Part shown: in pieces, positions 1 through 33,311 of the stretch | Layout of the letters: the number at the start of each line of letters is the position of its first letter | How positions within the stretch are numbered: position 1 is the first letter of the stretch | Source of the DNA: a virus | Lineage: Duplodnaviria; Heunggongvirae; Uroviricota; Caudoviricetes | DNA length: 33,311 bases | IMG/VR virus record: IMGVR_UViG_2778261498_000008 | Location: 1 to 33,311 of that record | Direction: 5' to 3' (one strand) | Position numbers and translations under genes: made by a program | The notes under the pieces: generated by a model | What the model saw: only the letters and a program-made list of their open reading frames with translations | The model's database searches: none | What the model was told of the DNA's origin: nothing

Positions 1-990
1 TTATGTGGATGAAATGTGGATGCCTCCTTTTAACGGATTAAGTGAAATTGCATCCTGGAGGAAATCAGGAGCGAGGTGCGCATAGGTCATAGTTTGCTGG
101 ATCGTGGCGTGCCCCATAATTCGCTGGAGCGTAAGTATATTTCCTCCATTAATCATAAAGTGAGCAGCAAAGGTATGGCGTAGAACATGTACAGCCTGTC
201 CTTTTGGTAGGTCTGGCTTAACACTGCGAAGCACCTTGCGATATTCCTCATAATTGACGTCAAACAAAAGGCCGGATTTCTTTGTTTTGATCTCACTAAC
301 AACTTCATCAGAGACAGGAATAATTCGAACTTTTCCGTTTTTAGTTTTGTTAAACGTCACGCGATTATTGATGATGTGTTCCGCGCGCAGATTTTTCGCT
401 TCTCCCCATCTCGCCCCAGTACTGAGACAAAGTAGCGTAATCCGCCGGGCATCACCGCTTACTGCATCCAGTAATTTGGCGATTTCTTCCGTGGTGAGAT
501 ACGTCATTTCGGGTGATTTTCGTTTCAAAGAGGGGAGGGCGCGGAGCGGATTTTCTCCGTGAAATTCCCCGGCATTTGCTAGGAGTGTAAACATTCCTCC
601 GAGATCCGACTCATCACGCCGAACAGTAGACTCTTTTACTCCCAAGGATAAACGGGAGCTTCGATAAGCGGCCATGAAACGAGCATTAATCTGGCTAACC
701 CTTGGATCATTCATTTCTTTGATGATTTTTTTCAACCTGGTTAGAACGCCGTTAGCATATGGCTTATTGCGTCCACCCAATTCCCACCATAACGGAAGCA
801 GATCTGAGAGATGACGTTGCTCTGTTGGCTTTTCAAGCCATTCCTTATCGTGCATGTGGCTGAGAACATAACGCTCAAAGGCCACTGCATCTGCCTTTTT
901 CTTAAAAATCCGCTGAATCCGACGTCCACTTCGGCCACGCGGTCTAACATCCACTTTATACCGTCCACCATCGAGTGCTTTAATTGCCAT
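1..990 (-). CDS. int: Phage integrase, tyrosine recombinase (P2 Int-like)
   Basis: Product aligns end to end with P2 Int as recalled (MAIKxLDGGRY...VDxRP N-terminus; LSTGARWGEA; HxLRHTFAxHFMINGGNIxTLQRIxGH...TMxYAH C-terminal catalytic region). ATG at 988-990 chosen; the track ORF extends in frame to 1023. Confidence 0.9.
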   Translation of the reverse strand: MAIKALDGGRYKVDVRPRGRSGRRIQRIFKKKADAVAFERYVLSHMHDKEWLEKPTEQRHLSDLLPLWWELGGRNKPYANGVLTRLKKIIKEMNDPRVSQINARFMAAYRSSRLSLGVKESTVRRDESDLGGMFTLLANAGEFHGENPLRALPSLKRKSPEMTYLTTEEIAKLLDAVSGDARRITLLCLSTGARWGEAKNLRAEHIINNRVTFNKTKNGKVRIIPVSDEVVSEIKTKKSGLLFDVNYEEYRKVLRSVKPDLPKGQAVHVLRHTFAAHFMINGGNILTLQRIMGHATIQQTMTYAHLAPDFLQDAISLNPLKGGIHISST

Positions 991-1056
991 TGGCAAGCCC
1001 TCCGGTGAAACGAGGAAAGACATTTCCAGTTTGTAAAATGTAAGAATAATAAAGGG

Positions 1057-1353
1057 TTAACCAATTTTCCTTTCGGATGGGGGTAAATCCGTTGGTTCTT
1101 GCCCATAGTGTGCGAGAGCCGGAGCTATCTGCCCGGATTCAGGCGCAATTTTTCCAGTCATAAACCACAACGCATATTTCTCAAATCTGGGGTTGTTTAG
1201 TATTTGCTCAATTACTTCAGCATTAGGGATAGTTTTACCGCTTTCATATCTCCACAGAGCATCACGGTTTAAACCAAGCATTTTTGCTGTATCCGGGAGG
1301 CTAGTAAGTCTCTCGCTTTCACGCATGATTTTTATGCGCTCTCCAATAGTCAT
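1057..1353 (-). CDS. C: Immunity repressor, P2 C-like
   Basis: 98-aa product from ATG at 1351-1353 matches P2 C as recalled, including the block FxKYxLWFMTxxIAPESGQIAPALAHxGQ. Divergent from cox, adjacent to int, as in P2. Alternative start at 1359. Confidence 0.85.
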   Translation of the reverse strand: MTIGERIKIMRESERLTSLPDTAKMLGLNRDALWRYESGKTIPNAEVIEQILNNPRFEKYALWFMTGKIAPESGQIAPALAHYGQEPTDLPPSERKIG

Positions 1354-1454
1354 ACGCATGTTGCAATTCTCCAACGTCTGTATTAATGTTTATACAAATG
1401 AGTTTGATTTGGGGCATCCGTCGCAAGAAATACCCCAAACAGGGAGATTATCAC
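1354..1454. promoter_or_regulatory. Divergent C/cox switch region; 7-bp inverted repeat TTTGGGG (1408-1414) / CCCCAAA (1433-1439) is a candidate operator
   Basis: AT-rich ~100-bp spacer between divergently transcribed repressor and cox-like genes; the inverted repeat was read directly. Promoter hexamers not confidently assigned. Confidence 0.45.
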
Positions 1455-1781
1455 ATGAATGAAGAACTATTGAGGGCATTGTTTAAGATCCCAGACCCCA
1501 TCACCGTCGATGAGTTTTCCCGCCGCACAGGTAAGACCGAATCAGCCGTAAGAAAGTTGGTAGAGCGTCGACTCATCCCTCTAACTACTGAGCGCGAGGT
1601 TTTAGGCGAGGAAGGGAGTTCGCGCCGTCTTCTCATCCTTTGGAATGAGTGGCTCGAAATGGTCTATGACGCAACGAAACAGCTTCCTCCTGAGCGTAAA
1701 GATTGGCGCAATCACTGGCTTAAGAAAGCCAAGAAGCTGGCGGAAGATTTGGGATTAGGCTTTCTTAATTTTGCTGCATGA
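1455..1781 (+). CDS. cox: Cox-like excisionase / early transcriptional regulator
   Basis: First gene of the rightward early operon; ATG 1455 preceded by AGGGAG; product shares the P2 Cox pattern as recalled (EFxxxxGKxxxAVRxxxxxxxxP...W...W). Longer than P2 Cox. Confidence 0.7.
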   Translation: MNEELLRALFKIPDPITVDEFSRRTGKTESAVRKLVERRLIPLTTEREVLGEEGSSRRLLILWNEWLEMVYDATKQLPPERKDWRNHWLKKAKKLAEDLGLGFLNFAA

Positions 1782-1799
1782 GATGCAGGGAGTTTTGAT

Positions 1800-2141
1800 A
1801 TGAAACAGCAACGTAATTCACGCTTTCGTAATGGTGCTGAACGCCACGCTAACCGTTTCGCTACCAGTGCATCACGCAGCAACATCCGCTACAGCCTGAG
1901 TGATACACACGCAACGCCGGATGGCTACCCAGTAAAACAAATCGGCGAGCATGCCTGGCTGATTGAGAAAGCTGGAATCGTGGTCCACAAATGCCCACGC
2001 AATCCGTTTACCGGAAACCGCATTTTTGCATTGAGCTGCGGCGACAATCAATTCGGGCAGGATTTCACATTATACGAAGCACTTCGCACGGTTGATCGTC
2101 TGCTTCGTGGGCAAAGTTTTATTAAACAGGCTGATTTATAA
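1800..2141 (+). CDS. Hypothetical early protein (orf78/B region of P2-like early operon)
   Basis: ATG ORF of 113 aa with AGGGAG upstream, in the early operon on the coding strand; no family recognised by eye. Confidence 0.5.
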   Translation: MKQQRNSRFRNGAERHANRFATSASRSNIRYSLSDTHATPDGYPVKQIGEHAWLIEKAGIVVHKCPRNPFTGNRIFALSCGDNQFGQDFTLYEALRTVDRLLRGQSFIKQADL

Positions 2142-2151
2142 CAGGTGCTTT

Positions 2152-2430
2152 ATGACCAAAGAGCATGCACAAGGTGTATTTATCCGTTTTATTGATTTTC
2201 GCGGTGAACTGTTATTACGCGCATCAGCCATTGACGGAGTTGTTCCATCCGAAAAAAACGCAGCTACTTACGTTTATCTGAACGGTACGCGCCTGACTGT
2301 GGAGCTTCCGTACCAGACCGTGCGAGAAATCATTAGCGAAGCTGAAAAGGCACGTCAGGTTAATGGCGATGAACCATATATCGAAATTATTTGTATGGAT
2401 TCAGAAGCTGAAATTCAGAAAGCAGATTAA
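2152..2430 (+). CDS. Hypothetical early protein
   Basis: 92-aa ORF from ATG 2152 (track ORF starts earlier at 2092 but overlaps the previous gene); tightly packed in the early operon. Confidence 0.45.
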   Translation: MTKEHAQGVFIRFIDFRGELLLRASAIDGVVPSEKNAATYVYLNGTRLTVELPYQTVREIISEAEKARQVNGDEPYIEIICMDSEAEIQKAD

Positions 2431-2441
2431 AGGGCGTTGCG

Positions 2442-2684
2442 ATGGGCAAAGAATATAAAACTCTCATTAACAAAGCACTTGAACGATTTTATTTTCGCTT
2501 AAGTGCATCAGGCGCTCATGCTGAACGTGCAGCCCGTGACTCATTGACCAGGGCAATCCGGAGTTTGTATGACGTCGCTTTTTACGCTGATGATCTGGAT
2601 GCACTTAACGAACTTTCCGAGCTGATCTGTGCCGCAGAATGCGGGGAACATATTGAACCGTATAAGCTGGGGAATATCGCATGA
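2442..2684 (+). CDS. Hypothetical early protein
   Basis: 80-aa ATG ORF, 11 bp after the previous stop, same strand. Confidence 0.5.
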   Translation: MGKEYKTLINKALERFYFRLSASGAHAERAARDSLTRAIRSLYDVAFYADDLDALNELSELICAAECGEHIEPYKLGNIA

Positions 2685-2794
2685 GTATATTTATCTCATG
2701 GCTTGTTCTGATTATTTCGGTGGCCTGCGCCATTGGGATTATGCGAATTATTCATTCAGTAAAAAAGATTGAACGCTTTTTCACTGGCGAATAA
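2681..2794 (+). CDS. Candidate small hydrophobic peptide (37 aa, MSIFISWLVLIISVACAIGIMRIIHSVKKIERFFTGE)
   Basis: ATG at 2681 overlaps the upstream stop as ATGA (translational coupling); single predicted transmembrane helix. Below the 60-aa track cutoff, found by eye. Confidence 0.3.
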   Translation: MSIFISWLVLIISVACAIGIMRIIHSVKKIERFFTGE

Positions 2795-2880
2795 CAGAGC
2801 AAATAAAACCACAGGTTAAATAAGAAAATGTAAAAACAATCCGCATTCGCGGAGGTATTCGCACACGCCAAGGAGGCGTA

Positions 2881-3084
2881 ATGGCAATTAAGCATTTTCC
2901 TGTCGTTCGTTTTACCTCCAGAGGACGTGAATACGAAGTCGATGAACGCCTGATTACCACAATCGACAAACACCGTTCAGAAAAGGATGCACATCACATC
3001 TATCTCACTGACGGCACTTACTTCTGCGCCACGAATGTGGTGCGGGTGAACCTTATCCGACAGGTACAGGAGTCACGCAGATGA
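2881..3084 (+). CDS. Hypothetical early protein (67 aa)
   Basis: ATG preceded by strong SD AAGGAGG; stop overlaps next start. Confidence 0.55.
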   Translation: MAIKHFPVVRFTSRGREYEVDERLITTIDKHRSEKDAHHIYLTDGTYFCATNVVRVNLIRQVQESRR

Positions 3085-3326
3085 CCATTCTGGACTATAT
3101 CGCCGCCAATCCGGGGTGTAGTGGTGGAGAAATCGCCGCAGCACTGAATACCCCAACCACAGCCATTAATGCGGAGTTACGCCGACTCTGGCGCAGCGGT
3201 TCAGTCATAAGAAAAGAACGCAAAACAGGCGGTCGCTTTTCTTACCAGATAAACCCGATGCCGTTCGGGTGCGGCAATCCACTTACCAACATGTTTAACC
3301 AGCTACTGAAGGAAGCCAGAGCATGA
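3081..3326 (+). CDS. Hypothetical early protein (81 aa), possible small DNA-binding protein
   Basis: ATGA-coupled to the upstream gene; no motif verified. Confidence 0.5.
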   Translation: MTILDYIAANPGCSGGEIAAALNTPTTAINAELRRLWRSGSVIRKERKTGGRFSYQINPMPFGCGNPLTNMFNQLLKEARA

Positions 3327-3622
3327 ACGCCATCAACCTCCAGGAATTACGCGAACTGGCGATTGACCTGCAACGAATGGCAACGCATCAAAAATTACTG
3401 GCGTTTCGCGCAATGCTCTCGCCGTCTGCCGTGCTGGCACTGCTGGATGAGCTGGAGCACGCCAGAACCATGTCTCCAGCCATTCGCCTGGCGCTTCATC
3501 ATGAAATCGCTGATTTCTGCGCACCACTGGGTTCGCCTGGTGAACCAGAAACGCCGGAAGCAATGCAACGAGAGCTACTGCAACGCATCGACAAGGTTTT
3601 TGATTTCTTCCTTAACCAGTAA
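3323..3622 (+). CDS. Hypothetical early protein (99 aa)
   Basis: ATGA-coupled ORF in the early operon; no family recognised. Confidence 0.5.
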   Translation: MNAINLQELRELAIDLQRMATHQKLLAFRAMLSPSAVLALLDELEHARTMSPAIRLALHHEIADFCAPLGSPGEPETPEAMQRELLQRIDKVFDFFLNQ

Positions 3623-3633
3623 AGGACCGCGAT

Positions 3634-3837
3634 ATGAACAAAAAGACCTGGTTTCGCGCATACATGTGGGCGCTGGTATGCGTCCTCGTTTCTCTCATTC
3701 TGTATGCAGGACTACTCCCCCGAATGATTTCATCAGACAGCTCCTTCCTGGTATTGCTGGGCATTTTCATTGCCATGCTGTACCCGGCAGGCGTTGTTCG
3801 CCTTTTCAGTAAGTACATCAAGGAAATCAAACAATGA
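3634..3837 (+). CDS. Small integral membrane protein (67 aa, two predicted TM helices)
   Basis: ATG 3634 with AAAGGA upstream; two hydrophobic stretches; stop overlaps the start of the next gene (ATGA at 3834-3837). Confidence 0.55.
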   Translation: MNKKTWFRAYMWALVCVLVSLILYAGLLPRMISSDSSFLVLLGIFIAMLYPAGVVRLFSKYIKEIKQ

Positions 3838-4664
3838 AGAAATTCAAACTCTTTCAGATTCTCCCGCTTTTTGCTGCCATCCTGCTGGTTGGTTGCGATC
3901 GCGTTGAGCCAGGTAATGTGGGCATCAAAGTCAACAAACTGGGCGACGACAAAGGCGTCGGTGAAGTGGTTGGCGTTGGCCGCTACTGGACAGGCTGGAA
4001 TACAGAGGTTTACATCTTCCCAACCTTCAAACAAATGAAGACCTACGATGAGCCGTTCAGCTTTCAGATGAGTGACGGCACAACCATCGGCTATCACATC
4101 GGTGTGGCCTACAAGGTTGATCCATCCAAAGTTACTACAGTGTTTCAGACCTACCGCAAAGGCGTGGATGACATTACCGACACTGACCTGCGCCAGAAGA
4201 TCGCCGACGCACTCAACCGACTGGCCAGTAAAATGACCACCGATAAATTTATCGACGGTGGCAAGTCTGAACTGCTGGATTCAGCACTTAAAGACATTCA
4301 GGCAGAAATGACACCTATCGGCATTCAGGTAATGAGCCTCTCTTATGTCGGTAAACCGGAATACCCACCAACCGTTATCGACAGCATTAATGCCAAAGTC
4401 ACGGCAAACCAGAAAACTCTGCAACGCGAACAGGAAGTCAAGCAGCGCGAAGCAGAAGCCAACATGCTACGCGCAGAAGCAGCCGGACAGGCTGATGCCA
4501 TTCGCACAAAAGCCCAGGCTGAAGCCGACGCCATTCGTTTGCGCGGTGAAGCTCTGCGCCAGAACCCCGGCGTTATGGAGCTGGAAGCTATCAACAAATG
4601 GAACGGCACGCTGCCGCAATACATGACCAGTAATACCGCTGTTCCGTTTGTTCCGGTGAAGTAA
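3834..4664 (+). CDS. Lipoprotein with SPFH/band-7-like domain and C-terminal Ala/Glu-rich coiled coil
   Basis: N-terminus MKKFKLFQILPLFAAILLVGC has a signal peptide and lipobox (LVGC); the C-terminal REAEANMLRAEAAGQADAIRTKAQAEADAIR tract resembles the EA-repeat coiled coil of HflK/HflC/flotillin-type proteins. Domain assignment is by pattern recognition only. Confidence 0.75.
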   Translation: MKKFKLFQILPLFAAILLVGCDRVEPGNVGIKVNKLGDDKGVGEVVGVGRYWTGWNTEVYIFPTFKQMKTYDEPFSFQMSDGTTIGYHIGVAYKVDPSKVTTVFQTYRKGVDDITDTDLRQKIADALNRLASKMTTDKFIDGGKSELLDSALKDIQAEMTPIGIQVMSLSYVGKPEYPPTVIDSINAKVTANQKTLQREQEVKQREAEANMLRAEAAGQADAIRTKAQAEADAIRLRGEALRQNPGVMELEAINKWNGTLPQYMTSNTAVPFVPVK

Positions 4665-4670
4665 TTAAAC

Positions 4671-4715
4671 CCGGCCAGTGGAAACCGCTGGCCGGAGCAG
4701 CATCAGGATTTTTTA
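4671..4715 (+). terminator. Hairpin CCGGCCAG/CTGGCCGG followed at a distance by a T6 run
   Basis: 8-bp perfect stem (4671-4678 / 4688-4695) directly after the lipoprotein stop; the T-run is ~13 nt downstream, so not a canonical intrinsic terminator. Confidence 0.4.
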
Positions 4716-4810
4716 GTATGCCGTTCTCACAAAAAAACCGCTTGCCATGCCGCAATCAGTCAGGTTACATTTCCGCTGCACCTCATAAAACGGGTGCCGG
4801 GATTTCCACC

Positions 4811-4852
4811 CCGCTGACTATACACGCGCACAACCGCGCCAGCGGTTTTTTT
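4811..4852 (+). terminator. GC-rich hairpin (CCGCTG...CAGCGG with inner GCGC stem) followed immediately by T7
   Basis: Read directly: stem 4811-4816 / 4840-4845, then TTTTTTT at 4846-4852. Looks like an intrinsic terminator or the 3' end of a small RNA. Confidence 0.5.
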
Positions 4853-5031
4853 GTGCGTACCGTATCGCCACGTCTTTTTCGCGTCAGAATTATGGTGGGG
4901 CGTATGGGGCCGACTTCGGTCGGGCCGGGTTCGTGTATAGCCGGTTGTGGAAACCCTGTACGTCTCACCACCCCGAGTTTTCCACCTCTGGATGGTGAGT
5001 TTTCAAAACTTACTATACACGAGGCCACACC

Positions 5032-5262
5032 ATGGCAAACCGCAAACAGCACCGCGCTATCGCGGAGCGTCGTCACATCCAGACTGAAATCAACCGCAGA
5101 CTTTCCCGCGCATTCCGCGTCGCTAAAATCATGCACATCAATATGCTGCATGAGCGTAGCTGCGAACTTTCAAACCTCTATTCATCCGCTGTTTTCAGCT
5201 ATCTGGCGGATGATCTGCGCGAGCTTCAGCAGCTCATCCAGCAGCAAAACAAACTCCATTAA
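5032..5262 (+). CDS. Hypothetical basic protein (76 aa)
   Basis: ATG ORF after the long structured intergenic region; Arg/Lys-rich N-terminus; function unknown. Confidence 0.5.
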   Translation: MANRKQHRAIAERRHIQTEINRRLSRAFRVAKIMHINMLHERSCELSNLYSSAVFSYLADDLRELQQLIQQQNKLH

Positions 5263-5334
5263 TTCCTGTTCCGGGCCTTTCCTGCACCTTGCGGCGGGAG
5301 GCCTTCGCACATCTGTAGTAAAGAGAATTGCAGC

Positions 5335-5724
5335 ATGATTGACGCTCATGACTTCACAAGATGGGTGCGCACACAGGACACCCGTCTGGCTCCCGTTCTT
5401 CAGGGATTATTTGATCTTTACATCCGTGGTCGTGACAACAGAGCACGCACTACAAAACCGGAGAATGCGGACACCCTTTATTTCACAGTAGACGACTGCT
5501 ACCGCGTGGACTTCACACCACACGGGCTGGCGTTGCACTGCCTGACACCACACGGCGAATCACTGCTGGCGTATTACGACTCCCCGGCCTCCGTATTCGC
5601 GGCAATGCTGGCGCATCGCACTGCTGGCGGGTGTGCCTCGCTGAGTGAATACACCGCTGAATTTAACCGCCTTTCCGCCATCTTCTCGCAGGAGTGGCAG
5701 CGCGTGACGGGATACCAGCCATGA
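5335..5724 (+). CDS. Hypothetical protein (129 aa) immediately upstream of, and coupled to, gene A
   Basis: Stop overlaps the A start (ATGA at 5721-5724). Confidence 0.5.
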   Translation: MIDAHDFTRWVRTQDTRLAPVLQGLFDLYIRGRDNRARTTKPENADTLYFTVDDCYRVDFTPHGLALHCLTPHGESLLAYYDSPASVFAAMLAHRTAGGCASLSEYTAEFNRLSAIFSQEWQRVTGYQP

Positions 5725-8528
5725 GCGAGTTTGCATGGAGCTGGAATGAACCACGGCCAGCCATTGATCCGGCCAGATTTACGGAGCGCAGGCAGGAAAC
5801 TGAAACCGACCTGCAACGCGCCATCCGTTACTACCTTGAGGCGGACAAAAGGGCACAGGAAGAACAGGAAGCGAAGGAAGAAGCCTTTTTCGCACAATCC
5901 GCCATGGGTAAAAAACTCATGGCATCCCTTGAGGAAGCCGGACAGCGTGAAAAGCTGGCACAGAGCATCATCAGTAAGCGCCGGGCAACAGAACAAGACC
6001 CGGTAGCCCGTGCCTTTGCCACACTAAAGGCACTACCTGTTTATCTGCGTGAACCACTGAGCCGCCACCTCTCTTTCCTGCGCAAAAAACAGGAAGCCGA
6101 TCGCCAGAAAGGTAAAAAGAGCTGGCAGGCGGAACGCTATGCACGCGGACCCCTGCGCAAAATATTCGAACGTCTGGATCGCACTGACGGACGCTGGCTG
6201 ACACCGGGTTATCGCTCCCTTGCCGGGCGCGAACGCCTGGACGATTTGCTTTACCTGCCGCAGCTCAACAAGCACCAGATACAGACGCTGGCCACCATGA
6301 CCGCGGCGATGTTCAGCAGCACCTTCGAAACACTCTGCGATGGCTTTGGTGCCAGAGATGGCGAGCTGACCATGGATGTAATGTTGAAGGCTTACCGGAT
6401 GCTGGCTCGTATCGCATTACGCCTGCACATCATGCCGCCACATTACGAAGCCCTGAACAAGAGCGAACCGGATACGGAACTGCTGCCGGGCGCAATCCTT
6501 CGCCTGACCTGTGCGGACTGGTGGAAACGCAAACTGTGGCTGTTACGTTGCGAGTGGAGAGAAGAACAACTCCGCGCCGCCTGTCTGGTTTCCAGAAAAA
6601 CATCGCCTTATCTGAGCCAGGACGCGTTAAGCGAGTTTCGCGCACAGCGCGAGAAAACACGCGATTTCCTGAAAAGTTTCATGCTGGAAAACGAAGACGG
6701 GTTCACGATTGATCTCGAGACAGTGTATTACGCGGGAGTAAGTAACCCGGTTCACCGTAAGGCAGAAATGATGGCCACCATGAAGGGGCTGGAACTTCTG
6801 GCCGAAGCCCGTGGTGACAAAGCGGTGTTTCTGACTGTCACCTGCCCGTCAAAATACCACGCAACAACGGAGAACGGTCATCCGAACCCCAAATGGAACG
6901 GGGCCACCATGCGCGACTCCAGCGACTACCTGGTTAACACGTTTTTTGCGGCGGTCCGCAAAAAACTGAACCGCGACGGCCTGCGCTGGTATGGCATCCG
7001 CACGGTGGAGCCTCACCATGACGGCACCGTACACTGGCATATGATGGTCTTTGCCCATCCGGAAGAAATCGACACCATTGTGTCCCACACCCGCGATATT
7101 GCCATTCAGGAAGATCGTCACGAGCTGGGCGATGATATTACTCCGCGCTTTAAGGCGGAGTATGTAGACGGCTCAAAAGGCACGCCAACCAGCTACATCG
7201 CCACCTACATCGGAAAGAACCTGGACAGCCGCGCCGCGGATGGCATCGACCCGAAAACGGGCAAACCACGCGTTGACCACGAAACCGGAAAATCAATGGC
7301 CGAGAGCGTGGAGCGCGCCATCGGCTGGGCGCGCCTTCACCGGGTCCGCCAGTTCCAGTTCTTTGGCATCCCCTCCCGTCAGGTGTGGCGTGAACTCCGC
7401 CGCCTTGCCAGCCAGATGGCACGCAACCCGGAAGGCCCGCAACGGCTGAAGGATGACGCAATGGATGCGGTACTCGCTGCCGCTGATGCCGGATGTTTTG
7501 CCACCTATATAGAGAAACAGGGCGGCGTACTTGTTCCACGCAAGGACTACCTGATTCGCACCGCCTACGACCTCGCCGATGAGCTGAACGATTACGGCGA
7601 ACAGAGCGTACAGATTTACGGGATCTGGTCACCACTCATCGGGGAATCCTCCCGTGTGTGCACGCATCCGGATAACTGGAAGCTGGTAAGACGTAAACCG
7701 GAAGCGGAAGACAGCGCCCGCGAAAATGGTTTTGACCTTCAGGGCGGCCCTGCCGCCCCTTGGACTCGTGGCAATAACTGTCCCCGTGTACAGGAAACGG
7801 ACAACAACGGGACAGAACAGCCGGAAGAACGGTCAGCACCGTGGCCGCAGCTCCCTGACGGCGTTGAAGTGAACGAATGGATGCGCTCACTGAAACGGCA
7901 CGAACGCCGGGCGCTGATGCGTTCGCTTCGGCTTCGTGACAAACAGGCAAAAAACAGCAGTGATGAAATGCAGAGCTGGACACAGAGCCGCAAACAGCAG
8001 CGGCCTTTGCCTGATAACCACGAATTACTCGCTAAAGAATGGCGGGAATCTGCCGAATCTCTCGGCCTGCATATCGGTGAACAGCAGATGCAGCACCTGT
8101 TACGGGGCGGCAGCCTGTACGTTGACGGCAGCATCATTGCACCGCAGGGATTTGAAATTGTACGCAAACCGGATACCCGCCCGGACAGCCGAATCACGCA
8201 GCTCTGGCAGCGCCTGAGCCGTAATCACGGCGTAAGCAGCACAGAGATCCGCCATAACCCGGTCGCCAGCTATCTGGAACAACTGGGGGCATCAGACCCC
8301 GAAGCCGCCGCACGTCTGGCATCCACACTTCAGCAGGACCAGAACACCATGAAAACCCCCGTTACCGTGCTTTCTGACATGTTGCGCGCCATCCGTGACG
8401 CAGAGCACGCACAGAGAATCAGTGAAACCACTGAGCGCGCCCACCGCAAAGCAGACCTGCTGCGGGGTAGCCTGACCAGTGGAAACAAAAAAACAGACAG
8501 AAACGGGATTCACAAATCCCGTAAATGA
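5721..8528 (+). CDS. A: Rolling-circle replication initiation endonuclease (P2 gpA family)
   Basis: Contains an HUH-type metal-binding motif (HWHMMVFAHP) and a tandem-tyrosine segment (SYIATYIGKN) typical of gpA-type nickases; sits after the early operon as in P2. ATG 5721 chosen over the upstream in-frame track start (5694). Confidence 0.9.
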   Translation: MSEFAWSWNEPRPAIDPARFTERRQETETDLQRAIRYYLEADKRAQEEQEAKEEAFFAQSAMGKKLMASLEEAGQREKLAQSIISKRRATEQDPVARAFATLKALPVYLREPLSRHLSFLRKKQEADRQKGKKSWQAERYARGPLRKIFERLDRTDGRWLTPGYRSLAGRERLDDLLYLPQLNKHQIQTLATMTAAMFSSTFETLCDGFGARDGELTMDVMLKAYRMLARIALRLHIMPPHYEALNKSEPDTELLPGAILRLTCADWWKRKLWLLRCEWREEQLRAACLVSRKTSPYLSQDALSEFRAQREKTRDFLKSFMLENEDGFTIDLETVYYAGVSNPVHRKAEMMATMKGLELLAEARGDKAVFLTVTCPSKYHATTENGHPNPKWNGATMRDSSDYLVNTFFAAVRKKLNRDGLRWYGIRTVEPHHDGTVHWHMMVFAHPEEIDTIVSHTRDIAIQEDRHELGDDITPRFKAEYVDGSKGTPTSYIATYIGKNLDSRAADGIDPKTGKPRVDHETGKSMAESVERAIGWARLHRVRQFQFFGIPSRQVWRELRRLASQMARNPEGPQRLKDDAMDAVLAAADAGCFATYIEKQGGVLVPRKDYLIRTAYDLADELNDYGEQSVQIYGIWSPLIGESSRVCTHPDNWKLVRRKPEAEDSARENGFDLQGGPAAPWTRGNNCPRVQETDNNGTEQPEERSAPWPQLPDGVEVNEWMRSLKRHERRALMRSLRLRDKQAKNSSDEMQSWTQSRKQQRPLPDNHELLAKEWRESAESLGLHIGEQQMQHLLRGGSLYVDGSIIAPQGFEIVRKPDTRPDSRITQLWQRLSRNHGVSSTEIRHNPVASYLEQLGASDPEAAARLASTLQQDQNTMKTPVTVLSDMLRAIRDAEHAQRISETTERAHRKADLLRGSLTSGNKKTDRNGIHKSRK

Positions 8529-8601
8529 GCAAAAAACGTGCCGCGATATATGAAGCGCGCACAAAACAGGCAAAAGCGGGATTTAAAAATCCTGTAAACG
8601 A
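8504..8601. repeat. Two copies of a ~25-bp dyad element (CGGGATTcacaaATCCCGTAAATGA at 8504-8528; CGGGATTtaaaaATCCTGTAAACGA at 8577-8601); candidate parC-like centromere/operator
   Basis: Read directly; copies are 73 bp apart, straddle the A stop codon and lie just upstream of the parM-like gene. Only two copies, so the centromere assignment is tentative. Confidence 0.35.
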
Positions 8602-8629
8602 TTAATTAATCAACATAAGGAAAAGCGAC

Positions 8630-9589
8630 ATGAAAATTCACATCGACGACGGCTCCACCAACATCAAGCTGGCATGGACTGAGAACGGCGAACGCCGCAA
8701 CGCCATCAGCCCGAACAGCTTCAAGTCGGAATGGTCTGCGCCGTTCGGTGGCACGCAGCCCGCGAACTACATGCTTGATGGCGTGCGCTATGGTTTTGAT
8801 CCGGTCAGCGATCGCTTTGTCCAGACGACCGACACGCAATACCAATACAGCGATGTGAATGTCATTGCCATTCATCACGCGCTGGTCAAATCAGGCATCA
8901 CGCCACAGGAGGTGGATGTGGTTGTCACCCTGCCACTGAGCGAGTATTTCGACACAAACGCACAGCCGGACATGGCCAACATCAACCGCAAAAAAGCGAA
9001 CGTTATGCGCCCGGTGGAGTACCAGAACGGCGAAGCATTCACTATCCGTAACGTGCGGGTTATGCCTGAATCCATTCCGGCTGGCTTTAAGGCACTGGCT
9101 GACATGAGTCCGTTTGAATCCCTGCTGATTGTGGATTTGGGCGGAACCACGCTGGATGTGGCAAAAGTTCAGGGGCAACTGGCAGGTATCAGCCAGGTGT
9201 TTTGCGATCCACACGTAGGCGTTTCTCTGATGGCCGATGCCGTACTGTCGGTGATGGCCACTAACGGTATGCGCACCAGTCACCACATCGCCAATACCAT
9301 TATCGAACATCGCCATGATGAAGCCTGGCTGCGCCAGCACATCCACAATGACGCGCATTACGCCAGCCTGATGGCGGTTATTCGTGAAAAGGAAGAAACA
9401 CTGAAACAACGCGTGATCCGCGCGCTGGCGGGTTTTTCGGGTTACGGGCGGGTGATGGTTGTCGGTGGCGGGGCGGAGATTGTGGCACCCGCTATCCGCG
9501 AAGCCTGCGGAGTTAATGCGAATTTCATCGCGGACGGGGTGCCACAGTTTGCTCTGGTTAATGGGCTGTACGCAATGGACAAGGAGTAA
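8630..9589 (+). CDS. parM: Actin-like segregation ATPase, ParM/StbA family
   Basis: N-terminus MKIHIDDGSTNIKLAW...ISPNSFK...YSDVNVIAIHHAL and later VMPESIPAG, LIVDLGGTTLDV and VMVVGGGAE closely parallel plasmid R1 ParM as recalled; AAGGAAAAG SD upstream. Confidence 0.85.
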   Translation: MKIHIDDGSTNIKLAWTENGERRNAISPNSFKSEWSAPFGGTQPANYMLDGVRYGFDPVSDRFVQTTDTQYQYSDVNVIAIHHALVKSGITPQEVDVVVTLPLSEYFDTNAQPDMANINRKKANVMRPVEYQNGEAFTIRNVRVMPESIPAGFKALADMSPFESLLIVDLGGTTLDVAKVQGQLAGISQVFCDPHVGVSLMADAVLSVMATNGMRTSHHIANTIIEHRHDEAWLRQHIHNDAHYASLMAVIREKEETLKQRVIRALAGFSGYGRVMVVGGGAEIVAPAIREACGVNANFIADGVPQFALVNGLYAMDKE

Positions 9590-9593
9590 ACCA

Positions 9594-9905
9594 ATGACGA
9601 CTCCAACCAGACGGATAAGTTTCTATCTGAAGCCCGCCGCCGTCAAGAACGAAGGCGAAGCATGCGCCTGGCTGGACAGCCTTACACCAGAAGCCCGCAA
9701 AAGCGGCCAACGCGTGGCTTTTCTGGCCGGGCTGGCACTTCTGAAAATGAATCCAGCAGAGGCTTACCGACTGGCTGCATGGGCTGACGATGAGGCGTTA
9801 TCGGTGACACAAACCAGGACAGAACGCCCCGTGTCACAGCCAGTACCAACCACACAGATAACCAGTCAGATGGCAGGGAATATCCGGGCATTATTTCCTG
9901 AATGA
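9594..9905 (+). CDS. parR: ParR/StbB-like centromere-binding adaptor
   Basis: 4 bp after the parM stop with AAGGAG SD; product shares the R1 ParR pattern as recalled (RRISFYLKP..., LDS, AFLAGLALL, C-terminal IRALFPE versus R1 ILRSLFPKE). Confidence 0.65.
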   Translation: MTTPTRRISFYLKPAAVKNEGEACAWLDSLTPEARKSGQRVAFLAGLALLKMNPAEAYRLAAWADDEALSVTQTRTERPVSQPVPTTQITSQMAGNIRALFPE

Positions 9906-9965
9906 CGAATTTGACGGCTTTTAATTTTATCGGGGTGCACTGTCGCCCCGCGCGAGGAAAACACG

Positions 9966-10490
9966 ATGAAAAAATACGAATACATGCTAATGAAAGAAGC
10001 ACTGCGGGCTGGTCTGGCTCCCTGTCCTGTATCCGTAGAAGCTGTTGTTGGGAACACGATTTTCCGAACGCTGCGAAATCGCGTATCCGTGAAGATGATT
10101 CACCAACCACCCAAATCTACCAGCATGATCTATCTGCCGCTGCCCGAGGCTATCAAACTTATGCGTTCGCTGAAATTTGCGATTTGGATGCAGACACAAC
10201 TCAACAAAGCGGTGCAAAACACCTTCGTTAAGAAACTGATGCCGGAGCTTGCTGCCAGATGTGCAAAATGTACCAGACCCGCACTTCAATTTGATCTGTC
10301 ATTGATTCAACAAGCTACGGAGGCAGAACTGTACCGCCTGTCACCTCTCCATGATGCTCACACGGAAGCCTCAGAAATGTTCCGGCTCATGTTTCAATTT
10401 AATTTTGCCGTTCGACGCACACGCATTCAGGTCAATCGCATGATGCAGGCGCAGGAAGAGCTGACGCAACACAAAGGAGGCAACCAGTGA
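9966..10490 (+). CDS. Hypothetical protein (174 aa), accessory
   Basis: ATG 9966 with AGGAAA upstream; no recognisable family by eye. Confidence 0.5.
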   Translation: MKKYEYMLMKEALRAGLAPCPVSVEAVVGNTIFRTLRNRVSVKMIHQPPKSTSMIYLPLPEAIKLMRSLKFAIWMQTQLNKAVQNTFVKKLMPELAARCAKCTRPALQFDLSLIQQATEAELYRLSPLHDAHTEASEMFRLMFQFNFAVRRTRIQVNRMMQAQEELTQHKGGNQ

Positions 10491-10662
10491 GCAAAATTGA
10501 CTATCAGGCATTACGCGAGGCGGCACAAAACTATCAATCGACGCTGGCGTGGTATGAGGTTGACGCGGGCTAGTTTTGCCGCAAGGATAATTCGTTTCAG
10601 CGGGTGATTTTTTGCGCTATCATTCCGGCAGTGGTTCACGATTATTGGCAGGAAAGGCAATT

Positions 10663-11256
10663 ATGAGCAGTAAAAAAAATAAAATAACATCTATGGCCGC
10701 AGCGCTGGCGGTGGCTCTCGCCCCTGTTCCTGCCAGTAGCATTGTGCATCATGACTTATCAATCTCCCGGCACAGTACGTCTACGCTATCCCTCCAGGAC
10801 GTAAAGGATTCTGTGGCATACCTTCCTATTGATGAGGCCACCAGTTATATGCTTAACCTGGCTGATAGGATGAAGACACACAGGGCAAACCTTCGCATCG
10901 AATGGGAAGAAAAGCAGATCCCTATTATTCTGAAAAATCAGAAAAAAGAGACTCAGGAAGGGTTTGAAAGCCTTTTCCGTCATATTGCGGTATGTGCAAG
11001 TTTTGTCGAGGCTGCAAGGGTTGCGCTGAAAAGCGTACCTGAAAGTAACGCGGAACTGAGAAAAGAGATTGTCGCTTTTGCTCGTTCCGCTGCGACGCTC
11101 CGCTATACGATTGAAGATATTTTATCCTTCATTGAAAGCACGCATGTGCCGAAGAAAACTTCAGATGCTGATCTGGGTGTTACCGCCGATCAGGTTCGCG
11201 CACTTATCCGCAGTGAACATAAAAAGCTGGGCCTTAAAGATCCAACGTTCCATTAA
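10663..11256 (+). CDS. Hypothetical protein (197 aa) with signal-peptide-like N-terminus; putative partner of the downstream toxin homologue
   Basis: ATG 10663 preceded by AGGAAAGG; N-terminus MSSKKNKITSMAAALAVALAPVPASS has a positive n-region, hydrophobic core and a VPA-S cleavage-like site. The track ORF starts 51 nt earlier without an SD. The region is visibly more AT-rich than the phage backbone. Confidence 0.5.
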   Translation: MSSKKNKITSMAAALAVALAPVPASSIVHHDLSISRHSTSTLSLQDVKDSVAYLPIDEATSYMLNLADRMKTHRANLRIEWEEKQIPIILKNQKKETQEGFESLFRHIAVCASFVEAARVALKSVPESNAELRKEIVAFARSAATLRYTIEDILSFIESTHVPKKTSDADLGVTADQVRALIRSEHKKLGLKDPTFH

Positions 11257-11265
11257 GGCAGGGCC

Positions 11266-11646
11266 ATGATTAAAGTCTCTGTCCACAATGACATAGAACT
11301 CCCCGCAGTTGCTCGTAAATATGCACATGCTTTGCAGTCATGGAAAAACGGCGGATCTTTACCCTCAGTCTTTGGCAACGAAGGGCAGTGGGAAGATAGC
11401 GGGCGTCTTCGTGATTCTTTTGTTTTTAAGATTCACATTCGTTTACCTGATGAACAGCCGTGGCCTGCAAAGCTACCTGCCGCCTCGCGTAAATCAAACA
11501 GTTATCTTGTTTACTCCCGCCATTTCTTATATCCAGATAAGTATCAGCTAATCAGCATTATGACACCCAATGCGCATGAGTTAGCCCGTACATCCTACAT
11601 GGCAGAAATTGAGCGCAGAGCAGAAGAGTTCCAGTCTTCTTTTTGA
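11266..11646 (+). CDS. YafO-family toxin homologue (ribosome-dependent mRNA interferase family)
   Basis: 126-aa product matches E. coli YafO as recalled in several blocks: LPSVFGNEG vs LPDIFGRD; HIRLPDEQPWPAKLPAASRKSNSYLVYSRH vs HIHLANENNPFPPQLRQFSRTNDEAHLVYCQG; C-terminal LISIMTPNAHELAR...AEEF vs LLIAILKPEPHKLAR...AEAF. 9 bp after the upstream gene. Confidence 0.7.
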   Translation: MIKVSVHNDIELPAVARKYAHALQSWKNGGSLPSVFGNEGQWEDSGRLRDSFVFKIHIRLPDEQPWPAKLPAASRKSNSYLVYSRHFLYPDKYQLISIMTPNAHELARTSYMAEIERRAEEFQSSF

Positions 11647-11684
11647 GTTTTGCGACGACTATCTATCAATCCCTTACTAATCTG

Positions 11685-11718
11685 AAAAGCTGCCTTTTGA
11701 AGGCGGCTTTTCTTTCTT
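11685..11718 (+). terminator. Intrinsic terminator (AAAAGCTGCC / GGCGGCTTTT stem, T-rich tail)
   Basis: 10-bp stem (one G-U pair) with 7-nt loop followed by CTTTCTT; flanked by A-run and T-run so could act in both directions. Confidence 0.6.
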
Positions 11719-11737
11719 CCTGGCCTTCTTTCTCTGT

Positions 11738-11764
11738 TGCACAATAGTGCACAAATTTGCACAA
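11738..11764. repeat. Three direct TGCACAA repeats phased at exactly 10 bp (11738, 11748, 11758)
   Basis: Read directly; helical phasing suggests a protein-binding array in the region expected to hold cos and packaging signals. Confidence 0.4.
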
Positions 11765-12188
11765 TTTTTTTGAACGACTTTTTACCCTTCCGGCCCGCAT
11801 GGCGGCTGGATCCGTCAAGGATCCGTGCGCGCACAAAAAAACGCGCTTTTTCTGCGCGCAGGTGACGGGGGAACAGCCCGCGTTTCTGGGGGTAAATAGC
11901 GTTCCCTTAACGATGTCGCAGCGACACGACAGAATGGCCGTATTTCTCACGCTGAGCGTGAAAAATACGTGAGGGATTCTGGTTTGATGGGGTGAAAGGT
12001 AAGGCCGTCAAAATCGCACTGAGGCGGCGAGAACATGCAGTCAGCGCAGTGGGATTGCGTAAGAATCTGACCGTCGATGATGGCAATAAGCAGGAAAGCA
12101 TCGTGAAATTATCTGACTGATACAGGAGCTGGAGAGTCGGGGCATAAATTTTTTATGCCCCGGCGAAGCAGCAGACAAGCGAAGCGCG

Positions 12189-13235
12189 TCAGGATGTGGG
12201 CTGGGTATCTAACAGTGCGTAAGGGTTAAAGCGGATCACCTCTTCGCCAAGCCAGTCATTGATGTGCTTCATGGCCTCCATGACGGGCATCAGCTCGTTA
12301 ATTGCGTAAACCCGCGCGGCCTTCTCCACATCACCAAACGCACTTTTTTCGCCCGGCATCGCCCCCATCAGTTGCGGCGGAACGCGGTGCGCAGCCAGCA
12401 CATCATCACGGGATGCCGCCTTAACATTCATGAACTCATCCTTTGCGGTGATCTGCTGGAACGGCAAAATTTGCACCCCCTCTTTGCCCCCGTTGGGCGC
12501 ATGAATGAGCACGTTTTTAAACGCACCACCACCACGTGCCCCCTGTAGCGTTTCTTTCAGGGAGTCCATGCTTTCGCGGTTTACCTGCGCTGCACCGATG
12601 TAGATGATGCACCCGGCGTGGGATCCGTTGTCGTAGTACAGTTTTCTGAACATGTCCGCCGAATGAGAAAGGCTGGCCGAGAGTAATGCGCCAAGATATT
12701 CCGGCATGCCGTAGATTTCCTGGTTAATATCCGGATTCATCAGGTGGCACACTTTACCAGGGCGAAACTGAAACGCATCCTTGCCATCCTGCACATACCA
12801 CCATGATTCAAGATCGCTTCCGCGTCGCATGTATTTCGCCAGGGCGTGCCGTAATTTAAGCGGTTCGCCGAGCATATTGCTCCGAAGCTCAAGGAATGCG
12901 TTACCGAACACAAACCAGTCCAGCGCCAGCGCCGAGAAATCCTGCCGGGAAAGCAGCGGGTGCGGAATATAGCAGCCGAGCAATACATTGCGCTTAAAGT
13001 AAAGCGCAGACTGATGCCAGGACGTTTGCCGGGCAGCTCTTGCCAGACCGTACCAGTCCACCGGGGTTTCATACCACCGCCCGTTATCAGCACAGTACAT
13101 ATTGTCCAGCAGGTCATGCCCGGTCAGGCGATAAGGACCATCAAATGTGAATGCACTGAGCGATGATTCTTTCCTGAGCGCATCAGCGAGATCAATGCGT
13201 GAACTCATGCGCACTTTTTTATTTTTTCTGCTCAT
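12189..13235 (-). CDS. Q: Portal protein (P2 gpQ family)
   Basis: 348-aa product, leftward operon with the large terminase as in P2; length and position match gpQ. Confidence 0.9.
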   Translation of the reverse strand: MSRKNKKVRMSSRIDLADALRKESSLSAFTFDGPYRLTGHDLLDNMYCADNGRWYETPVDWYGLARAARQTSWHQSALYFKRNVLLGCYIPHPLLSRQDFSALALDWFVFGNAFLELRSNMLGEPLKLRHALAKYMRRGSDLESWWYVQDGKDAFQFRPGKVCHLMNPDINQEIYGMPEYLGALLSASLSHSADMFRKLYYDNGSHAGCIIYIGAAQVNRESMDSLKETLQGARGGGAFKNVLIHAPNGGKEGVQILPFQQITAKDEFMNVKAASRDDVLAAHRVPPQLMGAMPGEKSAFGDVEKAARVYAINELMPVMEAMKHINDWLGEEVIRFNPYALLDTQPTS

Positions 13236-14986
13236 CAGAACTCCATAACCGTGAAACGCTCGTTTTCTCCTTCGCCGCCAATCGGTTCATTAATGACAGC
13301 AAGCATGGTTGCCCACGCAAGGTCGCCGTGGCTGATCCCCCTCGCTCGGTCCGTTTCGTAAGTGATAAAGCCGCCCGGTGTTTTCACCTTACGTACGGCG
13401 TTAAAGGCCGCGACCAGCTCGCGTTCGGCACGATCGTATTCCCACCGCCCGGCACGCATTATTTGCAGCATTTTCAGTACCAGCGACCGTTTTGATGACA
13501 GCGTGAAGGTGTACGGAATAGCAGCAGGGAAAAACCGTTTCACTATCTGATAAACGGCATCCCCGTGCCCGCCAGTCGCATCAATGCCGATGTGTTCCAC
13601 GTTGTAGCGACACGTGAACTCTTCAATGACTCTGGCCTGTTCTTCAAACTCCAGCCCCTGAACGCGTCGCGTCTCCACCGTTCGAAAACGGCCACCAGGA
13701 ACAGCCGGAGGAACCACCACGGACACCGCGCCGCTGTCGCCGTTTCCACTGCTGCCGTTTGCGTCATACCCAATCCATACCGGACGATTCCCCATCGGGC
13801 GGGGAGCAAAAGGTTTCCAGTCTTTCCAGTCGTCGTATCCGTCAACACCGCAGCCAATCAGGATATTCAGGTTAAATGCCGATTCCCCTTCGCGGACAAA
13901 CTCACACATATAGAGATTGCGGAACTCGTCTTCGGTGTTTTCATCACGAATTTCATCAATATCGGTGTGTTTCCAGCCGTGATTAACCACATCTTCCAGC
14001 GTGACAATTTGCCGCCACGTCCGGTCGGGGCAGATAAGTCCGTTATGCAGCGTTTTCCAGTCCACAGAAAAACGCTGGCGTTTATGCGCGGCCTTTTTCT
14101 CGTTCCAGCGGTCGCCGTTCCAATAGACGTATGCCTCGTGCGTTTCGGTGGATGGCGTGGAGAAGTAGGTGCGCCGCAGTCCGCTGAGGGTTGCCATAGC
14201 GCCAGCCACCTTGCGCAGTTCAGCAAAGCGACTGACCCAGAAAAATTCATCAAAATAAAAATTGCCTGTGTAGGACTGTGCCGTCGCAGCAGAAGTACCG
14301 AGAAAATGCAGTTCTGCGCCGTTGGAGAGGATGATTTTATCGCCCCCTTTCAGCTCCACATCAACTTCAGCCGCGGCCTTCTGAATAATGCTTTTAAACT
14401 GGAACGCCTGACGACGCGACGCAGACAAAAAAATCTGGTTACGCTGGTAAGGTTGTGCCACATCGTCACGCAGCGCCATCAGCAGTGCTTCCTGTGCAAA
14501 ATACCAGGTCGCCCCAATCTGTCGGGATTTCAGGATCATCCTGTTACGTATCCCGGCTTCACTGCAAAGGGTCAGGGAGTCAAACCAGCCCCGCTGATGC
14601 CACTCCAGCCTGCTGATGATTTTTTCCCGCAGTGCGGCAATCTGCTCCGGCGTGAAATGATTTTTAAGTTTTTTCGCCCGGCCTTTCTTTCCTGTGGCCG
14701 TCGCATCCGGCTGGCCATCATGCAGTTTTTTAAGCTGCCGGGTCAGCAGGTCTATTTCCTTAAAGTCACCACCTGTTTTATTCTGTTTTTCAGTAAGCTG
14801 GATGAGGCGCGCATCGATGGACTGCGTGACACGCTGCACGGGTGGCGTTTCATCCCACTGGTCGCGTTTTTTCCACGCATAAATCGTGTTCGGGTTTATT
14901 CCCATCAGACGTGATATTTCTGCGGGCGGATAACCCTGCCAGTAAAGTTGCCGCGCACGCTGGCGCACAAAAGCGTCCTGAATCAT
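13235..14986 (-). CDS. P: Terminase large subunit / ATPase (P2 gpP family)
   Basis: 583-aa product upstream of the portal on the same strand; length and position match P2 gpP. Confidence 0.9.
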   Translation of the reverse strand: MIQDAFVRQRARQLYWQGYPPAEISRLMGINPNTIYAWKKRDQWDETPPVQRVTQSIDARLIQLTEKQNKTGGDFKEIDLLTRQLKKLHDGQPDATATGKKGRAKKLKNHFTPEQIAALREKIISRLEWHQRGWFDSLTLCSEAGIRNRMILKSRQIGATWYFAQEALLMALRDDVAQPYQRNQIFLSASRRQAFQFKSIIQKAAAEVDVELKGGDKIILSNGAELHFLGTSAATAQSYTGNFYFDEFFWVSRFAELRKVAGAMATLSGLRRTYFSTPSTETHEAYVYWNGDRWNEKKAAHKRQRFSVDWKTLHNGLICPDRTWRQIVTLEDVVNHGWKHTDIDEIRDENTEDEFRNLYMCEFVREGESAFNLNILIGCGVDGYDDWKDWKPFAPRPMGNRPVWIGYDANGSSGNGDSGAVSVVVPPAVPGGRFRTVETRRVQGLEFEEQARVIEEFTCRYNVEHIGIDATGGHGDAVYQIVKRFFPAAIPYTFTLSSKRSLVLKMLQIMRAGRWEYDRAERELVAAFNAVRKVKTPGGFITYETDRARGISHGDLAWATMLAVINEPIGGEGENERFTVMEF

Positions 14987-15140
14987 TGCTCCCCCTGAGT
15001 AATTACAGGAAGATTACCCGCGCGCGAAACCGTTCTCCTTAACCCCCTGTTCTGGCCGTTTCCTTACAACAAAAGACCTTTGTATCAGCCTGTTACGCTT
15101 TGCCATCATGACTGAAGAACCAGTCAGAGGGGCAAAAACT

Positions 15141-15977
15141 ATGGCTAATGAAAAAAAGACATCCCGCAAAAAGTTTCGCGTGGCTGTCTCCGGATCAACT
15201 GTTGATGGCCGTGAAATCAGTCCGGTGCATCTGCGTGAAGCCGCCGAGAACTTCAACCCGGATGTTTACGCTGCCCGCGTGAACGTTGAGCACTATCTCT
15301 CGCCATGCCCGTCAAGCGAATTTTCCGCAATGGGCGATGTCACCGCACTGAGTACGGAAGACATTACGGAAGGTCCGCTGGCCGGACGTACTGCGCTGTA
15401 TGCAGAAATCGAACCGACCGAGCGCATGAAGCAGCTTGTCGCGGACGGCAAGAAAATCTATTCCAGTATCGAACTGCACCCGCAGTTCTCCGTTAACGGG
15501 CGCGCCTATCTGGTCGGGCTGGCGATGACCGACACCCCGGCAAGCCTGGGCACTGAGCGCCTGAAATTCACGGCACAGCAACGTCAGGCGGTGATGACGT
15601 TCAACAGTGTCCAGGGTGAAGCACCGCTCATTTCCGAAGCCATCGAGTCTGAAATCATCGAAATGGCAGAACAACGCCAGGAAGAAGGCACCCAGTGGTT
15701 TAACCGCGTAATGGGGATTATTGGTCGTGGCCGCAAAGCGGATGACGCCAGTTTCTCCCGTATTCAGGAAGCGGTGGAAGGCGTCGCAACGTCACAGGCC
15801 GACATTATCGACCGTTTTAATGTGCTGGAAACCCGCCATCAGCAGGACCGCCAGAAAATCACGTCACTGACCACAGAGCTGACAGCACTGAAGGAAAAAC
15901 TGCGCACGCAGGACGGCGATCCGCAGAACCGGTTCACCGCAACGGGCGCAGCCTCCGACCAACTGGCTGACTTCTGA
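15141..15977 (+). CDS. O: Capsid scaffolding protein (P2 gpO family)
   Basis: Product matches P2 gpO as recalled (FRVAVSGSTVDGREIS..., YLVGLAMTDTPASLGTE). ATG 15141 with AGAGGGG SD preferred over 15108. Confidence 0.85.
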   Translation: MANEKKTSRKKFRVAVSGSTVDGREISPVHLREAAENFNPDVYAARVNVEHYLSPCPSSEFSAMGDVTALSTEDITEGPLAGRTALYAEIEPTERMKQLVADGKKIYSSIELHPQFSVNGRAYLVGLAMTDTPASLGTERLKFTAQQRQAVMTFNSVQGEAPLISEAIESEIIEMAEQRQEEGTQWFNRVMGIIGRGRKADDASFSRIQEAVEGVATSQADIIDRFNVLETRHQQDRQKITSLTTELTALKEKLRTQDGDPQNRFTATGAASDQLADF

Positions 15978-16000
15978 TAAGACAAAGGAGCAAATTTTTT

Positions 16001-17053
16001 ATGAATCTGGTGATGTCAGATATTACCCGCAACAAGCTGGGTTGCTATATGGCGCAGCAGGCGTCGCTTAACAATATCCCGGTTTCTGCGCTGGTATCGC
16101 GATTTACCGTCAATCCATCGGTACAACAGCGTTTTGAAAACGCTTCAAAGGAAAGTACCGAATTTACGAAAAGAATTAACGTAATCGGTGTAACTGACCA
16201 GAAAGGCGAAAAAGTTCTCCTGGACACCACCGGGCCGATTGCGCGCACGAATACCAGTTATGACGGCACAGATCGCCGTAATCCGATTAACGCTGTCGAT
16301 ATGAAGGCTCGTCAGTACCAGTGTGAACAGGTGAACTACGACACCTTTATTTCGTATCCGAAGCTTGATGCCTGGGCGGCTCACAGCGATTTTCAGTCGC
16401 GCATCAGCACACAGATTGCCCGGCAGGTGGCGCTTGACCGCATCATGATCGGCTTTAACGGCACATCACACGCGGAAAAATCCAATTTCAGCACCAACAA
16501 GCTGCTTCAGGACGTTAACGTGGGCTGGCTGGAGCACATCAGAACCGATGCCAGTGAACGCGTAATGAATGACGTGACGCTGACTTCCCGCAACATGGAC
16601 AACACCGTGGCGCACGCGGGTAAGTATGCGAACGCTGATGCACTCGTACAGGACGCGCGCTCATCCCTGCTGGATGAATGGCACAAGGAAGCAGACGACC
16701 TCGTGGTGATTATGGGGCGCAACCTGTTTAACTCGCTGCGTCTGCCCGTTCTGAACAGCATCAGCGGCCAGAATCCCAATGCGGAATTACTCGCCGGACA
16801 GCTCATCCTGTCATCGCGCACCATTGGCGGGCTGGATGTATTCCTTGCGCCGTTCTTCCCGGATGCAACGATGCTGATTACCTCATTCAACAACCTGTCA
16901 ATTTACTGGCAGAGAGGCTCAATGCGTCGCCTGATGAAAGACGAGCCGGAATACAACCGTATCGCCACTTACCAGTCCATCAATGACGCTTATGTCGTTG
17001 AAGACTATGGCAAGTGCGCGATGGTCACTGGCCTGAAGTTCGCCGACAGCTAA
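16001..17053 (+). CDS. N: Major capsid protein (P2 gpN family)
   Basis: 350-aa product following the scaffold gene; shares blocks with P2 gpN as recalled (FTVNPSVQQ, IMIGFNGTSHAEKS, VGWLEHIR, YVVEDYG). Confidence 0.9.
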   Translation: MNLVMSDITRNKLGCYMAQQASLNNIPVSALVSRFTVNPSVQQRFENASKESTEFTKRINVIGVTDQKGEKVLLDTTGPIARTNTSYDGTDRRNPINAVDMKARQYQCEQVNYDTFISYPKLDAWAAHSDFQSRISTQIARQVALDRIMIGFNGTSHAEKSNFSTNKLLQDVNVGWLEHIRTDASERVMNDVTLTSRNMDNTVAHAGKYANADALVQDARSSLLDEWHKEADDLVVIMGRNLFNSLRLPVLNSISGQNPNAELLAGQLILSSRTIGGLDVFLAPFFPDATMLITSFNNLSIYWQRGSMRRLMKDEPEYNRIATYQSINDAYVVEDYGKCAMVTGLKFADS

Positions 17054-17098
17054 TCAACTCACGGCGGGCATCATGCCCGCCTGTAACGGAGAGAAAGA

Positions 17099-17899
17099 AT
17101 GATTACCCCTGCACAGCAACACTGGCAGAACGTGATGGCGCAGCGCGCAGGCCGGGCGAATGAAGGCGTGGATCACGCCGCACGTACCGCGCATGAAGAG
17201 GTGCTGTATCGTCTGCGTCTGGCACAGGCCCGACTTAAGGGCGTACAGGCCAGAAGCGCCAAAGCCGCCATCAAAAAAGAGTTGTTACCGGACTTTTCCG
17301 GCTGGATTGAAGGAACGCTGGAGGCTGACGGCGGGCAGCAGGATGAGGTGATTGCCACGCTGATGGTGTGGGCGATTGACTGTGGCGATCTTCCGCTGGC
17401 ATTGCGTATTGGTGCGTATGTGGTCCGTCACAACCTCATCATGCCGGATAACTTTGGCCGTACTGCTGCCACAGTGCTGACCGAAGAAATCTGCAACCCG
17501 GTACTGACGCAGGCCGGGACGGATGCCGACGCGGATTTGTCCGCCTTTATCGAACCACTGGACACCCTCCGGGAGATTGTCACCGACCAGGATATGCCGG
17601 ACGAAGTACGCGCCAAATTATGCAAGGCGTGCGCCTTTGCCCGCCGTGGCCTGAGCGATGCGGACAGCATGGCCCTGTCACTGAAGCTGCTGCGCGAAGC
17701 GATGCACCTGAACCCGAACGCAGGTGTGAAACGCGAGATTGCAACCCTTTCCCGCGCCCTGAAAAAAGCCGATTCCGCAGCCGCCCCAGATGACGCCAGC
17801 GCACAGCAGGCGCAGGACGAAAGCAGCAAAAGTAAAAAGACAACGCGGAAGCCTGCAACACGAAAAACCACCGCGACGCAGAAGGCGAAGCGCGTTTAA
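17099..17899 (+). CDS. M: Terminase small (endonuclease) subunit (P2 gpM family)
   Basis: Position after N and length consistent with gpM; Ala-rich C-terminal tail. Confidence 0.85.
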   Translation: MITPAQQHWQNVMAQRAGRANEGVDHAARTAHEEVLYRLRLAQARLKGVQARSAKAAIKKELLPDFSGWIEGTLEADGGQQDEVIATLMVWAIDCGDLPLALRIGAYVVRHNLIMPDNFGRTAATVLTEEICNPVLTQAGTDADADLSAFIEPLDTLREIVTDQDMPDEVRAKLCKACAFARRGLSDADSMALSLKLLREAMHLNPNAGVKREIATLSRALKKADSAAAPDDASAQQAQDESSKSKKTTRKPATRKTTATQKAKRV

Positions 17900-18000
17900 C
17901 GACTGACCCCGTCAGCGGGCGGCGTGCACGGTGTTCCGGTTTGACTCCGTGACCGTTTACACCGCGCACCCACCGCCCGATTTTTTCAGGAGTGAACCCC

Positions 18001-18495
18001 ATGAGTATGGTTGCCAGAACTGACCCCAGACCCGCAGAGGACGACATCACCGATACCGATGATGGCGACACTCGCATTTCAGCGGGCGCATTCTGGCCGG
18101 ATATTGTGCTGCGAGATCTGCGTCTGGCGGTACGACTGCCGGGGCGTGTGACCACCTCCCGCCTGCTGCATACCGCCACCGGGGCCGTGGCACACGTTAT
18201 CCGCGAGCTGGAAGCGTGGCAGCAGGAACAGCAGGCGGCTGGCCATCAGACGCTGGCCGATGTTCCGGCACCCGTAATTAACGGAGAAAGCGTCAATCTC
18301 TGGCACTGGCGTAATGCCGTTTATACCGCCACACGCGCCCTGATTCTGGAGCGTTACCGCGATGCGGACACAACGGATAAAGGCGAGCGCCGGGCAGACG
18401 CACTGGACGCACAGGCTGCGGATCTGTGGCGCGATGTGAGCTGGGCCATCTCTGACATTCTGTGCCGCCCGCGAATCTTTGCGGAGTTGTGCTGA
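18001..18495 (+). CDS. L: Head completion/stabilisation protein (P2 gpL family)
   Basis: C-terminal LWRDVSWAISDILCRPRI matches the gpL pattern as recalled. ATG 18001 with AGGAG SD chosen; the track start at 17992 is a GTG. Confidence 0.85.
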   Translation: MSMVARTDPRPAEDDITDTDDGDTRISAGAFWPDIVLRDLRLAVRLPGRVTTSRLLHTATGAVAHVIRELEAWQQEQQAAGHQTLADVPAPVINGESVNLWHWRNAVYTATRALILERYRDADTTDKGERRADALDAQAADLWRDVSWAISDILCRPRIFAELC

Positions 18496-18695
18496 TGAAA
18501 GTGAAGGCACTGGAAGGCGACACCGTGGATTCGCTCTGTTTCCGGTACTACGGCACGACGCAGGGCGTCACCGAAAAGGTGCTGGATGCCAACCCCGGAC
18601 TCTGTCAGCAGGTATTTCTGGACGCCGGGCAGGAGGTGGAGATGCCGGAGCCGGAGAAGAAGAAACGAGAAATGATTCAGTTGTGGGGGGAGTAG
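18495..18695 (+). CDS. X: Tail protein X (P2 gpX family)
   Basis: 66-aa product MKVKALEGDTVDSLCFRYYGTTQGV...ANPGL matches P2 gpX as recalled; ATGA-coupled to L. Confidence 0.8.
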   Translation: MKVKALEGDTVDSLCFRYYGTTQGVTEKVLDANPGLCQQVFLDAGQEVEMPEPEKKKREMIQLWGE

Positions 18696-18697
18696 CA

Positions 18698-19021
18698 GTG
18701 AGCACCATTCAAACAGGGATCACAGAGCAGGTTATTGCGTGGCTCTTTGACCACCTGCCAACGGTGTATGCAGTAGGCGCGGCGGTCAGCATTTCCGCGC
18801 TGATGAGTCTTTATGACGGACGAACACTGGTTCAGACCGTAACGGGATCGCTGGCGTGCGGCGTTCTTGCCATGGCCGTGGCCGGGTCGTTGCGCTTCTT
18901 CGGGTTTCCTGAAGATGCCGTGACGTTTATCGGCGCATCAATCGGTTTTATGGGTGCAGAGAAAGCACGCGACAAGGTTATTGCGGCCTTTAATCGCAGG
19001 GTGAAGGAGAAGGACGAATGA
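18698..19021 (+). CDS. Putative holin
   Basis: Small protein with hydrophobic TM segments and a charged C-terminus, directly upstream of the endolysin. GTG start at 18698 with GGGGGA SD; the start codon is uncertain. Confidence 0.55.
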   Translation: MSTIQTGITEQVIAWLFDHLPTVYAVGAAVSISALMSLYDGRTLVQTVTGSLACGVLAMAVAGSLRFFGFPEDAVTFIGASIGFMGAEKARDKVIAAFNRRVKEKDE

Positions 19022-19410
19022 GCAACACATTTAAATTCAGCAGCCGGAGCGAAAAGAATTTGCAGGGCGTAAATCCTGATCTGGTGAAAGTGACCCGACG
19101 GGCACTGGAAATCTCGGAAGTGGATTTTGGTATCACCGAAGGGTTGCGCAGCCGTTACCGCCAGAAGCAACTGGTGGCCACGGGTAAGAGCCAGACCATG
19201 AACAGCCGCCACCTTACGGGGCATGCCGTGGATGTTGTGGCTTATATCGGCAGCCAGGTGTCATGGGAATGGCCGCTGTACGAAAAAATCGCAGCAGCAT
19301 TCAGACAGGCCAGCCGGGAACTGAATATTCCGGTGGAATGGGGCGGCGACTGGAAGACCCTGAAAGACGGACCGCATTTTCAGTTACCACACGGAGCCTA
19401 TCCGGCATGA
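19018..19410 (+). CDS. Endolysin, peptidase M15-like (Zn-dependent cell-wall peptidase)
   Basis: Contains SRHLTGHAVDV and a later His (HFQLPHG) resembling VanY/M15-type zinc-binding motifs; ATGA-coupled between holin and spanin genes. Confidence 0.7.
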   Translation: MSNTFKFSSRSEKNLQGVNPDLVKVTRRALEISEVDFGITEGLRSRYRQKQLVATGKSQTMNSRHLTGHAVDVVAYIGSQVSWEWPLYEKIAAAFRQASRELNIPVEWGGDWKTLKDGPHFQLPHGAYPA

Positions 19411-19814
19411 AGCTCTGGCCCACGCTGGGCGTCGCTTTCCTTCTGATTGCCGCATGGGGAACATCCATGCGTCTGTCGTGGTCGCTGGGCCGGGAGAACG
19501 CCAGAAACGAAGCGCAGGCCAGCGCCCTGAAAAGTACCGCCGACACCCTGAATATCATCAGCACCGGGGTACAGGATATGCAGCAGGTGCTGGCGCAACT
19601 CCGCGTGGAAAATCAACAGCGAAATCAGGACGGAGAGGCCAGACGTGAACAGCTACGCAACGATATTGCAAAAGATGAATGCGCCCACGCTTTGCCTGAC
19701 GCTCGTTTTACTGACAGGTTGCGCAGGCACGCAGAACGCGCCACGGCCAGCGCCGTCAGTCCGGCTTATACCGCAGACGCTGACCATACCAGTAATGCCT
19801 CCCCCCTTCCCTGA
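19407..19814 (+). CDS. Inner-membrane spanin component (Rz/LysB-like)
   Basis: N-terminal TM helix (MKLWPTLGVAFLLIAAW) followed by a charged coiled-coil-like region; overlapped in another frame by the o-spanin. Confidence 0.55.
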   Translation: MKLWPTLGVAFLLIAAWGTSMRLSWSLGRENARNEAQASALKSTADTLNIISTGVQDMQQVLAQLRVENQQRNQDGEARREQLRNDIAKDECAHALPDARFTDRLRRHAERATASAVSPAYTADADHTSNASPLP

Positions 19815-19965
19815 TACTCCCACATGGGGAAATCTCGGTATATGGGGCGACCGCCTTCTGGATGCACTGGAAACCTGTAACGCGGATAAACGGGCCATTG
19901 AATTACTGGAACAGCGCAGGCTGCAACGACTGAACAACGAGGACAACAACCATGCTGAAAACTGA
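19675..19965 (+). CDS. Outer-membrane lipoprotein spanin component (Rz1/LysC-like)
   Basis: Lipobox LLTGC followed by a proline-rich segment, partly embedded in the i-spanin gene. ATG 19675; an upstream in-frame GTG at 19645 is an alternative start. Confidence 0.55.
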   Translation: MNAPTLCLTLVLLTGCAGTQNAPRPAPSVRLIPQTLTIPVMPPPFPDTPTWGNLGIWGDRLLDALETCNADKRAIELLEQRRLQRLNNEDNNHAEN

Positions 19966-20419
19966 TTCCCTGCGTGAAGCCATGACCCGTTCATGCCGAT
20001 GGTGTCAGGCCAACCCGGAAAAATTCACCATTTTCGTGGAGAGCGGCAACATTGAAACGACCGGAGAAACGCCCTCGTTTGTTTACCGCTATCAGATGGT
20101 GATGTTTGTCATGGATTACGCCGGGGAGCTGGACGACCTCACGCTGCCGCTACTGGCGTGGTTATCCGAAAATCAGCCACAGTTGTTGCTCAATCCGGAG
20201 CGTAATCAGGACATCAAATTCTCCGCCGTTATCAATGACGATGACAGCGCCGATCTCCTGTTTACGCTCCCTCTGCAGGAACGCGTTCGCATCACGCGCA
20301 GCAGTCAGGGCACGCCGCAGGCAGAACACCTGCCGGAGCCAAAACCCCGCCTGCCATCTTCCGAAGGCGACTGGTCGCATGTATTCCAGGATGTGACGTG
20401 GGGTGAAAGCGATGGATAA
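19952..20419 (+). CDS. R: Tail completion protein (P2 gpR family)
   Basis: MLKTDSLREAMT N-terminus and LLAWLSENQP block match P2 gpR as recalled. Confidence 0.8.
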   Translation: MLKTDSLREAMTRSCRWCQANPEKFTIFVESGNIETTGETPSFVYRYQMVMFVMDYAGELDDLTLPLLAWLSENQPQLLLNPERNQDIKFSAVINDDDSADLLFTLPLQERVRITRSSQGTPQAEHLPEPKPRLPSSEGDWSHVFQDVTWGESDG

Positions 20420-21047
20420 GGCATTCACCCGCGTGGATGAAACCTTTGAGGCCATCCGCGACAGCCTGAATCAGCAGGCCATCAATAACATCGCCAGAAA
20501 GCTGGCACAGGATTTACGCCGCGCCCAGCAGGCGCGTATCCGGTCACAGAAAGCGCCGGACGGGACCGCGTGGACACCACGCAGACGCCGCGTAACCCGG
20601 ATACAGGAACGCATTCGCTTTATCTGGAATAACGAAGCACGCACGCTGAAAAACTGGCATCACGACACGGGGAAATACGGGCGAACCATTACCGGGTGGG
20701 ATGAGGATAAAAATAATATCCGCACGTTTTACCGGGATGACATCGACCGTTTTCTGGAAATACGCACCCGGCGCATCAACCAGGACAGCACAAAGCGCGT
20801 CCCCATGTTCGTAAAACTGCGCACCGCCCGCTACCTGAAAGCCCGTGCAGATGCTTCCGGTGTGACGGTGGGTTACAGCGGCGTGGCCGCACGTATTGCC
20901 CGCGTTCATCAGTTCGGTGAGCGCGATCAGGTTGCGCCGGGCATTTTCACCGATTACCCGGTACGTGAGCTGTTGGGTATCAGCCAGGCAGATGAGCGCC
21001 TGATTTATAACACGGTGCTGGGCCGGATTGCGGAGGCTGTACGGTGA
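20412..21047 (+). CDS. S: Tail completion / virion morphogenesis protein (P2 gpS family)
   Basis: Follows R with an 8-nt overlap; ATG 20412 (track start 20403 is GTG). Longer than P2 gpS as recalled. Confidence 0.75.
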   Translation: MDKAFTRVDETFEAIRDSLNQQAINNIARKLAQDLRRAQQARIRSQKAPDGTAWTPRRRRVTRIQERIRFIWNNEARTLKNWHHDTGKYGRTITGWDEDKNNIRTFYRDDIDRFLEIRTRRINQDSTKRVPMFVKLRTARYLKARADASGVTVGYSGVAARIARVHQFGERDQVAPGIFTDYPVRELLGISQADERLIYNTVLGRIAEAVR

Positions 21048-21625
21048 GCGCAGAACTCATGCGACTGCTGAGCAATATCATCCGCACCGGGATCATCTCT
21101 GAAGTTGATGAGAAGTCCTGGCGCGTGCGCGTTCGCAGCGGCGAACTGGAAACAGGCTGGCTGCGCTGGAACACCACGCGCGCGGGAGCCTTCAATGTGT
21201 GGCTGCCGCCATCACCAGGCGAACAGGTGGTAATTGCCTGCATTGGCGGCAACCCGGAAACCGCCATGATAATTGGCAGCCTGTGGAGTGATGCCAATCC
21301 GGCACCCGGCAAAAGCCTGAAAGAAATCGTGATCAGCGCGCCGGACGGCGCGGTGTTCCGCTACGACGCGGACGCTGGCGCACTGAGCGCCAGCGGCATG
21401 AAAACGGCCACTTTACAGGCATCCGTCAGCGTGAAACTGGATACGCCCGTCGTGGAATGCACAAACCTTCTGAGAACGGCGACGCTTGACGTCACAAAAG
21501 GAGGAAAGATGAGCGGCAATATCACGCACAGCGGCGGCAACTTCACCTCAAACGGCATTACCGTGCATACGCATAAACACGGTGGCGTGAAAGGCGGCAG
21601 CGATTCGACAGGAGGCCCGCAGTGA
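21044..21625 (+). CDS. V: Baseplate spike protein (P2 gpV family)
   Basis: IIRTGIISEVD and C-terminal GNITHSGGNFTSNGITVHTHKHGG match gpV as recalled. GTG start at 21044; ATG at 21059 is an alternative. Confidence 0.85.
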   Translation: MSAELMRLLSNIIRTGIISEVDEKSWRVRVRSGELETGWLRWNTTRAGAFNVWLPPSPGEQVVIACIGGNPETAMIIGSLWSDANPAPGKSLKEIVISAPDGAVFRYDADAGALSASGMKTATLQASVSVKLDTPVVECTNLLRTATLDVTKGGKMSGNITHSGGNFTSNGITVHTHKHGGVKGGSDSTGGPQ

Positions 21626-21972
21626 CAACCCGCTACACAGGAATGAACCCGGACGGGACGGGAAACCTGAACGATATGGAGCACCTGAAACAGTCAGTCA
21701 GGGACATCCTGACCACCCCGCTGGCAAGCCGGGTTATGCGACGGGAATATGGCAGCCTTGTGCCTGATTTGATTGACGAACCCATGAATAACACCACGCG
21801 TCTGCAATGCATGAGTGCTGCCGTGATTGCGCTGACACGATGGGAACCCCGCATTGCCCTGGACGCCATCGACGTTGTCTGGAAAGCGGGAGGCCGCGCC
21901 GGGGTGACGCTGTCGGGCACTGTCATGCAGACCATGCAGAATGTTGAATTAACCATCACGCTGAGGGAGTAA
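21622..21972 (+). CDS. W: Baseplate wedge protein (P2 gpW family)
   Basis: MTTRYTGMN...RVMRREYGSL matches P2 gpW as recalled; GTG start with AGGAGG SD. Confidence 0.85.
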   Translation: MTTRYTGMNPDGTGNLNDMEHLKQSVRDILTTPLASRVMRREYGSLVPDLIDEPMNNTTRLQCMSAAVIALTRWEPRIALDAIDVVWKAGGRAGVTLSGTVMQTMQNVELTITLRE

Positions 21973-21975
21973 ATC

Positions 21976-22872
21976 ATGCCCGCCGTTGACCTTTCACAGT
22001 TACCGGAACCCGCCATCATCGCGGAGCCTGACTTTGAGGCAATTCTGGCTGACACAAAGGCCATGATGATTGCGTCCTATCCTGCCGAACAGCGTGAAGC
22101 CGTCTCCGCCGCGCTGGAGCTGGAATCGGAACCCCTGAACGTTATCGCTCAAACCATGTCTTTTCGTGAAATGCTGTTACGCCAGCGGGTTAACGAGGGC
22201 GCACGCGCCTGCATGTTAAGCCACGGTTCAGGGACAAACCTGGACAACCTCGCGGGCAATATGAACACAAAGCGCCTGGTTATCACTCCGGCAACGGATA
22301 CCACCGACGCGGTGATGGAGAGCGACACCTCGCTGAGATTGCGGGCGCAACGGGCGTATGACGGCCTGAGTGTTGCTGGCCCGTCAGGTGCATACGAGTA
22401 TTTTGCACGCAGCGCCAGCGGTCTGGTGCGTGATGCGCGGGCCATCAGCCCGTCTCCGGCCTGTGTGACGGTCTCCATCCTGTCCACTGAAGGCGACGGC
22501 ACAGCAACGGAGGCGTTGCTTAATACCGTTCGCGCCGTTCTGAATGCAGAGGATACCCGCCCGGTGGCCGACCGCCTGACCGTACAGAGCGCCAGAATCG
22601 TGACATGGCGGCTGAATGCAAAACTGTACTTTTACCCCGGCCCGGAATCTGAACCTATTCTTGCGGCGGCGGAATCGTCGTTCAGGAAGTGGCTGGCTGA
22701 GCAGGGGCTTATCGGTCAGGACGTGGCGTTGTCCGCCATTGCTGCCGCACTGCATGTGCACGGAGTGCAGCGTGTGGAGATAACCGAACCCACGCAGAAC
22801 ATAGTTATCAGCGACACCCAGGCAGCGCGCTGTGAGTCATTCAGTATCAGCGAGGGCGGGCGCAATGAGTGA
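21976..22872 (+). CDS. J: Baseplate protein (P2 gpJ family)
   Basis: 298-aa product in the V-W-J-I order, length as P2 gpJ. Confidence 0.85.
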   Translation: MPAVDLSQLPEPAIIAEPDFEAILADTKAMMIASYPAEQREAVSAALELESEPLNVIAQTMSFREMLLRQRVNEGARACMLSHGSGTNLDNLAGNMNTKRLVITPATDTTDAVMESDTSLRLRAQRAYDGLSVAGPSGAYEYFARSASGLVRDARAISPSPACVTVSILSTEGDGTATEALLNTVRAVLNAEDTRPVADRLTVQSARIVTWRLNAKLYFYPGPESEPILAAAESSFRKWLAEQGLIGQDVALSAIAAALHVHGVQRVEITEPTQNIVISDTQAARCESFSISEGGRNE

Positions 22873-23395
22873 TTCGCTGTTACCGCCATCAGCCAGTAAT
22901 TTCATGCGTTGTGCCGAAGCCGTCGGAACACGCATTACAGGCATTCCGGTAGACCTCAATACGCTGTGGTCGCCGGACACCTGCCCGGTGCATCTGCTGC
23001 CCTATCTCGCCTGGGCGTTTTCCGTTGACCGCTGGGATCGCAACTGGCCGGAAGAGACAAAGCGACAGGTGATTCGTGACGCATGGCTGATACACCGACA
23101 CAAAGGGACCATCAGCGCACTGCGCCGGGCCATTGAGCCGCTGGGATACCTCATTCGCGTGTCTGAATGGTGGGAGTTCGGCGGGGAACCGGGAACATTT
23201 ACCGTTGAAGTCGGCACACTGGACAGCGGCGTGACGGAGGAAATGTATCTGGAAATGGAGCGGTTGATTGCTGATGCCCGCCCGGTCAGCCGCCACCTGA
23301 CAGGGCTGAATCTCATTCAGGAGATCCAGGGGGATATTTTTGCGGCGGCAGCAACTTACGACGGTGAAGTCACCACCATTTATCCGGACGATTAA
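22865..23395 (+). CDS. I: Baseplate protein (P2 gpI family)
   Basis: Strong match to P2 gpI as recalled (LLPYLAWAFSVDRWD, HKGTI, WWEFGGEPGTF, EMERLIADA). ATG 22865 overlaps the J stop. Confidence 0.9.
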   Translation: MSDSLLPPSASNFMRCAEAVGTRITGIPVDLNTLWSPDTCPVHLLPYLAWAFSVDRWDRNWPEETKRQVIRDAWLIHRHKGTISALRRAIEPLGYLIRVSEWWEFGGEPGTFTVEVGTLDSGVTEEMYLEMERLIADARPVSRHLTGLNLIQEIQGDIFAAAATYDGEVTTIYPDD

Positions 23396-23397
23396 GC

Positions 23398-24762
23398 ATG
23401 AGTACCACGATACGAAAATTTAAAACCATTATCACTGATACTGGTGCCAAAAAATTAGCTCAGGCAGCCGCGCCAGATGGTAAGCCAGTCCGCCTGACAC
23501 ATATGGCCGTGGGCGACGGTGGCGGCACGTTGCCCACACCAGACAGCAAGCAGACCCACCTTGTGCATGAGGTGTGGAGACATACCGTTAATCGCATCAC
23601 CCAGGACACAACACATCAGAACCGCATTATTGCGGAGCTGGTTATTCCCCCTGAAACGGGCGGATTCTGGATCCGGGAAATTGGTGTATTTGATGAGCAC
23701 GGCGATTTGATCGCGGTGGGCAATACTGCCGAAAGTTACAAGCCAACCGTTGCCGAAGGGTCCGGACGTGCACAAACATTCCGCATAATTCTGTCCATAT
23801 CCACTGCAGCAATAGTGGAACTGACGATAGACAAAAGCACAGCGATGGCCTCCATGGATTACGTGGATGAAGCAATCAAAGAACACGAAAAATCCCGTAA
23901 TCACCCTGACGCAACCCTGTCAGAAAAAGGTTTTGTCAGACTTAGTAATGATACTGACAGTGACAGCGAGACAGAAGCCGCAACCCCTGCCGCTATAAAG
24001 AAGGCTATAAAAATTGCAAGTGAAAAATTTACCGTACAGGACGCAACCACAACACAAAAAGGTATTGTTCAGTTAAGTAACGATACTGACAGTGAAAGCG
24101 AAACAGAAGCTGCAACTCCCAAAGCAGTCAAGGCTGCATATGACCTGGCCGACGGGAAATATACTGCGCAGGATGCCACCACGACACAAAAAGGTATTGT
24201 TCAGTTAAGTAGCGATACTGACAGTGAAAGCGAAACGGAAGCTGCCACACCAAAGGCGGTTAAGGCGATTAAAGCTGCTCTTGATAAAAAACAACCACTG
24301 AATGACATGCTGACGGCACTAAGTAAATTAATGCCTGCCGGAAATGCATTTCCGTATTTTGACGCGGATAAAAAGATTAGTCTGGCAAGCATTTCAGAAA
24401 TTGCCAGACAGTTTATTTCGCTCGATACACTCTATTCCATGCAGGAATTTCTGGTGACGCCTGATCTAATAGCAAGGCGAATCAGATCGCATAGTGCGAC
24501 CTTTGAACCTGATGTTGGTAATGTATTTCTTGCCGCATATATGAGGCCAGCAGATGATTTCACTATGACAGCCCGTGGCCGCATGGTAGATGGTCGTTAT
24601 TTAAGGGATATTAATATTGAATTAAAGCCCGACATGAAAACGCTGATATTTAATGTTGATGATATTGGTACAAGCTCATTCCCTGGCAGTTACGCTGCAC
24701 TGTACGGATATATAGGTGCAATAACCGGATACGAAATTGGCCTCTTTATCAGATTCGCATAA
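23398..24762 (+). CDS. H: Tail fibre protein (P2 gpH-like N-terminus, fibre repeats, divergent C-terminal domain)
   Basis: Conserved N-terminal baseplate-attachment region, three tandem copies of the phage tail-fibre repeat (QKGIVQLSxDTDSESETEAATPKAVK), then an AT-rich distinct C-terminal domain. 454 aa, shorter than P2 gpH as recalled. Confidence 0.85.
   Translation: MSTTIRKFKTIITDTGAKKLAQAAAPDGKPVRLTHMAVGDGGGTLPTPDSKQTHLVHEVWRHTVNRITQDTTHQNRIIAELVIPPETGGFWIREIGVFDEHGDLIAVGNTAESYKPTVAEGSGRAQTFRIILSISTAAIVELTIDKSTAMASMDYVDEAIKEHEKSRNHPDATLSEKGFVRLSNDTDSDSETEAATPAAIKKAIKIASEKFTVQDATTTQKGIVQLSNDTDSESETEAATPKAVKAAYDLADGKYTAQDATTTQKGIVQLSSDTDSESETEAATPKAVKAIKAALDKKQPLNDMLTALSKLMPAGNAFPYFDADKKISLASISEIARQFISLDTLYSMQEFLVTPDLIARRIRSHSATFEPDVGNVFLAAYMRPADDFTMTARGRMVDGRYLRDINIELKPDMKTLIFNVDDIGTSSFPGSYAALYGYIGAITGYEIGLFIRFA
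23923..24300 (+). repeat. Three tandem ~132-bp (44-codon) repeats inside the tail-fibre gene
   Basis: Units begin at about 23923, 24055 and 24187 with near-identical DNA (ggtattgttcagttaagt...gatactgacagtgaaagcgaaac). Confidence 0.7.
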
Positions 24763-24782
24763 TGAAAAAGGTGGTTAGATAG

Positions 24783-25358
24783 ATGAATATTTTGTCAATT
24801 AAAAATCCGGTTTACATATCTCATGACGCGATCAGTTGTCAGGTGTTGTTTGAAGGGGAAACAGAGTTTATCCCATACACCGCAACCGCCACAGATACCG
24901 CAGCAACAGGCCGGGCCGTCTGGCAGGCGCTTCAGGATGGCCTTGCCGGAGAAATTGCACCGTTTGTGATGACAGAAGCGCAGCTGGAGCGCATCCGTCA
25001 GAGTAAGCATGATGAAATCAGTCGCTGGCGTGATGACCAGGAAAACGCCGGAATTATTTTTGAGTGGAATGGCCACCGCTGGGACGGTGGAAAAATTTCA
25101 CGAAGCCGCCTGGCACCGGTGATTGCTGTGGCACAGGCGGGTGCGCTTCCGGCGGGCTTTTTCTGGACTGACGCGGATAACCAGGACGTCACCCTCACGC
25201 CGGAAGAGCTGGTACAGCTGGACGCTGCCATGTTGCAGGCGATGGTTATCCGTGGTTTTCAGATACACGAACGCCAGCGGCAGATGAAAGAGGACGTGGC
25301 AGGACTGGACAGTGCCGACGCCGTTCGCCGTTATGTTGTGGGATGGGGCGATGAGTAA
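24783..25358 (+). CDS. Putative tail fibre assembly chaperone (gpG position)
   Basis: 191-aa ORF immediately downstream of the fibre gene; assigned by position and size; no sequence motif verified. Confidence 0.6.
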   Translation: MNILSIKNPVYISHDAISCQVLFEGETEFIPYTATATDTAATGRAVWQALQDGLAGEIAPFVMTEAQLERIRQSKHDEISRWRDDQENAGIIFEWNGHRWDGGKISRSRLAPVIAVAQAGALPAGFFWTDADNQDVTLTPEELVQLDAAMLQAMVIRGFQIHERQRQMKEDVAGLDSADAVRRYVVGWGDE

Positions 25359-25728
25359 ATTCACCACTCCTGCCGTGCTGGAAATGCTCGATGATTACCG
25401 CTGGCGACTGGTTGAGCCGTTTGAGTTCTGGCTGACGGATAACCCCGTGGATGTGATTGCGGTTCCTGCGGGGTATGTCACAGACCTTGCCAGCGTACCG
25501 CGCATTCTCTGGTCGGTATTTCCGCCACACGGTCGTTACGCCAAAGCGGCGATTATTCACGACTGGCTGTACGACAACGCGCTGCGGACAAAGCACGAAG
25601 CGGACAAGATATTTCTTGATGCGATGTGTGTACTGGGTGTTCCCCGCTGGCGCAGGATGCTGATGTATTGTGCGGTCAGATTGTTCGGACGGGGAAATTA
25701 CTTTCGGGAAAAAATTACCCACCTCTGA
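25351..25728 (+). CDS. DUF1353-like hypothetical protein at the Z/fun position
   Basis: 125-aa ORF overlapping the stop of the preceding gene; between the fibre module and the tail block where P2 carries Z/fun. Family assignment is from memory and weak. Confidence 0.5.
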   Translation: MSKFTTPAVLEMLDDYRWRLVEPFEFWLTDNPVDVIAVPAGYVTDLASVPRILWSVFPPHGRYAKAAIIHDWLYDNALRTKHEADKIFLDAMCVLGVPRWRRMLMYCAVRLFGRGNYFREKITHL

Positions 25729-25778
25729 AACTGAGATATAAAATGATTTTATATCAACAGGTTATTATGTGTGACAAT

Positions 25779-25801
25779 AAAGCGCGGATATACCGCGCTT
25801 T
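25779..25801. terminator. Perfect 9-bp hairpin AAAGCGCGG-atata-CCGCGCTTT between convergent genes
   Basis: Read directly; lies between the DUF1353-like gene (+) and gpU (-), flanked by A/T runs, so likely a bidirectional terminator. Confidence 0.55.
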
Positions 25802-25812
25802 CCAGTAATAAA

Positions 25813-26307
25813 TTAAAAAAAACCTTTTATCGCACCGGAGACACCATTCATAGCTGATGAAGCCCCACTCTTAAACCTGCTCAACATATCACTGAACGAT
25901 GAGGATTGCAGGCGTTCGCGCATGTCCTCATCACAGCGTTGCAGCGTCAGTGAAAATTCTATCTTTTTCGCCTTACCGTAGCGGTCAAATTCAGAGCGCG
26001 TAATATTCTGGCCGGTCAGAACATACATACCGTAGATTTGCCCAACACCATCAATCAGGGGCCACGGAAGCCCGGTATAGGCCTGCGTGGTTAACAGTGT
26101 AAGGGACACCTCACCGCCCGTAATTTCAGGGTAAAGCACACCGGAAAGCGTGATCTGATCTTCCCCTGCCCCGATATACTGCCAGCTTGCTGAACGGTTT
26201 ATCCGCTCATTCTTCACATGCCGCCAGCTCCTGCTCTGCTGCAACTGCTGATGAGGCAGCGTGCGCAGCTCAAAAACAAACATGCCGTAGATCATCATCA
26301 TGGTCAT
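25813..26307 (-). CDS. U: Tail protein U (P2 gpU family)
   Basis: ATG at 26305-26307 (MTMMMIYGMFVFE...), 7 nt downstream of the tape-measure stop on the same strand. The track ORF extends upstream over T in another frame and was trimmed. Confidence 0.8.
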   Translation of the reverse strand: MTMMMIYGMFVFELRTLPHQQLQQSRSWRHVKNERINRSASWQYIGAGEDQITLSGVLYPEITGGEVSLTLLTTQAYTGLPWPLIDGVGQIYGMYVLTGQNITRSEFDRYGKAKKIEFSLTLQRCDEDMRERLQSSSFSDMLSRFKSGASSAMNGVSGAIKGFF

Positions 26308-26314
26308 GACTCCT

Positions 26315-29134
26315 TTAATCTTTATCGTAGAAGCTACTACGTCCGGCACGCTCCCGGCGTTCCATTTCTGCCCTGACAGCCTCGCCAACCAACTTTGCCA
26401 GTTCGCGGGGTGTCTGTGTGACAACGTTATGAAGGTGAACATGAATTTCACCGCCAAATCTGGCTGGCTCCTGGCGGCGTGCATCTCCGCCACCGGATGG
26501 CACAACAGGGCGCCGGATGGCTTCTGCCACCTGTCCTGTCCCTGCGGCAACAACGGGCGGCAACGCCGGGGGTGGTGTAACGGTAACGGCTTGCGGAATG
26601 CTGACTGCCGGTGTGGCTTTACTGAGCCGCTCAACCTGACGTTCACGCCATTCACCACGAACGGCCAGCGCACGGGGCAGGTTCTTAAAGACAATATCGC
26701 CGGGACCGATGCGTTTTTTAGCGTCCTTTGCTTCATTCAGCAGGCCACCGGTGTTATCGGCAATTTTGCCAAGCCTGCGCATGGTTCCGGTATTGCCATC
26801 CGTAAGCGGTTTGTTGTCTTTGGGTTTATCGTCTTTTTTGTCGCCGGGTTTATCTGACGGGGCCGGGCTGGGAGTCCATGGTTTCTGAACCATTTTCTTG
26901 AGAGCAGGATCCCATTCCCACATCACAGGAGCCTTTGAAGCGTCCTCCATTTTTTTTCTCGCCCGCTCCGCTTCATCCGGAAGCACGCCCAGCTTCTCCA
27001 GTATCCATCCCAGCGTATCCAGCAACATTTTCGCAGGCGTCAGCACAAGCTCCAGCGCACCGCCAAGAACCCTGCCGAATACTTCGCCGGCACTGGTGCA
27101 TTGATCCAGTGTTTCCTTGCTGGATTCCATCGGTGACAGCAGTGACATGAACCAGTTAAACACCTGGCTGATACCACTGCCGATCATGTCGAAAATGGGG
27201 CTGAACTGTTCAAAGGTTTCACGCAGCGGGGTCAGCCGCTCCATAATTCCGCTGAACACCCCGGCAAAAAATGCCTTAATCGGGTCCCAGTATTTCCAGA
27301 TAAGAACAGCCGCAGCCACAAGAGCCGCCGCAATCAGGCCCACCGGACTGAACAACGCCCCGAGAGCACCACCCAGCAGGGAGACGGAGCCTGTCACCAT
27401 ACCCCACAGTGCAGGCAGCACCCGGACAACGTTCATGGAGCTGGTCAGAAGAGAAAAGCCCAGACGCAACGTGGCCAGCTTCCCGTAAAGCACGCCGATA
27501 ACCAGCGACAGGGAGCCCACCGTTGCCGTTGTTGCCAGCAGTGCACCGCCTGCGATCAGTAACTGGCGGGTGAGTGCCGGATGTGCCTGCGCCAGCGCTG
27601 TTACCTTTGCGACCACCCGCGTGAGCCACTGTGTGGCAGAACGCAGCGGCCCGTCAACCAGATCGGCAATGCGAATACGCAGCCCTTCCCATGCGCTGCC
27701 AAGTGATTTCAGGTCGCCGTCAAGGTTGTCAGCCATGACCTTTGCCGTGCGCTCTGCTTCACCACGTGCAGCTTCCAGTTCTTTTCTCAGTTTGGGTAAG
27801 GAGCCGTTACCCGCCGCGTCAACGAGGGCCATAAATGATGTGAAGGCCTCTTCCCCGGCGATATCCTTAAAGAACGATACCCGGTCAACTTCCCCGTATT
27901 TGCGGGTGGCTTTATAAAGGTCGGACAGCACATCCTCCATCGGGCGCATTTTGCCGTTCGCATCGGAGACAGATACCCCAAGCTCTTTCAGCGCCTCTGC
28001 TGCTGCCTTTGGAGGTGATGCCAGGCGGGAAAGGCTGGCACGCATCGCCGTCCCTGCATCGCTCCCCCTGATCCCCATATTCGCCAGCACGCCCGCCATC
28101 GCGGCAGCCTGTTCCAGCGATATCCCCAGCTTGCCCGCCACCGGCCCCGCGTATTTCATGGTTTCCCCCAGCGCGCGGAGGTCGGTATTGGTACGGGTGA
28201 ACGCGGCGGTAAGGGTATCGCCGACCCGATCCATCTGGTCAGCAGAAAGACCAAACTGCGTGAGAATATTTGAACCAATATCGGCAGTTTCGCCGAGGTC
28301 CATGCCGCTGGCCGTTGCCATGTTCAGCACACCAGGTAGCGCCGCCTGAATGGCCTCCGGCGTGAAGCCCGCCATGGCAAGAAATGCCTGACCACTGGCG
28401 GCATCGCCTGCGGTGAACTGCGTTTCAGAGCCGAGTTTTAACGCCTGTTCGCGCAGCGCCTTAAACTGCGGGCTGGTTTTGTCGATACGCGTCAGCGCCT
28501 GCACACGCGACATCTCTTTCCCGAACCCGATGGCGGGCTGCAGAAAGCGTCCGGCAGCATAGCCGCCGGCCACAGCGGCACCGACAGCCATCGCGCCGCC
28601 GGTTTTCAGTTTTCCGGCGGTTTCCTGCGCCCGTGAATAACGTTCACGCGCCTGCGTGACACGGGTCAGCGCCTGCCGTTCACGTTCAAGCTGATTGTTG
28701 TATTGTTCGGTGCGCCGGATAGCCTGCTGGATGGTGTTGTCGCTGCCCGTCAGGGAAATGCCATGGCGCTTCAGCTCTGCACCCAGCTCGCGCATTTTTT
28801 CTATTTCACGCGTGCGGGTTTCATTCAGGCGTTCAAGTCGGGTGCTTAACTGCTGCATCAGCTTTTGTTGTTTTTCGCTGAGCACTGTACCCGTGCGTTG
28901 TAACTGATTAAGGGCGTTAAGCTGGCGTCGTGCTTTCACGATGCCCGCATCCGCTTTACTGACAGCGTCACGGGCGCGCTCAAATGAACGCGCCTGACGC
29001 TCGAGATTTTTGATCGCCCCCTGCGTTCGCTGGATGGCGTCACCAAACTGCCCCATCAGGCGGCGGGCGTTTTCGGTAGGCCGGGTCAGCCTGTCAACAG
29101 CACTGAAAGCGACCCGGATATCAAGAGTCTTCAT
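26315..29134 (-). CDS. T: Tail tape measure protein (P2 gpT family)
   Basis: About 940 aa, Ala/Gly-rich with hydrophobic central segments, downstream of E/E'. ATG at 29132-29134 chosen; the track start at 29179 is a TTG. Confidence 0.85.
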   Translation of the reverse strand: MKTLDIRVAFSAVDRLTRPTENARRLMGQFGDAIQRTQGAIKNLERQARSFERARDAVSKADAGIVKARRQLNALNQLQRTGTVLSEKQQKLMQQLSTRLERLNETRTREIEKMRELGAELKRHGISLTGSDNTIQQAIRRTEQYNNQLERERQALTRVTQARERYSRAQETAGKLKTGGAMAVGAAVAGGYAAGRFLQPAIGFGKEMSRVQALTRIDKTSPQFKALREQALKLGSETQFTAGDAASGQAFLAMAGFTPEAIQAALPGVLNMATASGMDLGETADIGSNILTQFGLSADQMDRVGDTLTAAFTRTNTDLRALGETMKYAGPVAGKLGISLEQAAAMAGVLANMGIRGSDAGTAMRASLSRLASPPKAAAEALKELGVSVSDANGKMRPMEDVLSDLYKATRKYGEVDRVSFFKDIAGEEAFTSFMALVDAAGNGSLPKLRKELEAARGEAERTAKVMADNLDGDLKSLGSAWEGLRIRIADLVDGPLRSATQWLTRVVAKVTALAQAHPALTRQLLIAGGALLATTATVGSLSLVIGVLYGKLATLRLGFSLLTSSMNVVRVLPALWGMVTGSVSLLGGALGALFSPVGLIAAALVAAAVLIWKYWDPIKAFFAGVFSGIMERLTPLRETFEQFSPIFDMIGSGISQVFNWFMSLLSPMESSKETLDQCTSAGEVFGRVLGGALELVLTPAKMLLDTLGWILEKLGVLPDEAERARKKMEDASKAPVMWEWDPALKKMVQKPWTPSPAPSDKPGDKKDDKPKDNKPLTDGNTGTMRRLGKIADNTGGLLNEAKDAKKRIGPGDIVFKNLPRALAVRGEWRERQVERLSKATPAVSIPQAVTVTPPPALPPVVAAGTGQVAEAIRRPVVPSGGGDARRQEPARFGGEIHVHLHNVVTQTPRELAKLVGEAVRAEMERRERAGRSSFYDKD

Positions 29135-29659
29135 TGTCGGTATTCCCGCTACGAAGTGCCGCCCGCTCACGCCAGGCAACCACTTCGCCGGGGGACATCA
29201 TGAAGATTTCGGCGGGCGACCAGTTAAAAACAACGGCGATATCTGCCACAAGATCTTCGATGTGCTCAAAGCACACCAGGCTGATTACGCTGCCGTCTCC
29301 TGCGCGCTCTTCCCGCCAGAGTCCGGCTCGCTCATAAAATTTACGGCCACTGCACACAACTGGATAAAGTCGCGTGACGACATTTTTTTAAGCGTCACTT
29401 CATCCAGTCGCGGCGACGTCACGCGGGGCAACAGCGTGAACATGGCATCCGTTTTCAGATTCAGCACGTCAGTCAGTGACAGACCGCGCAGGGAACCAGC
29501 CTGCTCAATCGCCCCGGTGATTTCCACGTACGTGATTTTTTCACCGCCACGCTCAACCGGACGGAGCAGTTTTACGCCACGTTCAGCGGCTGCATCCTCA
29601 CCGGTCGCCACATCATCCGCCACGCTGTTATCACGGGTTTCAGTATCGGTGTTTTTCAT
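29121..29659 (-). CDS. E+E' fusion made by programmed -1 frameshift at an A7 run (plus-strand T7 at 29383-29389)
   Basis: The -1 frame is open from the A7 run to a stop at 29121-29123; in-frame reading is CTT AAA AAA ATG. Matches the conserved chaperone frameshift of P2-like tail operons. Confidence 0.55.
29285..29659 (-). CDS. E: Tail assembly chaperone E (P2 gpE family)
   Basis: 124-aa ORF with AGGAGA SD, between tube and tape-measure genes. Confidence 0.8.
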   Translation of the reverse strand: MKNTDTETRDNSVADDVATGEDAAAERGVKLLRPVERGGEKITYVEITGAIEQAGSLRGLSLTDVLNLKTDAMFTLLPRVTSPRLDEVTLKKMSSRDFIQLCAVAVNFMSEPDSGGKSAQETAA

Positions 29660-29713
29660 GGAGGTCTCCTTTTCAGTCAGAGGCGACGCACTGCGCCGCC
29701 TGCATATTACTTA

Positions 29714-30226
29714 TCAGCCAAGCCCGAGCGCGGAACGGATGCGATCGGGCACAATGTCCCTGCCGTCCTTGCGGTAAATGAAGTTCAGCAGGTCGATTTC
29801 CCAGACCGGACGATCGTCAACGCTCATCTTGTAGTAGGTGTTTTTGATGGTGTACGTGTGCGAGGTGGCTTCCCCCTGTTTGGCCTCCCCCGTATCAATT
29901 TCCGTCACACGTCCGCGCATCTCAACCTCATACAGTTCGCTTTCGTCGTCGGTGTAGTATTCACCGACAAAACGCAGCAGCGTCCCGTCAATGGTTCCGC
30001 CGTATTTGAGAAACAGGGCACGCACGGCGCCGCCCATCACAAAGCTGGCATCAAGTGCAGAATCGTCCAGACCGAGGTCGATACTGACCGCCCCCATCAT
30101 GCCACCGCCACGAAAACTCTCAGTCTTGCGCGTCAGTTTTGGCAAAGTGACAGACGTCACCTTACCCACTTCATTCTCGCCATCCACAAACAGCGTAAAA
30201 AAGCGAAGATTTTTTGGTACAGCCAT
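29714..30226 (-). CDS. FII: Tail tube protein (P2 gpFII family)
   Basis: 170-aa product with VTLPKLTRK and GRVTEIDTGEAKQGE blocks matching gpFII as recalled. Confidence 0.85.
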   Translation of the reverse strand: MAVPKNLRFFTLFVDGENEVGKVTSVTLPKLTRKTESFRGGGMMGAVSIDLGLDDSALDASFVMGGAVRALFLKYGGTIDGTLLRFVGEYYTDDESELYEVEMRGRVTEIDTGEAKQGEATSHTYTIKNTYYKMSVDDRPVWEIDLLNFIYRKDGRDIVPDRIRSALGLG

Positions 30227-31410
30227 TAAGCACCTCCCAGCACCGCAAAGGCAGGGCCAAAGAATTCATCTGTAAACGTCTGGTAAAGCTCCATGTCTTC
30301 CAGTGGCGGAGCGGGCGTGTATTTGTAGCGAATACGCACACGTCCCTGACGTAAATTCGTGGTGCCGTTATCCACCACGTCATACCAGCACTCCGCACCA
30401 ATCAGTTTCCCGGCAGTAACCAGCGAATCCAGTTTTGCCCTGATGGCGCTGATAACATCCTTCACGTTCGCAGGTGTCAGTGGACTGTCGATGGTTTCAA
30501 ACTGCGCTTCCGCAATTGAATCAGCCAGCACCTGTGCGGTTCGGGTATACACCTCAAAGATGTAGGCGTTCGTTTCCGGTGTGCGGTTGCCCCAGAAGCG
30601 GAACCCGTTGCGACGAATAATGGTCGTGATTTCTTTGTTGTTGAGGCTGTTGGCATCGCTGTCTTCGGCCTGCAACGACCAGAACACATGCCTGGACATC
30701 CCCAGCACATTTTTAACCGGAACGTTGGACAGCGATTTGTGCCAGCCCTGTTCATGGTCAATGTACGCACGAAGGCCGCACGCATAGGCAGGCGCGGGGA
30801 ACGTTTCGTTTTCGCCACTTTTCGGGTTGTAGGCGATGAAGTCCGGCCATAAGAGCATCACTTCACGTTCGTTGAATTTCTGGCGGTAGGTAATCGCTTC
30901 AGCCATCGTGTTACAGCCGTGACATGAGGCATACACAAATGCGCGCAGTTTACCCGCAATCACGCACAGGGATTTTGTCACCGCCTCCGTGTCCAGCTCC
31001 GGCGCGGCCAGAATACGCGGACGGTATCCGATGCTTTCATCCTGCTCTGCAACAAGCAGCGCATACATCCCCGTATAGCTGCCGTCATCCTCAGAACCAC
31101 CGATAACCAGTTGATCCTGCGTCTTTTCGTCTTCTTCTTTGTGTTCAGCCACGCGAACGACGATCACCTTTGTGCTCACCTGGTCTGCGATGGCCTTAAG
31201 CGCACGATAAAGCGTCCCCGTTGTTCCGCATTTTCCCAGCACGTCATTGACGCGGGTCAGCAGTGTGGGCTTGTTCAGCGGGAACAGCTTCGCGTCCGCA
31301 TCATCCGCCGTTGCCACGATACCGATAACGCTGGAATCAACATCGTTAATCGCTGTTACCAGGTCGGTATTTTCCGTAACACGGGCACCATGAAAACGAG
31401 TTTCACTCAT
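30226..31410 (-). CDS. FI: Tail sheath protein (P2 gpFI family)
   Basis: 394-aa product, length and position as gpFI; stop overlaps the FII start. Confidence 0.9.
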   Translation of the reverse strand: MSETRFHGARVTENTDLVTAINDVDSSVIGIVATADDADAKLFPLNKPTLLTRVNDVLGKCGTTGTLYRALKAIADQVSTKVIVVRVAEHKEEDEKTQDQLVIGGSEDDGSYTGMYALLVAEQDESIGYRPRILAAPELDTEAVTKSLCVIAGKLRAFVYASCHGCNTMAEAITYRQKFNEREVMLLWPDFIAYNPKSGENETFPAPAYACGLRAYIDHEQGWHKSLSNVPVKNVLGMSRHVFWSLQAEDSDANSLNNKEITTIIRRNGFRFWGNRTPETNAYIFEVYTRTAQVLADSIAEAQFETIDSPLTPANVKDVISAIRAKLDSLVTAGKLIGAECWYDVVDNGTTNLRQGRVRIRYKYTPAPPLEDMELYQTFTDEFFGPAFAVLGGA

Positions 31411-31567
31411 AGCTTCAGCCCCTTGTATCCGTTAAATGATTCGGCAACAATCATCACCCACCACGCGCGTAATCTCACCCCTGCGCCGTTCTCCCGCCAC
31501 GGCGACAACAAAAAGCAGTAACCCCCTCCGCACGCACATGCGACCATGCCACACAGGGAGGGAGCAG

Positions 31568-32677
31568 ATGACCGACACCACCATGCAATTGCTCAGTCAA
31601 GGCACAGACCCTGTAAAAATGCCGGATTTTGATATTCTCGCGGAGGGTAAAACGCTGTCAGGCGTGGCAGAGCGCCTGATGAGCCTGTCGCTGACCGACA
31701 ACCGGGGATTTGAGGCAGACCAGCTCACCATCACGCTGGATGATGCGGATGGTCAGTTGCAGCTACCGCCACGGGGCGCGCGCCTGAAGGTTCTCATTGG
31801 CTGGAAAGGCGAACCGCTGACAGAAAAAGGCACTTACATTGTTGATGAAATCGCTCACGAAGGACCGCCGGACAGGCTGACTGTTTCGGCCAGAAGCGCA
31901 GATTTTCGGGATGAATTTAACGTTAAACGTGAGGTGTCCTGGCATGATGTGACCGTTGAGCGTGTGGTATCCGCCATCGCTCATCGGTATGGTCTGAAAC
32001 CGCAAATCAGCGAAATGCTGATGGATATCGAAATCGACCACGCCGACCAGACCGAAGAAAGCGACATGTCCTTCCTTACGCGCATGGCGGAAATGCTGGG
32101 CGCAATCACCACGGTAAAAAGCGGCAATCTGTTATTCATCATGCCAGGTGGTGGCGTGAACGCACAGGGCCAGCCGTTGCCCTCGTTCGCCATTACACGC
32201 AGCAGCGGCGATCGCCATCAGTTCCGTATTGCTGACCGCGAGGCTTATACGGGGGTACGCGCCTACTGGCTTGATCTTAATTACGGGAAAAAGAAAAAAG
32301 TCAGCGTAAAACGCCGTAAACCGCCAAAACCCAAAAAGGAGAAAAGCAGCAGCCGTGAAGGTGATTATATGGAAGGCGCGGAAGGCAATGTGTTTGTGTT
32401 ACGCAAGACTTATCAGAACGAGCAGGCAGCAAGACGCGCAGCGGCGGCAAAGTGGCAGCAACTACAACGCGGAGCCGCAGCGTTCTCCATCACGCTGGCG
32501 CGTGGACGTGCAGAACTCTACCCCGAAATGCATGGCACGGTAACAGGATTTAAAAGCGAGATTGATAATCAGGACTGGATTATTGCAAAAGCGGAGCACT
32601 CTATTGATAACAGTGGCTTTACCACGCAGCTTGAGCTTGAAGCAAAAATCCCGGAATGGATAGCAGAAACAGAGTGA
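31568..32677 (+). CDS. D: Tail protein D (P2 gpD family)
   Basis: 369-aa product from ATG 31568 with GGGAGGGAG SD, directly upstream of ogr. Confidence 0.8.
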   Translation: MTDTTMQLLSQGTDPVKMPDFDILAEGKTLSGVAERLMSLSLTDNRGFEADQLTITLDDADGQLQLPPRGARLKVLIGWKGEPLTEKGTYIVDEIAHEGPPDRLTVSARSADFRDEFNVKREVSWHDVTVERVVSAIAHRYGLKPQISEMLMDIEIDHADQTEESDMSFLTRMAEMLGAITTVKSGNLLFIMPGGGVNAQGQPLPSFAITRSSGDRHQFRIADREAYTGVRAYWLDLNYGKKKKVSVKRRKPPKPKKEKSSSREGDYMEGAEGNVFVLRKTYQNEQAARRAAAAKWQQLQRGAAAFSITLARGRAELYPEMHGTVTGFKSEIDNQDWIIAKAEHSIDNSGFTTQLELEAKIPEWIAETE

Positions 32678-32719
32678 GCAACTTAGAATAGCGGCAGCAC
32701 CACGTTAAGGGAGGTCGCT

Positions 32720-32980
32720 ATGTTCCGTTGTCCGCTTTGTGGCGCATCTGCCCGTATCCGCACCAGTCGTCCGGAAAATGATTCAAACACCGTGCGGCAA
32801 AAGTATTACCAGTGTAACAATCTGGAATGCGGCGTATGCTTCTCAACACTGGAAGCTTTCCATAAATTCACATCGAAACATGCCTCCGGCGTTCACTCTT
32901 CAGAAGGTATCCCGTGGCATGAGCTGCCAGCTTCACACAGGGGAAACAATCAGATGAGCTTGCCTTTATCTCAGAATTAA
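32720..32980 (+). CDS. ogr: Late-gene transcriptional activator, Ogr/Delta zinc-finger family
   Basis: MFRCPLCG...YYQCNNLECG has the CxxC...CxxxxC arrangement and matches P2 Ogr as recalled (MFHCPLC...YHQCQNVNC). Carries a C-terminal extension to 86 aa. Confidence 0.8.
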   Translation: MFRCPLCGASARIRTSRPENDSNTVRQKYYQCNNLECGVCFSTLEAFHKFTSKHASGVHSSEGIPWHELPASHRGNNQMSLPLSQN

Positions 32981-33040
32981 CAGGCAGAATTGCCGGAGTA
33001 ACAAAAAAGCGATAGATTACGCGCGGGTGCCTTTCGGCTG

Positions 33041-33304
33041 ATGGTCGGAGGGAATACCCGAAGGCCGGATGTGGAAAGGCCCCGGAAAACATTTCTGTTT
33101 AACCGAGGCCCTAACCGCATTACCTTGACAAGTGAAAGGTTAGCGCCTCTCCGGAAAAGGAGCAAGTGCTATGTCGCAAAAATCGCTTACGGCCATCACG
33201 TTCTGCGTGACGGCAATCCTCATCATCTGGATGCTGCATGGTTCGCTGTGCGAAATACGGATGAGCTTCTGGGGAGCGGAGTTTGCGGCGTTCTTACAGT
33301 GTAA
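33041..33304 (+). CDS. Candidate mok-like overlapping reading frame
   Basis: ORF that starts upstream of the hok-like gene and overlaps it in another frame, ending 7 nt before the hok stop, as in hok/mok/sok loci. The true start is unknown. Confidence 0.35.
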   Translation: MVGGNTRRPDVERPRKTFLFNRGPNRITLTSERLAPLRKRSKCYVAKIAYGHHVLRDGNPHHLDAAWFAVRNTDELLGSGVCGVLTV

Positions 33305-33311
33305 GCAGTAA
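33171..33311 (+). CDS. hok: Hok/Gef-family type I toxin (46 aa)
   Basis: MSQKSLTAITFCVTAILIIWMLHGSLCEIRMSFWGAEFAAFLQCKQ has a single TM helix followed by the SLCEIR and E(F/V)AAF signature of Hok/Gef peptides. The stop codon is the last three bases of the window. Confidence 0.8.
   Translation: MSQKSLTAITFCVTAILIIWMLHGSLCEIRMSFWGAEFAAFLQCKQ

Follow-up and report, generated by a model that had tools for sequence, protein, structure and literature searches.

In its early operon, a P88-like phage (Xuanwuvirus, P2-family) carries a 1,105-bp cassette that encodes two translationally coupled proteins, a 67-aa predicted membrane hairpin and a 276-aa SPFH (Band 7) lipoprotein. We infer that the pair constitutes a split SPFH cage module operating in the inner membrane during the lytic cycle, and we place the probability of this structural and mechanistic core slightly above even, at roughly 0.55. 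The features of the cassette are listed in Table 1, with positions given in the window, by which we mean the whole 33,311-nucleotide stretch of DNA that was analysed.

Table 1. Features of the SPFH cassette, in window coordinates.
Feature	Position	Strand	Details
Whole cassette	3623–4727	+	1,105 bp: RBS, hairpin gene, SPFH gene, 3′ stem-loop
Hairpin ORF	3634–3837	+	67 aa, two hydrophobic helices
SPFH/Band 7 lipoprotein precursor ORF	3834–4664 (stop codon included)	+	276 aa
Predicted lipoprotein signal peptide and lipobox	3834–3896	+	Residues 1–20, L-V-G-Cys21, then Asp22 at +2
SPFH (Band 7) alpha/beta domain	3900–4460	+	Residues 23–209, Pfam envelope
Long single helix, coiled-coil/wall element of SPFH cages	4368–4562	+	Residues 179–243, DSSP on model
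C-terminal tail	4563–4661	+	Residues 244–276, motif W256-x-G258-x-x-P261 (KWNGTLP)
11-bp G+C-rich stem-loop	4671–4695	+	Right after the stop codon, U-run 13 nt further; 3′ end of cassette

Both ORFs of the original prediction were recovered to the nucleotide on the plus strand, together with the translational coupling proposed for them: they share 4 nt, ATGA, and an AAGGA Shine-Dalgarno sequence lies upstream of each. Chance ORFs are excluded by HMM matches of the small ORF to phrog_1130 (E 1.3e-22) and of the large ORF to phrog_200 (E 4.9e-112), families labelled membrane protein and lipoprotein, respectively. The large ORF must also be coding because dN/dS in its frame is 0.01–0.04.

The 276-aa protein is a bona fide SPFH protein, as had been suggested from its C-terminal coiled coil, and a Pfam profile search, a predicted structure and a fold search all agree on this identity. 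Against the Pfam Band_7 profile (PF01145) it scored 107.9 bits (E 7.6e-31, cut-off 23.6), with residues 23–209 covering profile positions 2–176 of 176. An AlphaFold2 monomer model (pLDDT 89.2, pTM 0.70) has the architecture of the superfamily, an alpha/beta fold with strands within residues 21–95, helices in 97–159 and a further strand at 164–176, followed by a long C-terminal helix. N-terminal membrane attachment, also characteristic of the superfamily, would be provided by a predicted lipobox and not by a transmembrane helix. When the model was searched with Foldseek, 65 PDB chains were returned at E ≤ 1e-3, the top 36 of which are all SPFH cage proteins aligned over 182–303 columns. HflC ranked first (7vhq_G, E 1.5e-13), followed by PHB1/2, erlin, HflK, stomatin, flotillin and QmcA; identity to any solved SPFH protein is only 13–18%. 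The Ala/Arg/Glu/Gln-rich stretch at residues 196–245 lies in a 65-residue helix (179–243), which the full-length Foldseek alignments (250–300 columns) pair with the wall helices of HflK/C, prohibitin and erlin. In the tail that follows, W256 and G258 are invariant and P261 is nearly invariant or invariant (alignments A1 and A3), and pLDDT in the monomer model drops to 53–75 across the last 30 residues. By analogy with solved SPFH cages, this tail is a candidate cap or oligomerisation element.

The lipoprotein signal of the original prediction can be read directly from the N-terminus (MKKFKLFQILPLFAAILLVGC, then Asp at +2), which combines a basic n-region, a hydrophobic core and the lipobox L-V-G-C ending in Cys21. 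Written as MKKFK-LFQILPLFAAILL-VGC, it conforms to the pattern [LVI][ASTVI][GAS]C within the first ~35 residues. The lipobox cysteine is conserved in at least 90% of sequences in alignments A1 and A3 and is invariant in homologues fused to the hairpin (A2 and A4); in one widespread cluster, P0118, it is replaced by Tyr. Under the established '+2 rule', a lipoprotein with Asp at +2 is expected to be held back in the inner membrane of E. coli. On this basis the window lipoprotein should stay in the inner membrane, facing the periplasm, with the reservation that Arg at +3 might weaken the Asp signal. The +2 residue may be D, E, G, S, T or Y in the family, and it would therefore be unsafe to expect every member to stay in the inner membrane.

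The 67-aa partner is predicted to be an inner-membrane helical hairpin with an N-in/C-in orientation. Its hydrophobic segments span about residues 9–30 and 35–57, its termini are basic, and the segments are joined by the short turn PRMISSDSS. This turn, predicted to be periplasmic, is conserved as L-P29-R-M-I-S33-S, and in the family alignment (A5) only four positions are kept: Pro29 and Ser33, which are invariant, and Gly43 and Pro51, at 90% or more. No Pfam or NCBIfam family includes the protein, the best Pfam match being RseC_MucC at E 0.032, below the cut-off. Its 166 homologues are all 55–87 aa long and have no Pfam domain, and a profile search with the hairpin family returned no other domain associations and no named homologues. 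Since hardly any of such a hairpin would be exposed on the periplasmic side, it could touch the SPFH domain only at or within the membrane surface.

The hairpin and the SPFH lipoprotein form a functional unit in which pairing is obligate. In scans of viral contigs that used single representative sequences as queries, a two-TM ORF lay directly upstream of all 76 distinct lipoprotein-type SPFH genes (190 viral loci), overlapping by 4 nt in 49 of the 76, and the P-x-h-h-S turn was present in 73 of 75 scored partners. TM-anchored SPFH relatives had no hairpin partner (0/3). Viewed from the partner's side, an SPFH gene was found downstream at all five genomic places. The two proteins are also joined by nature: fusions account for 20 of the best 150 50%-identity cluster representatives, plus 44 further proteins, and are laid out as hairpin, third helix, invariant lipobox Cys and SPFH. 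A fused protein was modelled with confidence (pLDDT 86.8).

The halves of the module evolve very differently. Mature SPFH is under extreme purifying selection (dN/dS 0.01–0.04) while the hairpin drifts. Among the P88-like, lambdoid phiP27 and P1-like copies, dN of the mature protein is 0.010–0.026 versus a dS of 0.50–1.29; it is 95–98% identical to the Stx and P1-like copies, the partners only 21–48%. In megablast comparisons, identity to Stx and P1-like phages begins at the Cys codon, and a recombination breakpoint at the lipobox was entertained and then dropped. A dS of 0.5–1.3 implies long separate histories, so the difference between SPFH and partner reflects unequal constraint and not recent exchange.

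The module is neither rare nor unannotated, and its novelty had been overstated. P88 gp12 and gp11 are 99.6% and 98.5% identical to the window proteins, and the P88 pair is already annotated as 'putative SPFH domain protein / lipoprotein / membrane protein'; the NCBI name for the large protein is 'SPFH domain-containing protein'. N4-like Moo19 gp30/gp31 are annotated as 'similar to N4 gp19 / gp20, predicted HflC', and the P88 and Moo19 pairs belong to the same family with no structural difference, a likeness recorded in database annotations only. The gene occurs in 531 of 5,426 complete E. coli genomes (about 10%), 145 E. coli genomes contain at least 80% of positions 3623–4727, and the SPFH gene is present in 716 phage records. 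Carriers of the module include P2-like, lambdoid, P1-like, N4-like and V5-like phages and, more distantly, Vi01-like phages; E. coli copies are frequent in pathogenic lineages and in Stx phages. Our search of the literature found no experiment on any family member. A 2026 paper on an N4-like phage states that the reason for its SPFH gene 'remains unclear', and neither the 2009 SPFH classification nor a 2026 survey of Pseudomonas SPFH proteins has anything on phage or lipoprotein members. New here are the cassette borders, the 76/76 pairing, the fusions in about 20 clusters and the contrast in selection.

The borders were defined by comparison with a sister phage, P88_4B11 (L002), which aligns to positions 2801–3622 and 4728–5354 and has 18 bp in place of 3623–4727. 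On the left, the border is set by the TAA that ends the Ead/Ea22-like gene upstream; on the right, it falls just before CACAAAAAAACCGC, ahead of the isrK region. Presence or absence of the cassette is polymorphic among otherwise near-identical Xuanwuvirus genomes. Presence/absence between collinear relatives and sharp intergenic borders are features of a moron; no promoter of its own was detected, and the 3′ stem-loop is strong and yet not a canonical terminator. The predicted RNA fold of this element has an energy of −26.9 kcal/mol (z −3.81; 1 of 200 shuffles folds as well), and a terminator scan of the plus strand did not call it. Composition gave no clear sign of foreign origin (GC 0.509 for the cassette, 0.537 for the window), and this signature was set aside.

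The placement of the pair in the early operon, part of the original prediction, was borne out. Divergent genes for a C-type repressor and Cox stand at the head of the operon, the layout also seen in the C-repressed Pe operon of P2. The upstream stop codon and the hairpin ATG are separated by 11 nt only; a crude consensus search found no promoter-like sites between 2495 and 4742, and promoter scans of the phiP27 and RCS47 contexts revealed nothing convincing upstream of the pair. Without a promoter of its own and inside a C-repressed early operon, the cassette should act after infection or induction and probably not in the lysogen; expression would thus be early only, judging from the sequence. 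The module occupies the early-left region of lambdoid prophages, between repressor and xis/int, and in N4-like Moo19 it follows closely behind the genes of the phage RNA polymerase. Canonical P2 was correctly said to have nothing comparable: its early operon reads cox-orf78-B-orf80..83-A, and tblastn with both proteins against the whole P2 genome gave nothing better than E 2.3.

With these observations in mind, we propose the following model. From its place in the early lytic operon, the 1,105-bp cassette, a mobile accessory element, would produce two coupled proteins. The hairpin would span the inner membrane twice, its ends cytoplasmic and its Pro/Ser turn at the periplasmic surface, and the SPFH lipoprotein would be lipid-anchored to the same membrane, facing the periplasm as HflK/C do. 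To our knowledge, every full-length SPFH protein solved so far oligomerises. By inference from these relatives, the lipoprotein most likely oligomerises as well, into a ring or dome that would fence off a patch of membrane. Ordinary SPFH proteins have transmembrane 'pickets' at their own N-terminus; here the hairpin would provide these in trans, so that the module would be a split SPFH. A precedent for a cage with a small membrane partner encoded by an adjacent gene is QmcA-YbbJ (PDB 8z5g) which, together with YqiK-YqiJ, represents the SPFH-NfeD pairs, in which an SPFH scaffold adjoins and is co-expressed with a small membrane partner in a complex. The window has the same adjacency, its small membrane partner being next to and co-transcribed with the SPFH gene, and QmcA is a significant fold match to the window protein (E 4.9e-8). 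The likeness has limits: the SPFH-NfeD partner carries an OB-fold NfeD domain, which the 67-aa hairpin lacks, and QmcA is TM-anchored and faces the cytoplasm, whereas the window SPFH protein is a predicted exported lipoprotein.

As to what such a cage would do, our tentative suggestion is that it conditions or shields the inner membrane of the infected cell. Shielding may mean that entry of a superinfecting genome is blocked, or that the membrane is kept intact and energised until programmed lysis. More doubtful is the proposal in its full form, in which a periplasm-facing phage SPFH cage with a fast-evolving two-TM hairpin fence, made early in both temperate and virulent phages, would enclose part of the inner membrane and so either block the entry of superinfecting genomes or insulate against premature holin action or PMF collapse. 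If that were true, the periplasm-facing cage would stand for a widespread class of phage functions for membrane takeover that has gone unrecognised.

We rank inner-membrane shielding above the idea, raised in the original prediction, that the phage protein controls lysogeny through the host protease FtsH. According to that idea it would mimic or compete with HflK/C and tune the stability of CII-, CIII- or Xis-like proteins, and with it the lysis-lysogeny choice. The link between FtsH-HflK/C and lambda CII is established and speaks for it. E. coli HflK/HflC (7vhp/7vhq, 7wi3, 9cz2) also have in common with the window protein an SPFH domain, a long wall helix and a C-terminal tail, adopt the orientation predicted here, on the periplasmic face of the inner membrane, and are its best matches among solved structures both in sequence (phmmer E 7e-4) and in fold, with the Foldseek value given above. 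Prohibitin, erlin and stomatin match equally well, however, and the window protein is not an orthologue of HflK or HflC: identity is 16–18%, and scores fall far below the equivalog cut-offs (hflC, 24.8 bits versus 134.4; hflK, 22.7 versus 159.4; NCBIfam PRK11029, 18.6 versus 427; PRK10930, 18.1 versus 660). HflK and HflC are a pair of paralogues with an N-terminal TM helix, whereas the phage-borne module has one lipid-anchored SPFH subunit, whose neighbour is a separate two-TM hairpin without an SPFH domain, and no evidence links the window protein to FtsH. The switch of the phage itself is of the P2 C/Cox type, and a Pfam search detected no CII. The module is, moreover, common in obligately lytic phages (N4-like, V5-like and, distantly, Vi01-like); it is standard in strictly lytic phages, where control of lysogeny would be irrelevant. 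The predicted effect on FtsH, and through it on repressor or CII stability, is therefore unsupported, and we consider it unlikely.

An equally unlikely role is that of a scaffold for lysis timing or secretion, in which the cage would organise or restrain holins, spanins or Sec-dependent lytic enzymes. Large lytic phages often encode SPFH homologues, and in Kayviruses a distant homologue, MbpS, is encoded between the endolysin gene lysK and the lytic enzyme gene tgl, beside a holin-like small membrane protein, a position among lysis genes that led the authors to speculate that MbpS aids Sec-dependent export (PMC7150955). That proposal is itself speculation, the Kayvirus protein is only 24–27% identical and is described as a predicted membrane protein (PMC7150955), and the module is found in early or accessory regions in the window and in the lambdoid, P1-like, N4-like and V5-like contexts examined, where none of the annotated neighbours inspected is a lysis gene. 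Distinctly less probable is a lysogenic-conversion or virulence lipoprotein, expressed from the prophage and exported, for example in OMVs, as a TLR2 agonist or to change the envelope. The comparison that invites it is PM0222, an HflK/C-like SPFH protein of a Pasteurella multocida prophage island, likened to ours by description, which is reportedly released in OMVs and activates TLR1/2, an activity like that of lipoproteins, and whose deletion attenuates virulence in mice (PMC9872710); the abundance of E. coli copies in pathogenic lineages and Stx phages points the same way. The role reported for PM0222, however, is in the animal host and not in phage biology (PMC9872710). The cassette lies in a repressed early operon and showed no promoter of its own, Asp at +2 favours retention in the inner membrane over export to the surface or in OMVs, and virulent phages, which never enter lysogeny, carry the module equally. 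Finally, the presence/absence polymorphism among near-identical Xuanwuvirus genomes and the lack of a known phenotype could be taken to indicate a selfish or decaying insertion of no benefit to the phage. Such a functionless hitch-hiker is very unlikely given the selection data, a dN/dS of 0.01–0.04 at a dS of 0.5–1.3; synteny (76/76) and the ATGA coupling have also been preserved, and phage families unrelated to one another have kept the module, as have about 10% of E. coli genomes.

Membrane scaffolds of the SPFH family are universal. What they do in bacteria is still poorly understood, and those encoded by phages have been recorded in genome annotations only. The split module described here is abundant, in E. 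coli genomes, Stx phages, P1-like phage-plasmids and N4-like and V5-like phages, and it is small (about 1.1 kb) and resides on genetically tractable phages. Obligate pairing and natural fusions make it a compact system for the question of how SPFH cages are coupled to transmembrane elements. Should it turn out to exclude other phages or to protect the membrane, phage-phage competition would gain a new mechanism, with a bearing on phage therapy cocktails; otherwise it is an ordinary accessory gene, now better delimited.

The original prediction had also suggested a membrane-level exclusion factor, and this reading is plausible. T4 Imm and Sp, T5 Llp, Cor and S. thermophilus Ltp are phage factors that act in superinfection exclusion at the membrane. 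Like the window module they are early small membrane proteins and/or lipoproteins at the envelope; the likeness is one of architecture and timing alone. In PADLOC-DB v2 the SPFH protein had no match, and the hairpin matched only PDC-M18B (E 0.0078, over 21 residues). Three papers on P2-like defence hotspots (PMC9122126, PMC13586616, PMC13100340) make no mention of SPFH, band 7 or lipoprotein. A table in PMC3220722 lists a 'superinfection exclusion protein' adjoining the Vi01-like SPFH gene, and a T4 Imm-type link was considered on that account; it was rejected, as this neighbour is a P22 gp17-type soluble protein (PF17420) and not a membrane partner. Separately, a gp17-like gene recurs upstream in N4-like Moo19.

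The 276-aa lipoprotein of the early-operon cassette is an SPFH protein. The Pfam Band_7 profile matched it over the entire length of the profile (E 7.6e-31), and an AlphaFold2 model built with 94 homologues as input (pLDDT 89.2) shows an alpha/beta domain (residues 21–176), one 65-residue helix (179–243), and then a short helix and a low-confidence tail. When the model was compared with the PDB using Foldseek, the top matches were exclusively SPFH cage proteins (HflC, HflK, prohibitin 1/2, erlin 1/2, stomatin, flotillin and QmcA), aligned over their full length at 13–18% identity, with major vault protein ranking next. Profile and structure thus both bear out the SPFH identity proposed in the original prediction. 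It is an orthologue of neither HflK nor HflC: NCBIfam equivalog models score it at 18–25 bits, against cut-offs of 134–660.

The SPFH ORF shares an ATGA overlap with the ORF upstream, which encodes a 67-aa protein in which a nine-residue turn, PRMISSDSS, joins two hydrophobic helices and both termini are basic. The positive-inside rule predicts that this partner is an N-in/C-in hairpin with almost no periplasmic exposure. A textbook lipoprotein signal, MKKFK-LFQILPLFAAILL-VGC, opens the SPFH protein, with the lipobox cysteine at position 21 and Asp at +2. The coupling of a lipoprotein to a small membrane protein, also foreseen from the sequence, holds as well. Asp at +2 suggests retention in the inner membrane, which Arg at +3 may weaken, and the +2 residue differs among relatives (D, E, G, S, T or Y). 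The lipoprotein is probably oriented towards the periplasm.

Features of the window and of related loci (coordinates are those of each locus)
Feature	Locus	Position	Strand	Remarks
MarR-type winged-helix gene	Window	3081-3326
Ead/Ea22-like gene	Window	3323-3622		phrog_4144; weak Pfam Ead_Ea22 match
Hairpin ORF, 67 aa	Window	3634-3837	+	AAGGA Shine-Dalgarno in front
SPFH lipoprotein ORF, 276 aa	Window	3834-4664	+	AAGGA Shine-Dalgarno in front
11-bp stem-loop	Window	4671-4695	+	-26.9 kcal/mol; z -3.8; U-run 13 nt away
206-aa ORF	Window	4718-5338	+	Covers isrK, C4 RNA genes and derepression ORF
isrK Hfq-binding sRNA, full-length	Window	4778-4852		Directly 3' of cassette; 63.5 bits (gathering score 50)
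C4 antisense RNA, full-length	Window	4888-4975		77.3 bits (gathering score 45)
76-aa ORF, Pfam 'Derepression protein family'	Window	5032-5262		E 6e-7; after C4 RNA
ParM-type plasmid segregation actin, full	Window	8630-9589		StbA_N E 6e-82; ParM_N E 2e-68
Counterpart of 206-aa ORF, 205 aa	P88_4B11 (L002)	3312-3929		Labelled 'transcriptional regulator'
Partner ORF, 62 aa	phiP27 (L003)	2262-2450		No RefSeq annotation
Partner ORF, 78 aa	RCS47 (L004)	2230-2466		No RefSeq annotation
2-TM ORF, 72 aa	PhiSH19 (L005)	2432-2650	-	Unannotated; 4-nt overlap with SPFH start
PF17420 gene	PhiSH19 (L005)	2638-2958	-	P22 gp17-type 'superinfection exclusion'
PF17420 gene	Moo19 (L198)	2891-3205		P22 gp17-type 'superinfection exclusion'

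As annotation the pair is not new. Escherichia phage P88 (Xuanwuvirus, Peduoviridae), a close relative of the window with 94.9% nucleotide identity across 3323–4900, encodes it as gp11 and gp12 (98.5% and 99.6% identical), labelled 'membrane protein' and 'putative SPFH domain protein / lipoprotein'. The two proteins fall into PHROG 1130 and PHROG 200, NCBI names homologues 'SPFH domain-containing protein', and the pair in N4-like Moo19 is labelled 'similar to N4 gp19' and 'N4 gp20, predicted HflC'. Relatives were found by tblastn in 716 phage records, close loci number 402 in IMG/VR, and the gene occurs in 531 of 5,426 complete E. coli genomes, at 417 chromosomal and 195 plasmid places; one chromosome, NZ_CP043181, matches the cassette at 100%. 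Canonical P2 lacks the module, as had been predicted. Our literature search found no functional study of it, and a 2026 article describing an N4-like phage says that why the gene is there 'remains unclear'.

Our main addition is the coupling of the two genes into one functional unit. In a synteny set of 190 viral loci (27–100% identity), an ORF with two transmembrane helices lay directly upstream of the SPFH gene for 76/76 distinct lipoprotein-type proteins; the sole apparent exception, viral locus L122, was a mis-called start. Junctions comprised 4-nt overlaps (49), 20-nt overlaps (6), and spacings of 3 nt (11) or 140–158 nt (9), and of the 75 partners that a script scored, 73 had the turn motif P-x-h-h-S. 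Of the TM-anchored SPFH relatives in that set, 0/3 had the partner. Conversely, at all five genomic places of two abundant partner homologues an SPFH gene followed with a 4-nt overlap. In the partner family Pro29 is invariant and Ser33, Gly43 and Pro51 are kept in at least 90%, with nothing else kept; we found no Pfam domain in it and no fusion partner other than SPFH.

Natural hairpin-SPFH fusions accounted for 20 of the 150 best representatives in a search of 1.84 billion clusters, and a profile search added 44 proteins. Their order is hairpin, linker, a third hydrophobic helix with an invariant lipobox Cys at its end, and SPFH domain; those examined are prophage genes as well. A fused E. 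coli protein, P0001, gave a confident model in which three N-terminal helices precede the SPFH protein. In ordinary SPFH proteins the N-terminus itself provides the membrane segment. The simplest reading is that the module is a split SPFH protein, a lipid-anchored scaffold with a separate transmembrane polypeptide, fused in some lineages.

The borders of the cassette are sharp. P88_4B11, a sister phage, aligns collinearly with the window to 3622 and from 4728 on, with 18 bp between these points where the window has 1,105 bp. The insertion starts where the Ead/Ea22-like gene ends, right behind its stop codon and 11 nt before the ATG of the hairpin gene, and contains an RBS, the two genes and the stem-loop, and nothing else. 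Crude consensus scanning detected no promoter-like site within 2495–4742 (the terminator scan was likewise crude). At the head of the operon stand divergent genes for a C-type repressor and a Cox-like protein, the same layout as in the repressed Pe operon of P2, so expression of the cassette should be early only, following infection or induction. The MarR-type and Ead/Ea22-like genes preceding it are typical of lambdoid accessory regions, not of P2.

P88-like, lambdoid phiP27 and P1-like RCS47 copies were compared for selection. Despite large synonymous divergence, the mature SPFH part retains 95–98% protein identity (dN 0.010–0.026, dS 0.50–1.29, dN/dS 0.01–0.04), while partner dN is 0.47–0.98 and the signal peptides differ. 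Nucleotide identity begins sharply at the Cys codon; a recombination breakpoint there was considered and rejected, as the dS values show constraint instead. For an 'accessory' gene, such strong constraint is in keeping with a protein that uses its entire surface, be it for homo-oligomeric contacts, for contact with a conserved host target, or for both.

In lambdoid prophages the module occupies the early-left accessory region, between a CI-type repressor and xis/int; in P1-like phage-plasmids it is surrounded by tRNA genes, with a dnaB-like helicase gene downstream; in Moo19 it lies just past the phage RNA polymerase genes, and in V5-like KNP2 amid DNA-metabolism genes such as DNA ligase and exonuclease. 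No lysis or virion genes occurred among its annotated neighbours in any context examined, and some carriers are obligately lytic, which argues that its general job belongs to the lytic programme and not to lysogeny control or lysogenic conversion. A PF17420 gene lies immediately upstream in two unrelated virulent families, N4-like and Vi01-like (Moo19 and PhiSH19); the arrangement may be coincidental or may reflect a conserved accessory block.

Among possible roles we rank first the shielding or conditioning of the infected cell's membrane. As in all full-length SPFH proteins solved to date, the lipoprotein would form a ring or dome, with the hairpin as a putative transmembrane fence, and the assembly could serve superinfection exclusion at DNA entry or membrane integrity until lysis. 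The module is best regarded as a variant of the SPFH scaffold architecture in which the anchor is a lipid and the two-TM hairpin is split off or fused; it is widespread and strongly selected. The original prediction, sound as to a phage SPFH lipoprotein with a coupled partner, had proposed that the phage protein could affect repressor or CII-type stability by way of FtsH. That mechanism is unsupported and we consider it unlikely, since the protein is no HflK/C orthologue, CII is not detectable in the present C/Cox-type phage and the module is common in lytic phages.

A scaffold for lysis or secretion, suggested by analogy with the distant Kayvirus homologue MbpS, on which the published account (PMC7150955) offers speculation only, is about as improbable as action through FtsH. 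Less probable still is a virulence lipoprotein like PM0222 of Pasteurella multocida (PMC9872710), which clashes with the absence of a promoter, and a functionless passenger is contradicted by the selection data and essentially excluded.

Several variants deserve mention. P0001 (347 aa, on one 94-kb contig of a P1-like element) is an in-frame join of a P1-type partner, ending ...KTRKLINEK, to the SPFH lipoprotein, TLISAAIIFGSLCLTGCD...; it could be a true fusion, as in other bacteria, or result from an indel or a mistake in sequencing. Two alignments of fused homologues (A2 and A4) show no variation at the lipobox Cys even where it lies ~60–120 residues in, after three hydrophobic helices, and internal cleavage by signal peptidase II might release hairpin part and lipoprotein at 1:1. 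In the widespread variant P0118 (276 aa; 175 contigs, Enterobacteriaceae) Tyr replaces the lipobox Cys (...GIIGYDRVEPG...), so this protein is not lipidatable and would stay signal-anchored or undergo different processing. The partner ORFs of phiP27 and RCS47 escaped annotation; the 72-aa ORF of Vi01-like PhiSH19 has a long basic loop, which implies the opposite topology and a different family.

Beyond the cassette, isrK is flanked by a promoter-like site (4742–4771) and a terminator-like site (4832–4847). This sRNA, the C4 RNA and the 76-aa ORF together resemble an RNA-controlled antirepressor/derepression switch of the P1 immI / P4 type, placed in a P2-family early region, and the 206-aa ORF over these elements is probably a spurious gene call. 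The ParM-type actin gene, just downstream of the gpA replication gene and annotated in P88 too, is uncommon equipment in an integrating P2-like phage.

Follow-up and report, generated by a model that had tools for sequence, protein, structure and literature searches.

The DNA analyzed in this study (a stretch of 33,311 nucleotides, referred to as the window) was assigned by its sequence to a P88-like phage of the P2 family (genus Xuanwuvirus, family Peduoviridae). Its gene content includes an integrase, a P2 C-type repressor, Cox, gpA, and a ParM-like gene, and it shares 94% identity with P88, a phage obtained after mitomycin C treatment (PMC5285337), over positions 4600–5340. The region in focus is an intergenic gap of 370 bp, bordered upstream by an SPFH/Band-7 gene (3834–4664) and downstream by a gene encoding a 76-aa protein (5032–5262, plus strand). 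The latter is followed by a 129-aa ORF of unknown function (5335–5724, plus strand) and by the gene for the replication endonuclease gpA (5694–8528, plus strand; Pfam Phage_GPA, 435 bits). For the 129-aa product, no match was obtained in Pfam and NCBIfam, and PHROGs returned only ‘unknown function’; homology to P4 orf151 was considered and dismissed, as no similarity was detected. The gene order around the gap is conserved in P88, 705R2, P88_4B11, and Shae_phiSM.

The 76-aa product exceeded the cut-off of the Pfam family PF25738 (Derepression) narrowly, by 2.5 bits (29.5 vs. 27 bits), and was 29% identical to P4 epsilon over 66 residues in a BLASTP comparison (E = 1e-8). It is regarded as a member of the P4 epsilon (derepression/anti-repressor) family, the homology being weak. 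A comparison with solved structures yielded no meaningful match. Variable sites within the frame are distributed over the three codon positions as 24/22/41, and this enrichment at the third position represents a coding pattern. A P2 C-type immunity repressor is encoded at positions 1057–1374 on the minus strand (match to 2L49/2XCJ, E = 5.4e-25).

RNA Families in the Intergenic Region

When the whole window was compared with Rfam at curated thresholds, exactly two matches were obtained, isrK and C4, both located inside the 370-bp region. The IsrK-like small RNA (4778–4852, plus strand; RF01394) reached 63.5 bits (cut-off 50, E = 1.6e-11, model positions 1–77 of 77), and the C4/CI-type antisense RNA (4888–4975, plus strand; RF01695) reached 77.3 bits (cut-off 45, E = 1.1e-13, model positions 1–87 of 87). 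The first-pass annotation, made from the letters of the sequence, had suspected a small RNA gene in this spacer and had proposed a covariance search against RNA families; with two families above the Rfam gathering cut-offs, this suspicion was confirmed. The transcript of ~100–130 nt that it had envisaged was not recovered in this form, the predicted length being ~75 nt (4778–4852).

The IsrK-like RNA is composed of two hairpins, a single-stranded linker, and a Rho-independent terminator. In its minimum-free-energy fold (−24.7 kcal/mol), hairpin 1 and the terminator region are kept, and hairpin 2 is reduced to two pairs. It is considered to be the equivalent of P4 seqA and of the P1 a1b1 leader. 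Upstream of it, a sigma-70-like promoter (TTGCCA-18-TACATT, 4742–4771, plus strand, preceded by an A7 tract) was predicted by consensus match only; it is the single promoter-like site within positions 4400–5400, and the end of its −10 element is separated by 7 nt from the 5′ end of the IsrK-like RNA. In each of the 16 diverse modules compared, P4 among them, a −35/−10 pair was found with the same spacing relative to the 5′ end of IsrK, and the site is accordingly interpreted as the positional homologue of P4 PLE. LexA-like sites (of the CTGT-N8-ACAG type) are missing near the module, and SOS control was discarded as an option, as the number of such sites in the whole window (11, with 10 expected) corresponds to the chance level. 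A 28-nt inverted repeat (4718–4745/4838–4865), considered as an antiterminator for upstream transcripts, was likewise rejected: it consists mostly of an A7/U7 match, and no equivalent was seen by eye in P4 or Stx-phage sequences.

The C4-like RNA features a tRNA-like closing stem with the 3′ sequence CACCACC, a UUCG hairpin (4910–4923), and a recognition hairpin. Its minimum-free-energy fold (−44.1 kcal/mol, z = −3.4) is identical to the Rfam consensus structure, in which a long closing stem is combined with the UUCG hairpin and with a second hairpin whose loop comprises 12 nt. Alternatively, the closing stem can contribute its 3′ strand to a pairing with the downstream segment GGAUGGUGAG, which results in a hairpin with a CTCACCA/TGGTGAG stem (4964–4999, plus strand; −21.1 kcal/mol). 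Visual inspection pointed to a segment equivalent to this alternative partner in P4, N15, and a P1-like phage.

All hairpins listed in the first-pass annotation, including the UUCG-loop hairpin and the CTCACCA/TGGTGAG stem, were recovered in computed folds or terminator calls. Only one of its two terminator-like hairpins is canonical, namely the Rho-independent terminator at 4832–4847 followed by T7. The other one (4671–4695, plus strand; −23.2 kcal/mol, z = −4.3) is a stable hairpin whose T-run lies 15 nt away, so that it does not qualify as a canonical terminator. Since homology starts only at approximately position 4728 in relatives lacking the SPFH gene, it was assigned to the 3′ end of the SPFH/Band-7 cargo gene and placed outside the RNA module, which starts with the promoter.

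Repeated Boxes and Their Covariation

The region is further characterized by repeated boxes. The decamer ACTATACACG, noted before at 4817 and 5012, is present in two exact copies (4817–4826 and 5012–5021). The inverted copy previously placed at 4931–4940 was also found, although its exact stretch is the 9-mer CGTGTATAG (4932–4940), matching the decamer in nine of ten positions. Allowing up to one mismatch, only three matches to the decamer occur in 33 kb, all of them inside 205 nt; 0.79 matches were expected, and three were reached in 1 of 100 shuffles. In a search for other C4 targets, the box was not encountered elsewhere in the window. A second triplicated box had been overlooked: TTTCCAC occurs at 4803–4809 and 4979–4985, and its complement GTGGAAA at 4947–4953. 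For 7-mers of this box, 12 occurrences were counted in the window, compared to 4.7 by chance, four of them in or beside the module.

Each of the six boxes (all on the plus strand) falls into a defined element of the two RNAs or of the mRNA downstream. Box a1 (UUUCCAC, 4803–4809) is located in the loop of IsrK hairpin 2 and is complementary to a′ (GUGGAAA, 4947–4953), which lies in a single-stranded segment of the C4 multiloop. Box b1 (4817–4826), the first decamer copy, occupies the single-stranded IsrK linker; the segment CUAUACACG within it (4818–4826) complements 4932–4940. The inverted copy, box b′ (UUCGUGUAUAG, 4930–4940), lies in the loop of C4 hairpin 2. Box a2 (4979–4985) resides in the loop of the alternative hairpin just downstream of C4, and box b2 (5012–5024), the second decamer copy, runs into the Shine-Dalgarno sequence GAGG (5021–5024). 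Towards b2, the complementarity of b′ extends to 11 pairs (TTCGTGTATAG at 4930–4940 with CTATACACGAG at 5013–5023), and the resulting duplex covers the GAG of the Shine-Dalgarno sequence, 7 nt 5′ of the ATG at 5032. The repeated box is the “b” recognition element of the P1 c4/P4 CI/N15-type system. The assumption that the spacer serves as a regulatory leader for the 76-aa gene gained support from this arrangement, as b2 abuts the Shine-Dalgarno sequence and compensatory changes in relatives preserve its pairing to the C4 loop.

Folding of the read-through RNA (4778–5045) resulted in a minimum-free-energy structure in which a1b1 pairs with a′b′ in cis. Duplex and co-fold energies for the b′ loop with either IsrK or the target were between −20 and −22 kcal/mol; a loop–loop complex is beyond such models, and thermodynamic co-folding does not by itself predict it, so that these energies carry no weight in the argument.

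The tandem of isrK and C4 was found in every comparison module examined, the carriers being P88, three other Xuanwuviruses, Stx phages, ST64B, mEp460, N15, a P1-like phage, P4, and others. The C4 match of P4 falls into the cI immunity region, and the tandem of the P1-like phage is located upstream of ant. Matches to isrK and C4 were absent from the classical relatives P2 and 186, which were both scanned. In 16 out of 16 diverse modules, a 7-mer (a′) and a 7–12-mer (b′) are complemented at fixed positions, in IsrK and just before the first downstream gene, and the box sequences vary among the phages. For the covariation analysis, another 83 loci with genes for close relatives of the 76-aa protein were collected, giving 87 modules in total, of which 40 distinct ones were aligned. 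Among the 87 modules, five a-types and 13 b-types occurred in 17 combinations. The pair of the window itself (a = TTTCCAC, b = CTATACACG) was represented once; its box type was also present in one viral contig, and at least 99% identity to the window across the module was seen in 15 E. coli genomes. For the strain STEC316, the identity is 100% over positions 4728–5040. P88 carries the same a box and the b box CAACTACAG.

Pairing was retained throughout the 40 distinct modules in spite of this diversity. For a1:a′ and b1:b′ together, 100% of the positions were paired, and 11 of 16 pairs were compensatory (covariation score 0.692 vs. 0.127 for shuffled data; 27–52% paired in slid controls). Taken separately, both helices were 100% paired, with compensatory changes in 4 of 7 pairs (a1:a′) and 7 of 9 pairs (b1:b′). 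The corresponding values for b′:b2 and a′:a2 together were 97.2% paired positions, 10 compensatory pairs out of 18, and a covariation score of 0.597 (0.132 for shuffled data; 41–52% paired in slid controls); b′:b2 alone was 95.5% paired, with six compensatory pairs. In every relative, b′ pairs with both b1 and b2, and all three copies of each box co-vary. With Rfam scores above the curated cut-offs and a strong three-way covariation, the signal of the module exceeds chance.

Two further explanations of the region can be weighed against these results. The first-pass annotation recommended testing the 76-aa protein and the C repressor for DNA binding, which implies that the boxes are DNA operators for one of these proteins, and three copies of a 9–10-bp box within 205 bp would suit such a function. 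We regard this explanation as highly improbable. The two direct copies and the inverted one each lie within an RNA structural element, and the boxes diverge freely among close relatives while their complementarity is kept, including G–U wobbles, which would be meaningless for DNA. Moreover, the direct repeats bound by P2 C-type repressors are located at Pe, a long way from the module, and P4 E itself reportedly lacks the ability to bind DNA (PMC2995052). Because G–U wobbles are tolerated in both pairing sets, the boxes are interpreted as RNA-level recognition elements, i.e., as elements of RNA–RNA pairing and not as DNA operators. It is similarly hard to believe that the region is protein-coding. 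The ORFs across it had been described as being of low complexity, but they are long instead (206 aa on the plus strand and 122 aa on the minus strand) and lack a coding signature. The plus-strand ORF (4718–5338, 206 aa) is open for 206 codons, and in 82 of 87 relatives, no stop codon interrupts the frame from the C4 AUG onward. At its end, the ORF overlaps the following gene by an ATGA; it is a CDS in NC_049391 and ON470623, and some GenBank records label it ‘hypothetical protein’ or, with a length of 205 aa, ‘transcriptional regulator’. Where it overlaps the 76-aa gene, however, variable sites are distributed as 22/41/24 with a peak at its own second codon position, and 23 synonymous variants face 79 non-synonymous ones. 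Its upstream part is accounted for base by base by the two RNA families with their compensatory changes, the frame is broken in four relatives, and other alternative-frame ORFs of 150–170 codons are common in the window. Although the frame is kept open, it is treated as non-coding on account of the substitution pattern.

Proposed Mechanism and Alternative Explanations

With a probability of roughly 80%, the region represents a self-contained RNA immunity/anti-immunity cassette of the P1 c4, P4 CI, and N15 type, guarding an anti-repressor. Transcription would start near position 4778 from the constitutive-looking promoter (4742–4771), and most transcripts are expected to end at the terminator (4832–4852), giving rise to an IsrK-like RNA of ~75 nt that displays a1 and b1. 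Read-through transcripts would carry the C4-like RNA (4888–4975). C4-type RNAs are processed by RNase P in P1 and P4, and by analogy, excision by this enzyme is assumed for the RNA described here. Boxes a′ and b′ of the C4-like RNA would then pair with a2 (4979–4985) and b2 (5013–5023) on the mRNA entering the 76-aa gene. Since the first bases of the Shine-Dalgarno sequence fall within the b′ duplex, translation of the epsilon-like anti-repressor is proposed to be blocked; for c4 of P1/P7, it was described that anti-repressor synthesis is blocked by pairing around the ribosome-binding site (PMC12197685). C exceeds G in the region of the 76-aa gene (C/G 1.3–1.8), and the untranslated C-rich mRNA may be subject to Rho termination before the 129-aa gene and gene A, again by analogy with P1 and P4. 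In this way, the 129-aa ORF and the gpA gene, both having the same orientation, may come under polar control of the RNA module.

Because its boxes are the same as those of the target, the IsrK-like RNA would compete for C4, in cis as long as the read-through RNA is unprocessed, and in trans in its short form. An excess of it would relieve repression as in Gifsy-1, where IsrK activates translation of the downstream anti-repressor in trans (PMC4825925), and the decoy would set a threshold. It is the cis pairing in the full-length fold, combined with the activation by over-produced IsrK in Gifsy-1, that led us to read this RNA as a decoy. The anti-repressor thus set free would inactivate the P2 C-type repressor, whereupon the prophage would turn lytic. 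P4 E was described as an anti-repressor binding the P2 C repressor, the C residues T67 and I70 being implicated (PMC2995052), and the repressor of the window keeps the residues equivalent to P2 C L63, W64, T67, and I70. The 76-aa protein may therefore inactivate the C repressor of its own phage or that of related prophages.

The position of the module in the middle of the early operon suggests that its main task might be the control of gene A rather than that of the anti-repressor. Its principal role would then be premature transcription termination ahead of gene A, similar to the effect of CI on alpha in P4-style replication immunity, and the controlled operon would just happen to begin with the epsilon-like gene, which is compatible with the anti-repressor reading. 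In P88-like phages, the module is always found between the early genes and gpA, the order promoter-seqA-CI-seqC-...-epsilon-...-replication gene is that of the P4 left operon, and there is no further promoter-like site between 4771 and gpA. On the other hand, the early operon is already under the control of a P2-type C/Cox switch, the exact location of b2 is the ribosome-binding site of the epsilon-like gene and not the vicinity of A, and a search for a terminator between 5262 and 5694 detected none. Replication control as the main role is possible, but rather unlikely. We are still more doubtful about a leader acting exclusively in cis, as in the model for Gifsy-1 IsrK. The read-through RNA would then fold into an inactive form, the short IsrK-like RNA would be the sole trans-acting species with an activating effect, and the C4-like part would never act as a free antisense repressor. 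The cis pairing of a1b1 with a′b′ in the fold of the read-through RNA (4778–5045) fits such a leader, as do the Gifsy-1 mutational data, which are in agreement with the cis structures A and B (PMC4825925). However, the C4 match is full-length, with the tRNA-like stem and the 3′ CCACC typical of the processed P1 and P4 RNAs, and in Salmonella, STnc1160 is known as a stable processed RNA from downstream of IsrK (PMC4825925). Furthermore, the covariation of b′:b2 and a′:a2 is as strong as that of the IsrK pairings, whereas a model based on a1b1:a′b′ requires none. The preferred reading is that of an antisense RNA cassette with an anti-repressor as its target.

Occurrence and Comparison with Known Systems

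The module was detected in 1173 out of 5426 complete E. coli genomes (about a fifth), at 1347 places in total and with up to four copies per genome. One RefSeq record examined contains no RNA gene annotation at the module, and one GenBank record already annotates both RNAs (isrK and C4). A literature search covering P4 seqA/seqC, c4-a1b1, and P88/Xuanwuvirus retrieved no description of the module in P88-like phages, which is not proof that none exists. The class of mechanism has been known since the work on P1 and P4 in the 1990s, and no existing knowledge is overturned by our results. The module clearly belongs to the c4/CI antisense immunity family and resides in a lineage for which no description was found, and an unannotated or mis-annotated stretch of 370 bp thereby becomes a defined regulatory cassette.

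To our knowledge, P2 itself has no anti-repressor. For the P88-like members of the P2 family, an epsilon-type anti-repressor restrained by an antisense RNA would offer a possible route of prophage induction. The main points of interest are the link between a helper-type phage and the immunity and epsilon genes of the P4 satellite and the natural diversity of the specificity boxes. The covarying a and b boxes represent a natural mutant series for antisense specificity and heteroimmunity, and the architecture common to P4 bears on the origin of the satellite’s immunity and derepression genes. As a speculation to which we assign a low probability, P88-like helper-type phages might use the P4 toolkit (CI-type RNA and epsilon) as a second, RNA-barcoded layer of immunity that gates both derepression of C and replication through gene A; the five a-types and 13 b-types would then correspond to heteroimmunity classes, and the P4 cassette would have been acquired from, or exchanged with, relatives of the helpers. 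If true, such classes would let several of these prophages share one cell or induce one another.

Among the systems known from other phages, coliphage 186 is comparable insofar as it is a P2-family phage that adds an anti-repressor (Tum) to the C/CI switch. Tum is gated by a LexA-repressed promoter, and isrK/C4 matches are missing from 186, whereas in the window, the gate would be an antisense RNA and no LexA-like box is located nearby. The anti-immunity region of N15 shares the tandem of isrK and C4 and the box pattern, there upstream of gp32, and differs in its downstream genes and in belonging to a linear plasmid prophage. In the N15 immC region, a small processed RNA controls the antA-C operon.

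The immI region of P1/P7 follows the same logic of two boxes in three copies, with b2 at the ribosome-binding site of the first downstream gene; the a1b1/a′b′/a2b2 layout was described for c4 of P1/P7 (PMC12197685). This box pattern recurs upstream of ant in the P1-like phage, and the regulated output in P1/P7 is an anti-repressor. Differences concern the downstream genes, which encode Icd and the large Ant in P1/P7 and the 76-aa epsilon-type protein in the window, as well as the box sequences, which are unrelated. A small leader ORF of the icd/kil/orf45 type is absent between the RNA and the regulator in the window, where the anti-repressor is the first gene, unlike in P1, P4, and Gifsy-1.

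The isrK-orf45-anrP locus of Gifsy-1 in Salmonella belongs to the same Rfam family isrK. A short terminated RNA and a read-through mRNA originate from one promoter, and complementarity exists between the middle part of IsrK and the RNA further downstream, where an anti-repressor gene is also found. For isrK as an Hfq-binding RNA family, binding to Hfq and activation of downstream translation in trans by the short RNA have been demonstrated in Gifsy-1 only. The cis fold of a1b1 with a′b′ described above resembles ‘structure A’ of Gifsy-1 isrK (PMC4825925). Gifsy-1 is a lambdoid phage, AnrP acts on antQ, and activation by IsrK proceeds via translation of orf45. Unlike Gifsy-1 orf45, the frame starting at the equivalent AUG in the window (4892) comprises 148 codons without a coding signature. 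P4 seqA is reported to aid termination, an effect that differs in direction from the activation by Gifsy-1 IsrK.

The immunity region of P4 comprises, in the same order as in the window, a promoter, an isrK-type leader, the C4/CI RNA, target boxes, an epsilon-family gene, and a replication gene. The promoter position is also shared, and with the same models, P4 scored 60.8 bits for isrK and 74.9 bits for C4; seqA/CI of P4 was named as a structural homologue of IsrK by Hershko-Shalev et al. (PMC4825925). In contrast to the satellite P4, the window represents a complete phage of the P2 family that has a C/Cox switch of its own, and its spacer between leader and C4 comprises 35 nt, compared to 107 nt in P4. 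The epsilon homologue of the window directly follows the target boxes without a kil/eta-type ORF in between, whereas genes of this type are situated between C4 and epsilon in P4. The replication gene at the end of the arrangement is gpA in the window and the alpha primase gene in P4.

Reassortment of the specificity boxes

In the alignment of related modules (A1; loci L016-L098), the a and b pairing boxes were found to reassort, with five a-types and 13 b-types occurring in 17 combinations, and one and the same b box can accompany different a boxes. The six box sites, located in the IsrK-like RNA (a1, b1), in the C4-type antisense RNA (b', a') and ahead of the 76-aa gene (a2, b2), are interleaved along the module (a1 b1 b' a' a2 b2), and to exchange only one box type would take more than a single crossover. 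Where two modules originated from one genome, their b boxes were unlike in three of four cases.

The module was detected in 1173 of 5426 complete E. coli genomes, at up to four places per genome. The single RefSeq record inspected in this respect (L100) featured only a 'derepression protein' CDS, RNA gene annotation being absent. An enterobacterial P88-like module, its 76-aa protein being 84% identical, was also present on contig L018 (NZ_JBQPOM010000071.1), labelled Vagococcus sp. WN89Y and hence as a Gram-positive organism, which is likely due to contamination or a mislabelled assembly. Other Rfam families were matched in the comparison loci as well, namely sRNA-Xcc1 in Shigella phage Ss-VASD (L009, 3524-3607; 79.6 bits), with the C4 target gene on one side of it and an anti-repressor gene on the other, and ryfA in Yersinia phage vB_YpM_44 (L015, 1072-1370; 134.6 bits).

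Inverted repeat and alternative reading frame

A 28-nt inverted repeat (4718-4745 and 4838-4865; 82% complementary) sets the A7 tract located 5' of the -35 element against the 3' half of the IsrK terminator and its U7 tail. This arrangement could permit terminator bypass for transcripts coming from the early promoter; alternatively, the A-tract may merely represent an UP element. No counterpart of the repeat was seen by eye in the P4 and Stx-phage sequences compared.

The promoter, both RNA genes and, in a different frame, the entire 76-aa gene are also spanned by a 206-aa ORF (4718-5338, plus strand), for which some GenBank records list a CDS, labelled 'transcriptional regulator' in NC_049391. 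Its stop codon shares bases with the ATG that starts the 129-aa gene, the overlap reading ATGA (5335-5338). In 82 of 87 relatives, the frame that begins with the C4 AUG (4892) is uninterrupted, although no coding signature was seen in it.

Genes flanking the module

The SPFH/Band-7 lipoprotein gene (3834-4664) looks like cargo, being present in the window and in P88 and missing in 705R2, P88_4B11 and Shae_phiSM, whose homology to the window restarts at approximately 4728. Its 3' hairpin contains GTGGAAACC (4678-4686), an exact copy of the C4 a' 9-mer (4947-4955), which is probably coincidental, because it is mostly buried in the hairpin stem.

After gpA, the replication endonuclease gene, a ParM/StbA-type plasmid segregation gene was identified (8630-9589). 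In P88, the corresponding gene is followed by a partition protein, and this arrangement hints that such P2-family phages may be capable of persisting as plasmids.

Follow-up and report, generated by a model that had tools for sequence, protein, structure and literature searches.

A ParMRC-type partition operon behind the replication gene of a P88-like prophage, with a possible role in segregating the free phage genome

The ParMRC system of plasmids R1 and R100 (parA / stbAB) is the paradigm of type II partition, and its gene order, cis site-parM-parR, is repeated in the phage locus described here. The replicon is a low-copy plasmid in the case of R1/R100, whereas the carrier of the phage locus is an integrating P2-type phage. 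Partition-type loci have been described in integrative elements as well. SrpMRC of SXT/R391 ICEs stabilises the transient excised circle only, and its centromere consists of only four 13-bp repeats (Carraro et al. 2015, PMC4489591). In Corynebacterium glutamicum, the AlpAC system of prophage CGP3, an integrated element, couples circular phage DNA to filaments of an actin-like protein, and efficient replication depends on it (Donovan et al. 2015, PMC4446434). Outside the lineage treated here, a ParM homologue occurs in just one further deposited phage, the P1-like D6; it shows 48% identity and bears the annotation of an StbA-type stability protein. Both D6 and P1 live obligately as plasmid prophages, having plasmid replicons and no chromosomal integration, whereas the element described here encodes an integrase and in practice resides in the chromosome.

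The whole stretch of DNA that was analysed (33,311 nucleotides, hereafter the window) contains the following features.

1-1023, minus strand: tyrosine integrase of the prophage (Pfam Int_N, E 5.6e-23; Phage_integrase, E 3.7e-17)
5694-8528, plus strand: gene A (gpA), rolling-circle replication endonuclease (Pfam Phage_GPA, E 1.7e-130)
8490-8528, plus strand: putative parC/operator, repeat 1 (39 nt), dyad ACGGGATT-caca-AATCCCGT at 8503-8522
8563-8601, plus strand: putative parC/operator, repeat 2 (39 nt), dyad GCGGGATT-taaa-AATCCTGT at 8576-8595
8630-9589, plus strand: parM, actin-fold ATPase, 319 aa (Pfam StbA_N, E 6e-82; ParM C-terminal domain, ParM_C, E 2e-68)
9594-9905, plus strand: parR (stbB), centromere-binding adaptor, 103 aa (Pfam Plasmid_stab_B, PF10784, E 1.6e-24)
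33025-33184, plus strand: sok/hok-leader-like RNA (Rfam RF01794, 46.2 bits, below the gathering score of 59, E 2e-9)
33171-33311, plus strand: Hok/Gef toxin (PF01848, 29.9 bits against a cut-off of 22)

Judged by nucleotide similarity and gene order, the element belongs to the P88-like prophages (Xuanwuvirus, Peduoviridae) and is an integrating P2-type phage of E. coli. The P88 map shows the same gene order, and further P2-type genes in the window encode the C and Cox regulators, portal, terminase, capsid and gpD. In nucleotide comparison the locus was 94-98% identical to P88, P884B11, 520873, PhiR44_2, Shae_phiSM and Chuche. The hok/sok-type locus (33025-33311, plus strand) forms the right end of the window, outside the parMR operon, and a hok/gef gene occupies the equivalent position in P88 and in pZ1323PEC0009-2; by homology, it is a second plasmid-style stabilisation module of this phage.

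An earlier note, made from the sequence of the window, had placed a ParM-family ATPase and a ParR-like adaptor in one operon inside an integrase-carrying P2-like prophage, and Pfam matches together with the R1 alignment located both genes where it had put them, in a genuine type II (ParM/ParR) operon. StbA_N and ParM_C scores of the parM product were far above the cut-offs, and the protein was ~55% identical to ParM of plasmid R1 in an end-to-end alignment (PDB 1MWK, E 6e-93), aligning at full length with R1 ParM structures 1MWK, 5AEY and 4A62. The nucleotide-binding residues, which the note had singled out for checking, are intact: the phosphate-1, connect, phosphate-2 and adenosine motifs of an actin-fold ATPase are all present, the segments IDDGSTNIK, MPESIPAG, DLGGTTLD and GGGAE are identical in the phage and R1 proteins, and DDGST, PESIPAG, DLGGTTLD and GGGA were invariant when eight phage-clade ParMs were compared. 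ParM corresponds to PHROG 691 ('partition protein'), its full 319-aa ORF is found in 74 of 74 IMG/VR loci, and dN/dS was ~0.1 over 68 alleles. Truncated ParM alleles are retained in large lineages, and their persistence indicates that ParM is not needed by lysogens.

Directly 3′ of parM lies a small adaptor gene with an N-terminal ribbon-helix-helix, as expected of a type II operon, and its true start is the ATG at 9594, not the TTG at 9459 from which a mechanical ORF list begins it. The product (PHROG 2515) combines a ribbon-helix-helix part at the N-terminus with a conserved NIxxLFPE tail at the C-terminus, the two joined by a hypervariable linker, and is homologous to R100 ParR in both terminal parts (BLASTP E 2e-8, 34% identity), although it has 103 aa compared to 116-117 aa in R1/R100. 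The ribbon-helix-helix model proposed for the adaptor was borne out by PF10784, by R100 ParR and by the top PDB match of the ParR profile, the solved ribbon-helix-helix of pB171 ParR (2JD3, E 0.0018, residues 9-74); an AF2 monomer showed the expected helices at low confidence without a resolved N-terminal strand, and Foldseek was uninformative. The tail, (K/R)(K/Q)N(A/I)xxL(F/I)(P/N), recurs in every phage homologue as well as in R100 ParR, where its counterpart is KKNAMKLIN, and appears to correspond to the ParM-binding tail of R1 ParR. Since N-x-x-x-L-F-P is invariant across phage ParR homologues that are otherwise 31-56% identical, the ParR-ParM contact, and not DNA binding alone, seems to be under selection. 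ParM is 98-99% conserved, whereas the middle part of ParR is strikingly mosaic and fast-evolving; the DNA-reading strand RRISFYLKP is invariant among alleles, and so are the dyads.

The two dyad repeats reported directly 5′ of the operon were both recovered, as 39-nt direct repeats which are 82% identical and spaced 73 bp apart. Each contains an 8+8 dyad that includes CGGGATT-N4-AATCCCG; repeat 1 overlaps the last 13 codons and stop of gene A, and dyad 2 is 34 nt before the parM start codon. The motif CGGGATTNNNNAATCCCG occurs, at no more than one mismatch, in these two places only in the 33.3-kb window, compared to a chance expectation of ~0.01 per window by our own arithmetic. The further iterons that the note had suggested looking for did not appear, as the dyad has no additional copy elsewhere in the window; the locus has two sites and not an iteron array. 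R1/R100 also have their cis sites immediately 5′ of parM, but parC of those plasmids is built of two blocks of ~11-bp direct iterons around the promoter, while the phage has two dyad-symmetric sites. Because only two putative ParR-type sites are present, with ~53 bp of non-repeat DNA between them, a canonical ring or superhelical segrosome is not obviously possible. The CGGGA...TCCCG core was conserved in 50 unique relatives, with variation concentrated in the dyad centres, and this is the pattern expected of protein sites. A conserved ATTAATCAA box, possibly a -10 element, follows repeat 2 at 8605-8613. Scoring gave no consensus sigma-70 promoter for parMR, and the timing of its expression is therefore taken from gene order only.

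Paired repeat elements are found upstream of parM in every subclade. In the Plesiomonas homologue, too, there are two repeats, of different sequence and with a spacing of 72 bp, the first lying over the gpA end; Hafnia and Plesiomonas loci share a homologous CGGG..N..CCC element followed by ATTAATCAA, and Serratia and Enterobacter loci have inverted arms upstream of parM. The gpA-parM-parR-cargo-portal order is held in prophages of Escherichia/Citrobacter/Salmonella, Plesiomonas, Hafnia, Serratia and Enterobacter, with diverged copies (54-63% identity) in the same position in P2-like prophages of the last four, so that the gpA-parM-parR arrangement extends over at least five genera and down to 54% ParM identity. 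In a neighbour-joining tree, phage ParMs formed one clade of their own, apart from plasmid ParMs. The earlier suggestion of a captured plasmid stability cassette, taken as a recent event, does not agree with this synteny and this tree; by these comparisons, parMR is an old, selected phage module and not a recent plasmid capture. The same locus was present in 14 deposited phage records, compared to 382 records carrying gpA, and P2, 186 and most other gpA phages are without the module. Within E. coli, 1303 of 5426 complete genomes contain it. The ParM/ParR operon is common in this phage lineage, where it has been annotated and remarked on before, and about a quarter of E. coli P2-like phages were reported to have a putative partition system at this position (Rousset et al. 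2022).

On balance, we lean towards parMR being a type II (ParMRC-type) segregation module of the P88-like lineage that works on the free circular phage genome rather than on the prophage in its integrated state. In P2-type phages, rolling-circle synthesis started by gpA yields circular monomers, and the phage is thus physically a plasmid after infection or excision. Gene A lies directly 5′ of parM on the same strand, and no plus-strand intrinsic terminator was found between them when 8300-8630 was scanned, suggesting that parMR is co-produced with the replication proteins. ParR dimers would occupy both dyad sites, the conserved tail at the ParR C-terminus would capture the ends of ATP-ParM filaments, as R1 homology suggests, and the growing filaments would push pairs of circular phage genomes apart. 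Most likely, copies would thereby reach both daughters before integration or after non-lethal excision, preventing curing, with the hok/sok toxin backing up this protection; replicating genomes would also, most likely, be spread out for efficient replication. ParR probably autoregulates the operon via the same dyad sites. Stable plasmid maintenance is probably not the role of this ParMRC, and long-term plasmid carriage would not be the normal state of the phage. High-copy lytic replication, which has no obvious need of partition, speaks against this proposal, as do the small number of candidate ParR sites, the missing consensus promoter and the many gpA phages, P2 and 186 among them, that lack the module. 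Dyad 1 also resembles an intrinsic terminator on the minus strand, an observation which likewise counts against it.

The components found here (integrase, actin-like ATPase, adaptor and upstream candidate adaptor sites) are those of partition loci as integrative elements use them in SrpMRC and AlpAC. Like SrpMRC, the phage locus is a ParM-type partition locus with few repeats in its cis region and a toxin-antitoxin back-up, on an integrase-bearing, normally chromosomal element whose circle is replicated by a rolling-circle initiator, TraI in the ICE and gpA in the phage. However, SrpM is distant from R1 ParM and SrpR has no ParR homology, whereas both phage proteins are clear R1-type homologues; the ICE is conjugative and the phage is a virus, and SrpMRC function is experimental while the phage locus is known from sequence. 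AlpAC/alpS resembles it in being an actin-like ATPase and DNA-binding adaptor of an integrated prophage; the AlpAC adaptor binds repeats in its own promoter region, expression comes early after induction and the target is circular phage DNA, as is proposed for the phage locus. It differs in its reversed gene order, adaptor first, in AlpC being a distant actin-like protein without dynamic instability, and in its Gram-positive hosts and unrelated phage type.

The CGP3 precedent (PMC4446434) also supports a second reading, that the locus is an organiser of the lytic cycle only, AlpAC-like, whose filaments position or transport replicating phage DNA with no role in inheritance or prophage stability, and the location of the operon directly behind the replication gene, in an early transcription unit, fits it. 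We find this rather unlikely, as the phage ParM is a close homologue of R1 ParM, which is known for the bipolar pushing of plasmid pairs, and the co-occurring hok/sok points to selection against loss. It largely overlaps with segregation of the free genome, and sequence cannot separate the two.

Improbable in our judgement is that P88-like phages are facultative phage-plasmids, persisting for generations as low-copy circles as an alternative to integration, with ParMRC for partition, gpA for replication and hok/sok for killing. This extrachromosomal idea was already raised by Rousset et al. (2022), and parMRC and hok/sok, the two stability loci of R1, each have a homologue in the phage. Of the earlier note's proposal that the phage could be maintained extrachromosomally, what stood was one phage-sized circular record, the only one found: pZ1323PEC0009-2, a 34,461-bp circular 'plasmid' that contains an entire genome of the P88-like type, including int, parMR and hok. 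The rest weakened, since 1449 of the 1451 copies in the 5426 complete E. coli genomes are chromosomal and 2 are on plasmids, and lysogens of the relative PhiSM are integrated (PMC6456863). Most of the remaining 'plasmid' matches in PLSDB contain chromosomal genes, have the size of a chromosome or are very large replicons; in L098, for example, aroF-tyrA-pheA adjoins int. The 'phage 520873' record represents a defective prophage that was excised in silico and includes host yecA, and the chromosome of a sister strain contains a near-identical phage (99.9%). Co-resident prophages have the same ParR allele and dyads, which would be a problem for true plasmids and not for integrated elements. No theta-type plasmid replicon was seen in the phage, where gpA is the only replication function detected by Pfam, and lysogens are expected to keep rolling-circle replication by gpA repressed. 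With its integrase, its chromosomal copies and gpA alone for replication, the element is not a phage-plasmid of the P1, N15 or SSU5 type. If this reading were true, about a quarter of E. coli strains would harbour a latent phage-plasmid, and ParM filaments would be an integrating virus's general tool for controlling its own inheritance.

The position of parMR, at the edge of the gpA-gpQ defence hotspot of P2 (PMC9122126) and beside variable cargo including a YafO-type toxin, could instead mean that it is hotspot cargo aimed at others, through partition incompatibility with plasmids or related phages or through a defence-type role, ParR being perhaps mainly a regulator. The mosaic middle of ParR beside a conserved ParM fits such cargo. 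This seems very improbable to us: parMR keeps one position and is conserved from genus to genus, which is not the case for true hotspot cargo, PADLOC returned no matches, and the RRISFYLKP strand and dyads do not vary among alleles. The low identity to R100 ParR, and dyads that do not resemble the iterons of R100 parC, make cross-talk with IncF plasmids unlikely.

Least probable of all is that the dyads are no centromere but RNA or transcription elements, for instance minus-strand tandem terminators (against antisense or late read-through) or sites of other phage or host proteins, the real ParR sites lying elsewhere or being lost: dyad 1 does score as a minus-strand terminator-like hairpin (-10.2 kcal/mol, z -3.1) with a T-rich tail included in the repeated 39-nt unit, and the second Plesiomonas repeat does fold on the minus strand (-18.4 kcal/mol, z -2.3), but minus-strand dyad 2 of this window folds no better than shuffles (z 0.2), nor does the first Plesiomonas repeat, although the pair keeps its position and spacing, no minus-strand gene ends nearby, the portal gene end being 3.6 kb away, and the fixed cores are as would be expected of protein sites.

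The window holds the whole genome of a P2-type temperate phage, cut gene to gene, in which gene A is followed immediately, on its own strand, by parM and parR:

1-1023, minus strand: tyrosine integrase, the gene at the left end
Between integrase and gene A: C and Cox regulators
5694-8528, plus strand: gene A, rolling-circle replication
8490-8528 and 8563-8601: two copies of a 39-nt repeat, 73 bp apart
8630-9589, plus strand: parM, 319 codons; both Pfam ParM domains (E 6e-82 and 2e-68)
9594-9905, plus strand: parR, 103 codons; Pfam Plasmid_stab_B, the ParR/StbB family (E 1.6e-24)
9906-12188: variable cargo between parR and the portal gene, a known P2 defence hotspot
After gene A and parMR, towards the right end: P2-type portal, terminase, capsid and gpD
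33025-33311, plus strand: right-end hok/sok-type locus

The earlier note had placed a ParM-type ATPase and a ParR-like adaptor in one operon, ending at 9905, of an integrase-bearing P2-like prophage. Pfam matches and gene order bear this out, and the observation is correct and its annotation sound. The true start of parR is the ATG at 9594, the mechanically called ORF having begun at a TTG further upstream. As a discovery the locus itself is not new: deposited phage records already annotate it as ParM plus a partition protein, PHROGs families exist for both proteins, Magaziner et al. 2019 listed the gene as fitness cargo, and in their study of the gpA-gpQ interval in 18,150 E. coli P2-like prophages Rousset et al. 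2022 reported a putative partition system there in about a quarter of such phages. Novelty is thus low, since the module has been annotated and remarked on in print. Our literature search found no functional study of the locus.

Residues 2-316 of ParM aligned with the crystal structures of R1 ParM (1MWK and others, E 6e-93). The actin-fold nucleotide-binding residues, on which the earlier note had made its assignment depend, are retained: the motifs IDDGSTNIK, MPESIPAG, DLGGTTLD and GGGAE are identical in the alignment with R1 ParM and invariant across eight diverged phage-borne ParMs. The full 319-codon parM was found in all 74 IMG/VR loci having the anchor sequence, and median dN/dS was ~0.1 for 68 parM alleles, each compared with the window allele. 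The 80 near-identical E. coli loci from the viral contig scan served for population statistics and were unsuited to deep comparison, while a genome contig scan with the single ParM returned three loci only, all near-identical. Frameshifted and truncated ParMs form large clusters (229 aa with 649 members, and 188 aa with 555 members, respectively), and therefore lysogens can lose ParM.

For ParR, the earlier note had rested its case on a fit to the ribbon-helix-helix model, and such a fit was obtained. R100 ParR matched the N-terminal 56 residues (E 2e-8), and a profile built from 23 phage ParRs had as its best PDB match the ribbon-helix-helix ParR of pB171 (2JD3, E 0.0018, residues 9-74). Phmmer with the single ParR sequence gave no match in the PDB. 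The AlphaFold (AF2) monomer was of low confidence (pLDDT 57), with helices at 20-29, 32-52, 54-61 and 87-100 and an unresolved N-terminal strand, as one would expect if the fold depends on dimerisation. With this monomer, Foldseek found nothing in the PDB. The C-terminal N-I-x-x-L-F-P-E is invariant among phage ParRs that are otherwise 31-56% identical, and the tail of R100 ParR, KKNAMKLIN, resembles it. In the R1 ParM-ParR peptide structure (4A62), the ParR tail is the part that plugs into ParM. Across the window and its relatives ParR (9594-9905) is mosaic, against 98-99% conservation of ParM. Residues 1-19 and the NIxxLFPE tail of ParR do not vary; between them lie a helical part, with allele classes that share only 56% identity, and a hypervariable linker (~65-92). 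Diversification of ParR driven by incompatibility was not supported, as co-resident prophages shared the ParR class, and also the dyads, within each of two pairs (n=2).

Dyad repeats ahead of parM, proposed as a centromere or operator, are present as an 8+8 dyad with a 4-nt centre in each copy of the 39-nt unit. The search for further iterons was negative, the dyad motif occurring nowhere else in the 33-kb window. Among 50 distinct upstream sequences of relatives, the CGGGA/TCCCG cores are fixed, and variation falls mainly at the centre of dyad 2 and at outer arm positions. In the Plesiomonas homologue the repeat is a different one, 26 nt long and present twice at a spacing of 72 bp, and its first copy overlaps the end of gene A; the Serratia and Enterobacter homologues have inverted arms of 14-20 nt, 26-28 nt apart. 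Paired sites upstream of parM are thus constant while their sequence changes along with ParR, which is the pattern expected of adaptor sites. These dyads are not a classical parC, since that of R100 consists of two blocks of ~11-bp iterons around the promoter. No consensus sigma-70 promoter and no plus-strand terminator were found between gene A and parM; by eye, a conserved ATTAATCAA box, common to the Hafnia and Plesiomonas loci, lies ~20 nt before the parM start codon. The parts of a ParMRC-type segregation system, including the putative ParR-ParM contact motif, appear to be present and under selection.

The locus was found in 14 deposited phage records, 94-98% identical and all Xuanwuvirus or P88-like, including P88, P884B11, 520873, 503458, PhiR44_2, Shae_phiSM and Chuche. 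This ParM occurs in only 14 of 382 phage records with a gene A homologue, and the P1-like phage D6 is the only other phage record with a ParM homologue. In P2-like prophages of Plesiomonas, Hafnia, Serratia and Enterobacter, ParMs of 54-63% identity stand in the same gpA-parM-parR-cargo-portal order, and in a neighbour-joining tree of ~100 homologues, computed without bootstrap, the phage ParMs form one clade apart from plasmid ParMs, including that of R100. Because synteny is kept across genera and the ParM clade is separate, recent capture from a plasmid was rejected, and the suggestion of a captured plasmid stability cassette was not borne out; the module has long belonged to one Peduoviridae lineage. 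The ParMs of 49-50% identity that were checked come from an ICE-like element and from a plasmid-like region borne on a chromosome. A 97% identical copy of the locus on a 226-kb contig titled Vagococcus sp. WN89Y, a Firmicute, is probably assembly contamination or mislabelling.

P2-type phages replicate as circular monomers from the gpA nick, so that infection and excision are each followed by a plasmid-like phase. Since this phase exists and parMR is co-directional with gene A, we consider, with moderate confidence, that the operon most likely serves to partition and position free phage circles transiently. ParR bound to the two dyads would also repress the operon. Two experimental precedents show partition-type actin systems serving integrated elements: SrpMRC, whose centromere has four repeats, keeps SXT/R391 ICEs stable while they are transiently excised (PMC4489591), and AlpAC couples the circular DNA of phage CGP3 to filaments, efficient replication depending on it (PMC4446434). 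If the excised or incoming circle is stabilised, temperate phages, like ICEs, would actively manage their plasmid-like phase, with consequences for how efficiently lysogens form, for prophage curing and for the blurred boundary between phage, ICE and plasmid; a well-understood motor would also have a natural minimal centromere of two sites.

A purely lytic role, which sequence alone cannot separate from transient partition of free circles, is in our judgement unlikely. Stable plasmid carriage is possible but more doubtful. The earlier note's suggestion of extrachromosomal maintenance found support in pZ1323PEC0009-2, one circular record of 34,461 bp with a whole P88-like genome, from a strain outside our complete-genome set; a sister strain has a 99.9% identical phage in its chromosome. 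Against this, the locus was found in 1303 of 5426 complete E. coli genomes, in 1451 places, 1449 of them chromosomal, and lysogens of PhiSM, which carries the locus, were integrated at pdxB in E. coli K-12 (PMC6456863). PLSDB 'plasmid' matches were rejected as episome evidence, being mostly very large or chromosome-like replicons or having chromosomal genes beside the integrase. The CP-numbered 'phage 520873' record, which is linear and contains a piece of a host gene as well as many split genes, was likewise rejected as a defective prophage excised in silico. The carrier is an integrating phage, chromosomal in practice. With the operon in about a quarter of E. coli genomes, it may be the most abundant ParMRC system in that species.

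A role directed at other elements is very unlikely; PADLOC gave no match for the cargo ORFs of 9906-12188, and a defence-system reading was rejected for want of such matches. Least probable is a non-centromere role of the dyads, for although dyad 1 is terminator-like on the minus strand and the second Plesiomonas repeat folds better there than shuffles (z -2.3), dyad 2 of the window and the first Plesiomonas repeat fold no better than shuffled sequence.

The hok/sok-type locus encodes a Hok/Gef toxin of 46 aa (PF01848, 29.9 bits), its sok/hok-leader Rfam match being below threshold (46.2 bits vs a gathering score of 59), and a hok/gef gene occupies the same spot in P88 and pZ1323PEC0009-2. With parMR and this locus, the phage carries homologues of the two stability loci of R1, hok/sok being the second, and the hok/sok-type locus fits selection against element loss.

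In two degraded prophages the gpA-adjacent parM and parR ORFs are still intact: in E. coli O157:H7 TX 376-2 (1251-5428) the portal-to-tail region is replaced, adjoining an IS3 remnant, and in 520873 int, gpA and tail genes are split. Within the cargo region, a YafO-family toxin (11266-11646; PF13957, E 2e-27) is preceded by ORFs 9966-10490 and 10612-11256, which had no family match; relatives have other cargo here, for example HicAB, a KAP NTPase or a ClpX-like zinc finger. The early region encodes an SPFH/Band-7 protein (3834-4664, plus strand; PF01145, E 8e-31; PHROG 200 'lipoprotein'), whose P88 counterpart is annotated as lipoprotein or serine protease. Just upstream of gene A, an isrK Hfq-binding RNA (4778-4852, 63.5 bits) and a C4 antisense RNA (4888-4975, 77.3 bits), both on the plus strand and above Rfam gathering scores, overlap an Ash-family ORF (4718-5338); the region resembles an antisense immunity element of P1/P7 type within a P2-type phage. 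At the int-distal end of pZ1323PEC0009-2 (110-1076), beside hok, Com and a Mom-like DNA methyltransferase constitute Mu-type DNA-modification cargo in the second P2 hotspot.

Follow-up and report, generated by a model that had tools for sequence, protein, structure and literature searches.

In phage P2, the slot between gpA and gpQ is occupied by tin and old, and this locus is a reservoir of anti-phage systems, with experimental support (PMC9122126). Its commonest item is a parM-parR pair, system #1 ('Plasmid_stab_B | StbA') of Rousset et al. 2022, present at 4,592 of 18,150 loci, roughly one in four P2-like prophages of E. coli (PMC9122126). The same survey only catalogued a second gene pair, system #123 ('YafO_toxin', Table S5B), without experiment, mechanism or family analysis, and within the available parts of that publication, the main text and the supplementary files on cloned systems, system #123 is absent (PMC9122126). 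YafO itself is a ribosome-dependent mRNA endonuclease, an activity known for the E. coli K-12 protein (review PMC7781912).

The window analyzed here, the whole stretch of 33,311 nucleotides, is a P2-like (P88-like) prophage, and the region studied is its gpA-gpQ hotspot, from the replication gene to the packaging site. This region encodes the parMR pair and two proteins identical in sequence to those of system #123, a 197-aa protein (hyp197) and a YafO-like protein (PMC9122126); the cross-genus linkage of this pair, the boundaries of its cassette and the anatomy of the YafO partner are new relative to the catalogue. Taken as a whole, we think it on balance somewhat probable that the locus is a three-unit mosaic of a parMRC-type partition module, an orphan gene (hyp174) and a YafO cassette in which the 197-aa protein is the predicted neutraliser.

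Three independent units in the gpA-gpQ hotspot

The block lies between the Phage_GPA replication gene (5694-8528) on its left and the portal gene (12189-13235, minus strand) on its right, the tin/old-equivalent hotspot in which the original prediction had placed it. The five open reading frames and the terminator were likewise found where they had been predicted, and profile searches (Pfam) agreed with the earlier assignments of ParM, ParR and YafO. A candidate cos core, GGTGACGGGGGAACAGCCC (11861..11879, no strand assigned), which we take to resemble the P2 cohesive end and treat as a lead only, bounds the cargo region on the right; over 54 nt at 11831-11882, identity to the equivalent position in an Erwinia P2-like prophage that otherwise differs is 85%.

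The gpA-cos region is mosaic, with three independent units: parM-parR with its upstream repeats, a hyp174 remnant, and a replacement segment carrying the YafO pair. Each unit is found without the other two, and their phylogenetic distributions differ. The five genes had been proposed to form one accessory block, a view that did not survive comparison of synteny: parMR belongs to the backbone, hyp174 derives from an Ead/Ea22 pair, and the YafO pair sits on a separate replacement segment, the three being distributed independently. Besides this lack of unity, the original prediction had overlooked a 28-codon ead/Ea22-like remnant and two 39-nt repeats.

The parM-parR pair is a fixed backbone of the P88-like lineage. 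parM (8630-9589, plus strand) encodes an actin-like partition ATPase of 319 aa with matches to Pfam StbA_N (6.3e-82) and the ParM C-terminal domain (1.8e-68), to PHROG 691 'partition protein' (9e-90) and, over residues 2-316, to ParM of plasmid R1 (PDB 1mwk, E 5.9e-93). Directly 3′ of it, after a 4-nt gap, parR/stbB (9594-9905, plus strand) encodes a 103-aa partition adaptor matching Pfam Plasmid_stab_B (1.6e-24) and PHROG 2515 'partition protein' (2.4e-58); a search of PDB chains returned no sequence match for ParR. Upstream lies a candidate parC centromere/operator (8490..8601, no strand assigned) composed of two 39-nt direct repeats (8490-8528 and 8563-8601), the first overlapping the final codons of gene A and each containing the palindrome CGGGATT-N4-AATCC(C/T)G. 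Two copies of the 21-nt repeat core occur in the window, against 0.01 expected, and the palindrome was found at 7 of 61 loci and at none of the 54 others; parMR is present at each of the 7 that was annotated or checked. In another phage (L023), whose upstream gene is a different one, both repeats are non-coding and 5′ of parM.

From these sequence features we infer that ParR would bind the two palindromic repeats and that ParM-ATP filaments would push apart sister copies of the circular phage genome, a process that would matter only during the phage's extrachromosomal-circle phase. That only two upstream repeats are present is a caveat for the partition reading. A complete P88-like genome has also been deposited as a circular plasmid of 34.5 kb; stable plasmid carriage is not obviously possible, because P2-type replication is an A-dependent rolling circle. 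The parMR part of the locus offers nothing new, its frequency in E. coli P2-like prophages having already been published.

The second unit, hyp174 (9966-10490, plus strand, 174 aa), is an orphan, the first member of a hyp174 + Ead/Ea22 pair whose downstream gene has been truncated. In every other context seen, an Ead_Ea22 gene comes next with a 4-bp overlap, and elsewhere a zf-C4_ClpX gene is often found 5′ of hyp174. Here the next stretch is the ead/Ea22-like remnant (10487..10573, plus strand), in which homology to the intact gene stops at 10518, where blastn against a parMR-hyp174-Ead variant (L001) breaks; in E. coli DSM 103246, PGAP labels the equivalent stretch 'ead/Ea22-like, incomplete'. 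The hotspot is shown to change by cassette replacement, which leaves pseudogene scars behind.

As in the original prediction, neither hyp174 nor hyp197 can be assigned to a family (no match in Pfam, PHROGs, PADLOC or NCBIfam); conserved homologues were found for both, those of hyp174 in only 8 clusters. The original prediction also looked to structure prediction and defence-system searches. The AF2 model of hyp174 is too weak for use (pLDDT 51.6), hyp197 is modelled as a helical bundle with no informative fold match, and none of the five proteins matched a defence model of PADLOC-DB 2.0.0 with the E-value limit set at 1.

Boundaries and linkage of the YafO cassette

The third unit is a replacement segment of 1,215 bp (10519..11733, plus strand) that stands in place of 594 bp of the Ead/Ea22 variant, homology to L001 extending over 8400-10518 and then over 11734-12400. 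Its GC content is ~47-48%, versus 53-60% in most flanking windows of 500 bp, and it contains a conserved -10-like element, the 197-aa gene, the YafO gene and a terminator. Conservation between genera at the DNA level is limited to a 1.06-kb unit from ~10591 to 11653 (blastn against the Serratia and Buttiauxella pairs, 10595/10605-11646/11653), within which Rfam reported no RNA. A promoter-like element, GATTTTTTGCGCTATCAT (10606..10623, plus strand), carries a -10-like TATCAT at 10618-10623, ~40 nt 5′ of the hyp197 start codon; (T)TTTTGCGCTATCAT recurs 5′ of the partner gene at three loci (L005, L006 and L011), and in variant form at L008, with flanks that are otherwise unrelated. Promoter function is suggested by this conservation only, a consensus promoter scan having reported no site around 10606..10623. 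An intrinsic terminator (11684..11712, plus strand) with a 13-pair stem, a 3-nt loop and a T-rich tail closes the cassette.

Within the cassette, hyp197 (10663..11256, plus strand) lies directly 5′ of the YafO-family toxin homologue (11266..11646, plus strand, 126 aa), whose start codon falls 9 nt after the hyp197 stop, the stop overlapping an AAGG/GAGG motif; at pair junctions the partner stop codon overlaps either such a motif or the ATG/GTG. The homologue matches Pfam YafO_toxin (PF13957, 2.3e-27) with 95.5 bits against a cutoff of 25 over 99 of 101 profile positions, shares 34% identity over 106 aa with E. coli K-12 YafO, and scores 59.4 on the NCBIfam YafO equivalog PRK09885, below its cutoff of 153. 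We read it, by sequence comparison, as a member of the YafO family and not as the K-12 orthologue, and ribosome-dependent mRNA cleavage is assumed for it by homology.

Linkage between the two genes is strict. They are paired at 22 of 22 evaluable loci, spanning P2-like and lambdoid cargo sites and one chromosomal site, and in all nine distinct genomic contexts the gene immediately 3′ of a 197-209-aa homologue encodes a PF13957 protein of 124-128 aa, the two genes being 0-12 nt apart or slightly overlapping. All 13 IMG/VR partner loci with downstream sequence have YafO 5-22 nt further on, and, starting from the YafO clade (≥52% identity), the partner is upstream at 11 of 11 checked loci. The pair occupies the A-to-portal hotspot of other P2-like phages and sites beside int, after ogr, after tail genes, between Q and the holin gene of a lambdoid prophage, and at the chromosomal rne-sbcB site. 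Pairwise identities of partner and toxin co-vary (r = 0.90, 36 pairs), the partner diverging faster (24-78% identity, versus 48-90% for the toxin). The identities of the genes, the limits of the cassette, the strictness of the pairing, the co-divergence and the placement in cargo sites of prophages are established by observation, and the pair displays the generic trait of type II toxin-antitoxin loci, adjacent, co-directional and coupled genes that are inherited together. hyp197 defines a small family, without assigned family or function, that is obligately linked to one YafO clade, and the pair moves among prophage cargo sites of no fewer than five kinds across Enterobacterales.

Partner anatomy and readings of the cassette

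The 197-aa protein has a signal-peptide-like N-terminus (KKNK, MAAALAVALAPV and PAS|S in turn), a linker that is disordered as far as about residue 52, a predicted three-helix bundle at 56-159 and a flexible tether leading to a predicted, conserved helix at 175-188 (...LIRSEHKKLGL), which is its second most conserved segment. Typical type II antitoxins are about half as large. Searches of Pfam, PHROGs, PADLOC and NCBIfam gave it no known antitoxin domain and no DNA-binding domain of the kind that autoregulation calls for, and we saw no consistent acidic/basic charge complementarity between it and the toxin. A relationship to YafN was considered and rejected (hhalign of the hyp197 family against YafN, probability 0.4%; no Pfam match). 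Judged as a cytoplasmic antitoxin, the protein gives mixed signs: the signal peptide speaks against that role, and the tethered C-terminal helix and hyper-conserved N-terminal motif speak for a binding element.

The cassette is best read as a non-canonical YafO system, either toxin-antitoxin or abortive infection. The YafO-family toxin would be a ribosome-associated mRNA endonuclease that blocks translation, and the 197-aa protein is proposed as its cognate neutraliser, keeping it inactive through either the tethered C-terminal helix or the conserved N-terminal LAPVPA segment. The neutraliser would disappear once host gene expression is shut off, for instance when a second phage infects or the element is lost; YafO would then be free to arrest translation, resulting in abortive infection, exclusion or addiction. 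Toxicity, neutralisation, trigger and phenotype are all steps that we infer for this cassette. The mechanism does not explain why the presumed antitoxin carries an apparent export signal. Against it also stand the partner's atypical size, domain content and charge, the lack of any PADLOC match, and a distant homologue of the partner (P0110) that occurs without YafO.

Export would rule out the usual sequestration of a cytoplasmic toxin by its partner, and it is possible, if rather doubtful, that the 197-aa protein is not an antitoxin at all but is exported to the periplasm to act at the envelope, for example in superinfection exclusion or lysogenic conversion, with YafO controlled otherwise or the two proteins cooperating. 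Phobius flags a Sec signal peptide in the exact hyp197 sequence (Rousset Table S5B), our own heuristics agree, and the n/h/c architecture is retained across homologues of 22-78% identity. The hydrophobic stretch of ~12-14 residues ending in V-P-A|S reads as a cleavable signal more readily than as a membrane anchor, and the protein's lack of a DNA-binding or known antitoxin domain fits export as well. However, conservation within the protein peaks in the signal-like segment (0.71 vs 0.49), which is under protein-level selection; an ordinary export signal would not usually behave in this way, and the only relative without the segment, the distant homologue P0110, is also the only one without YafO. 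The two genes are linked and co-diverge as tightly as toxin-antitoxin pairs do, and the 1.06-kb conserved unit holds no other candidate neutraliser of YafO, whether protein or Rfam-detectable RNA.

The signal-like segment may instead be a control element, an idea that we rate as unlikely. The pre-protein would neutralise YafO in the cytoplasm and be cleared continuously, either through Sec export or because a chaperone or protease recognises LAPVPA, rather than by Lon/Clp proteolysis, so that halted synthesis, through phage shut-off or element loss, would free the toxin. If true, this would be a new way to make an antitoxin labile and would tie the export machinery to abortive infection. More generally, if the partner is an antitoxin, it represents a new type for a RelE-like ribosome-dependent RNase, with an export signal that needs explaining; if it is not, then this YafO clade has no recognisable antitoxin.

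We find it similarly improbable that parMR and the YafO pair together form a plasmid-style stability region, combining partition with post-segregational killing, through which a P88-like genome is kept extrachromosomal. Both types of function are adjacent here, and the circular plasmid deposit noted above fits such a role. Their distributions are nevertheless independent: most phages with parMR have no YafO pair (4,592 parMR loci against 24 YafO-pair loci in the survey of Rousset et al.), only 7 complete E. coli genomes out of 5,426 carry the cassette, and outside E. coli no context examined had parMR together with the pair (prophages of Erwinia, Serratia, Buttiauxella and Xenorhabdus, and the chromosomal site). 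The prophage also has an integrase, and a near-identical element lies integrated in a chromosome, beside pheA.

The same rarity in E. coli, and the destruction of another gene upon arrival, might indicate that the cassette is a decaying hitch-hiker without current function, but we regard this as highly improbable: both ORFs are intact, the cassettes of the seven E. coli carriers are 98.9-99.9% identical, and conservation across genera is at the protein level with synonymous variation. Least credible of all is a single undescribed system made up of all five genes, since their co-directional, tight packing before one strong terminator is countered by a pseudogene remnant and recombination junction in mid-block, and the separate distributions of the three units already contradict such a system. 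The original suggestion of an undescribed maintenance or defence module stands for the 197-aa/YafO pair, as an uncharacterised candidate, and falls for parMR, which is published; the pair, too, had been catalogued as system #123.

Comparison with known systems

The parMR unit resembles the type II partition system ParMRC (StbA/StbB) of plasmid R1 in its ParM homology, its Plasmid_stab_B ParR and the order repeats-parM-parR, but resides in an integrating P2-family phage rather than on a plasmid. Whereas R1 parC comprises ten 11-bp iterons, the upstream repeats here are two 39-nt palindrome-bearing units and constitute a candidate centromere only. With P2 tin/old the block shares its slot between gene A and cos and its accessory, variable character, while none of the five proteins is homologous to them.

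The YafO pair compares with YafN-YafO of the K-12 dinB operon in the Pfam family of its toxin, in the order of partner then toxin and in tight spacing. It differs in its partner, which is an unrelated helical protein of 197 aa with a signal-peptide-like N-terminus, against 97 aa for YafN, and in lying outside any dinB/SOS operon. Toxin-antitoxin-chaperone (TAC) systems use SecB-like chaperones, and the likeness to them would be a functional analogy only, namely an antitoxin made labile or controllable via a hydrophobic segment seen by the export or chaperone machinery; unlike in TAC systems, there is no chaperone gene here and the segment is N-terminal. Systems #1 and #123 of Rousset et al. 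share with our locus the gpA-gpQ hotspot, the same parMR pair and, for #123, identical proteins, of which protein 1 is marked in the catalogue as having a signal peptide (PMC9122126).

Setting and composition of the hotspot

By megablast, the element is P88-like and belongs to the P2 family (Xuanwuvirus), and E. coli DSM 103246 carries a nearly identical prophage integrated adjoining pheA. We recovered all five ORFs where the original prediction had placed them, each on the plus strand: parM (8630–9589; Pfam StbA_N 6e-82, C-terminal domain 2e-68), parR (9594–9905; Plasmid_stab_B 1.6e-24), the 174-aa hyp174 (9966–10490), the 197-aa hyp197 (10663–11256), and a 126-aa YafO-like toxin gene (11266–11646; YafO_toxin 2.3e-27). 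The clean terminator said to close the block is a strong intrinsic one on the same strand, after the fifth ORF (11684–11712). These Pfam matches bear out the ParM-, ParR-, and YafO-like assignments; PHROGs agrees for the partition pair, and ParM matches plasmid R1 ParM (PDB 1mwk) at E 6e-93. As foreseen, the 174-aa and 197-aa proteins are without assignment: neither falls into a well-characterised family, with zero matches in Pfam, PHROGs, PADLOC, and NCBIfam, and PADLOC holds no model for either one or for the YafO pair (hyp197 plus toxin gene). The proposed tin/old location also stands, since the block lies between the Phage_GPA replication gene, gene A (5694–8528, plus strand), on its left and the portal and terminase genes (12189–14986, minus strand) on its right, an interval that is the published gpA–gpQ hotspot and in P2 itself carries tin and old (PMC9122126).

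The five genes had been taken for one accessory block, but nucleotide homology breaks and independent distributions of the units indicate otherwise. The commonest relative (L001, L003) has the order gene A, parM, parR, hyp174, an Ead/Ea22-like gene, cos, and portal. Homology to this variant covers 8400–10518, stops, and resumes at 11734; of the Ead/Ea22 gene, 594 bp have therefore given way to 1,215 bp (10519–11733), and its 28 initial codons are left in the window (10487–10573), a stretch that PGAP labels an incomplete ead/Ea22-like pseudogene in DSM 103246. Phage P88 and several relatives have only the parMR part (parM plus parR) and the cos-proximal end in common with the window, with other cargo between. 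Judged from such comparisons, the block is a mosaic of units and no single module, and the distribution data contradict a reading of all five genes as one system. We take 11861–11879 to be a candidate cos from its likeness to the P2 cohesive end and from a short stretch here that is conserved in an Erwinia prophage.

Homologues of hyp174 form only eight clusters. Elsewhere, in every context seen, the gene has a 4-bp overlap with a downstream Ead_Ea22 gene, often with a zf-C4_ClpX gene before it; in the window this Ead/Ea22 partner has been lost. The AF2 model (pLDDT 51.6) was too weak for a fold search, and a profile search against PDB sequences gave no match. hyp174 looks like a piece of a small accessory operon, outside both the partition and YafO units.

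Outside the hotspot, the early operon contains a 67-aa hydrophobic ORF and, after it, a lipoprotein-like protein of 276 aa from the SPFH/Band 7 family (3634–4664, plus strand; Pfam 7.6e-31). These genes may be a second cargo pair, because the near-identical DSM 103246 prophage has different genes at that place. Rfam found no RNA families within the five-gene block; on the plus strand upstream, it gave gathering-level matches to isrK (4778–4852, 63.5 bits) and C4 antisense RNA (4888–4975, 77.3 bits), and 4778–4975 is a predicted P1/P7-type C4 immunity RNA region in a P2-family prophage.

The partition unit and its repeats

The parMR unit is conserved across P88-like phages and pairs the families that Rousset et al. 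list together, Plasmid_stab_B with StbA, as hotspot system #1, in 4,592 of 18,150 loci (PMC9122126). Its presence in this hotspot is already published, and the new part is two 39-nt direct repeats (8490–8528 and 8563–8601), each with the palindrome CGGGATT-N4-AATCC(C/T)G. The palindrome occurs in 7/61 loci, which carry parMR wherever annotated or checked, and in 0/54 others. In L023, a parMR phage whose upstream gene differs, both repeats lie upstream of parM in non-coding DNA. The repeats are a reasonable parC candidate. Gene A encodes a 944-aa protein with the Phage_GPA domain at residues 194–513 only; its last codons fall in the first parC-like repeat, and the 3′ end of the gene appears fused to the par cassette at the left boundary of the latter.

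One complete P88-like genome was deposited as a circular E. coli "plasmid" of 34,461 bp (NZ_CP148288.1, 1–34461), with integrase, cox, gene A, parMR, and all structural genes. The circular record could stem from carriage in a plasmid state or from an excised circle caught in assembly; it is compatible with extrachromosomal carriage without being proof of it. For the window itself, an integrase-less P2-like phage-plasmid is ruled out by the integrase gene at its left edge (1–1023) and by the near-identical prophage beside pheA.

Linkage and spread of the YafO cassette

The hyp197 family comprises 23 clusters at 90% identity, and its profile retrieved 33 clusters at 50% identity from 1.84 billion representatives; precomputed annotation assigns a Pfam domain to none of the family members. 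In every context looked up, a 124–128-aa PF13957 gene lies immediately downstream of a 197–209-aa homologue. Among IMG/VR partner loci with downstream sequence, YafO begins 5–22 nt beyond the partner in 13/13, and conversely the partner is upstream in all eleven loci checked from the YafO clade of the window toxin. The partner gene ends in a stop codon that overlaps an AAGG/GAGG motif before the toxin start. Pairwise identities of partner and toxin co-vary (r = 0.90), with the partner diverging faster. The toxin is 34% identical to K-12 YafO and scores below the equivalog cutoff; for YafO, cleavage 11–13 nt beyond start codons has been reported. The most distant partners, at 22–31% identity to hyp197, have the motifs LAPVPAxS, LPxxEA, F(G/A)RxxA, and EH+xLGL in common with it.

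The pair occupies diverse sites. It lies in the A-to-portal hotspot of a P2-like prophage from Erwinia pyrifoliae and in an unrelated P2-like phage obtained from a sequencing run, adjoins integrase in both Buttiauxella and Serratia proteamaculans, and follows tail genes in S. marcescens and ogr in S. fonticola. In a lambdoid prophage of Xenorhabdus it stands between Q antiterminator and holin, and one chromosomal site, rne–sbcB, is without phage genes. In E. coli the full cassette is rare (7/5,426 complete genomes). The Erwinia hotspot holds HicAB beside the pair (L006 4656–5287), and in L008 a gene for a ParE-like toxin (1–110) precedes gene A, ~6 kb upstream of the pair. Such loci point to stacking of toxin–antitoxin-type cargo in these P2-like prophages.

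DNA similarity across genera is confined to about 10591–11653 and starts with the element TTTTTGCGCTATCAT, which is −10-like in look. A consensus promoter scan of 8400–12300 found no sigma-70 sites, so cross-genus conservation is the one argument for a cassette promoter. With this putative promoter and the terminator, the cassette would have the anatomy of an autonomous promoter–genes–terminator unit, a kind often called a moron.

The distant hyp197 homologue P0110, which has a hydrophilic N-terminus, follows gene A in another P2-like phage, adjoining HicA/HicB (L062 3001–3600; L063 241–840). It alone among the relatives lacks the N-terminal LAPVPA segment, and it alone has no YafO gene, which makes it the sole orphan seen. 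Another branch of YafO, with 33% identity to the window toxin, lies just after a tape-measure-like gene (L059 2460–3423; also L060, L061), and its upstream ORF, of 182 aa and helical, overlaps the toxin start. The C-terminus of that ORF, TQADLDELIADSNRRYGING, is a look-alike of the hyp197 C-terminus, but homology was rejected at an hhalign probability of 0.25%, which is not significant.

The hyp197 partner and the nature of the pair

The AF2 model of hyp197 (pLDDT 70.6 overall, 80–93 in the core) has a disordered N-terminal region (residues 1–51) with a short hydrophobic helix, three long helices (56–84, 95–124, and 130–159), a low-confidence tether, and a C-terminal helix (175–188). Fold searches returned generic helical bundles only, and a profile search against PDB sequences gave no match. 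Alignment of the family to YafN with hhalign showed no relation, which removes hyp197 as a YafN relative, and partner and toxin have no consistent pattern of charge complementarity.

A toxin–antitoxin-type cassette is the best fit, because the pairing is tight, portable, and co-diverging. We lean toward a reading in which hyp197 would neutralise a presumably toxic YafO; in prophage cargo sites, the role of the cassette would be addiction, exclusion, or abortive infection. The main obstacle to an antitoxin is the signal-peptide-like N-terminus. hyp197 might be exported, and hence no conventional antitoxin: its N-terminus shows the n/h/c organisation typical of Sec signal peptides, Table S5B of Rousset et al. 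gives a Phobius signal peptide for an identical sequence (PMC9122126), and signal-peptide heuristics make the same call across the family. Yet conservation within the protein peaks in this signal-like segment (mean major-residue frequency 0.71 vs. 0.49 in the core, with the C-terminal helix second at 0.67). APVPA is nearly invariant, and the free variation of synonymous codons shows that selection acts at the peptide level. We regard an exported hyp197 that is no conventional antitoxin as the less likely reading. A stability region in which parMR and the YafO cassette jointly provide partition and killing is quite improbable and is not required, because the two are independently distributed.

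The suggestion of an undescribed module fails for parMR and holds in part for the YafO pair, which in its exact form is listed as system #123 in Table S5B, with 24 occurrences (PMC9122126), and for which we found no later paper. YafO is absent from that study's main text and from its other available supplementary files, and the main texts of two 2026 defence-discovery papers do not mention it. For one of these, DefensePredictor, the accessible parts of the supplements contain neither YafO nor the pair's two accessions. Literature linking YafO to defence against phages, P2-like elements, NetFlax, or signal peptides offered nothing on the pair. Compared with known systems, the most fitting description of the pair is a YafO toxin whose partner is non-homologous and apparently exported.

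Follow-up and report, generated by a model that had tools for sequence, protein, structure and literature searches.

The cassette and its place in the prophage

The window analysed here is the whole 33,311-nucleotide stretch of IMG/VR record IMGVR_UViG_2778261498_000008, an almost complete P88-like E. coli prophage (Xuanwuvirus, P2-family). The prophage has an integrase at the left end of the window and is in the integrated state. Its replication gene A (gpA) lies at 5694-8528, and its portal gene (gpQ) lies on the minus strand at 12189-13235, with the terminase, scaffold and capsid genes beyond. Between gpA and the portal gene, according to the annotated context, is a cassette of ~1.2 kb that consists of two genes on the plus strand, a promoter-like block and a terminator. 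The first gene (10663-11256), here called A, starts with ATG and encodes 197 amino acids. The second gene (11266-11646), here called T, encodes 126 amino acids and is a YafO-family homologue of the RelE/ParE toxin superfamily. The lengths of both products and the 9-nt gap between the genes agree with the original prediction, which had been made from the window alone. Across the family, the spacing ranges from -4 to +14 nt, the two reading frames overlapping or nearly abutting each other. This arrangement of the frames suggests translational coupling of A and T.

That the pair has its own upstream spacer and terminator had also been predicted, and signals of both kinds were located. The leader region (10554-10662, plus strand) forms the left end of the mobile cassette, as homology with the copies in Mixta, Izhakiella and Serratia begins at 10554. 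Inside it lies a promoter-like block, TTTTTGCGCTATCAT (10609-10623, plus strand), with a -10-like TATCAT at 10618-10623. The block is unchanged in six loci from five genera (E. coli, Serratia, Klebsiella, Buttiauxella and Erwinia), while the remaining upstream DNA of those loci is unrelated. Since a strict sigma-70 scan returned no site, we infer the promoter function of this block. A Shine-Dalgarno sequence, AGGA (10650-10653, plus strand), precedes the start of A by 9 nt. On the other side of the pair, an intrinsic terminator-like hairpin occupies 11684-11712 (plus strand), with a 13-bp stem containing 6 G-C pairs and followed by the T-run TTTCTTCCTG. A 12-nt inverted repeat with one arm in the Shine-Dalgarno region (10643-10654) and the other in the PVPAS codons of A (10727-10738) was considered as a regulatory stem and dropped because the sequence of the Serratia homologue gives it no support. 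The GC content of the pair is 46.4%, compared with 53.7% for the window and 56.2% and 53.7% for the flanking phage genes, so the pair is indeed richer in AT than its surroundings, as had been noticed at the outset. RefSeq annotates an incomplete ead/Ea22-like pseudogene at 10487-10558. It ends where the cassette homology starts (10554), which suggests that the left junction is a recombination scar.

Directly upstream of the cassette, a plus-strand gene at 9966-10490 encodes a hypothetical protein of 174 amino acids (p174). This gene is itself variable cargo: it is found in 29 E. coli genomes, and most of its occurrences in viral contigs lack the YafO pair. Further to the left, partition genes of the ParM/ParR type occupy 8630-9905 (Pfam StbA_N, 274 bits, for ParM; Plasmid_stab_B, 85 bits, for the ParR-like protein). 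Partition genes of this type thus adjoin the cargo slot of an integrated P2-like prophage. In the catalogue of Rousset et al. (2022), this ParM/ParR-like pair occurs 4,592 times, more often than any other 'system' of the hotspot (PMC9122126). Just to the right of the cassette, the heptamer TGCACAA is present in three direct copies 10 nt apart (starting at 11738, 11748 and 11758; window positions 11738-11764). The repeats lie within DNA common to P88-like phages and are also present in the Serratia and Erwinia loci. They may be an array of sites for a protein that binds close to cos and the portal gene.

Compared by Megablast with E. coli chromosomes, a 1.5-kb region containing the pair is 99.7-99.9% identical. 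The whole region occurs in 7 of the 5,426 complete E. coli genomes, whereas its flanks occur in 1,395; the pair therefore fills a variable cargo slot that extends from gpA to the portal gene. Searching 50,697 GenBank phage records by tblastn with A and with p174 gave no match. The pair is absent from GenBank phage records, where P88-like phages match the conserved DNA to its right. The slot between gpA and the portal gene (gpA-gpQ) is a documented anti-phage hotspot of P2-like phages, and several untargeted cargo systems of this hotspot turned out to be defensive (PMC9122126). This same pair has already been catalogued: Table S5B of Rousset et al. (2022; PMC9122126) counts 24 occurrences of it under the name 'YafO_toxin' (system 123) and marks protein 1 as having a signal peptide. 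The entry has no functional annotation, and its name and sequence do not occur in the tables where that study reports the systems it tested (PMC9122126). The family to which A belongs is previously undescribed.

The toxin homologue T and its partner A

The YafO-like character of the 126-residue protein, which had been recognised from blocks of matching residues, is well borne out. T matches the Pfam YafO family (PF13957) with 95.5 bits against a cut-off of 25, and its residues 25-123 cover positions 2-100 of the 101 in the profile. Over 106 residues, T shares 34% identity with YafO of E. coli K-12. Its score against the NCBIfam equivalog PRK09885 is 59.4 bits, under the cut-off of 153, so T is a member of the YafO family and not the orthologue of the K-12 protein. 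From these comparisons, T is assigned to a separate subfamily of the YafO family. In alignments, H57, R75, P101, H104 and E120 are invariant in the T subfamily and in K-12 YafO; no experimental definition of the YafO catalytic residues was found in the literature searched. The AlphaFold2 model of T is confident (pLDDT 91.3) and has the predicted RelE-like alpha/beta fold. T has no leader, and its N-terminus is a confident beta-strand in the model. A Foldseek search with the model found no significant solved relative, and the PDB holds no structure of the YafO family. Compared with the RelE/ParE (BECR-fold) toxins HigB, YafQ, RelE and YoeB, T shares only 6-16% sequence identity and carries an extra N-terminal strand-helix unit.

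A is a very different partner from the one known for YafO. It shows no similarity to YafN and no Phd/YefM match, in agreement with what had been said of it from the sequence. A small YafN-like frame could have been overlooked in the region, but tblastn with YafN found none in any related locus. The small open reading frames of the region have no Pfam match. As to signs of an RNA antitoxin, there is no Rfam match and no tandem repeat in the region. Searches of A against Pfam, NCBIfam, PHROGs and PADLOC gave no match above threshold. No DNA-binding domain is recognised in A, the nearest match being a sub-threshold FaeA-like one (16.6 bits compared with 20.7). In a survey of E. coli, just 8% of the clusters found as partners of YafO-domain toxins were known antitoxins (PMC10790755), so that a partner other than YafN is unsurprising in itself. 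The A family is small and confined to Enterobacterales: clustering at 50% identity leaves 33 representatives in a set of 1.84 billion proteins, and a profile search gave 71 clusters. In the literature searched, there is no characterisation of this family, and no antitoxin with a signal peptide is reported.

According to the AlphaFold2 model, residues 1-51 of A are of low confidence and contain a short helix and a Ser/Thr-rich linker. They are followed by a three-helix bundle (residues 56-159, encoded at 10828-11139, plus strand; pLDDT 79-93), a flexible PKKT linker and a C-terminal helix (residues 175-188, encoded at 11185-11226, plus strand). A Foldseek search of the PDB with this model gave nothing but generic helical bundles (E > 0.3), and a profile search of PDB sequences with A found nothing. 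The best-conserved segments of A are at its two ends, the N-terminal LAPVPA motif and the C-terminal helix with its VxALIxAEHKKLGL pattern. I182, E185 and G190 do not vary in any alignment, even in the most divergent (A4), and H186 is invariant in alignment A3 and nearly so in A4. This conservation makes the C-terminal helix our candidate for the toxin-binding element, which it probably is. A divergent clade of the A family bears the NCBI name 'iron-sulfur cluster assembly scaffold protein SufA' (P0094, P0115-P0116, P0118, P0120-P0121, P0124-P0125, P0130, P0132-P0133, P0137, P0139-P0140 and P0144; loci L028-L031 and L037-L039). The proteins with this name have 203-208 amino acids, a leader and no precomputed Pfam domain, and their genes precede YafO-like genes. 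The annotation seems to be an error that has been propagated.

The N-terminus of A resembles a Sec-type leader, as had been noted from the sequence. Codons 1-24 (10663-10734, plus strand) encode MSSKKNK, with a charge of +3, and then ITSMAAALAVALAPVPA, 17 uncharged residues that end in APVPA within the LAPVPA motif and are followed by SS. V at position -3 and A at position -1, just ahead of SS, fit a Sec signal peptidase I site. With simple rules that asked for a positively charged n-region, a stretch of 14-22 uncharged residues and a small residue at both -3 and -1, we found this architecture in 115 of the 118 unique members of the A family. Phobius called a signal peptide for exactly the sequence of A (Rousset et al. 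2022, Table S5B; PMC9122126). As the N-terminal flank is positive and the C-terminal flank neutral to acidic, the folded domain of A is expected in the periplasm. The predicted export of A is topologically at odds with a classical cytoplasmic antitoxin.

The segment may, however, do more than serve as a generic leader. No part of A is better conserved than LAPVPA, in which A20, P21 and V22 are invariant down to 23% identity, and the motif is held at the protein level while synonymous codons vary. Two distant members of the family that have no signal-peptide features keep the motif in recognisable form: P0095, with an acidic n-region, has SLAPVPV, and P0099, without a hydrophobic core, has MAPAPEA. 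In addition, A and p174 have an N-terminal module in common, which consists of GLAPCPVS, a spacer of ~30 residues and YLPLPEA (hmmsearch, 19.5 bits; hhalign, 82%, E 1e-5), a weak match to a shallow p174 family. The N-terminus of p174 is charged and has no hydrophobic leader. Taken together, the conservation of LAPVPA, the module in p174, and P0095 and P0099 argue for a role of this segment beyond that of a leader.

Linkage, loss and transfer of the pair

We gathered 67 loci from genomes, viral contigs and assemblies by way of either protein and scanned them with profiles of both families. Wherever T of this subfamily is intact, A lies directly upstream of it (58 of 58 loci, 47 unique pairs). 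The intact pairs occupy diverse contexts: gpA-portal hotspots in E. coli and Erwinia, the neighbourhood of P2-like integrase genes in Serratia, Buttiauxella and Klebsiella, and the end of a prophage in Serratia marcescens. They also occupy chromosomal sites, between rne and sbcB (where NCBI labels the toxin cluster 'Gammaproteobacteria') and between menE and katA in Proteus. The only T without A is a truncated one (L026), and in one further locus (L027) the end of the contig cuts away the upstream region.

The loss of T is a different matter. At the menE-katA site of Proteus mirabilis, T carries a 309-bp internal deletion in 23 of the 24 contigs, while A is intact. About 24 codons of T are left in these copies (L037, L038), and one contig has the complete pair (L039). 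In another locus (L022), A is kept beside a T that is broken by a stop codon. A further member of the A family, P0102 (L035, 5001-5600; L036, 241-840), has an acidic N-terminus instead of a leader. No YafO-like gene follows P0102, which adjoins hicA/hicB in a P2-like gpA-portal slot.

In all 46 comparisons made, A has diverged further than T, with identities that go down to 23% for A and 51% for T. The identities of the two proteins are correlated (r = 0.97), which indicates that the pair is inherited as one unit. The DNA of the cassette is 90-96% identical in prophages of Mixta mediterraneensis, Izhakiella australiensis and Serratia marcescens, and the toxin proteins of these copies (L009, L010, L011, L041-L043 and L066) are 98-99% identical, while the flanks are unrelated. 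Because a nearly identical cassette is surrounded by prophage DNA that does not match, these sequences indicate a recent transfer of the cassette alone between genera. A pair that is mobile, self-contained and asymmetrically lost has, in sequence comparisons, the signature expected of a toxin-antidote module.

Function of the pair and comparison with known systems

We propose, with moderate confidence, that the cassette is a toxin-antidote module in which A neutralises T by its C-terminal helix and the leader makes cytoplasmic A short-lived. T, as a YafO-family member of the RelE/ParE toxins, would most likely cut mRNA on the ribosome. A would be the dedicated antidote of T and represent a new protein family, in which a hydrophobic N-terminal leader, a Ser/Thr-rich linker and a three-helix bundle precede the C-terminal helix, the probable binding site for T. 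The leader would probably limit the lifetime of A in the cytoplasm, by way of either Sec export or degradation. When the synthesis of A is halted by phage-induced shut-off or because the element is lost, free T would arrest translation, leading to abortive infection or to retention of the prophage. Against this proposal, predicted export would separate the folded domain of A, in the periplasm, from an RNase in the cytoplasm; A lacks a DNA-binding domain with which to regulate its own operon; and no PADLOC defence model exists for either protein. The original prediction of a non-canonical toxin-antitoxin pair stands in part. The strict linkage, the asymmetric loss and the faster divergence of A are in its favour, whereas predicted export conflicts with a cytoplasmic antitoxin. 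Its companion idea, abortive infection, has one source, the position of the cassette in the P2-like defence hotspot.

The conflict over the location of A can be approached in several ways. The N-terminus may be no export signal but a conserved interaction or degradation motif, and A would then be a cytoplasmic and nearly ordinary type II antitoxin of a new fold, for which LAPVPA could be a protease degron or a partner-binding peptide. This would lift the topological problem. It would also explain why LAPVPA is the most conserved segment while its codons vary, as true signal peptides usually drift more, and it agrees with the recognisable motif in P0095 and P0099 and with the p174 module, which stands behind a charged, non-hydrophobic N-terminus. 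We nevertheless consider it unlikely, given the full leader in nearly all members of the family, the Phobius call (PMC9122126), the weakness of the p174 match within a shallow family, and the fact that no tool matched a known degron family. Alternatively, export and neutralisation could be parts of one process. The precursor of A would neutralise T in the cytoplasm while Sec continuously drains A away, so that secretion would replace proteolysis as the cause of the short life of the antidote. A stop in A synthesis, such as phage shut-off, would free T, and changes in Sec or the membrane caused by infection could shift the balance between A and T. We regard this version as quite unlikely, and if true, such an antidote would be a new link of a cytoplasmic toxin to the state of the envelope and of translation. 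At the far end stands the view that there is no classical toxin and antidote at all. A would be truly secreted or periplasmic and do a job of its own, perhaps superinfection exclusion or envelope modification by the prophage, and T a co-transcribed RNase that is controlled otherwise. Prophage accessory genes often code for envelope proteins, the export signal of A is conserved, A has neither a DNA-binding domain nor similarity to any antitoxin, and the survival of intact A where T is missing, as seen in most Proteus mirabilis contigs and one further lineage, is compatible with a function independent of T. However, the invariable linkage in overlapping or nearly abutting frames, the lack of any intact T without A among the 67 loci, the divergence of the two proteins in step and their joint movement into non-phage chromosomal sites would be unexpected for independent functions, which makes this view very unlikely.

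A separate question is what the toxin-antidote module that we favour would be for. It might be a post-segregational killing (addiction) module that stabilises the element instead of a phage defence. The cassette lies downstream of the ParM/ParR-type genes, and partition genes together with a toxin-antitoxin pair are the classical layout of plasmid maintenance; chromosomal copies exist without phage context, and no defence HMM matches the pair. On the other hand, the prophage has an integrase and is integrated, and the slot is the documented anti-phage hotspot in which several cargo systems are defensive (PMC9122126). The position in the hotspot favours defence, while the ParM/ParR neighbours and the chromosomal copies fit addiction. 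We consider addiction in place of defence possible, if somewhat unlikely, and the two functions are mutually compatible.

In the standard model of toxin-antitoxin modules, a labile cytoplasmic antitoxin represses its own operon. An antidote family with a conserved secretion-type leader and no DNA-binding domain is a misfit to this model. If A is exported, the cassette would have a new control of toxin release; if it is not, the invariant LAPVPA would be an unrecognised interaction or degradation motif. Toxin-antitoxin modules are increasingly seen as phage-defence units, and their toxins swap antidotes. Like generic type II modules, the pair has the bicistronic order with abutting or overlapping frames and is lost asymmetrically, but A has no DNA-binding antitoxin domain for autoregulation. 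The export signal of the protective partner is reminiscent of periplasmic immunity proteins, such as the Tsi proteins of type VI secretion systems and entericidin A/B. In those systems the toxin too acts outside the cytoplasm, whereas T has no leader and belongs to a family that targets mRNA on ribosomes.

With the other gpA-gpQ cargo of P2-like phages, including old, tin and others, the pair has in common the slot, its variable occupancy and a short length (PMC9122126). It is not among the hotspot systems that were cloned and tested in that study (PMC9122126), and PADLOC matches no defence model to A or T. The closest comparison is with yafNO of E. coli K-12. Both toxins belong to PF13957, are 34% identical and have the His, Arg, Pro and Glu positions in common, and in both operons the antidote gene comes first and the toxin gene second after a short gap. 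The partners are unrelated: A has 197 amino acids compared with 97 in YafN, has no Phd/YefM domain and carries a Sec-type leader. Whereas yafNO is part of the dinB SOS operon, the pair described here is a mobile cassette in a prophage hotspot.

Follow-up and report, generated by a model that had tools for sequence, protein, structure and literature searches.

Gene order around the spacer

The DNA analyzed here, a viral stretch of 33,311 nucleotides (hereinafter the window), is an Escherichia coli prophage of the P88-like group (Xuanwuvirus, Peduoviridae) in the P2 family. Phage P88 is 98.6% identical to it over 11738-12400, and this region is matched in 1377 of 5426 complete E. coli genomes, i.e., about one-quarter of them. 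The spacer of interest has a variable cargo hotspot on its left and the portal gene on its right; in P2, this position is held by cos (Table 1). In P2, too, cos adjoins a cargo hotspot, which was described by Rousset et al. (PMC9122126). As in P2 and 186, the gpA gene is on the plus strand, and the portal and terminase genes run on the minus strand toward the spacer, the cargo in the window extending up to 11646. The right edge of the hotspot is marked by the intrinsic terminator of the last cargo unit (-19.1 kcal/mol, z -5.2). Likeness to other P88-like phages starts abruptly at 11728-11738, that is, at the first of the repeats discussed below, with variable cargo leftward of it.

The same element encodes a cognate P2-type terminase, comprising gpM and a gpP with an N-terminal helix-turn-helix (residues 6-63, window 14800-14986 on the minus strand; PF06056, HTH_23); a putative helix-turn-helix is also noted in the record of 186 for its gpP homologue. 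The portal, terminase, scaffold, capsid and replication ORFs (5694-8528 and 12189-17899) are all open, and full-length family matches were obtained for all of them except the scaffold and the capsid. The sequence-only reading had taken this stretch for the cos-proximal region of a P2-family prophage; the position relative to the P2 cos bears this out, and all the motifs it listed are present where it placed them.

Table 1. Coordinates of genes and sequence features in and around the spacer, from left to right in the window
Feature	Position	Strand	Remarks
gpA-like replication protein (gpA homologue)	5694-8528	+	
Cargo hotspot between gpA and cos	8630-11646		Several plus-strand ORFs, YafO-family toxin last
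YafO toxin gene	11266-11646		Closes the cargo genes
Intrinsic terminator	11684-11712	+	Ends YafO cargo transcription unit; 13-bp stem and T-run; outside cos
Distal recognition array (predicted)	11738-11771		TGCACAA at 11738, 11748 and 11758, then T7 run
Inner spacer between distal and proximal motifs	11772-11829		Variable sequence, constant length
Imperfect dyad	11826-11860		TGCGCGCACAAAAA / TTTTTCTGCGCGCA; abuts predicted nick site
Proximal motif	11830-11840		CGCACAAAAAA; -36 from CGGGG run, 72 bp after third distal repeat
Predicted nicking/cohesive-end segment	11859-11879		Core GGTGACGGGGGAACAGCCC at 11861-11879
Right flank of common module	11880-11897		GCGTTTCTGGGGGTAAAT; satellite likeness stops at ~11897-11903
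Palindrome GTCGC-A-GCGAC	11915-11925		GTCGCAGCGAC; lineage-specific
Inverted repeat, 15-nt arms	11939-11969	-	Core TCACGC-TGA-GCGTGA (TCACGCTGAGCGTGA) at 11947
Cross-lineage conserved block	12004-12027		125-165 bp right of cos; degenerate in window
Stem-loop	12138-12162	-	CGGGGCATAAA / TTTATGCCCCG; 27 nt past portal stop codon
Portal stop codon	12189-12191	-	
Portal (P2 gpQ homologue)	12189-13235	-	PF04860; annotated as portal in P88 and RefSeq E. coli genomes; reads toward cos
Terminase large subunit (P2 gpP homologue)	13235-14986	-	PF06056, PF03237, PF17289; 44% identical to P2 gpP
ORF at position of P88-annotated capsid scaffolding gene	15108-15977		
ORF at position of P2 capsid gene N	16001-17053		Assigned by position alone
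Terminase small subunit (P2 gpM homologue)	17099-17899	+	PF05944, E 5.5e-37; 37% identical to P2 gpM

Other kinds of element were also considered for the spacer. An RNA gene or a small protein was rejected, Rfam giving no match (E up to 1) and the six ORFs of the spacer having no PHROG hit. A sigma-70 promoter at the repeats was likewise discarded, the promoter scan having returned no promoter-like site in the spacer.

Conserved motifs and their sharing with a satellite

The three TGCACAA copies of the distal array start exactly 10 bp apart, at -128, -118 and -108 from the C of a CGGGG run further to the right. A search for TGCACAA-N3-TGCACAA-N3-TGCACAA with up to three mismatches finds this one match in the window as compared to 0.01 expected from shuffled sequences, placing the phased triplet far beyond chance. 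TGCACAA occurs five more times in the 33-kb window, three times on the plus and twice on the minus strand, which we estimate to be about the chance level for a 7-mer on both strands. Across an alignment of 31 distinct relatives, most of them retrieved with the 19-mer core as the search key, conservation is 0.90-0.99 at 11741-11770 (the array), 0.98 at 11831-11840 and 0.85-1.0 at 11851-11880, and it lies between 0.4 and 0.8 elsewhere; the score of the 19-mer itself is uninformative because it was the key by which most of the sequences were found. Three blocks are retained in Enterobacter phage phiT5282H (Novemvirus) and in Klebsiella phages from three other genera, namely the repeat triplet with its T-run, a fourth copy of the motif, TGCAC(A/G)AAAAA, at window position 11830, and GCGCGCAGGTGACGGGGG(A/G).

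The proximal motif reads TGCACAAAAA in 30 of the 31 relatives and matches by position the TGCATTAAAACC of P2, 186 and P4, the CGCACAA of the window being an unusual T>C change. It overlaps the left arm of a dyad whose 14-nt arms (11826-11839 and 11847-11860; 93% complementary) surround runs of A7 and T5. Copies of TGCGCGCA at 11826 and 11853 make part of this dyad perfect because of the rare T>C change in the proximal motif; accordingly, the perfect TGCGCGCA dyad recurs in only 2 of the 31 relatives, as does TGCGCGCAC. GCGC[AT]GGTGA is present in all 31. Of the dyad listed in the sequence-only reading, two portions are conserved across lineages, namely the right arm, which reads GCGCGCA (11854-11860; -7 to -1), and the A-rich motif within the left arm.

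The inner spacer varies in sequence at constant length. Within it, GGATCCG(T), i.e., GGATCCGT, is duplicated at 11808-11815 and 11819-11826. The GGATCCG duplication is found in 13 of the 31 relatives, and the satellite described below has unrelated sequence of equal length in its place. In the aligned region, 30 of the 31 have a GGATC at some place, and by eye it is the second copy (11819-11823) that recurs across lineages.

The sequence-only reading had not found the cohesive end of P2 in the window. Its exact sequence is indeed absent, but a predicted diverged homologue, the core GGTGACGGGGGAACAGCCC at 11861-11879, had been overlooked. This core is identical to the P2 cohesive end at 13 of 19 ungapped positions and to the phiRSA1 end as published at 11 of 18 (PMC5694545), a likeness that is without significance by itself. 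Smith-Waterman comparison of the P2, 186 and P4 cos cores with the whole window gave scores within the range of shuffled sequences. The core GGCGAGGCGGGGGAGC from Klebsiella phage 3LV2017 can be aligned to 11829-11885, scoring 37 as against at most 30 in shuffles, and this phage combines TGCACAA-type repeats with a P2-like core (GCGCGCA-GGCGAGGCGGGGGAGC). The predicted homology of the core to the P2 type rests on this intermediate and on position. The core of the window fits a GGYGWSG(C)GGGG type, for which P2 GGCGAGGCGGGGAAAGCAC, phiRSA1 GGTGAGGCGGGGTCCAAC and 3LV2017 GGCGAGGCGGGGGAGC may be compared, and the cohesive-end segment is kept in phiT5282H, the Klebsiella phages and the satellite. 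The predicted nick is ambiguous by 2 nt, falling at 11861 by the GGYGA motif and at 11859 by the distance from the repeats and the G-run. None of the public phage records and viral contigs inspected has ends at the predicted core.

To compare the layout across the family, we counted positions in 13 elements from the CGGGG run of the core. These elements were P2, 186, P4, phiCTX and phiRSA1, together with the window, P88, phiT5282H, four elements from Klebsiella and the E. coli satellite. Among these, the records of P2, 186 and phiCTX annotate cohesive ends, and those of phiRSA1 have been mapped experimentally (PMC5694545). Twelve of the 13 have a YGCA motif at each of the positions -118, -108 and -36, to within 1 bp, the exception being Kp4845-1 with a mismatched motif (TGCGTAA) at the middle position (-118); most carry an extra YGCA copy at -127 to -131. 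Between the motifs, the sequence varies freely. The motif differs from lineage to lineage in its 3' half: P2, 186, P4 and phiRSA1 have TGCAT, the P88 type and 3LV2017 have TGCACAA, and phiCTX has YGCAG(G/A). In both the P2 and the P88 types, the third distal repeat is 72 bp from the proximal motif; as this amounts to about seven helical turns, all four motif copies would face the same side of the helix.

The same layout was evaluated in larger samples. Among 119 IMG/VR contigs holding the 19-mer, which represent the P88 cos type, all four motifs are exact in 76, and in 104 when A/G is allowed at one position; the four motifs span 133 nt, within 1 nt, in 104. A second sample comprised 120 contigs in which the P2 cohesive end is exact; the strict TGCAT pattern is present in 46 of them, and alignment of 16 of the non-matching contigs revealed the motifs with single-base variants. 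The GCACRA triplet is found in none of these 120 P2-type contigs as compared to 105 of the 119 P88-type contigs, in which it occurs once each, adjoining cos. Both cos types are found in E. coli prophages, and the sampled sets are unmixed.

Two side observations concern these samples. Some IMG/VR contigs with the P2 cos type (L142, L156 and L169) have four TTGCATTA copies at 10-bp phasing in place of the three TGCAT copies at spacings of 12-13 and 10 bp, indicating that the copy number of the distal array varies. CP052639.1 (L014), deposited as a Klebsiella pneumoniae plasmid of 32,368 bp, is a P2-like, 3LV2017-type genome with a replication endonuclease gene, cos and portal, and probably represents a phage that was extrachromosomal or induced and whose sequence was then assembled as a plasmid.

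The integrated satellite of E. coli KD602 (L134; NZ_CM145715 reverse complement, 128-12004), of about 12.7 kb, matches the window over 11738-11897 alone, with 80% identity. Its genes code for two integrases, an Icd-like protein, an 889-aa toprim primase, an Ogr/Delta zinc-finger protein, a 236-aa protein without a family match and a homologue of the P2-family major capsid protein (PF05125, 423 aa); no terminase, psu or sid is among its annotated genes. In the satellite, the TGCACAA copies and the proximal copy keep the four distances measured in the window; the core reads GGTGACGGGGGAACAGCAC. In the reciprocal search, the satellite was recovered in 52 of the 5426 complete E. coli genomes and matched P88-like prophages at L134 9001-9160/9166 only. 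This sharing delimits the module to about 160 bp. What the two share does not include the hairpin, either palindrome, the left dyad arm or the duplicated GGATCCG. Among the sequences compared here, P4 resembles P2 solely beside cos, and the two are described as having just a 55-bp cos core in common (PMC9122126, PMC9594776); the sharing between the satellite and the P88-like phages mirrors the relation between P4 and P2. Just upstream of the cos module of the satellite (L134 ~8470-8780), we also observed a dense field of GGTTACA/TGTAACC repeats that looks like the iteron field of a replication origin.

A predicted packaging module and its alternatives

Window positions 11738-11897 probably make up the cos packaging module of a temperate, P88-like phage of the P2 family, with predicted terminase-bound repeats and a predicted nicked core. 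Its parts would be the three TGCACAA copies, the spacer of fixed length, the fourth copy (C/TGCACAAAAAA) and, about 20 bp further and with GCGCGCA beside it, the G-rich core GGTGACGGGGGAACAGCCC. The repeats had already been ascribed to the packaging signal from the sequence alone, and their observed position and spacing, conserved in the relatives as well as in the satellite, support this. That the signal might differ from that of P2 turned out to hold in part: the sequence differs, but a different organization is not supported, a cohesive-end core being present and the motif layout agreeing with those of P2, 186, P4, phiCTX and phiRSA1 within 1-2 bp.

In the mechanism that we infer, the terminase would bind the four same-face repeats during lytic growth, the reader being gpM, the N-terminal helix-turn-helix of gpP, or both. 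Binding would bend or wrap the ~70-bp spacer and bring the gpP nuclease to the core, some 100 bp away from the distal array, where staggered nicks would produce 5' cohesive ends of ~19 nt, as in P2. Which genomes and satellites are matched to a terminase may be set by the 3' half of the repeat (CAA here and T in P2, 186 and P4). Across six phages with three motif types, a comparison that is confounded by phylogeny, no clean co-variation of the repeat motif with gpP N-termini or gpM was found. Longer flanks around the 55-bp P4 cos have been reported to increase cosmid transduction >1000-fold (PMC9594776), which fits a role for the distal repeats. Since the phased repeats ~100 bp away are conserved in addition to the core, our comparison suggests that the 55-bp P2/P4 core of the engineering literature may not be the whole signal; the P4/P2 cosmid papers contain no map of a minimal cos.

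It is conceivable, though unlikely in our estimate, that the region is cos but that a host architectural protein of the IHF/Fis/HU kind bends the DNA at the repeats, with the terminase reading the core only. The lambda cosB has IHF between its terminase-binding sites, and in the window A/T runs lie beside the repeats; moreover, neither gpM nor the gpP helix-turn-helix co-varies demonstrably with the motif. A host factor, however, would be expected to keep one motif, and the TGCAT and TGCACAA types are both found in E. coli prophages, unmixed, with phiCTX differing again. Two motif types side by side in prophages of one species hence make a phage-encoded reader likelier than a host factor, and by eye the spacer is also without a good IHF consensus. 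We regard as distinctly improbable the proposal that the repeats have no packaging role and are instead a transcriptional operator or promoter element, or a conserved anchor for cargo exchange. The promoter scan was negative. In P2, the equivalent repeats overlap the upstream region of the promoter of the gene old. The location of the array exactly at the edge of the variable hotspot would suit an exchange anchor, as would the proposal by Rousset et al. that cargo exchange is driven by recombination at cos (PMC9122126). Yet the neighboring cargo varies in content and orientation while the distance of the array to the core is fixed to the base pair, and satellites retain the array despite different neighboring genes. 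Furthermore, the motif positions are conserved and the intervening bases have diverged, a pattern that suggests contact with a protein more than an anchor for recombination.

The remaining alternative, to which we attach very little probability, is that the prophage is a decaying remnant with a non-working cos. The T>C change in the proximal motif, found in 2 of the 31 relatives, could be read in this way. Nevertheless, CGCACAA variants occur in the distal repeats of other lineages, the structural, terminase and replication ORFs examined are open, and P88, with its 98.6% identity over 11738-12400, is active and inducible.

Understood as a packaging module read by the phage terminase, the site is a divergent P2-family cos, with the same layout and a different sequence. 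Ziermann and Calendar reportedly recognized in 1990 a 55-bp conserved core common to P2, 186 and P4. Like the cos of these three, the site in the window is positioned by the portal gene, with a portal-terminase operon reading toward it and terminase genes of the same type, has a G-rich core that starts with GGYGA and is followed by a CGGGG run, and displays YGCA at -36 and, in phase, at -108, -118 and ~-128 to -131. P2 and P4 further resemble the P88 type in that the module is also carried by a satellite without a terminase. In contrast, the repeat motif is TGCACAA in the window as opposed to TGCAT(T/G) in P2, 186 and P4; the left flank has GCGCGCA and A/T runs in place of the CCGCCC...GGGCGG dyad of the P2 type; and cos is 328 bp from the portal stop as compared to 187 bp in the P2 type. 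The ends of P2, 186 and P4 are 19-nt 5' cohesive ends, whereas those of the window are predicted from its sequence.

The GenBank record of the Pseudomonas phage phiCTX annotates repeats R4-R6 across cos; hence, repeats near a P2-family cos are not new in themselves. Its YGCAG(G/A) motifs lie at -117, -107, -45 and -36, and its proximal region aligns by eye with that of 3LV2017, the intermediate linking the window to P2. It differs from the window in the 3' half of the motif, its annotated cohesive end of 21 nt and its host. In lambda, cosB is made up of the sites R3-I1-R2-R1, with binding by the small terminase subunit gpNu1 and a bend made by IHF, and lambda and phage 21 differ in cosB specificity. 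The outline is comparable, with short motif copies by the nick site, one near and the rest ~100 bp off, and with lineage-specific motifs that could set packaging specificity. However, cosB is not homologous: the protein families are different, the repeats are found at the opposite side of the genome map, and the small subunit of the window belongs to PF05944 and not to the gpNu1 family, such that the resemblance is one of mechanism only. We found no report of repeat binding in any P2-family phage in the literature consulted, and no description of the P88-type core or repeats by text search of the searchable literature.

P88-like prophages are common, and their cargo hotspot is directly beside cos. 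The module limits of ~11738-11897 would indicate where cargo can be swapped without loss of packaging, and they offer a defined cassette for P88-type cosmids or for a packaging knock-out. They also provide a testable reason why P2-type and P88-type phages and satellites would not cross-package. More tentatively, we raise the possibility, to which we would not yet commit ourselves, that the phased YGCA array is a general and under-appreciated specificity element of the P2 family, comparable to cosB. Its 3' half (T, CAA or GRR) might then define classes of helpers and satellites, the P88 class having a dedicated satellite family with P4-like integrase, primase and Ogr/Delta genes and its own P2-family capsid gene.

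Palindromes and hairpins on the portal side of cos

Several features that had drawn attention in the sequence-only reading lie to the right of the module. The palindrome GTCGCAGCGAC is intact in 7 of the 31 relatives and changed at its eighth position in 7 more (GTCGCAGAGAC where read). It folds weakly (-5.6 kcal/mol, z -1.8), is absent from other lineages and from the satellite, and is probably incidental. The inverted repeat at 11939-11969 folds on the minus strand into a 14-bp stem (-19.4 kcal/mol, z -6.2). Its core TCACGCTGAGCGTGA is intact in 9 of the 31, the variants retaining G-U pairs on the minus strand only, and the repeat is confined to the E. coli lineage, with neither the satellite nor other lineages having it. 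Possibly, the minus-strand transcript of the portal operon forms an RNA hairpin here, in its 3' region. The GGATCCG duplication and the two palindromes, which had been listed alongside the repeats, were therefore dropped as packaging elements, being lineage-specific, often broken and missing in the satellite that shares the module.

The block at 12004-12027 has the form GCGCC-N9-10-GGCGC-TGAGGCG elsewhere, with 186 having GCGCCtcgtaatGGCGC at ~+62, and could act in the termination of packaging or of transcription. The stem-loop at 12138-12162, with arms of 11 nt (12138-12148 and 12152-12162), occupies the place of the annotated tQ of P2 and tW of 186, where other lineages carry a hairpin that is rich in GC and unrelated to it. 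It lacks the makeup of a Rho-independent terminator, as no U-tract follows the stem, the minus strand continuing with GACUCUCC; the terminator scan made no call there. In relatives of the PhiR44_2 type, a 614-bp insertion after window position 12192 (L257 728-1252) separates the hairpin from the portal stop. This insertion, present in many E. coli relatives, carries a 174-aa ORF and its own bidirectional terminator, making its site a second slot for cargo, located between cos and the portal gene.

Follow-up and report, generated by a model that had tools for sequence, protein, structure and literature searches.

The window examined here is the whole 33,311-nt stretch of a caudoviricete record in IMG/VR (IMGVR_UViG_2778261498_000008). 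It is a P88-like prophage of E. coli (Xuanwuvirus, P2 family), and we propose, with a probability of roughly 0.8, that its tail fiber locus is a mosaic host-range module. The first-pass annotation had already put forward a horizontal swap of this module, and the proposal is borne out by breakpoints against P88, different genes in the replaced block, a tract identical to one on a plasmid, and the rarity of the arrangement; domain content and the occurrence of related cassettes on other backbones point the same way. We regard the locus as a clear, if unexceptional, instance of receptor-binding modules being exchanged between phages. The earlier interval, 23398 to 25358, placed its open reading frames correctly and stops 370 nt short of the end of a third gene (25351 to 25728). 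That gene, which codes for a DUF1353 protein, went unnoticed, as did the loss of an invertible switch and the partner plasmid. The features of the fiber locus described below lie on the plus strand, except for one hairpin with no assigned strand.

The prophage resembles P88 in its V-W-J-I-H gene order, a convergent tail operon, the N-terminal domain of the fiber, the Phage_fiber_2 repeats, and the linker motif. By blastn, window positions 11738 to 24267 and 25882 to 33311 align collinearly with P88 and flank a replaced block, with 89 to 96% DNA identity on either side of it. Taking 24267 from the blastn summary as the left breakpoint was considered and rejected: when identity to P88 is binned by 50 nt, it runs at 0.86 to 1.00 up to 23799 and at 0.56 to 0.82 thereafter, meaning that close identity stops near 23800. 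Position 24267 marks the end of the last weak fiber-level alignment, and 25882 is where P88 homology restarts. The fiber sequence thus diverges from that of P88 at about residue 135 and is unrelated to it past residue 291.

The P88 fiber is a known host-range determinant (PMC5285337). In P88, the equivalent block holds fiber residues 291 to 764, two PF02413 (Caudo_TAP) Tfa genes, an inverted gp37_C-type alternative tip, and a resolvase-type DNA invertase, all of which are missing from the window. In their place stand a DUF4376 gene and a DUF1353 gene, in contrast to the Caudo_TAP chaperones of P88 and P2. P88 also carries cix/gix-like crossover sites (at approximately 23830 to 23860 and 26895 to 26926 of P88 locus L003), whereas a search of the window for the P88 crossover core, allowing up to 3 mismatches, gave 0 matches, and no large inverted repeats occur in 23300 to 25800. 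The components of a Cin/Gin/Min-type invertible fiber segment (serine recombinase, crossover sites, and alternative tip or Tfa) are therefore not found here. Searches of NCBIfam and PADLOC returned no matches, leaving a defense-system reading without support.

The fiber gene (23398 to 24762; 454 aa) lies directly 3′ of the gpI homolog (PF09684; 22832 to 23395), which follows a PF04865 gene (21976 to 22872); these neighbors occupy the baseplate J and I positions. The fiber is built of four parts: an N-terminal domain of the gpH/P88 type, three repeats, a KQPL...FPYF linker, and a rare tip of about 100 aa. The claim that a P2 gpH-like N terminus has been kept is well founded, as evidenced by a PF12571 (phage tail-collar fiber N-terminal domain) match over residues 7 to 153 (23416 to 23856; E = 2e-53) and by 48% BLASTP identity to P2 gpH across residues 7 to 360, with no alignment past that point. 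At the nucleotide level, the only segment of the fiber with about 90% or more identity to P88 is this baseplate-attachment part, at 23398 to 23800. The fiber is also, as had been noted, much shorter than its counterparts, which measure 669 aa in P2 gpH and 764 aa in P88.

Three 132-nt (44-aa) Phage_fiber_2 shaft repeats at 23893 to 24288 were located both by a direct-repeat search, with a spacing of 132/132, and by Pfam (PF03406; three stretches, E = 1.6e-50). The copies are in register (23893 to 24024, 24025 to 24156, and 24157 to 24288) and have diverged to 58 to 75% nucleotide and 50 to 80% amino acid identity, too far for Tandem Repeats Finder to pick them up. The triplication described in the first-pass annotation is therefore real, but the copy number is not peculiar to this phage, since P88 too has three such repeats. 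The linker that follows (residues 291 to 353, ALDKKQPLN...FPYFD...; 24268 to 24456) aligns with residues 318 to 387 of P2 gpH, and its junction motif is common to very many side and tail fibers. It is the counterpart of the stretch just ahead of the P88 cix/gix crossover site. The locus consequently shares with the invertible segments of Mu (G), P1 (C), and the P88 type a break between constant and variable sequence at the same conserved linker; it differs from them in having no inversion and a single fixed tip and chaperone set instead.

The C-terminal tip domain (residues 354 to 454; 24457 to 24759), which presumably binds the receptor, is a near-orphan that ends in a conserved GLFIRFA motif. 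It has no Pfam match, and tblastn against a phage collection matched the linker only. Similarly, in 77 of 80 IMG/VR loci, the match was confined to about residues 2 to 63 of the query or reached up to residue 82 or 95. Two word-indexed protein searches with the tip returned 1 and 3 proteins. An exhaustive HMMER search of 1.84e9 representative proteins recovered, besides the query, only a copy 99% identical to it on another backbone and a single weak match, a 3270-aa protein with LRR and Listeria-Bacteroides repeats that we judged uninformative. The fiber protein likewise drew nothing above chance level from PDB sequences. A few fibers are 30 to 35% identical to the tip, and these too have a DUF4376 gene next to them. 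An AlphaFold2 monomer model of residues 290 to 454, built from a 3-sequence alignment, reached a pLDDT of 40.8 and was unusable.

Base composition had been advanced as a sign of replacement, and a sliding GC plot confirms that composition is not uniform across the locus: the lowest 495-nt value in the 33 kb is 0.400, at 24326, about 2.9 standard deviations under the mean. Mean GC is 0.537 for the window and 0.587 for gpV to gpI, falling to 0.455 in the fiber repeats and 0.412 (GC3, 0.345) in 24268 to 24762. The C-terminal domain is thus AT-rich as described; however, the fall sets in within the repeats, and in P88 itself the distal fiber and Tfa have a GC content of 0.43 to 0.48. Since low GC is general to the distal fiber region, it is, taken alone, weak evidence for a swap.

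The gene that starts 20 nt past the fiber stop (24783 to 25358) codes for a 191-aa protein whose sole Pfam match is PF14301 (DUF4376), over residues 71 to 177 (E = 3.5e-20), and which belongs to phrog_1141. That it does not resemble P2 gpG is correct: PF02413, which P88's two Tfa proteins do match, gave no match, and BLASTP against gpG gave an E value of 8.6. The label of a non-P2 chaperone needs qualifying only in that DUF4376 is a known family and that the gene, with a GC content of 0.549, is not AT-rich. When tip and chaperone are searched separately, as had been suggested, the former is close to an orphan, while the latter has 892 homologs, with a mean identity of 48% in a variable N-terminal domain (residues 1 to 65) and 62% in a conserved C-terminal domain. 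A DUF4376 gene follows the tip in 45 of the 80 linker-sharing IMG/VR loci.

Members of the DUF4376 family have been shown experimentally to be tail fiber chaperones, namely V22 gp27, A5 gp9, and the product of the gene downstream of the CJIE1 H-fiber (PMC7289586, PMC10579305, and PMC7882524). By analogy, the protein studied here would act as a chaperone, or cap, of its fiber. It resembles these proteins and F341_034 in having a C-terminal PF14301 domain, a length of about 180 to 240 aa, a variable N-terminal part, and a position directly after a short fiber gene, and all form part of a cassette common to morphologically unrelated phages. In contrast, its sequence is only distantly related to theirs, and the coupling to a DUF1353 gene is a feature of the present locus. 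An AlphaFold2 model (pLDDT, 93.9) matched DUF4376 proteins of myo-, sipho-, and podoviruses in BFVD and found no informative relative in the PDB, and a PDB sequence search gave chance-level matches only, none of them to the Mu Tfa entries. The proposed mechanism therefore rests on homology to distantly related, tested members.

The third gene (25351 to 25728) codes for a 125-aa DUF1353 protein (PF07087, E = 1e-32, model positions 1 to 91 of 91; phrog_1158). Its first 8 nt coincide with the end of the DUF4376 gene, and a start at 25351 is backed by homologs that open with MSKFTTP. Downstream, at 25779 to 25801, lies a GC-rich hairpin (AAAGCGCGG-ATATA-CCGCGCTTT) between the convergent fiber operon and the gpU/tail operon. 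A simple scan for terminators passed it over, but folding supports it, with energies of −14.5 and −15.6 kcal/mol and z scores of −3.3 and −3.7, and it is likely a bidirectional terminator. The 180 nt that contain the hairpin (25702 to 25881) match neither P88 nor the plasmid described below.

The DUF1353 product is probably a phospholipase A2 (PLA2). Among 11 diverse members of the family (33 to 93% identity), D45, H70, D71, and D85 are the sole invariant columns. The typhoid toxin islet protein TtaP, for which PLA2 activity has been measured, has catalytic residues H70, D71, and D85 and was likened in the source paper to prophage DUF1353 proteins (PMC11525133). Like the present protein, TtaP is a single-domain DUF1353 protein of 125 aa with His/Asp/Asp at 70/71/85, a correspondence read from identical numbering in proteins of equal length. 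It differs in its setting, a toxin islet as opposed to a phage late operon behind a fiber chaperone. The published link between DUF1353 and group XIV PLA2 came from an HHpred profile-profile comparison; in our hands, neither phmmer nor a profile hmmsearch of PDB sequences brought up 1LWB or 4AUP, the structures of group XIV secreted PLA2, and all matches were at chance level. A scan of genome contigs aimed at S. bongori TtaP yielded two Bacteroidota DUF1353 loci only.

An alternative is that the DUF1353 protein is a second, nonenzymatic fiber assembly factor and not a phospholipase. PHROG 1158 and many phage records do name it a tail assembly chaperone, and the 8-nt overlap with the DUF4376 gene recurs on several backbones. 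Nevertheless, we consider this unlikely. The chaperone labels appear to be positional, as no supporting experiment was found in the literature, and three of the four invariant residues are the catalytic residues of TtaP. Also, the family occurs away from fiber loci, downstream of a lysis cassette with lysozyme and DUF2514 as well as in parts of jumbo phages that have no tail genes. Finally, among more distant DUF4376 loci with enough space for the gene, 23 of 24 lack it, so it cannot be counted as integral to the chaperone system; an obligate trio of fiber, DUF4376, and DUF1353 was rejected on the same count. A more speculative reading, which we hold to be less likely than not, is that DUF1353 is an active PLA2 and a functional part of a mobile host-range cassette and that ttaP derives from such a phage cassette situated beside cytolethal distending toxin (CDT) cargo. 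An E. coli lambdoid prophage displays the layout Stf, DUF4376, DUF1353, partial DUF1353, and cdtABC. Such a PLA2 could target the envelope when the phage infects or the outer membrane when the cell lyses.

A second alternative assigns receptor binding to the DUF4376 protein, which would be more than, or other than, a transient chaperone and would remain on the tip to serve as adhesin or cap in its own right, the short tip being mainly its docking site. There are precedents, in that T2 gp38 sits on the fiber tip and Mu Tfa stays bound to the Mu fiber. The tip studied here is unusually short, with about 100 aa past the linker compared with about 250 to 300 aa in most DUF4376-linked fibers; phrog_1141 carries the label "tail fiber protein"; the variable N-terminal domain of the DUF4376 protein moved together with the tip, as described below; and a study in Alteromonas puts forward a transient cap role. 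However, V22 gp27 parted from the mature fiber in size-exclusion chromatography, and the fiber still bound without it. Moreover, the DUF4376 N-terminal domain is far less variable than the tip, which in the same pairs is 35% identical or undetectable, the reverse of what would be expected if the N-terminal domain carried receptor specificity. We therefore regard an adhesin role for DUF4376 as improbable and retain the tip as the presumed receptor-binding element.

Evidence for exchange comes from the P1-like phage-plasmid pMUB-MIN10-2, which is 96.8% identical to window positions 24025 to 25701. Identity to the plasmid starts at 24025 and is perfect from 24097, and the left recombination joint sits within repeat 2. 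A 907-nt core (24097 to 25003), delimited from mismatch positions, has zero mismatches and runs from within repeat 2 through repeat 3, linker, tip, and spacer to codon 74 of the DUF4376 gene; its flanks are about 94% identical. At the protein level, the tip is 100%, the DUF4376 protein 97.9%, and the DUF1353 protein 98.3% identical. A megablast search of 72,556 plasmids found 100% identity across the 907 nt in 1 plasmid only. The arrangement occurs in 4 of 5,426 complete E. coli genomes, and in 1 of these 4, pMUB-MIN10-2 shares the cell with the prophage. Given such rarity, tip and chaperone are not the usual pair of close relatives. The exchange was recent, as evidenced by a perfect tract that is shared with a co-resident plasmid and covers both the tip and the chaperone N-terminal domain. 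When two further P1-like plasmids were compared, the three lineages proved equidistant in the flanks, so the direction of transfer between prophage and plasmid cannot be told.

Related cassettes are found on several other backbones, including lambdoid Stf fibers (loci L004-6 and L009-11), an SU10-adaptor podovirus-like backbone (L014), and a fiber with a different N terminus (P0123). A Mu-like Salmonella prophage (L007/8) has the DUF4376 and DUF1353 genes in common with the window and a different tip, and the Francisella P2-like phage KIRK has the gene order I, H, DUF4376, and DUF1353. In lambdoid locus L009, identity rises along the cassette, from 35% for the tip to 74% for the chaperone N-terminal domain, 90% for its C-terminal domain, and 93% for DUF1353. 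A third alternative, that the short fiber is a decayed, nonfunctional remnant of a deletion in a cryptic prophage, could draw on its being 310 aa shorter than that of P88, on the absence of the invertase and alternative cassette, and on the annotation of the plasmid copy of the fiber gene as two overlapping coding sequences, but it is highly improbable, given three intact, tightly spaced or overlapping open reading frames followed by a terminator hairpin, a block of different sequence and families that is no deletion derivative of P88, the same tip at 99 to 100% on two other backbones, tip relatives (30 to 35%) of the same length class with a C-terminal LFIR motif and DUF4376 next to them, and other short DUF4376-paired fibers of 293 aa (phage F341), 324 aa (KIRK, paired from gene order), and 369 aa (V22).

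For a mosaic host-range module, we propose the following course of events. The lineage's own N-terminal domain would fix the fiber to the baseplate beside gpI and gpJ, with foreign sequence from about residue 135 onward supplying three shaft repeats, the common linker, and a short, rare tip of about 100 aa. The variable N-terminal domain of the DUF4376 protein would be matched to this tip, and the protein would presumably aid fiber trimerization from the C-terminal end and may cap the fiber transiently. The translationally coupled DUF1353 gene would be an accessory carried along with cassettes of this subfamily. The cassette would have entered by homologous recombination between conserved flanks, with the fiber repeats on the left and either the DUF4376 C-terminal domain or the region downstream of it on the right. 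This event would have displaced the long distal fiber of P88, both Caudo_TAP genes, the inverted alternative tip, and the Cin/Gin-type invertase, and a two-state, switchable host range would thereby have been traded for one fixed specificity.

Exchange of tail fiber modules has long been established, and this locus is accordingly a well-resolved example, not a new principle. It does delimit the moving unit at nucleotide resolution, as the tip plus the chaperone N-terminal domain, with the repeats at one boundary and the conserved DUF4376 domain at the other. It also catches a very recent exchange between a P2-family prophage and an unrelated P1-like phage-plasmid in one cell, and it indicates that a fixed host range can supplant one that is phase variable and driven by an invertase. 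Other DUF4376-dependent fibers have already been used for retargeting, and the short fiber with its matched chaperone could serve as a compact set of retargeting parts for P2-like phages or tailocins. Of all the components, the linked DUF1353 gene, from a family with demonstrated PLA2 activity, most deserves follow-up.

The window is a P2-family prophage of E. coli, which megablast groups with Escherichia phage P88 and its kin (genus Xuanwuvirus, Peduoviridae). Its fiber open reading frame (23398-24762; 454 amino acids [aa]) lies downstream of homologs of gpV, gpW, gpJ (PF04865), and gpI (PF09684), and from 25813 onward the opposite strand encodes gpU, tape measure, tube, and sheath, as in P88. 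Pfam assigned PF12571 to fiber aa 7-153 (E, 2e-53) and PF03406 (Phage_fiber_2) to three stretches (E, 1.6e-50). Protein comparison with P2 gpH revealed 48% identity over aa 7-360, covering the N-terminal domain, repeats, and linker, and no similarity beyond aa 360. At the DNA level, the repeats are three in-register copies spaced by 132 nt (starts at 23893, 24025, and 24157) that share 58 to 75% nucleotide and 50 to 80% amino acid identity; this divergence explains their absence from the Tandem Repeats Finder output. The gpH-like N terminus and the three 132-bp repeats proposed in the first-pass annotation are thus both present, the latter in diverged form.

Direct comparison with P88 and with the plasmid pMUB-MIN10-2, described below, also bears out the proposal that the host-range module has been swapped. 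By blastn, the window aligns with P88 over 11738-24267 (96% overall) and 25882-33311 (89%). In binned alignments, close identity (0.86 to 1.00) stops at ~23800, near fiber aa 134, past which the repeats align at only 0.56 to 0.82, reflecting family-level conservation. On the right side, identity returns between 25850 and 25950, inside the gpU 3' end. The P88 block displaced past the last alignable base measures 4,237 bp and encodes fiber aa 291-764, with a Gp34_trimer-like region, as well as a Caudo_TAP Tfa chaperone, a second Tfa in inverted orientation, an inverted alternative tip (gp37_C-like), and a resolvase-type DNA invertase. P88 carries cix/gix-like crossover sites at ~23830-23860 and 26895-26926 (locus L003 coordinates), the core of which has no match in the window with up to three mismatches allowed. 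Because both the switch block and the crossover core are absent, the invertible host-range switch is wholly missing from the window.

Other parts of the prophage are also non-collinear with P88 by blastn: the integrase end (1-1820) and two early or accessory regions (5354-6042 and 9906-11738) are further mosaic segments. The minus-strand open reading frame at 25813-26736 is 307 aa long, versus 164 aa for the gpU homolog of P88, and overlaps the end of the tape-measure frame; the longer form is probably an artifact of choosing the first in-frame start. The convergent fiber and tail operons are separated by an AT-rich spacer (25729-25812). A GC-rich hairpin of 9 bp within it (25779-25801) folds on either strand, lies in sequence present in neither P88 nor the plasmid, and is likely a bidirectional terminator.

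The GC content of the whole window is 0.537, and that of gpV-gpI is 0.587. Values for the fiber are 0.509 in its N-terminal part, 0.455 in the repeats, and 0.412 at 24268-24762 (GC3, 0.345), followed by 0.549 in the DUF4376 gene and 0.537 in the DUF1353 gene. The lowest 495-nt value in all 33 kb (0.400; mean, 0.538; standard deviation, 0.047) occurs at 24326, in agreement with the AT-rich C-terminal end noted at first pass. The repeats and tip (0.41 to 0.46) are closer in GC content to the P1-like plasmid backbone (0.47) than to the P88 backbone; P88's own distal fiber and Tfa region is likewise low (0.43 to 0.48). Composition lends weak support to a swap.

A widespread junction motif, ALDKKQPLN...FPYFD..., makes up the linker (aa 291-353), whose counterpart in P2 gpH is aa 318-387; nearly all matches from the phage collection and IMG/VR reach this part only. 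The last ~100 to 120 aa past it form a near-orphan tip, with no Pfam matches, no PDB sequence matches, and a predicted structure whose pLDDT of 40.8 is too low for a fold to be read. An exhaustive HMMER search with aa 335-454 over 1.84 billion representative proteins returned three: the query itself, a 99% copy on a fiber with a different N terminus (P0123), and one weak match. Distant relatives (29 to 35% identity over the tip), which have a C-terminal LFIR motif in common, occur in an E. coli lambdoid Stf (L009-11), in the fiber of a podovirus-like element with an SU10-type adaptor (P0125/L014), and on three IMG/VR contigs. A DUF4376 gene then follows in all but the third IMG/VR contig, which stops ~100 nt past the tip. 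Such a gene also follows the tip in 45 of the 80 IMG/VR loci sharing the linker, where it usually begins ~960 nt after the linker start, versus 518 nt in the window, and therefore the window's tip belongs to a short class. In 18 of the viral contigs that carry this gene, only 3 to 24 nt remain beyond it; the boundaries called for prophages often fall at the fiber chaperone and could exclude a DUF1353 gene behind it.

The gene at 24783-25358 encodes a protein whose sole Pfam match is PF14301 (DUF4376) and which has no similarity to P2 gpG by BLASTP (E, 8.6), in line with the lack of resemblance to gpG noted at first pass. Its 892 detectable relatives, mostly from E. coli, Salmonella, and Citrobacter, are 50 to 60% identical over the full length. 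Sequence varies more in residues 1 to 65 (mean identity, 48%) than in the DUF4376 domain (62%). An AF2 model (pLDDT, 93.9) predicts a small N-terminal beta domain and then a helical domain with a beta-hairpin; no informative relative was found in the PDB, and BFVD matches were DUF4376 proteins from myo-, sipho-, and podoviruses. In other systems, V22 gp27 is needed for a binding-competent fiber and is not in the mature complex (PMC7289586), A5 gp9 and relatives are proposed transient caps (PMC10579305), and function of the CJIE1 H-fiber depends on a downstream DUF4376 gene (PMC7882524). A Salmonella Mu-like prophage protein joins a weak Caudo_TAP N-terminal part to a DUF4376 domain, thereby linking two chaperone families architecturally. 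This Mu-like prophage region (L007, 1886-6668, and L008) holds two DUF4376 genes, one being the fusion, and an oppositely oriented hexapeptide-repeat acetyltransferase gene separates DUF4376 from DUF1353; gene calling left 1886-3275 and 4030-5001 empty in L007.

The third gene (ATG, 25351-25728; 125 aa; PF07087 full length, E, 1e-32) shares 8 nt with the end of the DUF4376 gene. Its product has the same length as TtaP, a DUF1353 protein from the typhoid toxin islet with demonstrated phospholipase A2 (PLA2) activity, in which H70 and D85 are catalytic and D71 is important (PMC11525133). The window's protein carries all three residues at the same numbering, and across 11 aligned family members (33 to 93% identity), no columns other than D45, H70, D71, and D85 are invariant. 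Profile-to-sequence searches did not reach PLA2 structures. The 8-nt overlap recurs on lambdoid, P1-like, and podovirus-like backbones, and the order I-H-DUF4376-DUF1353 has been reported for Francisella phage KIRK. Of 24 more remote DUF4376 loci whose downstream sequence is long enough, only 1 has a DUF1353 gene, and elsewhere in phages the family is found after a lysis cassette or in nontail regions; this distribution thus marks DUF1353 as an accessory of this cassette subfamily. In Salmonella phage gmqsjt-1 (L019, 1852-3339), for example, it follows genes for lysozyme, a small open reading frame, and a DUF2514 protein, which is a lysis cassette and not a fiber context. One homolog was detected by virion mass spectrometry, in a preparation that also held many nonstructural proteins. 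A lambdoid prophage with Stf-DUF4376-DUF1353 (E. coli GCA_001268365.1, contig CXYT01000013; L009, 5575-10111) has a partial second DUF1353 copy (6425-6633) after the cassette and cdtA/B/C ~2 kb downstream, an arrangement that recalls the ttaP-cdtB pair of the typhoid toxin islet.

Of the four complete E. coli genomes that carry the locus at 23398-25728 (MIN10, 23CRST027, 23CRST031, and Br_167_kylling), three match it at 100% identity and one at 99.9%. MIN10 also hosts pMUB-MIN10-2, a 98-kb P1-like phage-plasmid that carries the replacing sequence, with neighbors including a lytic transglycosylase, "bleomycin hydrolase," holin, and odaE. Over 24025-25701, plasmid and window are 96.8% identical, with mismatches unevenly spread: 14 in 24029-24096, 0 in the 907 nt of 24097-25003, and 40 in 25004-25698. 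The 907-nt tract starts late in repeat 2 and continues through repeat 3, linker, tip, and spacer to codon 74 of the DUF4376 gene. A search of 72,556 plasmids found it at 100% in pMUB-MIN10-2 only; in two further P1-like plasmids, its identity is 92 to 94%. In the flanks, the three lineages compared are equidistant (~94 to 96%), and therefore the direction of prophage-plasmid exchange cannot be inferred. The segments 25702-25881, which has no alignment with P88 or the plasmid, and 23790-24100 are each confined to the four genomes. On pMUB-MIN10-2 (L002, 5674-7726), the fiber is annotated as two overlapping coding sequences with six and three Phage_fiber_2 repeats; it is a single 752-aa coding sequence on the related plasmids pHNBY4G-2 and pM121-2, which suggests a frameshift or assembly error within the repeat array. 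TnpB-family RNA-guided endonuclease genes adjoin the cassette in L021 (4755-5930), L022 (5067-6242), and L002 (12465-13673), directly after the DUF1353 gene in two of these P1-like plasmids.

Together, these alignments support exchange of the cassette by homologous recombination, in which the left crossover would use the conserved fiber repeats and the right crossover the conserved chaperone C-domain or sequence downstream. They also support a model in which the tip and the chaperone N-domain, as the putative specificity-determining pair, move as a unit. The tip would bind the receptor, the DUF4376 protein may assist trimerization, and the DUF1353 protein is a candidate lipase. Mosaic fibers and DUF4376 chaperones are already known; what this locus adds to the first reading is the loss of an invertible switch, a 907-nt tract identical to that of a co-resident phage-plasmid, and a linked TtaP-like gene.

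Follow-up and report, generated by a model that had tools for sequence, protein, structure and literature searches.

The window, by which we mean the whole stretch of 33,311 nucleotides analysed here, is a P2-family E. coli prophage of the P88 type, genus Xuanwuvirus. Its genes are ordered V W J I H on the plus strand, followed by an inverted FI-FII-E-E'-T-U block on the minus strand and then by D and ogr; the inverted tail block is normal for Xuanwuvirus, and P88 and Shae_phiSM have the same order. At the end of the plus-strand run lies a gpH-like tail fibre gene of 454 aa (23398-24762, +), which matches Phage_tail_fib (E = 2e-53) and, three times, Phage_fiber_2 in Pfam, and whose product has a collar domain at its N-terminus, three fibre repeats and, at its C-terminus, a unique tip. 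It is followed by a gene for a 191-aa DUF4376 protein (24783-25358, +; Pfam E = 3.5e-20, PHROG 1141), the tail-fibre assembly chaperone of the cassette, and by the gene under study, a DUF1353/TtaP-family phospholipase A2 (PLA2)-like gene of 125 aa (25351-25728, +), with its ATG at 25351 and its TGA at 25726-25728. The last two genes overlap by 8 nt (ATGAGTAA, 25351-25358, +), the ATG lying within the last codons of the DUF4376 gene, which suggests translational coupling of DUF1353 to the chaperone gene. The gpU tail gene (25813-26322, minus strand; Pfam Phage_P2_GpU E = 1.6e-38) marks the end of the inverted block on the other side.

The original prediction had placed a DUF1353-like gene between G and FI, in the slot where P2 carries the exclusion gene Z/fun. 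The family assignment is borne out, as the 125-aa product matches Pfam PF07087 (DUF1353) over the full length of the profile (1-91 of 91) with E = 8.4e-33 and 112.3 bits against a cut-off of 22.5, and the identical gene is annotated in RefSeq as 'DUF1353 domain-containing protein'. The region 24700-25900 is 99.9-100% identical in four E. coli chromosomes that carry this RefSeq annotation. The placement, in contrast, has to be revised: the upstream neighbour is the DUF4376 gene and not a Caudo_TAP gpG homologue, and because the tail block is inverted, the slot is bordered downstream by the 3' end of gpU and not by FI. Compared with three E. coli homologues, the DUF1353 gene has a dN/dS of 0.08-0.19, i.e. 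it is a real gene under strong purifying constraint. Together with its wide conservation, this rules out a chance open reading frame at 25351-25728.

Two elements lie 3' of the gene, and both are exactly present as the original prediction had described them. The first is a perfect AT-rich palindrome, GATATAAAAT-G-ATTTTATATC (25735-25755), with 10-bp arms and a 1-nt centre. The window has it only once, and none of 100 shuffles produced it; it folds weakly (-6.2 kcal/mol) and, among 179 loci, was seen in the identical prophage only. The second is a GC-rich hairpin, AAAGCGCGG/ATATA/CCGCGCTTT (25779-25801), with a 9-bp stem and a 5-nt loop (-14.2 kcal/mol, z = -5.1), followed on the minus strand by UUUAUUGU. 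It is flanked by the stop codons of two convergent genes, DUF1353 (25728) and gpU (25813); since it sits between convergent operons, it is probably a two-way terminator that ends both the fibre and the tail operon. A simple terminator scan did not pick it up, probably because the T run lies partly within the stem.

The tail-fibre cassette and its mobility

The DUF1353 gene, the DUF4376 gene and the 3' part of the fibre gene form a mobile cassette (24025-25701, +) that is common to P1-like phage-plasmids, where it takes the place of the usual fibre end. By blastn, it aligns as one 1677-nt segment with 96.8% identity to the P1-like plasmid pMUB-MIN10-2 (locus L002), the identity stopping 9 codons short of the DUF1353 stop. 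On the P2-like side, similarity breakpoints delimit a replaced region (24267-25882) without counterpart in P88-like relatives. Identity between these relatives and the window is 88-90% as far as 24079-24267, within the fibre repeats, and the match to P88, Shae_phiSM and the RIVM_C037884 prophage sets in again at 25882-25886, within the 3' end of gpU. Bases 25695-25900 are found in only 4 E. coli genomes, and no match to the cassette was found by megablast among 50,697 phage records.

The pair of DUF4376 and DUF1353 genes also ends a lambdoid side-fibre module and the fibre module of another myovirus prophage. The 8-nt overlap is retained in the P1-like, lambdoid and M8 prophage copies and at four further loci (L091-L094), and the DUF1353 start is overlapped by the DUF4376 gene in 39 of the 40 E. 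coli matches listed. Similarity among the E. coli copies runs from inside the chaperone gene to about 9 codons before the DUF1353 stop; given these limits, the cassette has a constant part, made up of DUF1353 and the C-terminal half of the chaperone, and variable parts, namely the fibre tip and the chaperone N-terminus. The order fibre-DUF4376-DUF1353 recurs in Sulfurimonas phage SNW-1 (gp31), Campylobacter CJIE1 (CJE0229) and Francisella phage KIRK (Fhv_0020), whose DUF1353 proteins are only about 32-36% identical to that of the window; in SNW-1, the three-gene block stands directly before the sheath gene FI. The gene is thus a conserved accessory of DUF4376 modules on several backbones, yet not of all relatives of the prophage, as the cassette is present in only 4 of 1429 E. 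coli genomes with a match to this part of the backbone (22400-27000). Judging from these comparisons, it arrived with the fibre tip and the chaperone, not as a separate insertion.

How far the slot resembles the Z/fun hotspot of P2 can be divided into two parts. The stretch between the fibre and tail modules does vary within Xuanwuvirus, where relatives have different fibre tips: the slot of P88 holds tfa, an inverted tfa'/H' and a DNA invertase, Caudo_TAP assembly genes and an invertase are found there in P88 and Shae_phiSM, and one E. coli relative carries tfa and an AT-rich serine acetyltransferase gene (GC 0.374). The DUF1353 gene itself, however, is internal to an operon, its GC of 0.537 equals the window mean, and no sigma-70-like promoter was found on the plus strand from 24330 to 25351. 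All that it has in common with P2 fun(Z) is an approximate place on the map, between the tail-fibre genes and the remaining tail genes. P2 fun(Z) encodes 528 aa, has a GC content of 33% (0.328 against 0.559 for its neighbours) and lies on the opposite strand, outside an operon, after the terminator of the V operon and before the pF promoter, whereas the window gene encodes 125 aa, has 54% GC and lies on the strand of the fibre gene, inside the operon and before its terminator. The two proteins show no similarity (BLASTP E = 4.6). We therefore regard the DUF1353 gene, with high confidence, as the third and last gene of a mobile fibre cassette and not as a Z/fun-type insert.

Relation to TtaP and phospholipase A2

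The original prediction regarded the gene as one of unknown function, a description that no longer applies, as the DUF1353 family has a proven PLA2 member. Its founding enzyme, the typhoid-toxin-associated TtaP of Salmonella Typhi, is a 125-aa protein that was shown experimentally to be a PLA2, with the catalytic residues H70, D71 and D85, and the D85A exchange abolishes its activity (PMC11525133). S. Typhi TtaP is the only DUF1353 protein for which sn-2 phospholipase activity has been measured (PMC11525133). In S. enterica arizonae, the TtaP orthologue is a 125-aa DUF1353 protein encoded directly 3' of a 269-aa CdtB-like gene, and the window protein is 65% identical and 81% similar to it in an ungapped alignment over 113 aa. 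H70, D71, Y74 and D85 are all present in the window protein, H70, D71 and D85 at the same residue numbers as in TtaP. A comparison of 58 diverse homologues (40-62% identity) found H70 and D71 without exception, and conservation of at least 90% at Y74 and D85 and, at the extreme N-terminus, at M1 and F4.

The window protein contains a PLA2-like three-helix core, preceded by an extra N-terminal beta sub-domain (residues 1-45) that sets it apart from the group XIV secreted PLA2s. The latter (Streptomyces violaceoruber, 1LWB; Tuber borchii, 4AUP) further differ in having a signal or pro-peptide and four-cysteine disulfides, which are absent here: the window protein has two cysteines only, its N-terminus is without a hydrophobic stretch, and neither a signal peptide nor a membrane helix was found in it (maximum Kyte-Doolittle score 1.28). 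No match to the Pfam PLA2 families was obtained at E <= 0.01, nor a sequence-level match in the PDB. With TtaP, in turn, it shares the Pfam family, the length of 125 aa, the positions of H70, D71 and D85, and the lack of a signal peptide and of disulfide cysteines. On this evidence, the gene product is very probably a small cytoplasmic PLA2 of the TtaP/DUF1353 family. CJE0229 of Campylobacter CJIE1 has previously been termed a putative PLA2 and discussed as possibly affecting the host, and a Campylobacter phage has previously been listed among Tox-PLA2 proteins.

The two genes differ in their setting, as ttaP belongs to a PhoPQ-driven toxin islet with cdtB and TtsA, and the window gene is the end of a late fibre operon. 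ttaP is co-transcribed with cdtB from the PhoPQ promoter in a chromosomal islet where it adjoins the gene of the muramidase TtsA; TtaP is cell-associated, and intact cells show no envelope defect (PMC11525133). The authors of that study proposed that TtaP is kept latent and might disturb the outer membrane in the way that TtsA requires (PMC11525133).

DUF1353 contexts in other phages

The DUF1353 family is large, with 11,684 representative clusters at E <= 0.001, and no phage function of DUF1353 was found in the literature under its family names. One cluster of 2438 sequences (P0096), considered as a candidate for TtaP, was rejected; its context is that of a Gp38_N adhesin. We surveyed the neighbourhoods of 82 non-redundant loci from genomes and viral contigs, using a narrower alignment (A2) as the query. 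Based on our own markers, fibre associations were found at 8 and lysis associations at 6 of these 82 loci. Neighbours were called by crude ORF calling and most had no Pfam or PHROG match, so that these proportions, like those that follow, are lower bounds. The immediately upstream gene belongs to DUF4376 or another fibre family at about 7-12 of 79 loci, encodes an M15 endolysin at 4 of 79 and a muramidase at 1 of 79. GH108 muramidases lie at most 0.6 kb away at three loci (L027, L033 and L147) and at the typhoid-toxin locus (L018), where the muramidase gene is presumably ttsA.

Shigella phage Sf11 has an endolysin-holin-spanin cassette that ends with DUF1353, and in one protein (P0257) DUF1353 and a GH24 lysozyme are fused; the contig that encodes this fusion is too short for neighbouring genes to be seen. 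In a SopE-phage-like Salmonella prophage, sopE adjoins the DUF1353 gene. Homologues are common in strictly lytic phages, jumbo phages included, and in Fletchervirus, jumbo phages and Sf11 they lie far from the fibre genes.

Role of the DUF1353 protein and implications

A lytic-cycle role of the DUF1353 protein on envelope lipids is, in our assessment, probable, and since homologues are common in strictly lytic phages, such a role fits better than the protection of lysogens. Our preferred reading, to which we assign a probability of about 0.4, is that of a late-expressed cytoplasmic PLA2 that aids membrane breakdown at lysis. The gene would probably have no transcript other than that of the late fibre operon, and its translation would be coupled to that of the chaperone gene. 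The enzyme would then build up late and do no damage as long as the envelope is intact; after holin and endolysin have breached it, PLA2 would remove the sn-2 acyl chain from phosphatidylethanolamine and phosphatidylglycerol, and the membranes would fall apart more readily at lysis. Late expression and a cytoplasmic location are supported by the gene overlap, the terminator directly 3', the lack of a promoter-like site and the lack of a signal peptide or helix, and a role at lysis by the Sf11 lysis cassette, the lysozyme fusion and the endolysin and muramidase neighbours. It counts against this role that the gene lies outside the prophage's own lysis cassette (holin, M15 endolysin and DUF2570), which is found about 6 kb upstream of DUF1353 and looks complete, that most neighbours in the survey have no recognisable function, and that fibre and lysis associations are both minorities. 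No lysis phenotype is reported in the literature for any DUF1353 protein.

Lipid hydrolases are known from other lysis systems. The mycobacteriophage LysB esterase finishes the disruption of the envelope at lysis. For phage WO, a patatin-like PLA2 in a proposed lysis cassette would likewise be a lipid hydrolase for envelope disruption at lysis (PMC9203015). LysB, an alpha/beta hydrolase, and the WO patatin have folds unrelated to that of the DUF1353 protein, and both are encoded in lysis cassettes, whereas the window gene is part of a fibre cassette.

The parvovirus VP1u PLA2, which helps membrane passage, is the model for a close second to the lysis reading, in which the enzyme acts at entry. 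Here a virion-borne PLA2 on the fibre tip or on a DUF4376 'cap' would loosen the outer-membrane lipids of the target at contact. Although we consider this rather unlikely, the genetics speak for it in several respects. The pairing and 8-nt overlap with the DUF4376 chaperone gene are near-obligatory in E. coli, the gene is co-transferred with the fibre tip among P2-like, P1-like, lambdoid and other prophages, and the gene order is identical in distant P2- and Mu-like phages, e.g. in SNW-1 before the sheath gene. The overlap in the E. coli matches listed and the recurrent order are better explained by a physical link to the fibre than by a general role in lysis; against this, linkage alone suffices for the co-transfer of adjacent genes. 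On the protein side, the N-terminal beta sub-domain and the conserved M1 and F4 could form a docking surface, and the lysozyme fusion is also compatible with a virion-associated wall-degrading enzyme. The outer leaflet of the outer membrane is lipopolysaccharide and not phospholipid, which counts against action at entry, as does the distance of DUF1353 from the fibre genes in Fletchervirus, jumbo phages and Sf11.

The virion proteomics of DUF1353 homologues are contradictory. The homologue of Salmonella phage Arash was found by mass spectrometry of virion preparations with 87.5% coverage and 103 spectra, yet the Arash dataset is unspecific, its permissive virion list comprising 116 of 272 proteins, including RNA polymerase and ribonucleotide reductase. 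In phage CBB, the homologue CBB_456 is missing from the 55 virion proteins. DUF4376 proteins are required fibre chaperones in Campylobacter and Alteromonas, and chaperones of the DUF4376/Tfa type are able to stay on the fibre (PMC7882524, PMC10579305), which would offer a carrier for a virion-borne enzyme. However, campycins built from a Campylobacter fibre and its DUF4376 chaperone kill without DUF1353 (PMC7882524); as the two proteins alone give a working fibre on a pyocin, DUF1353 is dispensable for folding there. Our choice of lysis over entry is tentative, and the generalisation that the DUF4376-type fibre modules of P2-, P1-, Mu- and lambda-like phages have as their third component a conserved catalytic PLA2, docked on the fibre or the chaperone cap and delivered by the virion to open the outer membrane of the host, is doubtful.

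The original prediction proposed an exclusion or host-range accessory gene. The gene is indeed part of a host-range cassette, that of the fibre; what has to be given up is a stand-alone exclusion insert. PADLOC and NCBIfam gave zero matches for the DUF1353, DUF4376 and fibre proteins, and similarity to Fun(Z) is absent. More broadly, the protein could be expressed in the lysogen and either alter the membrane against other phages or serve the host, as TtaP may do in Salmonella, a reading that we consider improbable. The region between fibre and tail does carry cargo in relatives, such as the serine acetyltransferase gene, and the sopE gene next to DUF1353 in the Salmonella prophage, the domestication of TtaP into a virulence islet under a PhoPQ promoter (PMC11525133) and the discussion of CJE0229 as possibly host-affecting would agree with lysogenic conversion. 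Against exclusion stand the position on the strand of the late fibre operon, with translational coupling and before the terminator, without a promoter-like site, and the GC content, which is that of the backbone; P2 fun(Z) has only 0.328 and the acetyltransferase gene 0.374. The abundance of homologues in strictly lytic phages, jumbo phages included, also argues against it. In addition, the conservation of DUF1353 exceeds that of the receptor-specific cassette parts, and the gene hence does not track receptor type.

Least probable is a non-enzymatic second chaperone for the fibre or the DUF4376 protein, which would match the position of the gene after the fibre and its chaperone and the label 'tail assembly chaperone' of PHROG 1158 (E = 2e-48), used in many GenBank records as well, but this label appears to be based on position, with no experiment behind it found in the literature, the invariant H70-D71 and the conserved Y74 and D85 in distant homologues point to catalysis, the 65%-identical TtaP-type protein is an active PLA2, the fibre and DUF4376 are enough in campycins (PMC7882524), many homologues lie away from fibre genes, and Pfam finds only DUF1353 in the protein, with no Caudo_TAP or DUF4376 domain. 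The database label is thereby corrected.

TtaP is the only characterised DUF1353 member, and its near relatives turn out to be standard cargo of exchangeable E. coli fibre cassettes, while across the wider family DUF1353 genes are found now in fibre modules, now in lysis cassettes. These settings suggest that the ttsA-ttaP pair in the typhoid toxin islet came from a phage. An inducible P2-like prophage and P1-like plasmids provide a tractable E. coli system for the role of a phage PLA2. If the virion-delivered reading were true, bacterial viruses would have a counterpart to the PLA2 of the parvovirus capsid, and the protein would be the first tail-fibre accessory with lipolytic activity.

Inverted tail block and an unbroken fibre gene

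The tail genes FI-FII-E-E'-T-U occupy positions 25813-31410 of the window on the minus strand, followed by D on the plus strand (31436-32677). Its orientation as a whole is the reverse of that in P2, which makes the fibre and tail operons convergent. The same inverted order is found in P88 and in Citrobacter phage Shae_phiSM, and it therefore appears to be a trait of the genus Xuanwuvirus. As for the fibre gene itself, RefSeq labels its counterpart in an identical prophage (equivalent to 23398-24267 in the window) a pseudogene, truncated with a 'missing C-terminus'. Despite this label, the fibre ORF of the window (23398-24762) runs unbroken over 454 codons, and the pseudogene call is probably an annotation artefact. 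The final ~165 residues of the fibre protein have no match to anything known.

Fibre-tail junction and other cargo

The AT-rich palindrome (25735-25755) and the ~180-bp junction around it (25695-25900) were found only in four E. coli genomes that carry the exact prophage. The original prediction had placed the DUF1353 gene of the window in the slot that the exclusion gene fun(Z) occupies in P2. A better analogue of fun(Z)-type cargo than this gene is a serine acetyltransferase gene in a close relative, the prophage of E. coli RIVM_C037884 (L005, 5212-5757, minus strand), which has a GC content of 37%, lies between tfa and gpU and possibly encodes a receptor-modifying enzyme.

In the early region (8630-9905 and 11266-11646), genes for ParM and partition functions of a plasmid-like kind occur together with a toxin gene of the YafO family, which is unusual cargo for a P2-type prophage. 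A hok/gef-family toxin gene is located after ogr (32693-33284 region). On the matching chromosome, a TM2-domain gene and a Com and DNA methyltransferase pair resembling Mu mom stand just beyond the end of the window.

Cassette copies and distant DUF1353 relatives

The window matches E. coli chromosomes at 99-100% identity. E. coli strain MIN10 bears two copies of the fibre cassette, one in a chromosomal P2-like prophage and the other in the P1-like plasmid pMUB-MIN10-2 (L002, 6011-9450). In the plasmid copy, the fibre gene is divided between two ORFs that overlap, and the gene after DUF1353 encodes a holin. A DUF1353 gene 57% identical to that of the window was also seen on a Tepidimonas charontis contig unrelated to it (NZ_VJON01000033.1). 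Even among very distant DUF1353 proteins, the extreme N-terminus (residues 1-7 of our alignment of diverse homologues, A1) is conserved with the consensus MSxFTxP, in which M1 and F4 are each at least 90% conserved. A cytoplasmic enzyme would not usually show such conservation; this segment may mark a docking or active-site element.

DUF1353 genes beside virulence genes and muramidases

In an IMG/VR Salmonella prophage (L161, 205-4875), a fibre gene with a Collar domain is followed in order by genes for a Macro-domain protein and a Caudo_TAP assembly protein, by sopE, which lies on the opposite strand, and by DUF1353. Its DUF1353 gene, 65% identical to that of the window, is without a DUF4376 partner and adjoins sopE, a classic virulence cargo gene. 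At the typhoid-toxin locus of S. enterica arizonae (L018, 5107-6570), a GH108-type muramidase gene lies 192 nt from the DUF1353 gene, and at three unrelated loci (L027, L033 and L147) a GH108 enzyme is encoded no more than 0.6 kb from DUF1353. A phage lysis cassette may be the ancestor of the ttsA-ttaP pair of the typhoid toxin islet.
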